DNA of 29,160 nucleotides, from IMG/VR virus record IMGVR_UViG_3300020166_000084, positions 1 to 29,160 of that record. One strand, 5' to 3'. Origin of the DNA: a virus. Taxonomy: Duplodnaviria; Caudoviricetes. Below are positions 1 to 29,160 of this stretch, piece by piece (the stretch's first letter is position 1; the number at the start of each line of letters is the position of its first letter). The notes under the pieces were generated by a model. That model saw only the letters and a list, made by a program, of their open reading frames with translations. It had not been told where the DNA came from and did no database searches. Position numbers and translations under genes: made by a program.

Positions 1-201
1 ATCCAAGGAGCAACAGGAGCACAAGGAGCTGTTGGAGCTAAAGGAGATCAAGGAGATCAAGGAATCCAAGGAGTAACAGGAGCACAAGGAGCTGTTGGAG
101 CAACAGGTCTTAAAGGAGATCAAGGAGATCAAGGAATCCAAGGAGCAACAGGAGCACAAGGAGCTGTTGGAGCTAAAGGAGATCAAGGAGATCAAGGAAT
201 C
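1..201 (+). repeat. Near-identical 63/72-nt tandem units within collagen 0
   Basis: atccaagg recurs at 1, 64, 136 and 199 (spacing 63, 72, 63 nt = 7, 8, 7 triplets). Confidence 0.8.
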
Positions 202-555
202 CAAGGTATTCAAGGAGTTCAAGGAGCTGTTGGAGCTAAAGGAGATAAAGGAGATAAAGGAGATACTGGAGCTCAAGGAGCAACAGGAGCTCAAGGAGCA
301 GTTGGTCCTACTGGAGCACAAGGAGTAGACGGAACAACAGGATCTACTGGAGCACAAGGATCACAAGGAGCTCAATTATCTTTAATCGCATCTAGTGGTA
401 TTGATATTAGTAATAATGTATTAGGAGGAACAACAGACGTTATTGATTTAGATTCATCTGGAAAAGTAGTTTTATCAACAAAAACTATCGATTTCGGAGG
501 AGGAACAACAATAGTAAAAGATGATTCAACTGGAGACATTCTATTTAACTTCTAA
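1..555 (+). CDS. Collagen-like (Gly-X-Y) fibre protein, 5'-truncated
   Basis: Not in the ORF track (no start codon in the window). Frame 1 reads [20 protein letters not shown]... as uninterrupted Gly-X-Y to about nt 372, then a ~60-aa non-collagenous C-terminus ending ...STGDILFNF, with TAA at 553-555. Confidence 0.9.
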
Positions 556-604
556 TCGATGACAAAACTAAATAGAATAAATATAAAAAATAAAATACTA
601 AAAG

Positions 605-2947
605 ATGGCAATGAAATTTAATGTAAACACTGGTGTATTTGAAGCCGACATTTTTGAAGAAGGTACAACAAATACCGGTTTAAATCCATCACAAGGTACT
701 GTATTTGCTAATGCTTATTTTGAAGAAATAAATGCCGGGGTCCCCGTATTGGGGGCCCAGGGTACTGGTGTAGTATATGCTAGTTATGAATTTGATGGTG
801 TTATGAAAATGGATTCTAATTCTACAATTGGAAACAACCAAATATTAACAACAAATAATTTTGTAGCAAGTAATTACCCAGATCTTAAAGGAGCTATAGG
901 ACATATTGGTTTAATAGGAGCACAGGGAGCTACAGGTGAAAAAGGGTTTCAAGGTTCAACTGGATCTACGGGGTTTAATGGTATTCAAGGTACTAAAGGA
1001 GCTCAAGGATCTAATGGCCTAAAGGGATCTGATGGACCTGACGGTGACATCGGTTATCAAGGAGCACAAGGTTCTCAAGGAGATAGAGGTTATCAAGGAG
1101 CAACTGGTTTAAATGGTTATAAAGGATCACAAGGAGCTACTGGAATTAATGGAGCAGTCGGTCCAAGAGGTTATCAAGGAACTCAAGGAGCTATTGGTAA
1201 TAATGGACCACAAGGAACTCAAGGAGCTAAAGGTAATCAAGGATCAACAGGATCAAAAGGAGCAGACTCAGATAGAGGAGCTCAAGGAGCTGTTGGAGAC
1301 AGAGGTTATAAAGGACCAACTGGATTATCAGGAGACAGAGGAGCACAAGGAGCTACTGGAGATAAAGGATTTATAGGATTAAAAGGAAATAATGGAGCCC
1401 AAGGAGCTGTTGGTAATACTGGTCTTACTGGACCACAAGGACCTCAGGGATCTACTGGAGCAAAGGGTTTTCAAGGAGCTATAGGTACTAAAGGTAATCA
1501 AGGTGGAGCTGGTGATACAGGTACACAAGGAGTTACTGGAAAACCAGGTTATCAAGGAGGAATAGGAGATCAAGGAAATAATGGACCACAAGGTTCTACT
1601 GGAGGAGTTGGTACTAAAGGAGCCCAAGGATCTCAAGGATCTACTGGGCCAATCGGATTTAAAGGATCACAAGGATCTACCGGTATTATAGGAGACCAAG
1701 GATCTACTGGACCAAGAGGACCTCAAGGATCTCAAGGATCTACCGGAGCTACTGGAAACATTGGACCTGTTGGAACTCAAGGATCTGCCGGATTAGGCGG
1801 AAATAGAGGACCACAAGGATCACAAGGAGCTACTGGACCTAAAGGTTTTGCTGGAGCCCCTGGATTTAAAGGTATTAAAGGAGACCAAGGATCTGGAGGA
1901 CCAAGAGGACCTCAAGGATCTCAAGGATCTACCGGAACTACTGGAAACATTGGACCTGTTGGAACTCAAGGATCTGCCGGATTAGGTGGAAATAGAGGAC
2001 CACAAGGATCACAAGGAGCTACTGGACCTACAGGATTTAAAGGATTTATCGGACTCAAAGGTCTTAAAGGAAACCAGGGATCTACTGGACCAAAAGGAAC
2101 TCAAGGAGCTCAAGGAGCTGAAGGAGCCGGTGGAAACACTGGACCAGTCGGAACTCAAGGAGCCGCCGGAGGTGGTGGAAGTAGAGGACCACAAGGATCG
2201 CAAGGAGCTGACGGAGCTTATGGATTTAAAGGATTAACCGGACACAGAGGACCTCAAGGATCTCAGGGTGGAAGCGGACCAAGAGGACCCCAAGGATTAG
2301 AAGGAGATTATGGATTTAAAGGACCAACTGGACCTGTTGGAAATCAAGGAGCTAACGGATTCCAAGGTTATAAAGGATATATTGGAATACAGGGATCTAC
2401 TGGACCAAAAGGTTATATAGGTTTTAAAGGTATTACTGGAGAACTTGGTTTTAAAGGAGCAACTGGAGCAACTGGAGTTCAAGGTTATAAAGGACCAATT
2501 GGACCTAAAGGAAATCAAGGAACTGCAGGACCAAAAGGAAATCAAGGAACACCCGGGCCTTTAGGACCTAAAGGTATTACCGGACCAACTGGACCACAAG
2601 GAGGATCAGGAGCAAGAGGACCTCAAGGAAATCAAGGAGGACAGCCGGCAACAACTGGAGCTGGAGCACAAGGTTATCGAGGAGTTCAAGGAAATCAAAT
2701 GGCTGACGGAGCACAAGGAGCAACCGGAGCTGTTGGTAATCAAGGAGGAGCAGGAGCCACAGGTAGTGCTGGAGCACCAGGACCAAGAGGACCAAAGGGA
2801 GCTACAGGACCATCAGTTGGAGGATTAACTGGACCACAAGGGGCTAAAGGAATTCAAGGTCTTAATGCAGCTAATGGAACTGGAACAACTGGAACATTAT
2901 ATCACAATTTTGGTTCGTCATCCGTTAGTAACGGAAGGGTTAACTAA
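605..2947 (+). CDS. Collagen-like fibre protein, chain 1 (780 aa)
   Basis: 95-aa N-terminal domain, Gly-X-Y from G96 to about residue 759, short C-terminal motif GTTGTLYHNFGSSSVSNGRVN. Confidence 0.93.
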   Translation: MAMKFNVNTGVFEADIFEEGTTNTGLNPSQGTVFANAYFEEINAGVPVLGAQGTGVVYASYEFDGVMKMDSNSTIGNNQILTTNNFVASNYPDLKGAIGHIGLIGAQGATGEKGFQGSTGSTGFNGIQGTKGAQGSNGLKGSDGPDGDIGYQGAQGSQGDRGYQGATGLNGYKGSQGATGINGAVGPRGYQGTQGAIGNNGPQGTQGAKGNQGSTGSKGADSDRGAQGAVGDRGYKGPTGLSGDRGAQGATGDKGFIGLKGNNGAQGAVGNTGLTGPQGPQGSTGAKGFQGAIGTKGNQGGAGDTGTQGVTGKPGYQGGIGDQGNNGPQGSTGGVGTKGAQGSQGSTGPIGFKGSQGSTGIIGDQGSTGPRGPQGSQGSTGATGNIGPVGTQGSAGLGGNRGPQGSQGATGPKGFAGAPGFKGIKGDQGSGGPRGPQGSQGSTGTTGNIGPVGTQGSAGLGGNRGPQGSQGATGPTGFKGFIGLKGLKGNQGSTGPKGTQGAQGAEGAGGNTGPVGTQGAAGGGGSRGPQGSQGADGAYGFKGLTGHRGPQGSQGGSGPRGPQGLEGDYGFKGPTGPVGNQGANGFQGYKGYIGIQGSTGPKGYIGFKGITGELGFKGATGATGVQGYKGPIGPKGNQGTAGPKGNQGTPGPLGPKGITGPTGPQGGSGARGPQGNQGGQPATTGAGAQGYRGVQGNQMADGAQGATGAVGNQGGAGATGSAGAPGPRGPKGATGPSVGGLTGPQGAKGIQGLNAANGTGTTGTLYHNFGSSSVSNGRVN
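1709..2290 (+). repeat. 189-nt (21-triplet) super-repeat, about 3 copies
   Basis: ggacca(aga/aaa)gga at 1709, 1898, 2087 and 2276; the first two copies are nearly identical. Confidence 0.9.
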
Positions 2948-2988
2948 AATATTATATTAAACATAAGAATTAAAAAAATAAAATAAAC

Positions 2989-5145
2989 ATGGCTAAACTT
3001 AAATTAGGAACTGAATTAGAAAATGATCTTATTCTCCATGCCGGTATTTTAAATAGTACTAATTATCCGCAATTCGTTGGACAGCAAGGTGCTCAAGGAT
3101 CTCAAGGAGATCTTGGATCTAAAGGATCTCAAGGAGCTACTGGTTCTGGAGGAGATAAAGGATTTCAAGGAAATCAAGGTTCTTTAGGATCTACTGGTAA
3201 CAATGGATATCAAGGATCTACTGGAGCTAAAGGTTCTCAAGGTTCTCAAGGTTCTTTAGGTAATAAAGGACCTCAAGGAGCTACTGGATCTGAAGGAGAT
3301 AGAGGATCTCAAGGATCTAACGGAGCTACTGGTTTCGAAGGAAACATAGGATCTCAAGGATCTACTGGCTCAACAGGGCCTGTTGGAGACCAAGGAGCTG
3401 TTGGAGATACTGGATTTAAAGGAGCCAATGGTGCTACTGGATTTACAGGATTTAAAGGAGCAACTAGTGCAACTGGACCAAAAGGATCTCAAGGATCACA
3501 AGGATTTACAGGATTTAAAGGAGCAACTAGTACAACTGGACCAAAGGGTTATCAAGGATCTCAAGGATTAAAAGGATTTACTGCTGCAACTGGACCAAAA
3601 GGATATACAGGATATATTGGATCAACTGGTTCTACTGGAACTGCAGGTTCTCAAGGAGCAACTGGAGCACAAGGAGCTAAAGGATCAACTGGAGCTAAAG
3701 GTTATACTGGAGCAACAGGATCAGAAGGTTTTCAAGGAGTACAGGGTAGTAAAGGACCCCAAGGAGCTGCAACAGGGGCTGCCCTTACGGGTTATAAAGG
3801 ATATATCGGATTAAAAGGTTTTACTGGAACTGCAGGTTCTCAAGGAGCACAGGGAGCTACTGGAGCCCCTGGTTATGAAGGATTTGTTGGAATTTCAGGA
3901 TCTCAAGGAGGAACAGGATCAACTGGAGACGGTGGAGATAAAGGATTTATCGGATTTAAAGGTTCTGATGGACCAGGAGGTTATAAAGGATATATTGGAT
4001 TAAAAGGTTCTACTGGACCTGGAGGTTCTCAAGGAACTCAAGGTTCTCAAGGAGCTCAGGGTTATGAAGGATTAATCGGAACTGCAGGTTCTCAAGGAGG
4101 TACAGGATCAACTGGACCTGGTGGAGATAAAGGATTTATCGGATTTAAGGGTTCTGATGGACCAGGAGGTTATAAAGGATATATTGGATTAAAAGGTTCT
4201 ACTGGACCTGGAGGTTCTCAAGGAGCACAAGGTTCTCAAGGAGCACAGGGTTATAAAGGATTTATCGGAATTTCAGGATCTCAAGGAAATACAGGATCAA
4301 CTGGACCTAGTGGAGATAAAGGATTTATCGGATTTAAAGGTTCTGATGGACCTGGAGGTTACAAAGGATATATTGGATTAAAAGGAGCTGTTGGAACAAC
4401 CGGAGGTCAAGGATCTCAAGGTGTAAGAGGACATCAAGGAGCTGGAGGAGCAGCTGGTAGTACTGGACCACAGGGGGTAACAGGAGTAAAAGGAAATCAA
4501 GGAGCTCAAGGTTATATAGGATTTAAAGGAGCTGGAGGACCAAGAGGTTTTCAAGGAGCACAAGGATCTCAAGGAAACCAAGGGATTGCAGGAAGTCAAG
4601 GTTCTCAAGGAGCACAAGGTTACGAAGGAACAAGAGGATATCAAGGAGCTGGAGGACCACAAGGATCAAGAGGATCTCAAGGTTATACTGGACCACAAGG
4701 TATAGTTGGTATTGGTGGACCTCAAGGAGCTCAAGGAGCTGCTGGACCTACTGGATATCAGGGAATTACTGGATCACAAGGATCTGGAGGACCAGGTGGT
4801 TATAAAGGTTTTAAAGGAGTAAATGGACCTGTTGGAAATACTGTAGGAGCTGGATTCCAAGGAGTTCAAGGTTATAAAGGACTAAACGGACCTGCTGGAC
4901 CAACCGGACCAACAGGTTATAAAGGACCAAACGGACCAACAGGTTATAAAGGACTTTTAGGTTTTCAAGGAAATCAAGGAAATACAGGATTAACTGGATC
5001 AACTGGAGCCGGACCACAAGGAGCTCAAGGAGCTCAAGGTTCTAATGGTGCATACGGAACAGGAGGAATGAATAACGTGATGGGATTCTTTGATGACAAC
5101 GTCGGTAACGCAGTTAACGTTCAAAATGGTTTTTGTAACTTTTAA
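2989..5145 (+). CDS. Collagen-like fibre protein, chain 2 (718 aa)
   Basis: 30-aa N-terminus (MAKLKLG...ILHAGILNSTNYPQFV), Gly-X-Y from G31 to 692, C-terminal motif GMNNVMG...VNVQNGFCNF. Confidence 0.93.
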   Translation: MAKLKLGTELENDLILHAGILNSTNYPQFVGQQGAQGSQGDLGSKGSQGATGSGGDKGFQGNQGSLGSTGNNGYQGSTGAKGSQGSQGSLGNKGPQGATGSEGDRGSQGSNGATGFEGNIGSQGSTGSTGPVGDQGAVGDTGFKGANGATGFTGFKGATSATGPKGSQGSQGFTGFKGATSTTGPKGYQGSQGLKGFTAATGPKGYTGYIGSTGSTGTAGSQGATGAQGAKGSTGAKGYTGATGSEGFQGVQGSKGPQGAATGAALTGYKGYIGLKGFTGTAGSQGAQGATGAPGYEGFVGISGSQGGTGSTGDGGDKGFIGFKGSDGPGGYKGYIGLKGSTGPGGSQGTQGSQGAQGYEGLIGTAGSQGGTGSTGPGGDKGFIGFKGSDGPGGYKGYIGLKGSTGPGGSQGAQGSQGAQGYKGFIGISGSQGNTGSTGPSGDKGFIGFKGSDGPGGYKGYIGLKGAVGTTGGQGSQGVRGHQGAGGAAGSTGPQGVTGVKGNQGAQGYIGFKGAGGPRGFQGAQGSQGNQGIAGSQGSQGAQGYEGTRGYQGAGGPQGSRGSQGYTGPQGIVGIGGPQGAQGAAGPTGYQGITGSQGSGGPGGYKGFKGVNGPVGNTVGAGFQGVQGYKGLNGPAGPTGPTGYKGPNGPTGYKGLLGFQGNQGNTGLTGSTGAGPQGAQGAQGSNGAYGTGGMNNVMGFFDDNVGNAVNVQNGFCNF
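3790..4390 (+). repeat. 189-nt (21-triplet) super-repeat, about 3 copies
   Basis: (g/a)gtggagataaaggatttatcggattt at 3931, 4120 and 4309. Confidence 0.9.
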
Positions 5146-5192
5146 TAACTAATAACTTTAATAAATAATAAAATAAAATAAAATAAAATAGA

Positions 5193-7328
5193 ATGGCTAA
5201 ATTAAGAACAGGATCTCTCATATCAGGCGTATCTAACTTTTTACATGAAGGCAACTTCAACCCTAATAATTACACGTATTTTACAGGTAATCAAGGTGAT
5301 AAAGGAGCTACTGGAGAAAAAGGAACGACTGGATCTGGAGGATTTAAAGGAGCCCAAGGTTCTAAAGGAGCAACAGGATTAACTGGAGCAACTGGTGATA
5401 GAGGTTTTCAAGGAGCTATAGGAAATAGCCCTACAGGACCTACTGGATTAAAGGGAGCAATTGGAGTAACACATACAGGATATAAAGGATCACAAGGTTC
5501 TACCGGAGCCGGCGGAGACAGAGGTTTTCAAGGAGCCCAAGGTTCTACATTAACAGGTTACACTGGATATAAAGGAGCTCAAGGTATTACAGTAAAAGGA
5601 TATCAAGGAGCAAAAAGAGAAAGAGGTTTTCAAGGAGCAACTGGTGATACATTAAATGCTTATACTGGAGATACTGGAGCTAAAGGTTATCAAGGAGATC
5701 AAGGATCACAAGTTGCAGCTTTCAGAGGAGATCAAGGAGCTATTGGAACACAGGGTTCTCAAGGAGATCTTGTTAGAGGAGTACAAGGATCACAAGGAGC
5801 ACAGGGAACTAAAGGTTTTAAAGGTTCACAGCCTACTGGTTTTACTGGAAATCAAGGATCAACTGGTGAAAGAGGAACTCAAGGTTCTTCTCCAAAAGGA
5901 AATCAAGGAGCAATAGGATTAATTGGACCAACAGGTTTAAAAGGTTCTTCTCCAAGAGGAGCCCAAGGAGCACAAGGAGCCCAAGGAGATAAAGGATTTA
6001 AAGGAGCACAGCCAACTGGACCAGGTGGAGATAGAGGAAATCAAGGAGCACAAGGACTTAAAGGAGCACAACCAGGAGGTTATAAAGGAATTAAAGGAGC
6101 ACAAGGATCACAAGGATCACAAGGTTCTTCTCCAAGAGGAACACAAGGAGCTCAAGGAGCTCAAGGTTATATAGGATTTAAAGGAGCACAGCCTGGCGGA
6201 AACACCGGAGCTAGAGGACCACAGGGAGACCAAGGAGCTAAAGGAGCTCAACCTGGAGGTTATACTGGATTTAAAGGAGCACAAGGATCACAAGGATCAC
6301 AAGGTTCTTCTCCAAGAGGAACACAAGGAGCTCAAGGAGCTCAAGGTTACATAGGACTTAAAGGAGCACAACCAACAGGAGCAACTGGATCTAGAGGACC
6401 ACAGGGAGATCAAGGAGCTAAAGGAGCTCAACCTGGAGGTTATACTGGATTTAAAGGAGATCAAGGACCCCAAGGACCCCAAGGTTCTTCTCCAAGAGGA
6501 ACACAAGGAGCCCAAGGACCCCAAGGTTATAAAGGATTTATAGGTTTAACGCCTACCGGGCCTCAAGGATCTCAAGGAGCTGGAGGTTATAAAGGATTTA
6601 TTGGACCATCACCAACAGGTTATAAAGGACCTATAGGTAATATAGGACCTCAAGGAAATCAAGGTTCTTCTCCAAGAGGACCAAATGGAGCAGCAGGACA
6701 AATAGGTTCTACTGGACCAAAAGGAGCTCAACCCGGAGGAAATAGAGGACCTCAAGGAAGTCAAGGTTCACAGGGTGTAGTTGGAAATTCTCCTACTGGA
6801 CCAAAAGGTTATCAAGGAACTGAAGGAGCCCCTGGTGAAAGAGGAACAGGACCTGTAGGTTATAAAGGACCTCAAGGAACTCAGGGATTACTTGGAAATT
6901 CTCCTACTGGACCAAGAGGACCTCAAGGAGCACAAGGTTATACAGGTTTTAAAGGACCAACTGGTGCAAGAGGACCTCAAGGACAAAGAGGAGTTCAAGG
7001 ATATATTGGAGTTTCAGCTGGAGCTGGGCCAAGAGGACCTCAAGGAGCTACTGGACCAAGAGGAGTTCAAGGAGGAAGAGGAAATCAAGGAGCTAAAGGA
7101 CTTAATGGATTCCAAGGAGATACTGGAGCAGGTAATGGAACTGGACCAACTGGACCACAAGGAATTAAAGGAGCATCAGGATCAAGTTATACTGGATTTA
7201 ACGGTACTTTATATTTTAATCAGTATGATGTTGCATTCCAGCATGGTTTAGTAGTAGCTATAACTAACACCGGTGGAGGACCACCACCTCCAGGAGGAGG
7301 AGGAGACGAAGGTGGAGGAAGATTATAA
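5193..7328 (+). CDS. Collagen-like fibre protein, chain 3 (711 aa), periodically interrupted
   Basis: 31-aa N-terminus (MAKLRTG...FLHEGNFNPNNYTYFT), Gly-X-Y with 27 one-residue-deletion interruptions, C-terminal motif GFNGTLYFN...FQHGLVV and a Gly/Pro tail. Confidence 0.93.
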   Translation: MAKLRTGSLISGVSNFLHEGNFNPNNYTYFTGNQGDKGATGEKGTTGSGGFKGAQGSKGATGLTGATGDRGFQGAIGNSPTGPTGLKGAIGVTHTGYKGSQGSTGAGGDRGFQGAQGSTLTGYTGYKGAQGITVKGYQGAKRERGFQGATGDTLNAYTGDTGAKGYQGDQGSQVAAFRGDQGAIGTQGSQGDLVRGVQGSQGAQGTKGFKGSQPTGFTGNQGSTGERGTQGSSPKGNQGAIGLIGPTGLKGSSPRGAQGAQGAQGDKGFKGAQPTGPGGDRGNQGAQGLKGAQPGGYKGIKGAQGSQGSQGSSPRGTQGAQGAQGYIGFKGAQPGGNTGARGPQGDQGAKGAQPGGYTGFKGAQGSQGSQGSSPRGTQGAQGAQGYIGLKGAQPTGATGSRGPQGDQGAKGAQPGGYTGFKGDQGPQGPQGSSPRGTQGAQGPQGYKGFIGLTPTGPQGSQGAGGYKGFIGPSPTGYKGPIGNIGPQGNQGSSPRGPNGAAGQIGSTGPKGAQPGGNRGPQGSQGSQGVVGNSPTGPKGYQGTEGAPGERGTGPVGYKGPQGTQGLLGNSPTGPRGPQGAQGYTGFKGPTGARGPQGQRGVQGYIGVSAGAGPRGPQGATGPRGVQGGRGNQGAKGLNGFQGDTGAGNGTGPTGPQGIKGASGSSYTGFNGTLYFNQYDVAFQHGLVVAITNTGGGPPPPGGGGDEGGGRL
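5583..6900 (+). repeat. 60-nt (20-aa) periodic unit with a 180-nt higher-order repeat
   Basis: G-x-x-x-x pentamers at 5583, 5643 ... 6843, exactly 60 nt apart; aaggttcttctccaagagga at 5941, 6121, 6301, 6481 and 6661. Confidence 0.92.
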
Positions 7329-7354
7329 TCTACTCAATCTTAGATAAAAAAATT

Positions 7355-7380
7355 AAAGAGGACTTCGGTCCTCTTTTTTT
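7355..7380 (+). terminator. Rho-independent terminator with cUUCGg tetraloop
   Basis: aaagaggac-ttcg-gtcctcttt followed by a T run, just after the last collagen gene. Confidence 0.92.
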
Positions 7381-7405
7381 ATGCATAAAAATAAAAAGAA
7401 TAAAT

Positions 7406-7432
7406 AAACTAAATACATTTATTTAATATAAT
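7406..7432 (+). promoter_or_regulatory. Putative phage 'middle' promoter, AAAC-N17-TATAAT
   Basis: AAAC at 7406-7409 and TATAAT at 7427-7432; the same spacing occurs at five other upstream sites. Confidence 0.7.
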
Positions 7433-7453
7433 AATTAAACAATTTTTAGTAAT

Positions 7454-8377
7454 ATGCATTTAACAAAAAACCAAAATGTTAGACTTCATGTTGATTCTGT
7501 TAATAGAGTAAATGAATCATACCAAATCCAAGGTTGGATTGGAACAAACATAAGTGCTATAGTTGATATTCATATTGATGGATATTCTATCGTTCCATCA
7601 TTTTCAGAAAGAGAAGACGTTAAACAAGTATATCTAAACTTAGAAGGAGATTCTCTAGGTTTTAATATATTAGTTAATAAAATAGATATTAATAAAGATA
7701 TTTCTATAATTTTAGAAAATGGCGAAACCATATCAAACGTATACTGTTTTTCTGGAGATGTCGTTGCAGGTTCAGGTTTCAATAGAACTGATAAGGATGT
7801 TATCGTAGTAGATAATTTTTATGCAGATCCAGATTTAGTAAGAGAATACACTATGAACAATCTTGAATTCAAACCTTCAGGATATCATAAAGGACAAAGA
7901 TCAACTTCTAAGTTTATATTAGAAGGTACTAAAGAAAAATTAGAAGAAGTTATTGGTAAAAAAATAAAAAACTGGAACTATGAAAGATATGCAAATGGTG
8001 TTTTTCAGTTTTGTACAGCAGATCAACCTATAGTGTACCATGTTGATACACAAATGTATGCTGCGATGGTTTATTTAACACCAGACGCTCCACCTCAAAC
8101 AGGTACTGCAATGTATAGAAGCAAGGTAAATGGAATAAATGTATTTCCAACTCCTGAATCAATGTCAACCAAAGAATATGCAGATGCTTTTACAGGAACA
8201 AATGACGGTATGAATTTTTACGATGGAACTCTTTTTGAAAAAATAGATGATGTCGGAAACGTATATAATAGATTAGTAATTTTTAATTCATCACAAATAC
8301 ACGCAGCAACAGAATACTTTGGAGATGCAATCGACAACGCTAGATATTTCCACATGTTCTTCTTTGATGTAGAATAA
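7454..8377 (+). CDS. 2OG-Fe(II) oxygenase (DUF6445-like) with an extra N-terminal beta domain
   Basis: IVVDNFYADPD, H-x-D (YHVD), AAMVYLTP, NRLVIF..IH and a distal R form the DSBH facial-triad pattern. The N-terminal ~110 aa carry GW..RxDV..GF, reminiscent of Ig-like domains in glycan enzymes. Confidence 0.75.
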   Translation: MHLTKNQNVRLHVDSVNRVNESYQIQGWIGTNISAIVDIHIDGYSIVPSFSEREDVKQVYLNLEGDSLGFNILVNKIDINKDISIILENGETISNVYCFSGDVVAGSGFNRTDKDVIVVDNFYADPDLVREYTMNNLEFKPSGYHKGQRSTSKFILEGTKEKLEEVIGKKIKNWNYERYANGVFQFCTADQPIVYHVDTQMYAAMVYLTPDAPPQTGTAMYRSKVNGINVFPTPESMSTKEYADAFTGTNDGMNFYDGTLFEKIDDVGNVYNRLVIFNSSQIHAATEYFGDAIDNARYFHMFFFDVE

Positions 8378-8390
8378 AATTTAAGATTTA

Positions 8391-10289
8391 ATGCAAACAA
8401 TAAACATTATTACAAGATGTACCAGGCCAAATAACCTGCCTAAAGTTATGGATTCTGTATTTCATAAAGTGCCTAGTAATTTAAAAATTAACTGGCATGT
8501 TTTATTCGATACAGTTCCTTTAAAAGATATTGATGCTGGAATACTTTCCACTATAAGTTCAAATAATACCAAAATTCATTTTGTTAGAGGAGGAGACGGT
8601 GGTTTATTATATCCACAATCAACTAAATTAATTAAAACATTTGATAAAGATTCTTGGTTTTATTTTTTAGACGACGATAATATAATCCATGAAGATTTTT
8701 ATAAACATGTTGGTGGAAATACTATTCTAGAAAATAATAGCAATCATTTAATACATGTAGTTTCTCAACAAGTTGACGGTAAGGACTTTACTGGATTAGA
8801 TGTTAGAGTTGCAACTCCAGAAAATACAGGCTTTCAGAAAACAGATATTGCTCAAGTAATTATTAAATCAGAGTTAATCGATAATTATTCTTTTGGGGCA
8901 AGTTACGCTGCTGATGGATATTTTATTCAAGCAGTCCTTGATGAACATCCTGAATACTTCTCTTATCACAACTTAGTGTTAAGCCATTATAACTACTTAG
9001 AAAAAAAAGCAGCCCCTAAGTTGCCTAGAATATTATACATTGGTGAGGGAACTCCTGATTTAAAAAGTAAAAAATGGCTAAATTATGAGTCCGAAGATCT
9101 TGATGTTAGATATTTAGAAGATGATCAATTTATAAGAATTACAGTTGCTGAATTTAATCCTGATATGATAGTCACAAGAGGAGAACATTGGGCAGAATTT
9201 AGAAATGTAGCTAATATGCCACTTCAATTTCGTAAAAAATGGATCCATGTAGATGTTAAAGACGGCGTAGACTCAGTTAAAGATATAGGGGAATGGGCAT
9301 ATAATTGTTCAATGCATGCAATGTTAAATACTGATAATTTAGATGATCCAAATTTAATATCTTTCTTTACTCCAATTTATAATACTGGACAAAAACTAAG
9401 AACAACTTACAAATCAGTAGCTGCACAAACTTATGAAAATTGGGAATGGATTTTAATGAATGATTCTACTGATGGTGGAAAAACTCTTAAAATTGCAGAA
9501 GAAATTGCAGCTCAAGATCCAAGAGTTAAAGTATATGATTTGAGAAAAAAATCAGGTGGATGTATTGGAGAGGTAAAATGGAGAGCATGTTCAATGGCTA
9601 CTGGATATATTTTAGCTGAATTAGATCATGATGATATTTTAGCAGATACATGTGCTCAAGATTTACATGATGCTGCACAAGCTCACCCAGAATGTGGATT
9701 CTTTTTTGGAGATACTGCAGAGATTTATGAAAATGGAAAACCACATACATACCCCCCCGATGGTTCGTTTGCATTAGGATATGGAAATTACAGAGATGAA
9801 AAATATCATGACATGGATTTAATAGTATGTAATCAACATAACATTAATCCTAAAACAATTAGACATATTGTTGGAGTTCCTAATCATATTAGAGCATGGA
9901 GAAGATCTACTTATTTTGAAATAGGAGGACATAATAGAAGTTTAACAGTTGCTGATGATTATGAACTAGTGATTAGAACTTTCTTAAACACGATAATGTG
10001 TAAAATTCCAAAGCTTTCTTATATTCAATTAATATACAATAACGCAGGTGGAAGAAATACTCACGATTTATCAAGAGAAGATATACAGAGAAGAACAAGA
10101 ACAATTTCCGATTATTATAATGAGGATATTAAAAATAGATTTGAAGAGCTTGGTGTTCATGACTGGGCTTACGAAGAAAACCCAGATTACCCAATACATT
10201 CAAAATCCAGATTTGGAAAGGATGAAGGTGCAGTAAACATAACATATATAAAAGAAAATGAAAACATACACATTCCAACCGGAAACTAA
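8391..10289 (+). CDS. Multidomain glycosyltransferase with two GT2/GT-A domains
   Basis: N-terminal domain IITRCTR...FLDDDN (DxD); C-terminal domain FTPIYN...NDSTD...ELDHDD...DDYEL. Confidence 0.85.
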   Translation: MQTINIITRCTRPNNLPKVMDSVFHKVPSNLKINWHVLFDTVPLKDIDAGILSTISSNNTKIHFVRGGDGGLLYPQSTKLIKTFDKDSWFYFLDDDNIIHEDFYKHVGGNTILENNSNHLIHVVSQQVDGKDFTGLDVRVATPENTGFQKTDIAQVIIKSELIDNYSFGASYAADGYFIQAVLDEHPEYFSYHNLVLSHYNYLEKKAAPKLPRILYIGEGTPDLKSKKWLNYESEDLDVRYLEDDQFIRITVAEFNPDMIVTRGEHWAEFRNVANMPLQFRKKWIHVDVKDGVDSVKDIGEWAYNCSMHAMLNTDNLDDPNLISFFTPIYNTGQKLRTTYKSVAAQTYENWEWILMNDSTDGGKTLKIAEEIAAQDPRVKVYDLRKKSGGCIGEVKWRACSMATGYILAELDHDDILADTCAQDLHDAAQAHPECGFFFGDTAEIYENGKPHTYPPDGSFALGYGNYRDEKYHDMDLIVCNQHNINPKTIRHIVGVPNHIRAWRRSTYFEIGGHNRSLTVADDYELVIRTFLNTIMCKIPKLSYIQLIYNNAGGRNTHDLSREDIQRRTRTISDYYNEDIKNRFEELGVHDWAYEENPDYPIHSKSRFGKDEGAVNITYIKENENIHIPTGN

Positions 10290-10848
10290 CGACGCCCAAA
10301 ACTATTATTATTTTAATAATGGATTTTCAAGTTCAGAATTAGATCTTATATCTAAAGGAGTAGAGAATATTCCATTTGAAATAGCAACAACCGCAGCGGG
10401 AATTGATGAGGTTAGGAAATCAAATATTAAATGGATTCCTCAAACTGAGGAATGGGAATGGTTGTATTATAAATTAATGGATTTTGCTCAGAGAGCTAAT
10501 AATGAAATGTGGAGATTTGATTTAAAATCAACACCTGAATTAATACAATATACAGAATACCACGGAACTGAAAATGGAAAATATGATTGGCATCAAGATC
10601 TTGGCCCAGGAGAATTATCCATAAGAAAGATTTCTATGACCGTTCAATTATCAGATGATCATGAATATACCGGAGGAGACTTAGAATTCTGGCACGGAGG
10701 AACTTCATTAGAAGATACAGATTCAGCTCCTAGAGGAAAAGGAACAGTTGTAATCTTTCCTAGTTACCTTAATCACGCAGTTAAGCCAGTTACATCTGGC
10801 GTTAGAAAATCATTTGTTCTTTGGTTAGGAGGAGGACACTTTAAATAA
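10258..10848 (+). CDS. 2OG-Fe(II) oxygenase, PKHD/prolyl-4-hydroxylase-like
   Basis: WHQD, RKISMTVQLSD, YTGGDLEF, FPS..HAVKPVTSGVRKS (HxD...H...R-x-S). Confidence 0.88.
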   Translation: MKTYTFQPETNDAQNYYYFNNGFSSSELDLISKGVENIPFEIATTAAGIDEVRKSNIKWIPQTEEWEWLYYKLMDFAQRANNEMWRFDLKSTPELIQYTEYHGTENGKYDWHQDLGPGELSIRKISMTVQLSDDHEYTGGDLEFWHGGTSLEDTDSAPRGKGTVVIFPSYLNHAVKPVTSGVRKSFVLWLGGGHFK

Positions 10849-10856
10849 AATAAGCT

Positions 10857-11090
10857 ATGGGATATCCAGATATGAAATGTATGAAAATTAAGATTTATGT
10901 CCACCACATGGAGATAGATTCGATGTTTGATTTTATTAATCAAAGAATATCGAACCCTCCAGAGTATTGGATTAATCCTAAAGATTTACCAAACAGTATA
11001 ACTGGTGGATTTTTAGAAGTTTTCGTAGATTACGACACTTACACTTCAATTAGAGAAGTATCAGAACATTCTAATTGGTCTGATCTTTAA
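10857..11090 (+). CDS. Hypothetical protein (77 aa)
   Basis: Fills the gap on the coding strand; no recognisable motif. Confidence 0.6.
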   Translation: MGYPDMKCMKIKIYVHHMEIDSMFDFINQRISNPPEYWINPKDLPNSITGGFLEVFVDYDTYTSIREVSEHSNWSDL

Positions 11091-11095
11091 TATCT

Positions 11096-11156
11096 ATTAT
11101 ATTCATTTAAATATAATTCCCCGCCAGGGAAACTTTTATATTTAAATGAATATAAT
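11096..11156. repeat. 21-bp perfect inverted repeat with an inner GC mini-hairpin
   Basis: attatattcatttaaatataa (11096-11116) is the reverse complement of ttatatttaaatgaatataat (11136-11156); the interior reads ttccc-cgcca-gggaa. Confidence 0.9.
11130..11156 (+). promoter_or_regulatory. Putative 'middle' promoter, AAAC-N17-TATAAT
   Basis: AAAC at 11130-11133 and TATAAT at 11151-11156. Confidence 0.7.
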
Positions 11157-11162
11157 TATAGT

Positions 11163-11411
11163 ATGGCAAAGAGAAAAGAAAAGAAAGTTAAGCACATTTT
11201 TGTAAAGAAACCTAAAATAGGTTCGAATTACTATTTTGATTTTGCAGGTGGTTGGGAATATGGAGAGCTTATCGCTGAATCCGAAAAATTAACCGAGCAC
11301 TATGGACATAATTGGTATACTTTACAAAATAAAAATCACGAAGGTAGAGATATAAAATATCCAGTGCCTATCTATAATCTTAGAAATAATAAAGAGGAAA
11401 CTGAAAAATAA
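11163..11411 (+). CDS. Hypothetical protein (82 aa, basic N-terminus)
   Basis: ATG 6 nt after the promoter motif; abuts the next gene. Confidence 0.65.
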   Translation: MAKRKEKKVKHIFVKKPKIGSNYYFDFAGGWEYGELIAESEKLTEHYGHNWYTLQNKNHEGRDIKYPVPIYNLRNNKEETEK

Positions 11412-11413
11412 AA

Positions 11414-12136
11414 ATGTATACTTCATCAGAATTAAAAGGAATGTTATTTATCGATATTGAGACAGCTTCTCAATACGAAACATTAAAGGATTTAAAAAAA
11501 GATAAAGAAAGTTTGTATGATTTGTGGATTGCTAAGGCAACTCAAATAAAATCTTTCGAATCTGATAAAGCAGATTTAACTGATCAAGAGATGTTTAAGA
11601 GAACCTCTTCACTCCACCCTGAGTTTGGTAAAATAATTACAATATCAATTGGTCAAATTAAATTTGATGAGATAGGTCTTCCTGTAAAAACAAATATTAA
11701 ATCTTTTTATGGAGACGACGAAGTTGCTCTACTAAATGAATTTAATCAAACAATGCAGGCTGTTTTTAATCAAAATTCAAGTGTCAAATTAATAGGACAT
11801 AACATTAAAAGATTTGATATGCCATGGATTATTAAAAGATGTCTTATTAATGGAATTACACCAATTCATCAATTCCATTTACAGAAACAAAAACCTTGGG
11901 AAAACTGTTTACTAGATACTTTAGAGATTTGGAAATTTGGAGGATATTCTGGAGCATCCTTAGATCTTATTTGTAATATATTTAATATTCCTTCTCCTAA
12001 AGATGCCATGAAAAATACAGATGTTTCTGAGCATTATTGGGGAGGAAGACTTGAAGATATTAAAAATTACTGTGAAGGAGATGTTTTAGCAACAATGAAT
12101 GTTATGCTAAAACTATCTAATATGCCGATTTTATGA
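11414..12136 (+). CDS. PolB-type/DnaQ-like 3'-5' exonuclease
   Basis: ExoI FIDIET, ExoII GHNIKRFD, ExoIII YCEGDV; the KPWE...LDT..WKFG segment resembles Bacteroidota standalone exonucleases. Confidence 0.85.
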   Translation: MYTSSELKGMLFIDIETASQYETLKDLKKDKESLYDLWIAKATQIKSFESDKADLTDQEMFKRTSSLHPEFGKIITISIGQIKFDEIGLPVKTNIKSFYGDDEVALLNEFNQTMQAVFNQNSSVKLIGHNIKRFDMPWIIKRCLINGITPIHQFHLQKQKPWENCLLDTLEIWKFGGYSGASLDLICNIFNIPSPKDAMKNTDVSEHYWGGRLEDIKNYCEGDVLATMNVMLKLSNMPIL

Positions 12137-12966
12137 AAGTATGGGCCTATGTAGTCGCATGGAATGAAGAGTTGATGCTTCCTTATTACCTAAGACACTA
12201 TTCTACATTTTGTGATAAAATAATAGTATACGACAATATGTCAACAGATTCAACGAGAATGATCGCAGAATCCTATGGAGATATGGTTGAAGTTATACCA
12301 TTTGAAAGCGGAGAAGAATTTAATGACTATATTCATGTTGATCTAAAAACAAGCAGTATAGAACATGCTAAAGGAAATGCTGATTTTGTTATCTTATGTG
12401 ATTGTGATGAGTTTGTATTTCATAAAGATTTAAGATCTTTTTTAAATAAAAATAAAAACTGTAGTGTTTTTTATCCAGCAGGTTTTCAAATGGTATCTAA
12501 TACTTTTCCTGAAAACTTAGAAGGTCAATTATATGATTATGTCCAATGGGGAGAACCTAATCCATGGTATTCTAAACCAATGATAATCAATTTAAATATA
12601 GTACATCATTTACAATTTGTTGAAGGTGCTCATGAATTAGATCCAGATTTTAATTTAGGTGATTTTTGGCACCCTGTTCCTGAAAATATTAGACCTCTTG
12701 GAGAATATAAAAAACATAAATGGGGAAAATGGCAAAAAATGTGGGAAATATTAGACACATTTAATTCAAAACCTCTTAAAATGTTGCATTATAAATATCT
12801 TGGAGAGGATTATGTGAATGACAGATATAAATTATACGCTAAAAAAATGAGTAAAGCTAACCATGAAAGTGGAATAGGAATGCATTATCAAGAAATCATA
12901 GATAAAGATGCCGTTAAGATGGAAATAGATGAAATTAAATCAAAGGCAGTTAGAGTAAAAATATGA
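12133..12966 (+). CDS. Glycosyltransferase family 2-like protein
   Basis: WNEELMLPYYLRHY, YDNMSTD, DCDEF (DxD), KP..., LHYKY. Confidence 0.82.
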   Translation: MKVWAYVVAWNEELMLPYYLRHYSTFCDKIIVYDNMSTDSTRMIAESYGDMVEVIPFESGEEFNDYIHVDLKTSSIEHAKGNADFVILCDCDEFVFHKDLRSFLNKNKNCSVFYPAGFQMVSNTFPENLEGQLYDYVQWGEPNPWYSKPMIINLNIVHHLQFVEGAHELDPDFNLGDFWHPVPENIRPLGEYKKHKWGKWQKMWEILDTFNSKPLKMLHYKYLGEDYVNDRYKLYAKKMSKANHESGIGMHYQEIIDKDAVKMEIDEIKSKAVRVKI

Positions 12967-13208
12967 ATATAAATCAAGTACTTAGATCTGGTAAATACGC
13001 TGGATATACTATTGGGGAAATATACGCTAAAGATCGTAGGTATATTAATTGGGTTTTAGAAAATAGACCTGAAATGCTTAAAAGTCATTCAAAAAAACCT
13101 CAAGAAACTACTTATAAGAAACCAACATATATAGATCCACCTGATATTCCAAACAAACAAAAGGATGTAATTAAACCAGTTTCTCCAAAAGATGCCTTTG
13201 GATTGTAA
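12963..13208 (+). CDS. Small protein with a GKY-G...YI-W motif (ExoX C-terminal/DUF3820-like)
   Basis: SGKYAGYTIGEI...RRYINWVLEN. Confidence 0.55.
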   Translation: MNINQVLRSGKYAGYTIGEIYAKDRRYINWVLENRPEMLKSHSKKPQETTYKKPTYIDPPDIPNKQKDVIKPVSPKDAFGL

Positions 13209-13234
13209 TTATTTTTGAAAAAAAGTCACAAAAA

Positions 13235-13285
13235 GTTTTTTTATCCCAATTATTTTGCTTATATTAGTATAGTAATTAAAAAACA
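13235..13285 (+). promoter_or_regulatory. Putative early (host sigma) promoter, copy 1
   Basis: 45/51 nt identical to 17441-17491; TATATTAG (13260-13267) is one mismatch from the Bacteroidota -7 element TAnnTTTG. Confidence 0.75.
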
Positions 13286-13292
13286 AATAAAC

Positions 13293-13625
13293 ATGAGTAA
13301 TCCACACTACGAACATCAATTAAAATTAGACGCTATGAAAAAACACACTAAATTATCGTCGAGAAACAAAACGCTTCTTTTAATGGGGGCAAAGACCACT
13401 GGATCCTTTACAGAAGGATATTATTATATCGAAGAAAGTTTATATCTCGATGAGGCAGATGAACTTCACACATTCTGTATGTGGATCGATAATCAAATCG
13501 GAGGTGCAGGCCCAGTTAATATCGATATGCTTTGGTTAGGGTTTAAATACCCTGAAGTAGATAAGTATTCTTTGGCTTGTGTAGAAATCAAGAAACAAAT
13601 GCATGAAATTAAATCATACTGCTAA
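13293..13625 (+). CDS. Hypothetical early protein (110 aa; start revised from 13215)
   Basis: The track's TTG start at 13215 runs through the promoter repeat. ATG 13293 (MSNPHYEH...) follows an A-rich leader like the one before ATG 17497. Confidence 0.7.
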   Translation: MSNPHYEHQLKLDAMKKHTKLSSRNKTLLLMGAKTTGSFTEGYYYIEESLYLDEADELHTFCMWIDNQIGGAGPVNIDMLWLGFKYPEVDKYSLACVEIKKQMHEIKSYC

Positions 13626-13909
13626 TGTACCGCGACGAAGAATTTGAAGACTTTAACTCCGAGGGAGAAGGAGGCATTGATCTAAACCAAGATCAACAAG
13701 AACATTTAGATGCTATAAAGGATAGATTGGCTAGAGCTAACTATGAAGCTATTGTTAAACATGGTGTTGATCCAGAAAGCACTAATAATATAGACATTAT
13801 TAAACATCTTATTGAAGAAACTATGTTATACTTTCAAGATCTAGAGGAATATGAAAAATGTGCAGAATTAAAAAAAGCGCTAGATCATTTAGAACTCACT
13901 CTGATTTAA
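13625..13909 (+). CDS. Small protein with a C-terminal UVR-like (EEYEKC) helical hairpin, paralog 1
   Basis: YFQDLEEYEKCAELKK. Confidence 0.65.
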   Translation: MYRDEEFEDFNSEGEGGIDLNQDQQEHLDAIKDRLARANYEAIVKHGVDPESTNNIDIIKHLIEETMLYFQDLEEYEKCAELKKALDHLELTLI

Positions 13910-13910
13910 T

Positions 13911-13920
13911 AGATATATAA
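13911..13920 (+). promoter_or_regulatory. Putative late promoter motif, AGATATATAA
   Basis: Identical to 19996-20005; similar motifs at 15372, 19081 and 23743. Confidence 0.45.
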
Positions 13921-13940
13921 TATAATAATAAAATAATAAT

Positions 13941-14081
13941 ATGGACTTAACTCAAGTTTTAGAAAGAATTGCCTCTTCTTTAGAGGAAATTGCTTTACTT
14001 ATGAAAAATAAGCAAAAAAGAGAAATAAATGAATCTCTTCGTAAAAATAAGAAATCTGGCAAGTCTGTTAAAAAGAAATAA
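13941..14081 (+). CDS. Small basic protein (46 aa), not in the ORF track
   Basis: [46 protein letters not shown]; A-rich leader; stop 2 nt before the dnaJ ATG. Confidence 0.65.
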
Positions 14082-14083
14082 AG

Positions 14084-14878
14084 ATGGATCCTTATAGTGT
14101 ACTAGGTGTAGACAATAAATCTTCACAAGATGACATAAAAAAGGCTTATAGAAAATTAGCAAAAAAACACCACCCTGACAAAAACAACGGTGACGATGTA
14201 AGATTTAAAGAAATTGCGGATGCTTACGAAAAAATAGGAGATTCGCAAAAAAGAAAAGAATACGATTCCGTTAATTCTTTTTCTACCTCAGGTTTTTCAG
14301 ATATTTTTAGTAGATTTGAAGGTGATTTCTCAAACATGTTTGATAATTCATTTGGCCAACAAGCTCGCGGAAATGACGTTACCATTCGAATAATGTTATC
14401 TATGGATGAGGTATATTATGGAACTACAAAATACGTAGAAACATCTAATCAAAAATTTAATATTAAAATTCCTAAAGGAATTTATGAAAACGCTAAACTA
14501 AAAGTTAAAGGAAAAGGCATGCCACATCCTTTAAACTCGTCAGCCCCTAGCGGAGACGCTATAGTAATAGTAAATATTGCTAGAGATCCTAACATGATTG
14601 TGACAAATGGAGATATATGGTTAGATTATGAACTTCCATTTTATGATTTATTATTAGGAGGAACATTTGAAATAAATACAAGATTTAATGATGTTAAAAT
14701 TAAAGTTCCAAAAAATTCTCAAGAAAATAAGGTTTTAAGAATTAAGGGCATGGGATTTCCGATATATAATACAGATCAGTATGGAAATTTAATGATTAAG
14801 CTAAGAGCTTCAAAAATATCTTTAACTGAAGAACAATTAGAACATATAAAAAAAATTAAAGAATTAAATAATGCATAG
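14084..14878 (+). CDS. dnaJ: DnaJ/CbpA-like class B J-domain co-chaperone
   Basis: J domain (DPYSVLGV...[16 protein letters not shown]), short F/S/D-rich linker, two C-terminal domains (KIPKG; LRIKGMGFP), no zinc finger. Confidence 0.9.
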
Positions 14879-15125
14879 TTTAGAAGATTTTCCAGATTTT
14901 TCAGGAGAAGATAATATAGATAGCTTGAAGGAAAATTCAAGAGTCACCATGATGAACATGATATACAATGCAATTATGAACAATGAGGATAGAGCAATTG
15001 ATAGCGACACCTCTCCTAGTGAAAAGGTAAAAGCTCTTAATAATATTATAGAATTCTTTGTTAGCTGCGAAGAATATGAAAAATGTTCTAACATTAAAAA
15101 AATTATCGATAAAATTAAATGCTAA
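14871..15125 (+). CDS. Small protein with a UVR-like EEYEKC motif, paralog 2
   Basis: [16 protein letters not shown]. Confidence 0.65.
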
Positions 15126-15307
15126 AGATAGAGGTTAAAAAAGGAAATATCGAACAGGCTCTTAAATCTTATAAATATAAGGTGAATAGAACAAAACAAA
15201 GACAAGAAATAAGCGAAAGAAAGGAATATACAAAACCATCTATTATAAAACGCAAAAAGATTCAAAAAGCAAAGTATATTCAAAAGAAATTTAAAGGCGA
15301 TTCTTAG
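15119..15307 (+). CDS. rpsU: Ribosomal protein bS21
   Basis: I.VK.GNIEQALK.YK.KV...E...RKEYTKPS..KR...KAKY matches the S21 signature; 62 aa, highly basic. Confidence 0.9.
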   Translation: MLKIEVKKGNIEQALKSYKYKVNRTKQRQEISERKEYTKPSIIKRKKIQKAKYIQKKFKGDS

Positions 15308-15427
15308 CACTTTAGATTATAATATCATTATATTTTTTTTACAATATCGGACTGTTAACCAGCAATGCCAGGTATATATAAAAAGTAAAGTAGTATACAA
15401 CTACTATGCTAAAAAACACTGACAAAA

Positions 15428-15685
15428 ATGAAAGATATATTAGGAGAGGATAGAGACTCTTTAATGAGATCTTCCTATTATACAATTACTAGAAATTTTA
15501 CAAAAACCGTAAATAGGTTTATAGTATTTAAAGAAGGTAATGACATTATTGAGATACCACATGGAATTGGACAAAGGTCTGATTTCATAGATATTCTTGT
15601 TGAATATTTTGAAAATCTAGAAGAATACGAAAAATGCGATAAATTAATGAAATTAAGAGAACTTGTAATGATGGCAGGTAACTAA
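15428..15685 (+). CDS. Small protein with a UVR-like EEYEKC motif, paralog 3
   Basis: YFENLEEYEKCDKLMK. Confidence 0.65.
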   Translation: MKDILGEDRDSLMRSSYYTITRNFTKTVNRFIVFKEGNDIIEIPHGIGQRSDFIDILVEYFENLEEYEKCDKLMKLRELVMMAGN

Positions 15686-15699
15686 AAATAAAATAAAAT

Positions 15700-16404
15700 A
15701 TGAGCAATAATTCTGACAACAAAAACAGTAGGGTAAACAGAAATAAAATAAATGTTAAACCCGAAAATATCAGAGTACAATTACGACAATCACAACAAAA
15801 ATACGTTCAAAAAATACTAGAGAACGACATCACATTCTGCCAAGGACCAGCAGGAACTTCAAAAACATTTACGGCCTGCTATGCTGCATTAAAACTTTTT
15901 GCAGATAAAAAAATTAAAAATATAATTCTTTGTAAACCTATACAAGAAGCTGGTGAAAAACTAGGATTTTTACCAGGAGACGTTAGTGATAAAATAGATC
16001 CATACATGCAATCTTATATAACTAATCTAAATAAGATTATAGGACACGCCACAACAGAACAATTAGTAGAATCTGAAATTATACAATTTAGACCAATGGC
16101 CTTTATGAGAGGAGATACGTTTGACGATTCTTTAATGATTTTAGATGAAGCTCAAAACGCAACATTTAAGCAGTTAATGCTATTTGTTACGAGAATGGGG
16201 AAAGGATCTAAGGTTATCGTTACTGGCGATGTTAGCCAATATGATATTGCAAAGAACAATATAGGGTTAGAAAAATTCACTGATTTAATGGAAGGTATTA
16301 AAGGTATCGGAAATCACACTTTCACAGAAAAAGATATAGTACGTGCAAAAATATTAAAAGACGTTGTAAAGAGATATGATAAGTGGAAATTAGAAAATGA
16401 GTAG
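15700..16404 (+). CDS. phoH: PhoH-family ATPase
   Basis: GPAGTSKT (Walker A variant), EKLGFLPG, FMRGDTF, LDEAQN, TRMG, TGDVSQ.D, DIVR. Confidence 0.93.
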   Translation: MSNNSDNKNSRVNRNKINVKPENIRVQLRQSQQKYVQKILENDITFCQGPAGTSKTFTACYAALKLFADKKIKNIILCKPIQEAGEKLGFLPGDVSDKIDPYMQSYITNLNKIIGHATTEQLVESEIIQFRPMAFMRGDTFDDSLMILDEAQNATFKQLMLFVTRMGKGSKVIVTGDVSQYDIAKNNIGLEKFTDLMEGIKGIGNHTFTEKDIVRAKILKDVVKRYDKWKLENE

Positions 16405-16431
16405 AAACAAATGATAAATCTTTAGTATAAT
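16405..16431 (+). promoter_or_regulatory. Putative 'middle' promoter, AAAC-N17-TATAAT
   Basis: AAAC at 16405-16408 and TATAAT at 16426-16431. Confidence 0.7.
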
Positions 16432-16447
16432 ACTTAAAGGTTTTAAT

Positions 16448-17086
16448 ATGTCAACACAAATTTTACTTAAAGGTTCTTATAATAACGACTCTAGTGTTTT
16501 AGAGGTAGGAATTGATGAAGCAGGCCGAGGAGCTCTTGCAGGTCCAGTCACGGTTTCTGCCGTTATAATGCCACATGGCTTTACACATCCTTTAATTAAA
16601 GATTCTAAATTACTTAATGAAGCTCAGCGAAAACAAGCTAGATTAATAGTTATGGATAATGCGATAGCGTATTCCGTTGTTCATATTGATATTAATCAAA
16701 TAGAGAATACAAACATACTTAGAGCAACCTTAAAAGGAATGAACGATTCCTTATTTGAGTTAAATAAAAATTCAAATAATTTTGACTTTATATTAGTTGA
16801 TGGAGATCAATTCCATGGATATGAAGGAATTCCATTTAAAACTATTGTCGGTGGAGATAATAAATACACGTCGATCGCAGCAGCTTCTATATTAGCTAAA
16901 ACTGAAAGAGATTTATTAATGAAAGAGCTTAGTGAAATTGAAGAGTTTGAACAATATGGCTGGAATTCAAATAAAGGATATGGAACAAAGCAACATATCA
17001 CCGCAATTAAAGAAAACGGACCAACAGAACATCACAGACCAAGTTTTATATCTCACATACTAACGACAACAGGTCAATTATTCTAA
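16448..17086 (+). CDS. rnhB: Ribonuclease HII
   Basis: GIDEAGRGALAGPV, DSKLL, LVDG, SIAAASILAK, NKGYGT..H, HR.SF. Confidence 0.95.
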   Translation: MSTQILLKGSYNNDSSVLEVGIDEAGRGALAGPVTVSAVIMPHGFTHPLIKDSKLLNEAQRKQARLIVMDNAIAYSVVHIDINQIENTNILRATLKGMNDSLFELNKNSNNFDFILVDGDQFHGYEGIPFKTIVGGDNKYTSIAAASILAKTERDLLMKELSEIEEFEQYGWNSNKGYGTKQHITAIKENGPTEHHRPSFISHILTTTGQLF

Positions 17087-17430
17087 TGCGAAATTTAATT
17101 ATCGGTGCCCTACTTTTTACATTGGGACAATCATTAATTTGGATTCAAACAAACGGACAGTTTCTTTGGCCATGGTTTAAAAAGAATCCTTGGTTAATTA
17201 GCTTTGGATTTGGAGGAATTATAAGTTACATTTTAATTAAAGCAACAGCTTATGTTGCCTCTTATTACGATGGTCTATTATGGCCAGGTAGATTCATAGG
17301 ATTCTCAACAGGTATCTTTATATTTACATTCATGACATATTATTTTATGAAAGAAGGTATAAATATTAAAACAGCAATTTCTCTTATTCTAGCTTTTGCA
17401 CTTATCTCCGTGCAATTATTTTGGAAATAA
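17086..17430 (+). CDS. Small 4-TM membrane protein (DMT/SMR-like topology)
   Basis: 114 aa with four hydrophobic segments; YFMKEGI..K before the last helix. Confidence 0.55.
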   Translation: MRNLIIGALLFTLGQSLIWIQTNGQFLWPWFKKNPWLISFGFGGIISYILIKATAYVASYYDGLLWPGRFIGFSTGIFIFTFMTYYFMKEGINIKTAISLILAFALISVQLFWK

Positions 17431-17440
17431 ATGCCCAAAG

Positions 17441-17491
17441 GTTTTTTTATCCCAAGTTTTTTTCTTATATTAGTACTATAATTAAAAAACA
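17441..17491 (+). promoter_or_regulatory. Putative early (host sigma) promoter, copy 2
   Basis: 45/51 nt identical to 13235-13285; TATATTAG at 17466-17473. Confidence 0.75.
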
Positions 17492-17496
17492 TATAC

Positions 17497-17910
17497 ATGA
17501 AAAAACCAACATTTAAAGCAAGCGAAGTAGTTTGCAACGGAATTACAGCTGGCGCAAAGCAGCTTATCAACGAACAAAACTATCAAACATTATCAACCTT
17601 TTTATCTACCCATTTTATGATGGCTTCTAAAAAACAGATTTTAGAAGAATTAAATGATTCTGGTGAAATATCAGGAGATTGGATGATTGGATCAAGGGTT
17701 AGTAGCAATGAAAAAATTCTAACCAGAATGGCAAGCGGTTTGTATAATTACGCTTCTGCATTATTTAATGATGAAAAAGAACTTGCTGAAATGTGGATAA
17801 ATTCACAGATTAAAATAATGACAGCTAAGGATATTATCACTATTATGGAATCTGCATTAATTGATTGTGCAACAGCGGACCACTGGTATACTTACGAAAA
17901 AGAATGGTAA
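17497..17910 (+). CDS. Hypothetical early protein (137 aa)
   Basis: Directly follows the repeated promoter; no motif recognised. Confidence 0.7.
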   Translation: MKKPTFKASEVVCNGITAGAKQLINEQNYQTLSTFLSTHFMMASKKQILEELNDSGEISGDWMIGSRVSSNEKILTRMASGLYNYASALFNDEKELAEMWINSQIKIMTAKDIITIMESALIDCATADHWYTYEKEW

Positions 17911-17917
17911 AAATCTT

Positions 17918-18151
17918 ATGATATTATCTATGAAAGAAAGAGTTGATAGAATTATGAACTCTAAAAAAATAATATATCTAAGTGACATGACAATTCATGA
18001 AGTACAATCAGTTGAACATGTTGGCCAACATCTTCTTTTTGTTGAAGTAGGCGGTGGCTTATTATTTCAAGACACTGATGTAATGACGCTCGACGAAGCA
18101 TGCGACGCTGAAAGATTTATAAACAAAATTAAAAAACAATATAAAATATAA
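17918..18151 (+). CDS. Hypothetical protein (start revised to ATG 17918 or 17930)
   Basis: In-frame ATGs lie just after the upstream stop; the track's TTG start overlaps the previous gene by 50 nt. Confidence 0.55.
   Translation: MILSMKERVDRIMNSKKIIYLSDMTIHEVQSVEHVGQHLLFVEVGGGLLFQDTDVMTLDEACDAERFINKIKKQYKI
18121..18147 (+). promoter_or_regulatory. Putative 'middle' promoter variant, AAAC-N17-TAAAAT
   Basis: Same spacing as the other five sites with one mismatch in the -10; lies before uvsE. Confidence 0.5.
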
Positions 18152-18154
18152 TAT

Positions 18155-19078
18155 ATGGCACAAGTAAACTTAGGGTACTGTTGTATCAATCTTACATTAC
18201 AAGAAAAAGAAGGTATCAAGATCGGTAGATCTATGATCAAACGAACGTTTCAAGCAAAAGGCATCAAATATGCTGGAGAGCTAGCGGAAGCAAATGTTCG
18301 CGATATGATTGAAATTATTAAATGGAATAAAAAGAAAGGTATTAACATCTATCGTATGTCTAGTTCTATGTTCCCTTGGATGAGCGAGTATGAGTTAACT
18401 GATTTACCTAATTGGAAAACAATCAAAAATCTATTAAAAGGCGCAGGCACGTTGGCTCAATCTTATAATCAAAGAATCGGTTTTCATCCTGGCCAGTTTT
18501 GTGTATTACCAAGCCCTACTCAAAAAGTTGTTGAAACTACAATAAGAGAATTAAATCAACATGCTTTTATTATGGACACTATGGGACTACCTCAAAACCA
18601 CACATATTCTATGAATATCCATGTTGGTGGTTCATACGGCGATAAAGCGGCAGCAAAGCAACGATTTATAGATAACTTTAAAAGACTCGGTGATTCTGCA
18701 AAGGCAAGACTTGTTTTAGAAAATGATGACAAGCCAGCACAGTATTCAGTTCAAGATCTATACGAGATATACGAACAAATAGGTACTCCAATTACTTTTG
18801 ACTATCATCACCATAGATGTTATGAAGATCCAATGCCAGAAGAAGATGCTCTTCGACTTGCTTCAAAAACTTGGCCAAAGGGTATTCGTCAATTATGCCA
18901 CTATTCATCATCTAAAAAGTTGCACGAAGACGCAAGTGTTATTATCAGAGCACATGCTGATTATGTTTATGAAAAGATAGAAACATACAATATGGATCTA
19001 GATATTGAACTAGAGGTAAAAGCAAAAGAACTTGCTTTAATTAAATATCAAAAGGATTATGAATTAGTCCTAAGTTAA
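18155..19078 (+). CDS. uvsE: UV-damage endonuclease (UvsE/UVDE)
   Basis: LGYCC, YRMSS.MFP, R..FHPGQF..L.SP, NIHVGG.YG.K, RLVLENDD, FDYHHH, HYS, HADY, E.KAKE.A. Confidence 0.92.
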   Translation: MAQVNLGYCCINLTLQEKEGIKIGRSMIKRTFQAKGIKYAGELAEANVRDMIEIIKWNKKKGINIYRMSSSMFPWMSEYELTDLPNWKTIKNLLKGAGTLAQSYNQRIGFHPGQFCVLPSPTQKVVETTIRELNQHAFIMDTMGLPQNHTYSMNIHVGGSYGDKAAAKQRFIDNFKRLGDSAKARLVLENDDKPAQYSVQDLYEIYEQIGTPITFDYHHHRCYEDPMPEEDALRLASKTWPKGIRQLCHYSSSKKLHEDASVIIRAHADYVYEKIETYNMDLDIELEVKAKELALIKYQKDYELVLS

Positions 19079-19080
19079 AT

Positions 19081-19090
19081 GAATATATAA
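19081..19090 (+). promoter_or_regulatory. Putative late promoter motif, GAATATATAA
   Basis: Lies 3 nt before the ATG of a probable virion protein. Confidence 0.45.
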
Positions 19091-19093
19091 CCT

Positions 19094-19633
19094 ATGAAGT
19101 TTATAAAAACGTTTGAAGATTGGAACGAAGTTTCACCTGAGTTAAAAGCACATGTCGAAGAAGGATTAGATCTTACTAATTCATTCTTCCGTCTAGGTAG
19201 TGATGGATATATTAAATTATTCGAAGAAGTAAAACAGTATTGGGATAAAAATAATATTATTCTTAAAGGACCTTCAGGATGGATGGCTAAAAATTTAGAT
19301 GTCGGTACTCCAGCACTATATACTCCACGTGGAGGTAAAACTATCAAAGTTAAATTAGACTCTCCAGAAAGAGGAGGTAAAAAGAAATTTATAGTATATA
19401 GAGACGGCGGAAGAAAAGATAAAGAAGGAAACATTCTTGCAAAGAAAGTAGAATGGGGAGATCCTAATCTTTCTGTAAAAAACGATGATCCTGGAAAGGC
19501 TGCTAGCTTTTGGGCAAGACATGGATGTGACAAAGCTGCTAAAATGGATCCTATGAAAGCAGGATTTTGGGCATGTTATGGACCTACATTATTTGGAAAA
19601 CAACTTGGCTTAAAAAGTGATCAACCATGGTAG
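19094..19633 (+). CDS. Conserved large-phage protein, probably head-packaged
   Basis: N-terminus MKFIKTFEDWNE resembles a capsid-targeting sequence; C-terminal KKVEWGDP...SFWARHGCD...GFWAC resembles a family I recall from large myoviruses (possibly DUF6321). Confidence 0.6.
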   Translation: MKFIKTFEDWNEVSPELKAHVEEGLDLTNSFFRLGSDGYIKLFEEVKQYWDKNNIILKGPSGWMAKNLDVGTPALYTPRGGKTIKVKLDSPERGGKKKFIVYRDGGRKDKEGNILAKKVEWGDPNLSVKNDDPGKAASFWARHGCDKAAKMDPMKAGFWACYGPTLFGKQLGLKSDQPW

Positions 19634-19977
19634 AAAAAGATTGTAAATGTAAATCATGTAAATGTGGAGACATGACAATGGATGAAATGATATCTATGAT
19701 AGATGATCAGACATTACCTTTTACAGAGACTATCATTTCAGAGAATGAAGTTATAAGAGAATTCAAAACAAAATATCCTGACCACTTATATAAATGGCAC
19801 AGTGATCCTGAAGATAGAATTATTAAAGTATTAGAAGACTCTGATTGGAAATTTCAATATGACAATGAAATTCCAACCGCATTACTTACAGGGATTGATA
19901 TTAAGATACCAAAAGGAACAATTCATAGAATTATACCTGGTAAATCTCATCTAAAAATACTTATAAAAAAGAATTAA
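19627..19977 (+). CDS. Small cupin-like protein with a Cys-rich N-terminus
   Basis: WHSDPEDR (motif 1) and IPKGTIHRI (motif 2); N-terminal CKCKSCKC. Confidence 0.6.
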   Translation: MVEKDCKCKSCKCGDMTMDEMISMIDDQTLPFTETIISENEVIREFKTKYPDHLYKWHSDPEDRIIKVLEDSDWKFQYDNEIPTALLTGIDIKIPKGTIHRIIPGKSHLKILIKKN

Positions 19978-19995
19978 AAATCAAAAATATAATAT

Positions 19996-20005
19996 AGATA
20001 TATAA
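19996..20005 (+). promoter_or_regulatory. Putative late promoter motif, AGATATATAA
   Basis: Upstream of the acidic protein, which is followed by its own terminator. Confidence 0.45.
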
Positions 20006-20039
20006 TCTAATAATAAAAAACAATAATTTTTAACATATT

Positions 20040-20774
20040 ATGGCAAAATTAAAATCATTTGAACAGTTTTTATCTGAAATGGATAGAACTGAAGAAATTC
20101 AACAAGACGTTGTTGAACTAGGAGCTCCAGATGAAAAAGGTGCTGAAGAAGCTCAAGCTGACTCAGAAACTGTACAATCTGAAAGTGACGAAGTTAAGGA
20201 ATTAACTGAAGAAACAGTAGAAGAAGGTAACGCCTTTGGAGACGCTGTTAGAAAGGCTAAAGAAGCTGGTGAGGAAGAATTCGAATTCGAAGGAGAAACT
20301 TACAAGGTTGAAGAAGAAGTTGAAGCTGAAGAAGCAACAGAAGAAGTTGAAGCTTTAGAAGAAACTGAAACAACTGAAGAAGCTGTAGAAGAATCTGCAA
20401 CAGAAGAAACTGAAGAGGTTGAAGAAACTGTAGAAGAAGCTGTAACAGAAGAAGCTGAAGAAGAAGCTGAAGAAGAAGCTGTAGCAGAAGAATCTAAAAC
20501 AGTATCTGAAAGTTTAAAAGAAGTTTATGAATTGTGTAAAAGCGAAGCTAAGGCTTACGAAGAAGACGCACATGACGAACACACAGTAGAATCTTACATG
20601 AAAGAAAACGCTGCATTAATCGCTGCATTAGCTGCTCAATCTTTAAAAGAAATGAAAGAAGAATATGCAGTAGAAGCTTATGAAGCTGCTTGTAATTCTA
20701 TGATAGAATCTTACACTAACAAAATGAATGAGATGAAAGAATCTGATAGCGCACATGACGCTGAAGAAGCTTAA
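20040..20774 (+). CDS. Very acidic Glu-rich protein, probable prohead core/internal protein
   Basis: MAKLKSFEQFLSE N-terminus, many (L/V/I/M)-x-E sites, low-complexity EEAE tracts. Confidence 0.6.
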   Translation: MAKLKSFEQFLSEMDRTEEIQQDVVELGAPDEKGAEEAQADSETVQSESDEVKELTEETVEEGNAFGDAVRKAKEAGEEEFEFEGETYKVEEEVEAEEATEEVEALEETETTEEAVEESATEETEEVEETVEEAVTEEAEEEAEEEAVAEESKTVSESLKEVYELCKSEAKAYEEDAHDEHTVESYMKENAALIAALAAQSLKEMKEEYAVEAYEAACNSMIESYTNKMNEMKESDSAHDAEEA

Positions 20775-20797
20775 TAACATATAATTTACTCTCTAAT

Positions 20798-20825
20798 AAA
20801 GCCTGGATTTCTCCAGGCTTTTTTT
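20798..20825 (+). terminator. Rho-independent terminator
   Basis: aaagcctgga-tttc-tccaggcttt followed by a T run. Confidence 0.9.
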
Positions 20826-20831
20826 ATTTAT

Positions 20832-20858
20832 AAACTATTCTACATTTATTGATATAAT
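20832..20858 (+). promoter_or_regulatory. Putative 'middle' promoter, AAAC-N17-TATAAT
   Basis: AAAC at 20832-20835 and TATAAT at 20853-20858, right after a terminator (same layout as 7355-7432). Confidence 0.7.
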
Positions 20859-20879
20859 ATATCAATAAAACAAATAAAT

Positions 20880-21302
20880 ATGCCAAGATTACCTATCGAG
20901 ATAATTTATATGCAAAACGCATATCAATTTGCGAAGCTAAGCTACGCTGAAAGAAGAAAAGTAGGATGTATTATTGTAAAAGATCACCAAGTTATTTCTT
21001 TTGGATATAACGGAATGCCACATGGCTTTAATAATCAATGTGAAGATGGTGAAGTGACAAAACCTGCGGTTTTACATGCGGAATCAAACGCAATTATGAA
21101 AGTTGCAAAATCAACAATGAGTTGCGAAGGTGCTGAATTATATACAACAACATGTCCCTGTTTTGGCTGTGCAAAGTTAATTATACAAGCTGGTATATCA
21201 AAAGTGTATTATACAGAAGATTATAGAGATATGAGCGGTGTTGAATTATTACAACAAGCTGGTATTATGGTTGAACAAGTAAATGTTTGGAATGGGATTT
21301 AA
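20880..21302 (+). CDS. dCMP deaminase (ComEB-like)
   Basis: RKVGC, GYNG.P, HAESNAI, PCFGC..LIIQAGI (zinc-binding HAE/PCxxC). Confidence 0.92.
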   Translation: MPRLPIEIIYMQNAYQFAKLSYAERRKVGCIIVKDHQVISFGYNGMPHGFNNQCEDGEVTKPAVLHAESNAIMKVAKSTMSCEGAELYTTTCPCFGCAKLIIQAGISKVYYTEDYRDMSGVELLQQAGIMVEQVNVWNGI

Positions 21303-21480
21303 TAAAAGATATGTACCAGGGGTTAAAGAATTAAAGAAGATATTGTTAGAGAATGGATCTGATTGGTTCTATAAAATATATGTAACATCCCCCGATGCTC
21401 TTATAGGGCCATCTGGATCAATAAAATTTATTGAAAAATTTCAAAAAGAACATTTTAATAAACAAAATCATTTTTCGTGA
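21283..21480 (+). CDS. Hypothetical protein (start possibly ATG 21292)
   Basis: Short ORF on the coding strand filling the gap. Confidence 0.55.
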   Translation: MFGMGFNKRYVPGVKELKKILLENGSDWFYKIYVTSPDALIGPSGSIKFIEKFQKEHFNKQNHFS

Positions 21481-21486
21481 TATAAT
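21460..21486 (+). promoter_or_regulatory. Putative 'middle' promoter, AAAC-N17-TATAAT
   Basis: AAAC at 21460-21463 and TATAAT at 21481-21486. Confidence 0.7.
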
Positions 21487-21500
21487 AATAAATTTATAAA

Positions 21501-22010
21501 ATGGCAGAAGTGAAAGATAACATAGAGAAATACCAATGGAAAAAAGGAGATAACTTTGGTAAAATAGTAATTGTTGAAAAAAAAGACGATAAATTTACAC
21601 ACTTTACCGATGGTTCCAAGATATTTAATACAGCTATTAATGAGTTTTTAGAAAAGGTAGAAGATAATTATATACCCTTTCCGCATGCAAATCTAGCAAA
21701 CAATAATAGTTCTGTTCAAACACAACAAGAAGCTACAATTGTTAATACACCTATTACAAAGGTACCGGAACCAACCATCATGGGAAAAATGATTACAAAG
21801 ATGAGTAAAAAGAATGTTGTAAACGTTCCTATTCAAATCAACTTAAACATACCTTCACCAGCGCTTCATGTCATGTTATCTGAAAACATGGAGTTAGAAG
21901 ATCTTAATAGTGAAATTATGGAGGTTGTTCTTTCTCAAATAGAAATAGAAAAATTAAAGGATTACGTTAAATTAAATGTAGAAGATTTCTTAAAAAAATA
22001 CTACTCATAA
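21501..22010 (+). CDS. Hypothetical protein (169 aa)
   Basis: Clear ORF; two domains joined by a polar linker. Confidence 0.7.
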   Translation: MAEVKDNIEKYQWKKGDNFGKIVIVEKKDDKFTHFTDGSKIFNTAINEFLEKVEDNYIPFPHANLANNNSSVQTQQEATIVNTPITKVPEPTIMGKMITKMSKKNVVNVPIQINLNIPSPALHVMLSENMELEDLNSEIMEVVLSQIEIEKLKDYVKLNVEDFLKKYYS

Positions 22011-22019
22011 TATAAAAGG

Positions 22020-22027
22020 TATAAATA
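22020..22027 (+). promoter_or_regulatory. TATAAATA, matching the T4 late promoter consensus
   Basis: Exact intergenic match, but the background is AT-rich. Confidence 0.35.
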
Positions 22028-22055
22028 TACTATAATCAATTAAACATTATAAAAA

Positions 22056-22448
22056 ATGGCAAAAGGATCATCATACGCTAGAAAGCAAAGAAGACAACAA
22101 TTTAGACAAGCAGGTTTTTTAAAAATTAAAAATATGTTCGGAAGATACTCAGAACAAGGAATCGCCTGGTATACTAAAATGGCTGAAGACGGAAGAGAAT
22201 TAGAAAGTATGAACGAAAAAAGAAGATTAGACTCAATTGAAGAGCAATTAATGTCTAAATTAAATATATTAAAAGAAACTTGGGAATCTTTCGGATATAA
22301 CTCTGATGAAATTTCTAAACTAGAAGATGCATGGACAATAACTGCAATTAAAGATAAAGATACTTATAGAGCTGATAAAAAGCAAGCAAACGTATTAAGA
22401 AAAGAAGCTCAACACTCTTTAGCAGCCAGAAAAAATGCAGCAAATTAA
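22056..22448 (+). CDS. Hypothetical protein (130 aa, helical, basic N-terminus)
   Basis: Clear ORF overlapping the next start. Confidence 0.7.
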   Translation: MAKGSSYARKQRRQQFRQAGFLKIKNMFGRYSEQGIAWYTKMAEDGRELESMNEKRRLDSIEEQLMSKLNILKETWESFGYNSDEISKLEDAWTITAIKDKDTYRADKKQANVLRKEAQHSLAARKNAAN

Positions 22449-22749
22449 ATTACAACTAGCAGATAACGGGGTAATACGAACGGTTGTTGACGATAATATT
22501 AATGGCGCCGGAGAAACTTACGAATCTACTACAGTATATGAGTTTGATAGTATATCAGACAAAATTAGATTTATTGAAGAATTATGTATAGACGTTGGTC
22601 TAGAATTAGGAAACTCTAAATCTAAAACGCAAATACAAATTAACTCAGATTGGGGAGAACATTATAAGGCTTCTCCATCCGAGATTGATTTTAAAATAAA
22701 AAACCTGGAGCTTAAAATAAAAGAGCTCCAAGAAATTAAGAATGGATAA
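22435..22749 (+). CDS. Hypothetical protein (104 aa, C-terminal coiled coil)
   Basis: Overlapping starts and stops with both neighbours. Confidence 0.7.
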   Translation: MQQIKLQLADNGVIRTVVDDNINGAGETYESTTVYEFDSISDKIRFIEELCIDVGLELGNSKSKTQIQINSDWGEHYKASPSEIDFKIKNLELKIKELQEIKNG

Positions 22750-23149
22750 TTTAAATATTGAATGTGTTTGGTATAATTCTAAAAGAGATTTTAATAAGTT
22801 CGTAAGATCTATTGAAGATCCTCAATTAAGTATTATAGATTATTCTATAATTAAAAACAAGCTTGTAAAGGCTGATCCATATAACGAAGAACCTATAGAT
22901 TCTATTATAGGTTTAAATATCATTCAATCTTTAAAAAACGCAGTTAATCCTGAAAAGAAACCTATAACAACTGTAGTTTATTCTTTTAAAAATCTAAATA
23001 TAGATACGGTTTCTAATACAAAAGATTTAATAAATTCAATAACTGAAAGAGAAATTAGTTTTGTTTTAAATGTTTTAAATATGGACGATATTCCTTCTAA
23101 AGAAATTTTAAGCAAATTTGATTTCGTTAAGTTTGTAGACAATGGTTAA
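22742..23149 (+). CDS. Hypothetical protein (135 aa)
   Basis: 8-nt overlaps with both neighbours. Confidence 0.7.
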   Translation: MDNLNIECVWYNSKRDFNKFVRSIEDPQLSIIDYSIIKNKLVKADPYNEEPIDSIIGLNIIQSLKNAVNPEKKPITTVVYSFKNLNIDTVSNTKDLINSITEREISFVLNVLNMDDIPSKEILSKFDFVKFVDNG

Positions 23150-23732
23150 TCATAGGCTTTTTAGTAAGGGTGAATATATTCATGCTTTAATTTCAAACAC
23201 AAGATATTCAAATATAGTTTTTCCAGTTAGGGCAATAATATATGATGTAAAGTTTGATGAAACAATGCCTAAATATCAGATTAGAATAGTTAAGTTCTAT
23301 GATGATATTAATTTCTTAAAAAGATATTTCTTTGATATGAACTTCGATAAAAATTTTGATGGAGGTTCAACTAAATTTAGATTTAATAGAGATAAATTTA
23401 AAACTAAAGATGAACTTACTAAATATCTAGACGCAAACGCTGAAACATATTCAATCGTGGTTGATTCGGTTATGTGTACTAAATCATATAACCAGATTTC
23501 AGAGTTATATAATAATATTCAAGATTTTTTAATTGAAAAAGAATTAAGAGACTTATATGAAAAAGCCACAAGATCTTCTTATTCTAAAGGCCAATATTAT
23601 TATGAATCTAAAGGAGTATTTGAAGCCCATCTTAAAAAGTTTTTAGGAGATAGAGCACCATCCAATAAAAAATACTACGATAAATTACTTTTTAGACCAA
23701 CAGGACCTGACTACGATAACTTAAAAGCATAG
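23142..23732 (+). CDS. Hypothetical protein (196 aa)
   Basis: Clear ORF; no motif recognised. Confidence 0.7.
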   Translation: MVNHRLFSKGEYIHALISNTRYSNIVFPVRAIIYDVKFDETMPKYQIRIVKFYDDINFLKRYFFDMNFDKNFDGGSTKFRFNRDKFKTKDELTKYLDANAETYSIVVDSVMCTKSYNQISELYNNIQDFLIEKELRDLYEKATRSSYSKGQYYYESKGVFEAHLKKFLGDRAPSNKKYYDKLLFRPTGPDYDNLKA

Positions 23733-23742
23733 GAATAAATCT

Positions 23743-23754
23743 GAATATATATAA
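23743..23754 (+). promoter_or_regulatory. Putative late promoter motif, GAATATATATAA
   Basis: Lies at the head of the baseplate gene cluster. Confidence 0.45.
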
Positions 23755-23783
23755 TACTAGTTTAAATAATATTATATAATTAC

Positions 23784-25556
23784 ATGCCAGGACTTAATAT
23801 AAAAGGTGCAACTAATTCTGTTGGAAAAGGAATCAGTAAAGGAATTCAAGGTGGAATAAACTCTATTAAAAAAGCCGCCGGCTTTGATGTTGATTTAGAA
23901 AATCCAGATGGAGTTCAATCTCAACTTTCTTCTAGAAATACAAATAACTCTTTAAAATCTAATCAAAATCTAGACAGCAGCGGAAATCTAGCGGCTTCTG
24001 CGAGAGAAAACACATCAGAGTCCAGCTCTGACGTGTTTTATACAAATTTCGAAGATTCAGTAACGCATAAAATTCCCGCGGGAACAGATGAAGGTGAAAA
24101 TAAAACAACAGGTGGAGAAGTTACCATAGGTCGCAGGCCGTTTTCTTTATTTAGTAAATATTCTTTAGTTGATTTTAGAGGAAGTATTTTAAATCCAGAA
24201 GGTGGTAAAATTGCAGGTGCGAGTAAGCATTTTAATAAAATTGACCCAAGTGTATTATCAAATCCAACTGCATCTAAAATTATAGAAATGACTGGGCAAA
24301 TTGCTGATAATTATGGGTATGAATATAGTTACTCTGATTTTGCATTAACAAGATATTTTGGTAAAATACCAAATAATATGATGATTACTTTAAGAAGATT
24401 TTCATTTCCATGCCCTGACGATATTATATCTCCAAAGAGTATGGGTGGAGAAAAGGTTCCACAGCCAGATATAGCACGAGCTATTACTTGGATGGGAGAA
24501 TCTACTGGTAATAATCTATCAGATATTATGAAATTTTCTCATGGATTTAATTGGAAAGAAGCTGAGGCTAAGGTACAAACACTGCAATCTCAAAGCCAGT
24601 CTAGTTCAGGTACATTTGGAGCCAGAATCGCTGGAGATAGATTATTATCAGCAGCATCAAATGCTGCTAATGGTGTCGGTGCTGTAGAAGCCGCGGCAAA
24701 AAAAGCAAATGCTGGATATGATTCTTTTTCTAATACATATCCTAATCACGTATTTGGTCCTATTAATGTAATTAATAAAGTTCTGATGAGAGAACAGGGT
24801 ATGACATTTAATCAAGAATTTAGTCTTAAGTTTGAATATGAGCTAAGAGATCTTGGAGGAGCAAACCCTAAAGTTTTAATGTTAGATCAACTCGCAAACA
24901 TAATGGCTCTTACATATAACAATGCTCCTTTCTGGGGTGGTGCTGTTAGATATATTGGAGATGGTGGACCTGCTAAACCGTTGGGTGATATTAATAAAAT
25001 AAGAAGTGGAGATTTTGGAGGTTTTATGAAATCTGTTCTTAATGATCTAAGCGGAAACCCAAGAGGAACTTCTCTGAAAAACATGTTTTCAAGTGTAAAG
25101 GATGGTCTAAAAAAGGATGGTGTTGGTAAAGTTTTTGGAAATTTATTAGGAGGTGGTTTAATGAAAATGTTTAATACTCCACAAGGAGGACAGGCAGTTC
25201 AGTCTCTTTTAACCGGTGATTCAACTGGACAATGGCATGTTACTATTGGTAATCCATTAAATCCTATTGCAATTATGGGTAATATGGCATGTACTGATAC
25301 TGAAGTAAATTTCGAAGGACCTATGGGACCTAACGATTTCCCGGAAAGAATGGTAGTAATTGTTAAATTAAAACCAGCAAGGCCAAGGGATAAAGCTGAA
25401 ATTGAATCAATGTTTAACTTAGGGCGTGGTAGATTCTACATACAACCTGCAGAATCGGTAGATATTAATGCAGTAACAGATGTTGATGCGTATGGTAAAA
25501 CTAAAGGCAAAAAATCGAATCTTACTAAAGAATTAAGAAAAATAGCAAACGGATAA
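23784..25556 (+). CDS. Probable baseplate/tail-tube-associated structural protein (590 aa)
   Basis: First gene of the baseplate cluster; function inferred from position only. Confidence 0.45.
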   Translation: MPGLNIKGATNSVGKGISKGIQGGINSIKKAAGFDVDLENPDGVQSQLSSRNTNNSLKSNQNLDSSGNLAASARENTSESSSDVFYTNFEDSVTHKIPAGTDEGENKTTGGEVTIGRRPFSLFSKYSLVDFRGSILNPEGGKIAGASKHFNKIDPSVLSNPTASKIIEMTGQIADNYGYEYSYSDFALTRYFGKIPNNMMITLRRFSFPCPDDIISPKSMGGEKVPQPDIARAITWMGESTGNNLSDIMKFSHGFNWKEAEAKVQTLQSQSQSSSGTFGARIAGDRLLSAASNAANGVGAVEAAAKKANAGYDSFSNTYPNHVFGPINVINKVLMREQGMTFNQEFSLKFEYELRDLGGANPKVLMLDQLANIMALTYNNAPFWGGAVRYIGDGGPAKPLGDINKIRSGDFGGFMKSVLNDLSGNPRGTSLKNMFSSVKDGLKKDGVGKVFGNLLGGGLMKMFNTPQGGQAVQSLLTGDSTGQWHVTIGNPLNPIAIMGNMACTDTEVNFEGPMGPNDFPERMVVIVKLKPARPRDKAEIESMFNLGRGRFYIQPAESVDINAVTDVDAYGKTKGKKSNLTKELRKIANG

Positions 25557-25557
25557 T

Positions 25558-26046
25558 ATGAAATCAATAGATAATAAAAAAGTAGAAAACAATAAACTTA
25601 GATTAACTGAGCCTTATGTTCTATTTAAAGAAGATGTTGAAATCATGACAGTGTATACTGTACATGCTGATGAAGTTGGTAGAATTGATTTGATTGCTGA
25701 CAAGATATATAATGATACATCATATTCTGAACAAATATTAAAATTTAATAATATTTCTAATCCATTTTCTATTAACGAAGGAGATGTTCTTAATATTCCG
25801 AATGTTGATCTTTCATTTAAGAATTGGAAAACTATTAAACCACAAGATAAATCAGATAGTTCACATCCTATTAAAGATCAATTTATGGATAGTAAGAGAT
25901 TAACAGTTAAAGATCAGAATAGGGTTGAATATTTAAAACAAAAGGCATCACAAAAATTAAACGGATCTAAGGAAATACTTCCACCCAATATTCTTAAAGA
26001 TGGAGAAAAGAATATGGATATAGAAGGAGGAGCAATTACAATATAA
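25558..26046 (+). CDS. Baseplate wedge protein, T4 gp53/LysM-like
   Basis: YTV...RIDLIADKIYND......ILKFNNISNPFSINEGDVLNIP is a LysM/gp53-type pattern. Confidence 0.72.
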   Translation: MKSIDNKKVENNKLRLTEPYVLFKEDVEIMTVYTVHADEVGRIDLIADKIYNDTSYSEQILKFNNISNPFSINEGDVLNIPNVDLSFKNWKTIKPQDKSDSSHPIKDQFMDSKRLTVKDQNRVEYLKQKASQKLNGSKEILPPNILKDGEKNMDIEGGAITI

Positions 26047-26047
26047 T

Positions 26048-27562
26048 ATGGCAGTACAAGGTAAAATTTTAACTAAATTAGAACCAACTATAGAACTTGA
26101 TAAGCTCAAGTTTAAATCCTATAACGAGTCTGAGGGCGATAACCCTGGAGATAACAATACATCTCAAGAATTAGGTGTTGAGTTTCCTTTAATACTGGTT
26201 AATGGTTATAGGTTTGATAAACCATCTATTAAAAGTTTTAATATAACACTCGCTGGGTTTTCCCCTTTAATAGATATAACTATAGTAGATACAGAATCCT
26301 TATTTACAGCAGATTCATACCCAAGGGATGGCGACGTGATTAACGTAAGAATAGCTTCTAAATCAAAAGACATATATAAAGATATTAGAATGGATTTTGA
26401 TATTATTGAAGTGTTTTCACCTCCTAAATCTGCAGAAGCAAACAATATGGGAGGTTCTGTTTATACATTAAGCGGTAGAATGAAAATACCAGGATTATAC
26501 GCTGAGCAATGTAAATCATACGGAATAGGAACTACATTAGATCATTTAGAAAAAATAACTGCTGAACTTAAATTAGGTTTAGCTTCAAATGTAGATTTAA
26601 CGGACGATTCAATGAATTTAATAACGCCGTATGAACCTCTTAAAGACACTATCGAGGATTTAGTAAAACACTCTTATGTTAATGAAGATTCATTTGTGAC
26701 ATGTTGTGTAGATCCTTATTATTATTTTAATTTTGTAGATTTAAATTCTATATTAAATGCAGATGAAGACTTTGAAGATGCTATTCCTGCATTTGACGAA
26801 AATTTAAATGATACTCTAGGACCAGACTCTTCTAATGAAACTAATCTAATAGATAAATCCCCACTATCAATAACATCTTTTTCAGAAGCGGTAGGCACTA
26901 ATGTACATATTTCAAAATATGCAATACAAAATAATACCGGTAAACAAGTAAAAAAGAACGGATATAAAAGAGTTCTTCAGTTTTTTGAAAATGATTCTGA
27001 AGAAACTGGATTAATAAACTTTGACGTTGAGCCTTTAACTTCTAATAATCTTAAAGACATACATGAGCCTCTTAAAGGACGTAGGGATGAGGAGAGATAT
27101 AAACAAGAAATAAAATATAAATATGTTGGTAGAAGACATAGTGACGCAGAAACATCGAATACACACTTAAATTACAACTTCGCCGGATTACACAATGTTC
27201 AAAATATGCAAGAGCTTGATAAGGTTTTTTTAGAAGTTGAACTGTCAACATGGAATCCCGCTATATATAGATATCAAAAATTGCCAGTTGCAATATACTC
27301 AGAAACTCCTGAAAAAACCCAGGCAGATGCTGCTTTAAAGACCAAAAAAGAAGAATTAGGATTTGAGGCTAAAGAGAAAGAGGAACTTAACGAAGGTAGT
27401 AAAAATGAAAGTAAATCTGTTGGCGTAATTGATGAATTCTTAAGTGGATTTTATATTGTTGGAGAAATAAGTTATGTATATACGAAGAAAATAAACAAGG
27501 TTGTACAAAAGATGAAGCTTCTCAGAAGAGAATGGCCAAGTCGAATAAATAATATCGGATAA
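26048..27562 (+). CDS. Probable baseplate hub protein (gp27/gpD-like)
   Basis: Size, position between the gp53-like and gp5-like genes, and C-terminal LSGFYIVGEISY...QKMKL.R typical of hub proteins. Confidence 0.55.
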   Translation: MAVQGKILTKLEPTIELDKLKFKSYNESEGDNPGDNNTSQELGVEFPLILVNGYRFDKPSIKSFNITLAGFSPLIDITIVDTESLFTADSYPRDGDVINVRIASKSKDIYKDIRMDFDIIEVFSPPKSAEANNMGGSVYTLSGRMKIPGLYAEQCKSYGIGTTLDHLEKITAELKLGLASNVDLTDDSMNLITPYEPLKDTIEDLVKHSYVNEDSFVTCCVDPYYYFNFVDLNSILNADEDFEDAIPAFDENLNDTLGPDSSNETNLIDKSPLSITSFSEAVGTNVHISKYAIQNNTGKQVKKNGYKRVLQFFENDSEETGLINFDVEPLTSNNLKDIHEPLKGRRDEERYKQEIKYKYVGRRHSDAETSNTHLNYNFAGLHNVQNMQELDKVFLEVELSTWNPAIYRYQKLPVAIYSETPEKTQADAALKTKKEELGFEAKEKEELNEGSKNESKSVGVIDEFLSGFYIVGEISYVYTKKINKVVQKMKLLRREWPSRINNIG

Positions 27563-27570
27563 ATAGTTAT

Positions 27571-28761
27571 ATGGCAGATTTTAAGAAAATATCAGACTTT
27601 AAGAAAAGTAAATTATCTAGATACCCGTATCAAGATCCAACATACTTGTCTTTTGTTATGCTCTTCGATTTCACAGATCAAGTAAATTCACCACTATTAT
27701 CTAAAACTGCTGAAAATTATTTAGCTAAATTGACTAATGTAGATTCTGATGATGCTGAATTCTATAAAGAAAGATTAGAAAATTTACAAAATTTTAGAAA
27801 AGCATTAAAGACTATTAATAATGAAATGCCATGGTACTGGCAAAGTCTTTCTGGTTTAGAAAGAACTCAACAATATAATCCAGAAAATGCATACATGGGA
27901 GGAGACGATGCAAGAATTGAAATCACAACACTAGAATCTTTAAATCTACCTATAGCTGGATTAATGCACCTTTATAGAAAGGCTGTATTTGATGAAAGAA
28001 AATGGAGTTATATTCTTCCTACCAATTTACGTAAATTTAGAGTTTATATTTATGTAAGCGAAGTTAGAAAAATTAAAGATAATGCAAAGCCTAAAATCGG
28101 TGGTTTAAACAGGGATGCTCTTAAAGGGTTTCCAGATAATTTTAAACCAACGTTAAGTATAGAAGATAAAAACAAAGAAATATCTGGAGTTTCAGGTAGA
28201 CCATATTTTATGATATCATTAAAAGAATGTGAATTTGATATAAAAGAAGGTGTTGATATATTTACAGATTTACAAAAATCTCCAGAAGCTCCTGCATCCG
28301 GTAAAATTGCGTTTAATTATGAAGTGTTATATAACGTAGAATCTAGGGTTTTAAATGGGATAATTGAAAGCAAGTATGGATCTGATAATTTAGCCCCAGC
28401 CCCTGATGGAGAAGGAGTTTCTCCAAGCACAGTCGGAGATTGGCTATTAGATAAAGCGAAAGAAAAAGGACAAGCATTTGTAGATAGAGCAGTTGGCGAT
28501 TTAAAAAACCAAGGTTTAGAAAAAATGCAAGAATTAAAAGCGGCGGCAAAAGACGCGACTATTGGCAGATTAGATAGAAGTATTAATAACATTTATAAAG
28601 AGTTTATTACGGGTGTAGATGATGCAACCGGAAACATAACTAACAATATTAAAGAATCTATAGGTGAAAATATTCACGGATCTGTAGCCGGCGCAGATAC
28701 AGTATTAGGCGCTCTTACAACCGCGTCTAGAAATTCTTTAGGAAGCGTGTACGATGAATAA
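27571..28761 (+). CDS. Probable tail/baseplate structural protein (396 aa)
   Basis: Context between hub-like and gp5-like genes; a tail-tube-like fold is only a guess. Confidence 0.4.
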   Translation: MADFKKISDFKKSKLSRYPYQDPTYLSFVMLFDFTDQVNSPLLSKTAENYLAKLTNVDSDDAEFYKERLENLQNFRKALKTINNEMPWYWQSLSGLERTQQYNPENAYMGGDDARIEITTLESLNLPIAGLMHLYRKAVFDERKWSYILPTNLRKFRVYIYVSEVRKIKDNAKPKIGGLNRDALKGFPDNFKPTLSIEDKNKEISGVSGRPYFMISLKECEFDIKEGVDIFTDLQKSPEAPASGKIAFNYEVLYNVESRVLNGIIESKYGSDNLAPAPDGEGVSPSTVGDWLLDKAKEKGQAFVDRAVGDLKNQGLEKMQELKAAAKDATIGRLDRSINNIYKEFITGVDDATGNITNNIKESIGENIHGSVAGADTVLGALTTASRNSLGSVYDE

Positions 28762-29160
28762 CGAAGAACTTGAAAAAGATAATATCAGAGAAACTCACTG
28801 GTTAGGCGAAGTTGTCGATAATACAGATCCTAAAAATTTAGGTAGGTGTAGGATTAAGGTGTATGGTAAATTTGATAACTTACCAGATGATGCTATTCCA
28901 TGGGCAACTCCTATGAATAGAGATTTACCAGGAGCACATGCAACACCAAGAGTAGGCGATATTGTTGCAGTTAGATTTGATAACGGAAACATATACCACC
29001 CAGAATACTGGTTTCACATTAATCAAAATAAACAATTAAAAGAAGATATATTAGATCCTTCAGGGGCAGCACATGATGTTGTCAGTTTAGTGTATGACGC
29101 TGAACGTAATGTTAGGATTTATCATTCTCCTGAAGATGGGTTGGTAATCACAAGAGGATC
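28754..29160 (+). CDS. Baseplate central spike, gp5/VgrG N-terminal OB-fold, 3'-truncated
   Basis: Not in the track (no stop in the window). MNNEELEKDNIRETHWLGEVVDNTDPKNLGRCRIKVYG...IPWA.P...P.VGD.V.V.F.NG...P is the Gp5_OB signature. Confidence 0.85.
   Translation, partial: MNNEELEKDNIRETHWLGEVVDNTDPKNLGRCRIKVYGKFDNLPDDAIPWATPMNRDLPGAHATPRVGDIVAVRFDNGNIYHPEYWFHINQNKQLKEDILDPSGAAHDVVSLVYDAERNVRIYHSPEDGLVITRG

Follow-up and report, generated by a model that had tools for sequence, protein, structure and literature searches.

Three tandem phage genes predicted to encode the chains of one heterotrimeric collagen helix

Introduction

Three tandem collagen genes lie in a 29,160-nt stretch of phage DNA (the window). 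We propose that their products, chains A, B, and C, form a single 1:1:1 heterotrimeric helix, B-A-C, of ~222 triplets and 190 nm contour length. Judging from sequence, we give this reading a probability of about 0.9. In such a collagen helix, B would be the leading, A the middle, and C the trailing strand.

Mixed-chain collagen is regarded as an animal design, and a 2022 review (PMC8968730) calls prokaryotic collagens homotrimers, in agreement with what the original prediction said of characterized bacterial collagens. The prediction also stated that its author knew of no described phage heterotrimeric collagen. None, phage or prokaryotic, was found in the literature searched (chiefly open-access articles, main texts), within which the three-chain mixed design is described only for animal collagens. 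The accessible sections of PMC7048315, PMC11869133, and PMC7029224 describe no collagen heterotrimer, and heterotrimers of Pasteuria Pcl are raised only as possible in the available portion of PMC7743900.

Results

Organization of the three genes

Three open reading frames, all on the + strand, were confirmed at 605..7328: chain A (605..2947, 780 amino acids, the predicted middle strand), chain B (2989..5145, 718 amino acids, the predicted leading strand), and chain C (5193..7328, 711 amino acids, the predicted trailing strand). Directly 3′ of the chain C gene, an intrinsic-terminator–like hairpin of 9 bp followed by a T run (7355..7384, + strand) was recognized by consensus match only.

All six of the related motifs reported to precede and follow the helices are present, and both the N- and C-terminal motifs align among A, B, C, and their relatives. 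Chain A has ~65 extra N-terminal residues. Its N-terminal region (605..892, + strand) belongs to no known family and is likely the virion anchor; the last 30 residues of this region, the shared N-motif, are homologous to the entire N-termini of B and C. In B, the 30-residue motif (2989..3081, + strand) stands at a constant spacing from the first Gly, and the N-terminal motif of C lies at 5193..5288 (+ strand). Chain A ends in a short hairpin-like motif and chain C in a Gly/Pro tail. The N- and C-motifs gave no PDB sequence match, and a likeness to the T4 foldon is unsupported. A match of the A N-terminus to Phage_head_fibr in the ESM Atlas scored 0.79, which is chance level, and was rejected.

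The PF01391 collagen repeat was matched in all three chains (Pfam E values of 2e-85, 8.5e-80, and 6.5e-42 for A, B, and C). The Pfam search found no other domain in them: NC1, NC2, gC1q, C-terminal Peptidase_S74, PfN, PCoil, and PfC are all absent by this measure. A recount of the helices reproduced the original figures exactly. Between the anchor motifs, A, B, and C have 664, 662, and 636 residues, made up of 220, 220, and 194 three-residue units and 2, 1, and 27 two-residue units (one-residue deletions), which gives 222, 221, and 221 triplet-equivalents (223/223/222 in the count used across trios). The internal period is 63, 63, and 60 residues, though the X/Y sequences differ among the chains. 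In the DNA, a 189-nt block (21 triplets) is repeated 3.3 times in A (1618..2250, + strand) and another of the same length 3.2 times in B (3790..4385, + strand). A 180-nt block in C (60 amino acids, or 21 triplet-equivalents) is repeated 3.4 times (5941..6544, + strand) and coincides in axial position with the blocks of A and B.

Proline occupies the Y position only 4, 1, and 1 times in A, B, and C, which makes prolyl hydroxylation an unlikely stabilizer. Threonine is frequent there (38, 44, and 23) and is a possible glycosylation target.

Side-chain pairing between chains

Matched length alone would be expected of a bundle of three homotrimers as well as of a single mixed helix; side-chain pairing can tell the two apart. 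According to the accessible parts of two studies, cross-chain Lys-Asp/Glu pairs of heterotrimers follow i>i+2, i>i+2, and i>i+5 (PMC11923368), with axial pairs joining Yaa(n) to Xaa(n+1) and lateral pairs joining Yaa(n) to Xaa(n) (PMC12533406). We scanned nine ordered chain pairs at 25 offsets, pooling six trios. K/R(Y)-D/E(X) pairs peaked at +1 for B>A (2.4-fold), +1 for A>C (2.7-fold), and +2 for C>B (2.5-fold), and Q-F/Y pairs peaked at 0, 0, and +1 for the same steps. The offsets +1, +1, and +2 around the cycle B>A>C>B equal the published leading/middle/trailing geometry (PMC11923368; axial and lateral rule, PMC12533406). Which strand is called leading, middle, or trailing depends on alignment of the first glycines; the cyclic order alone needs no such anchor. 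Among self pairs in the six trios, none reached 1.5-fold for salt pairs at +1, but A>A cation-pi pairs at +1 were mildly enriched (1.7-fold), which counts against the single mixed helix.

In the window, the BAC arrangement makes 27 salt pairs compared to 9.8 ± 1.8 in shuffles, and none of 2000 shuffles reached 27 even though each took the best of six chain orders. The anchored register ranked first of 3721 slides. The combined score was 210 (97 ± 5 in shuffles); it includes the lateral Gln class, which was added after the pair scan had been viewed and which the salt-only count excludes. Of the 33 Arg at Y, 30 found a partner, as did 27 of the 36 Asp/Glu at X. When C was indexed by residue count, the signal vanished, falling from 23 to 5 for A>C and from 21 to 4 for C>B. 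Each deletion in C therefore corresponds to a full step along the helix.

If each gene formed its own homotrimer and three such homotrimers bundled side by side, the bundle would select for matched length. Characterized prokaryotic and prophage collagens are indeed homotrimeric (PMC8968730; available text of PMC3368898), and a lone gene with the terminal motifs of the trio occurs in loci L121/L122. Pair counts point elsewhere: with K-D/E and R-F/Y pairs taken together, BAC scores 57, the next of the 27 compositions 29, and AAA, CCC, and BBB only 10, 9, and 5, at or near shuffle level. Lys followed by Asp/Glu of its own chain (KGD/KGE) is nearly absent from the three chains of the window trio, at 1 of 32 in A, 0 of 36 in B, and 1 of 32 in C. 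Moreover, the offsets sum to 4, which is the closure of a single helix, and the lengths match in triplet-equivalents, not in residues, since C is 15 to 35 residues shorter in matched trios. We consider a bundle of homotrimers very improbable.

A mixture of chains that includes two-chain helices (such as A2C or B2C), with ABC as only one product, draws on the two-chain compositions that reach about half of the BAC score (CAC and AAC, 29 each) and on the existence of length variants affecting C alone. Against such a mixture, the signal is present at all three interfaces (9, 10, and 8 K-D/E pairs), and every two-chain composition was negative for the window in a trained model, so we give it an equally slim chance.

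The single B-A-C helix was also the best composition in relatives: BAC ranked first of the 27 in seven of seven orthologous loci by untrained counts and in 17 of 17 orthologous trios by a leave-clade-out trained score. In L004, a trio with reordered genes, the best composition was CAB. In insert-bearing and C-short trios, the register is intact up to the break and then resumes shifted by the extra length. Of 87 imperfections in A and B, 70 lie no more than one unit from an interruption in C (42 to 57% expected). Over the family, axial Arg-Tyr (164 versus 21.5 expected), axial Lys-Asp (200 versus 60), and lateral Gln-Tyr (257 versus 99) pairs are enriched, as are axial Lys-Asn, Ile-Pro, and Thr-Ala. 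Cross-chain complementarity, together with the coordinated indels and register-preserving inserts described below, thus argues for the 1:1:1 assembly originally predicted.

Length matching in related trios

Locus searches gave 18 complete trios, including that of the window (L105). By raw counts, about half of them were matched (within three units in nine); in six raw mismatches, inserted globular domains had been counted as triplets. Weighing against the mixed helix, L009 (266/262/258) needs small loops in A to keep register, and L091 (195/194/190) needs them in A or B. Over 12 lineages with lengths of 165 to 279 units, 10 match within five units once single-chain globular inserts are removed, whereas 20,000 permutations across lineages gave 0.27 matches on average and never more than 5; the lineages are related (71 to 88% nucleotide identity in compared pairs), so these counts are not independent, and only the three indel events below are. 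The match is thus beyond chance, and triplet-equivalent lengths co-vary across orthologous trios, in the test that had been proposed, with correlations of 0.995 to 0.999 over the 12 lineages. Left out of this analysis were near-duplicates (L085, L086, L092, and L099), a strain variant (L101), L096, in which a C-terminal intein-like domain misplaced the C anchor, and L108, in which A is incomplete.

Three indels affect A, B, and C together: 189/189/180 nt between the window and L001, 126/126/120 nt between L003 and L086, and 378/378/360 nt between L112 and L109. For the latter two, the triplet index of the indel is identical in A, B, and C. In the comparison of the window with L001, inferred positions differ among the genes, which carry tandem copies there, and the B gap splits into 45 + 144.

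Similarities among the chains might instead be leftovers of gene triplication or of gene conversion between paralogs, with no functional coupling; homologous termini and the tandem arrangement of the genes speak for this. Yet none of 21 chain pairs shows an excess of identical triplets at offset 0, complementarity runs in one direction of the cycle only, and on three separate occasions an indel affected A, B, and C at a single axial position. Of the explanations considered, we find this one the hardest to credit.

Chain lengths did not vary independently, save for three shortfalls of whole repeat blocks in C alone (L101, 180 nt; L108, 120 nt; L095, 120 nt), which speak against coupled lengths. 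These could be either real or the result of assembly collapse. The L101 gap begins at an 86-nt perfect repeat. For gene C of L001, six raw reads were available, contigs broke at the repeat copies, and no 180-nt skip was listed.

Single-chain globular inserts of 154 to 169 residues occur in six trios. Chain B carries one in L010 and chain A in L096, L097, and L099; L091/L092 have two different inserts, one in A and one in B. They cost about zero to three register units. Replacing them by placeholders (zero to six units, fitted to BAC in six loci) yields lengths such as 188/188/187, 222/222/221, and 195/194/190. The common insert was modeled as a beta-sandwich (pLDDT of 75) resembling SPRY and legume-lectin folds (TM of 0.45 to 0.6). 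The second insert of L091 (4252-4713; 154 amino acids, chain B) looks like a carbohydrate-binding module by eye and had no significant PDB sequence match.

A Hint/intein-like domain prolongs chain C at its C-terminus in L009 (5972-8935), L010 (6656-8938), and L096 (12560-15523), where the window has only the Gly/Pro tail. For L096, and only there, a weak PF14890 match was obtained; the motif in L009 and L010 is one that we take to be Hint/intein-like. The reordered L004 trio (2765-7817) has three short N-termini.

The prediction had counted single genes occurring alone against itself. One with the same terminal motifs does exist, but in a different phage (L121/L122). At L122 10001-11827, it is a single GPT-rich collagen gene adjoining oxygenase, tail sheath, and tube genes. 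We consider it a candidate ancestral homotrimer, and since this lone gene of another phage carries both terminal motifs, triplication of a gene for a homotrimer is the likely origin of the family.

Relatives were also sought through the N-terminus of A. With residues 1 to 98 as a query, 0 of 97 candidates scored. A profile search of 1.84 billion representatives returned eight matches, six being short A-like N-termini and two unrelated repeat proteins. No cultured phage in INPHARED matched two A N-termini, and GTDB genomes gave no match (0 of 32 stretches).

Periodic deletions in chain C

Deletions in C are mostly of the G-x-S-P-T-G type. Their spacing is seven units in 21 of 26 cases in the window and in 252 of 312 over 12 loci. 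With 7/2 symmetry, a chain finishes a superhelical turn every seven triplets, so that with one deletion per turn, all kinks would face the same way. The missing residues of C may thus kink or hinge the helix at regular intervals and toward one side. When 25 kinks of 10° to 35° were placed along a toy path, it curled to 20 to 69 nm under this symmetry; under 10/3 symmetry, it stayed 140 to 149 nm long. The originally proposed fiber of ~190 nm therefore holds as a contour length (222 × 3 × 0.286 nm), but the end-to-end distance is possibly much shorter if the deletions in C bend the fiber.

In favor of curling, L004 pairs +1 in one chain with −1 in another at units 56, 70, 84, 98, 112, and 126, and the unrelated trio L082 also has a 14-unit period. 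Against it, proline-poor stretches favor 10/3 symmetry according to the accessible part of PMC13138384, and A, B, and C are proline-poor; in L039 and L041, the spacings are 12. On balance, curling of the fiber by the periodic deletions has a little under an even chance. Alternatively, the deletions could serve as flexible hinges or expose Ser/Thr-Pro sites to the adjacent glycosyltransferases.

Other phage collagens

A fourth collagen gene, gene 0, lies upstream of the trio and is not part of it; the window start cuts it, leaving its 3′ end (1..555, + strand). In this gene, which spans 6707-9949 in L001, Lys is followed by Asp/Glu of the same chain in 53 of 53 cases in L001, 82 of 82 in L086, and 8 of 13 in the short copy of L087. 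Its length (41 to 407 units) is independent of the trio and differs even in near-identical strains (337 versus 351 and 280 versus 290). Gene 0 is likely a homotrimer and served as an internal control. Between forward-strand collagen genes of S-CAM7, S-CRM01, DSL-LC01, and two huge phages, no cross-gene pairing was found; two rows with z > 4 in these five records involve shadow ORFs antisense to a single gene and were set aside.

The unrelated trio L082 (1811-9940) has different termini and a PA14 insert in the third gene. With offsets picked by the trained score, its pairing cycle closes at 3 + 59 − 58 = 4 with 54 pairs (shuffle maximum of 23), and its period is 14 triplets. Another unrelated trio, L041 (1799-6873; 128/128/127), has a C-terminal Peptidase_S74; the trained score weakly gave offsets 1, 1, and 2, and there were no K-D or R-aromatic pairs. 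Its variant L050 has lengths of 128/128/92. Length-matched trios or pairs with Peptidase_S74-type C-terminal chaperones were seen in L041, L050, L036, and L039 (128/128/127; 86/87; 61/63).

Genomic context

Downstream of the trio are genes for a DUF6445 protein, a GT2 glycosyltransferase, and a 2OG-Fe(II) oxygenase (7454..10848, or to 12966 with a second GT2; + strand). These are possible fiber-modifying enzymes, and GT2 homologs adjoin collagen genes in many phage loci. The window carries baseplate-like genes. Wider context was taken from the record of a relative, G001 (175 kb, 66% complete), which encodes a T4-like baseplate wedge and hub, a head-tail adaptor, polymerase, UvsX, and helicase. 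The source would thus be a T4-like jumbo phage. A search for gp23 gave no match, and controls were equally without a match. One protein of the baseplate region of the window has its best cultured matches in Flavobacterium, Tenacibaculum, and Chryseobacterium phages at 24 to 30% identity, a weak hint in its sequence at a Bacteroidota host. The L001 trio is present in seawater runs, and six metatranscriptome runs contain 0.86 to 0.92 of its words, which by itself does not establish transcription.

From PHROG tail-fiber matches, which any collagen gives, and from gene context, the trio is very probably a virion fiber.

Discussion

Our results suggest that the helix itself would specify which chains associate and in what register, through axial pairs (Lys-Asp/Asn and Arg-Tyr/Phe) and lateral ones (Gln-Tyr/Phe), while pairing of a chain with itself is nearly absent. 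By analogy with EPclA, as presented in the available part of PMC3368898, folding likely starts at the short C-terminal motifs, and the fiber, which would be displayed on the virion of the T4-like jumbo phage, is likely anchored through the N-termini. The fiber probably serves host or surface binding, since relatives hang single SPRY/lectin-like domains on one strand; the chains of the window are without such domains. A broader scenario has phages independently evolving programmable ABC heterotrimers with a helix-long pair code, a per-turn deletion that curls a spring-like 190-nm fiber, lectin-like domains on single strands, and at least three unrelated families of terminal domains. As a whole, we put it forward tentatively, at odds somewhat short of even.

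C1q has three tandem genes. Like it (A/B/C), animal collagen IV (alpha3-alpha4-alpha5) and collagen IX consist of three distinct length-matched chains. In the accessible text of PMC11923368, animal heterotrimers have cross-chain Lys-Asp/Glu pairs at i+2, i+2, and i+5 that are lost on misalignment, as here, and unequal interruptions are proposed to kink the helix, which can be compared with chain C. Unlike them, the phage trio is without NC1, NC2, or gC1q and nearly without Pro at Y, Arg-Tyr and Gln-Tyr pairs dominate, and one strand has a strictly periodic deletion. By its sequence, the trio is not a member of the collagen IV, IX, or C1q families, though it appears to work like their heterotrimers.

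EPclA/EPclB of Escherichia coli O157:H7 form a prophage fiber with a collagen stalk between terminal domains that is stable without hydroxyproline; as described in the same part of PMC3368898, EPclA differs in being a trimer of a single gene product with PfN, PCoil, and PfC, none of which Pfam found in the trio. Scl1/Scl2, BclA, and Pasteuria Pcl share the long Gly-X-Y stretches, Thr/Gln/Lys at Y, and stabilization by charge pairs, whereas bacterial collagens of the Scl1/Scl2 and BclA type are homotrimers according to the 2022 review (PMC8968730). In designed ABC peptides (GRACE/SCEPTTr), axial pairs of the charge, cation-pi, and amide-pi types likewise fix the register (PMC12533406); those peptides are short, synthetic, and hydroxyproline-rich, whereas the phage trio is natural and has 220 triplets. 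In T4-like pelagimyophages and cyanomyophages, the host recognition cluster similarly has collagen repeats together with concanavalin-like domains and glycosyltransferases in the neighborhood of structural genes, but the accessible portion of PMC7029224 proposes no mixed-chain assembly, and the nearest cultured matches of the window protein infect Bacteroidota.

If our reading is true, the trio provides a natural, likely hydroxyproline-independent heterotrimer producible in E. coli, which collagen engineers lack. From the thousands of natural pairs aligned in the family, the side-chain register code could be read, and the pair test is applicable to any collagen gene cluster. No crystal structure exists of a helix interrupted in one chain only, according to the available text of PMC11923368; the trio makes the effect of such an interruption directly testable.

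Several further repetitive or acidic proteins were noted. A very acidic, Glu-rich protein of 244 amino acids in the window (20040-20774) had no Pfam or PHROG match. Another collagen in G001 (L128 6938-13075; 2046 amino acids, ~600 triplets) has its best self-offset at +1 and is likely a homotrimer. Upstream of the collagen cluster in L001 (1103-3127) lies a 674–amino acid acidic coiled-coil repeat protein, 590 amino acids long in G001, which is possibly another fiber.

Follow-up and report, generated by a model that had tools for sequence, protein, structure and literature searches.

The stalk of C1q in animals is built from three unlike chains (A, B and C), and its one kink has been linked to chain-specific breaks in the Gly-X-Y repeat, namely discontinuities in A and C (PMC11869133, PMC9898670). 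The breaks of collagen IV likewise differ by chain, with the register kept and salt bridges on their flanks; a kink has been proposed for its incommensurate interruptions, without a crystal structure, and the sections of that paper drawn on here describe no regular period (PMC11923368). In a separate study collagen IV showed no global curvature (bioRxiv 2020.09.27.315929). The GQG break of mannan-binding lectin is a one-residue deletion that occurs once, in all three chains of a homotrimer, and model peptides bend by 11-85 degrees in solution (PMC9898670). The E. coli prophage protein EPclA and prokaryotic collagens form triple helices from Gly-X-Y chains, probably as tail fibres (PMC3368898). 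Proteins of this type are homotrimeric, have globular trimerisation domains and contain few breaks. A natural phage collagen heterotrimer was not found in the literature searched.

The window considered here, the whole 29,160-nucleotide stretch of DNA that was analysed (Caudoviricetes; IMG/VR record IMGVR_UViG_3300020166_000084), carries a cassette of three consecutive collagen-like genes; all features described below are on the plus strand. Chain 1 (605..2947; 780 aa, 219 triplet levels) and chain 2 (2989..5145; 718 aa, 221 triplet levels) have a 63-residue super-repeat and perfect-triplet runs of 151 and 116, respectively, and are predicted to be the middle and the leading strand. Chain 3 (5193..7328; 711 aa) contains periodic one-residue deletions and is the predicted trailing strand. 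A Pfam search of the three chains returned PF01391 only (281, 263 and 142 bits, against a cut-off of 27), with no gC1q head, which together with a bundle of six helices marks the C1q family, and the likeness to C1q, i.e. three unlike chains, breaks in some of them and a predicted bend, is one of design rather than of demonstrated sequence kinship. In contrast to C1q, the phage has 22 deletions in one chain, placed on a seven-triplet lattice. The cassette resembles collagen IV in its chain-differing breaks, kept register and predicted flanking salt bridges, but its breaks are strictly periodic and lie in one chain only, and the one-residue deletion known from mannan-binding lectin is here repeated within a single chain. 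Unlike the EPclA type, the predicted triple helix is encoded by three genes with tiny end peptides and periodic breaks.

The non-collagen chain ends are 18-42 residues long. A start motif of 30 residues opens both chain 3 (5193..5285) and chain 2 (2989-3078), and in chain 1 a comparable stretch (about 827-889), judged by eye, lies ahead of the Gly-X-Y part; at the other end, the short non-collagen part of chain 3 (7203..7328) is similar to the peptides that end chain 1 (2891-2947) and chain 2 (5065-5145). T4-type long tail fibres are not collagen, and are like the cassette in that several fibre genes (gp34-gp37) stand in a row. The first 25 residues resemble the start of gp36 weakly, start to start (E 0.03-0.8, below significance): one of nine members of the motif family gave the best value, 0.028, against phrog_1425 (PHROGs), and tblastn placed the motif at the very beginning of a gp36-type gene, from its first codon, at E 0.6-0.8. 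The motif had no match among solved structures; it may form the virion-side docking end. Upstream of the cassette, the 3' end of a further collagen gene, chain 0 (1..555), possibly encodes a separate proximal stalk, and served as a control in the charge-pair tests. Downstream, a DUF6445 protein (7454..8377) adjoins the cassette and, together with a family 2 glycosyltransferase (8391..10289), is a candidate fibre-modifying enzyme, followed by a 2OG-Fe(II) oxygenase (10258..10848), a candidate hydroxylase, and a second family 2 glycosyltransferase (12133..12966) with a putative link to the fibre only. The DUF6445 gene has the same place in locus L007, and a similar ORF is found there in L026, L029, L030 and L032-L034.

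An earlier note on this DNA had reported 22 consecutive breaks in chain 3 spaced 60 nt apart, and this holds exactly: one-residue shifts of the Gly-X-Y frame fall at aa 131, 151 and so on to 551 (nt 5583 to 6843), all 22 breaks being 20 aa apart. The run (5583..6857) has one break per 20 residues, or seven triplet levels, and at 0.86 nm per triplet it covers approximately 126 nm of fibre; the parts of chains 1 and 2 opposite the 22 breaks are at about 1205-2536 and 3394-4725. Twenty of the breaks, including the last (GTGPV), are pentamers, and the other two (aa 151 and 171) are eight-residue breaks made of a pentamer plus an Ala-for-Gly substitution. The fourth place of the break is Pro in 18 of the 22 and Val or Leu in the remaining four, and in a wider count Pro is found there in 120 of 157 breaks. 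The pentamers are rich in Ser, Thr and Pro (15, 15 and 18%, compared with 6, 10 and 7%). At aa 142 there is a Gly-to-Arg change, and since contigs from three of four other marine runs have Gly at this position, the Arg reflects either sequence variation or an error of assembly. Outside the run, chain 3 has three extra breaks (5421..5555) at aa 77, 91 and 117 (triplet levels 16, 21 and 30; spacings of 14, 26 and 14), a closing break (6894..6908) at aa 568, 17 residues or six levels past the run, and one at aa 663. The chance that 105 triplets dropped into 21 gaps would give five in every gap is about 1e-23; however, a 180-nt repeat has in part been copied to give these units, and counting three independent units only raises P to 0.007. 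Conservation in orthologs is the better test. The super-repeat measures 21 triplets in chains 1 and 2 (z 11 and 14, 300 shuffles) and 60 residues in chain 3, matching the earlier count of 20 residues standing against 21, and the seven-triplet sub-period of chains 1 and 2 is by itself weak (z 0.9 and 3.2).

The 20-residue period is retained in 150 of 172 gaps over seven distinct chain 3 orthologs with 39-70% identity to the window. The 17-residue closing step is common to L007, L026, L030 and L032, and the three extra breaks are kept in L007 and L034 and are missing from the L026 subgroup, where 41 perfect triplets occupy this part. The lengths of the three chains match in most loci. In triplet levels for chains 1, 2 and 3, respectively, the window has 219/221/219, L007 240/242/240, L026 230/232/231, L030 188/190/189, and L032 and L033 188/189/189; agreement is within two triplets in six of nine loci, and L007 exceeds the window by 63, 63 and 60 residues. 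The fit of L034 is rough: a script gave 266/245/254, and correcting the ends by hand about 266/262/258. In two sister contigs among the nine loci chain 3 is short by whole units and its partners are not (L024 240/242/219; L028 -/232/217), which may be real or an assembly collapse, an exact repeat of 86 nt being present in a sister of L024 and one of 27 nt in L028; none of the contig pieces from other marine runs reaches across the repeat region. Exact spacing could also persist merely because the three genes must change together. Two other phage groups have a lattice of seven or 14 triplets with the same kind of pentamer, giving three variants of the code: one residue lost from one chain every seven triplets, one lost from two chains every seven, and gains and losses of one residue every 14. 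A search of genome contigs gave no relative, and PF01391 was matched in none of six records (five cultured relatives and one uncultured record).

The collagen triple helix has an axial salt-bridge rule of i+2, i+2 and i+5 (PMC11923368). Over six loci, Lys-to-Asp/Glu pairs peak from chain 2 to chain 1 at +1 (93), from 1 to 3 at +1 (133) and from 3 to 2 at +2 (76), at some two to three times the counts at other offsets; in the order 2, 1, 3 these offsets correspond to the rule, indicating a single triple helix, and their cyclic total of 4 is the value for one helix. Pairs of Lys/Arg with acids number 308, compared with 181±6 when the chains are shifted at random and scored at whichever offsets are best (0 of 2000). 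This order is the best of 27 compositions when the loci are summed (308 against 249 for the next) and in five of the six singly; in L030 it is second by one pair, and in L026 and L032 the 3-to-2 peak is weak (z 1.9 and 1.7). Chains mixed across subgroups are mostly unpaired (one of 20 pairings at z 3.1). For L048, a locus with two genes, no clear stoichiometry emerged. Of the 40 acidic X residues in the window, 31 have a partner if 20 residues of chain 3 are counted as seven triplets, and this counting gives the most pairs in six of six loci, in support of the idea that chain 3 spans seven triplets with 20 residues. Reading the pentamer as one triplet plus a two-residue loop (six per 20), or with free slippage (6.67 per 20), yields fewer pairs in all six. 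The partner chains also record the gaps, as 39 of the 40 Gly substitutions seen in these two chains (1 and 2) fall at the chain 3 gap level or the next, and the partner residues keep a fixed phase relative to the gap (chi-squared 188 against 97±14 and 224 against 108±14; 0 of 2000).

Prokaryotic collagen-like proteins have been reported as homotrimers (PMC8968730), and three separate homotrimers of equal length, with the breaks of chain 3 matched in all its strands, would be in keeping with this and with the mismatched lengths in two loci. Homotrimers would, however, hold 163, 119 and 139 axial pairs against the 308 of 2-1-3, and do not account for a cyclic total of 4 or for Gly substitutions that follow the gaps of another chain. 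Moreover, neither the reverse cycle nor like chains give a peak at +1 or +2 for chains 1-3 in the six loci, so that in this respect they differ from the homotrimers described among prokaryotic and phage collagen-like proteins. The control differs: the chain 0 ortholog of L007 pairs with itself at these offsets (53 and 52; weak in L032), as the charges of a homotrimer would, and chain 0 shows no charge pairing with chains 1-3. Separate homotrimers are accordingly regarded as highly improbable. A bundle formed by chain 3 alone, in which polyproline II (polyglycine-type) strands are joined by pentamer turns, is still harder to credit. Snow-flea-type antifreeze proteins consist of strand-plus-turn repeats, which the 20-residue unit with its Pro-containing break resembles. 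Their polyproline II fold is mentioned in PMC11869133. Against such a bundle, chain 3 tracks chains 1 and 2 in length and its charges pair with theirs in both halves of the periodic part (142 against 59 expected, and 74 against 40), and a non-collagen fold of chain 3 is unlikely. A heterotrimer of chains 2, 1 and 3 in the register given above is very probably correct on the evidence of these genes, and the premise that the three chains make one helix is strongly supported by charge pairs, register and Gly substitutions.

Chains 2, 1 and 3 are predicted to form a single collagen triple helix of ABC type, approximately 190 nm in length and likely a virion fibre; within it, chain 3 would cover each seven triplet levels with 20 rather than 21 residues. 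At each gap the core may open locally, with salt bridges just ahead clamping it, and the Ser/Pro/Thr-rich pentamer would stretch and yet fall short of the whole 0.29 nm. As the pentamer would be unable to supply that length in full, the helix would bend in the direction of chain 3, by about 10-35 degrees, and one-sided kinks would likely recur at intervals of about 6 nm. A simple torsion count suggests that the deletion overwinds the supercoil towards seven triplets per turn, which would bring successive kinks near to one face and sum them to an open coil or arc with a radius of roughly 5-35 nm. The bend angle and twist are crude geometric estimates, and the curl was tested with a rigid-segment model. 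A fixed bend at every break is plausible on this geometry, and given the heterotrimer such a kink is likely; that the kinks are sufficiently in phase to curl the fibre is rather less assured, though favoured. The reading as a whole, an ABC helix with one-sided kinks per seven levels adding up to a coil or arc, stands at slightly under an even chance.

The principal doubt concerns twist. The same heterotrimer could have real kinks on a supercoil looser than seven triplets per turn, in which case the kinks would cancel and leave a near-straight, corkscrewed rod with a radius of 1-3 nm. The 7/2 helix goes with imino-rich regions and low imino content favours 10/3 (PMC10765305); in these chains, which are not imino-rich, Pro occupies 9-17% of the X positions and is nearly absent from Y (at most seven positions per locus), favouring 10/3 and hence a nearly straight rod. 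The earlier note had expected a curly fibre at either twist, but in the crude model the ratio of end-to-end distance to contour is 0.76-0.97 at eight triplets per turn, 0.93-0.99 at ten and 0.95-1.00 at 14, and an arc or coil appears only when the twist departs from seven per turn by no more than a few degrees. In a second cassette family, gains and losses of one residue come closest to sharing a face when one turn takes about 14 triplets (R 0.66-0.75, compared with 0.14-0.25 at 7/2), a twist at which breaks seven apart would alternate sides; the fit is weak in three of four loci (block-shift null 174, 226, 165 and 6 of 2000). Cancelling kinks, in addition, offer no reason for multiples of seven triplets in three phage groups, run counter to the torsion count, and leave unexplained why none of 263 other collagen-rich proteins from the chain 3 homolog searches, in which generic collagens predominated, has a comparable run, their commonest repeated spacing being 23 (six of the 15 with a repeated mode; 20 in two). 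A straight rod of this kind is considered unlikely, with about a one-in-four standing. Somewhat less likely again is that the pentamer stretches over both levels with no fixed bend, so that the breaks are soft hinges or regularly spaced sites of binding or modification. Each of the five residues would have to span 0.343 nm and turn by -123 to -130 degrees, which is close to an extended strand, and the pentamer's Ser/Thr/Pro-rich composition, the Gly loss tolerated in partner chains at gap levels and a spacing frozen by three genes that must stay in register would all suit such a role. Against this, Pro limits the extension of a peptide and stands at place 4 in most breaks, and the lattice is not wholly frozen, as L038 has six-triplet units at matching places in both chains. 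Homotrimers do accommodate four-residue interruptions (PMC10765305), and collagen IV is softened less by interruptions in one chain than by those in two (bioRxiv 2020.09.27.315929), both in favour of breaks without a bend.

Returning to the curled fibre, the earlier proposal that it wraps a host appendage found no support: the nearest cultured relatives (30-43% identity) are mostly listed on Bacteroidota hosts, and Bacteroidota mostly lack flagella. The genes for the predicted mixed three-chain collagen fibre belong to an uncultured marine phage, and within the literature searched an ABC collagen helix has not been described outside animals. It was stated in 2025 that the structural effect of chain-differing breaks is not understood because structures are lacking (PMC11923368); chain 3 repeats such a break 22 times and comes with natural variants, making the question directly testable. 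Tentatively, marine jumbo phages may encode the three-dimensional path of a fibre by adding or removing single residues in chosen chains once per supercoil turn, giving a spring or hook of set radius, and with equal reserve the number of units would then set fibre length. If the kinks do add up, the cassette would provide a design rule for curved collagen and represent a new kind of shaped phage fibre.

Four collagen genes stand at the start of the window, namely chain 0 (partial, 1-555), chain 1 (605-2947), chain 2 (2989-5145) and chain 3 (5193-7328), and the Gly-X-Y frame of chain 3 loses one residue 22 times, every 20 residues exactly, from nucleotide 5583 to 6843. The breaks comprise 20 pentamers and two pentamers with an additional Ala-for-Gly change, and Pro occupies place 4 in 18 of the 22. 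The frame count bears out the earlier note, which had described 22 breaks 60 nt apart and 20 residues in chain 3 against 21 in chains 1 and 2, and the super-repeats correspond, at 60 residues in chain 3 and 63 in chains 1 and 2 (z 11 and 14). A naive P of 1e-23 for the even spacing is too strong, since the units are partly tandem copies, and it is conservation in orthologs that decides whether the period is real. Contigs from three of four other runs carry other letters at two three-base sites, 5614-5616 in chain 3, where Gly is restored, and 3776-3778 in chain 2, where the motif is like that of the orthologous locus L007; each difference is either a variant or an assembly error.

Protein searches provided ten distinct contigs with orthologous cassettes beside the window's own (L007, L024, L026-L030, L032-L034); L013, L014 and L025 duplicate L007, and L035 and L036 duplicate L033 and L032. 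Across seven distinct chain-3 sequences (near-duplicates L024, L028 and L033 excluded), 150 of 172 spacings equal 20, the remainder being 14-26-14 at the start, 17 at the close, long gaps at the termini and a single value of 40 produced by the parser, and Pro is found at place 4 in 120 of 157 pentamers. The period is therefore conserved, a check that the earlier note had named, and the observation is confirmed.

Chain lengths were expressed in triplets, with each pentamer counted as two and inserted domains excluded. For chains 1, 2 and 3 the window gives 219/221/219, L007 gives 240/242/240, L026 230/232/231, L030 188/190/189, and L032 and L033 both 188/189/189; L034 is a rough fit, at 266/245/254 by script and about 266/262/258 by hand. 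L007 exceeds the window by 63, 63 and 60 residues in chains 1, 2 and 3, and L026 exceeds L030 by 126, 126 and 120. Lengths agree in six of nine loci, roughly in one (L034), and are mismatched in two: L024, at 99.8% identity to L007, is short of a single 180-nt unit, and L028, at 97.5% identity to L026, is short of 120 nt, in both cases only in chain 3. The unit missing from L024 lies on an 86-nt exact repeat, and its short chain 3 may be an assembly collapse; the counterpart repeat in L028 is only 27 nt. Equal lengths are by themselves no proof of one shared helix.

In triple helices, the acidic partner (Asp or Glu) of a Lys at position i lies at i+2 in the following chain, and the trailing-to-leading salt bridge falls at i+5 (PMC11923368), which in triplets amounts to +1, +1, +2. 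All ordered chain pairs were scanned at offsets from -10 to +10 in six loci (the window, L007, L026, L030, L032 and L034), the other complete trios (near-duplicate or mismatched) and the incomplete L027-L029 lying outside the scan. Lys-acid pairs are maximal from chain 2 to 1 at +1 (93), from 1 to 3 at +1 (133) and from 3 to 2 at +2 (76, weak in L026 and L032), two to three times above other offsets, with a cyclic sum of 4 regardless of where counting starts; no such peak appeared in the same scan for the reverse cycle or between like chains (+1, +2). Gln-to-Phe/Tyr pairs are elevated at 0, 0, +1, the lateral contact geometry of the triple helix, with +1 slightly above 0 from chain 2 to 1. Partners are present for 31 of the window's 40 acidic X residues. 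The axial pair total is 308 against 181±6 for best offsets after random shifts (reached in 0 of 2000), and the order 2 (leading), 1 (middle), 3 (trailing) ranks first among 27 compositions in five of six loci, with homotrimers at 119-163 pairs. As controls, L007 chain 0 shows self-pairing at +1 and +2 (53 and 52; more weakly in L032) and is unpaired with chains 1-3, and chains of different subgroups are mostly unpaired with each other. The offsets, pair total and chain order support the single helix presupposed by the earlier note, and chains 1-3 very probably form an ABC heterotrimer. Chain 0 itself, also present in L007 (1739-4981), L032 (4805-7843) and L034 (4052-4594), varies in length (about 43 to 336 triplets) without following chains 1-3 and has the look of a homotrimer.

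Axial pairs are kept in each half of the periodic stretch (142 against 59 expected; 74 against 40 expected), and only when 20 chain-3 residues are equated with seven triplets; 'one glycine missing' per seven triplets is therefore the correct reading, in six of six loci. A two-residue loop at the break and free slippage there were rejected, pairs being lost in six of six loci under either. Residues of chains 1 and 2 are phase-locked to the gaps (83 and 77 of 132 units after near-duplicate removal; 0 of 2000 shuffles), and 39 of their 40 Gly substitutions fall level with the gap or one level further on, a count that takes L034 chain 1 only to its first loop and comes to 23 events after hand merging. 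Chain 1-to-chain 3 salt bridges are concentrated two levels before the gap (32) and nearly absent one level before it (2). We infer that the core would be locally opened at the gap and clamped on its N-terminal side.

Related cassettes occur in other phage groups. In a second family (L016, L017, L020, L021, L022), three collagen genes lie 5' of a DUF6445 gene, with periods of 43/42/42 (42/42/42 in L016), flaws of +1 and -1 and a PA14 domain on one chain. Peak offsets sum to 1 for Gln-to-Phe/Tyr in four of four complete loci and to 4 for Arg/Lys-to-Phe/Tyr in three of four, as would be predicted for one helix. A third group has a two-gene cassette (L038 2-5918; L039 1-5857), in which chain A carries pentamers every 20 residues (17 in 4 of 26 spacings) and extends 28 triplets past chain B at the C end; the 6-triplet units of chain B follow exactly chain A's order, 9-10 further pentamers lie close to the start of chain B itself, and the pairs suggest a stoichiometry of one B and two A. 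L048, a relative of this group, has 254 + 254 perfect triplets.

By crude geometry, a pentamer over two levels needs each residue to rise 0.343 nm and turn by -123 to -130 degrees. A Pro-containing polyproline II stretch provides about 0.31 nm, and the shortfall would bend the three-strand rod towards chain 3, by an estimated 36 degrees or so for the full 0.29 nm and by 22 or 9 degrees when partly absorbed. The summing of these bends would be set by helix twist: in a crude model, 22 units at seven triplets per turn curve into an arc or ring with a radius of 10-35 nm, a drift of 10 degrees per unit yields a coil of radius 9-17 nm, and a 10/3 twist yields a nearly straight rod (end-to-end 0.93-0.99). 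On this model the earlier note's proposal that either 7/2 or 10/3 gives a curly fibre therefore fails.

Summation of the kinks to a coil or arc is our tentative reading, held at somewhat short of an even chance. Two points speak for a 7/2 twist: the short chain tightens the supercoil in a crude torsion count, in which one unit completes one turn at -104.5 degrees per residue, a value lying between the two textbook ones, and two other phage groups have the same lattice, whereas in a set of 263 further collagen-rich proteins the spacings that repeat are mostly 23, with no long run of 20-residue spacings. These points weigh against a nearly straight corkscrew in which the kinks cancel, which is held less likely, although Pro at only 9-17% of X positions counts against 7/2, imino-poor helices tend to 10/3 (PMC10765305), and second-family flaws align best near 14 triplets per turn. 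Soft hinges without a fixed bend are less probable still. That the +1 and -1 flaws of the second family face one side suggests built-in bending, although their fit is clearly above the null in only one of four loci.

In C1q, likewise an ABC collagen, a single kink has been linked to breaks found only in particular chains (PMC11869133, PMC9898670), whereas chain 3 has 22 periodic breaks. EPclA and similar phage collagens are homotrimers (PMC3368898), prokaryotic collagens are called homotrimers in a review (PMC8968730), Pasteuria proteins are mentioned as possible heterotrimers, with no data in the passages concerned (PMC7743900), and breaks differing between chains still lack a crystal structure, a kink at them being a proposal (PMC11923368); further related work is available (PMC11463431, bioRxiv 2020.09.27.315929, PMC7824862). 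Literature searches outside subscription journals and supplements turned up no natural phage heterotrimer or periodic one-chain deletion.

The window comes from a large phage genome, with ordinary large-phage genes at 11414-29160 (3'-5' exonuclease, DnaJ, RNase HII, UvdE, dCMP deaminase, LysM protein, baseplate OB-fold protein and a PhoH-like gene) and a 590-aa gene (23784-25556) with matches of 30-43% identity in Tenacibaculum, Chryseobacterium, Flavobacterium, Prevotella Lak and Sphingomonas PAU phages. The collagen region occurs in seven public runs, all marine or seawater metagenomes, with at least half its words in three. Genes for DUF6445, a 2OG-Fe(II) oxygenase and two family 2 glycosyltransferases lie 3' of the cassette (7454-12966), and the Thr- and Lys-rich Y positions may be targets for modification.

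Hint/intein-like domains, both below the Pfam cut-off, are found at the chain 3 C end in L034 (12437-12928; E 0.01) and at the N end of a collagen in L048 (6148-6552; E 0.002). Globular inserts, confined to one chain each and leaving register intact, are present in L032 (11459-11917 and 9774-10295) and also in L027, L029 and L033; that of chain 2 (about 155 aa) resembles CBM_4_9 (atlas 0.92; Pfam E 0.0008, short of the cut-off), and that of chain 1 (about 174 aa) gives a weak SPRY lead (atlas 0.88). The wrapping of a host appendage envisaged in the earlier note finds no backing, the sequence evidence analysed holding no sign of flagellum or pilus wrapping. Five cultured relatives examined all lack collagen genes. 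The inserts hint that the fibre may bind glycans. The first residues of T4-type gp36 are weakly like the chain start motif and, because of this likeness and the carbohydrate-binding-like insert in some orthologs, the product of the cassette would likely be an adhesive virion fibre.
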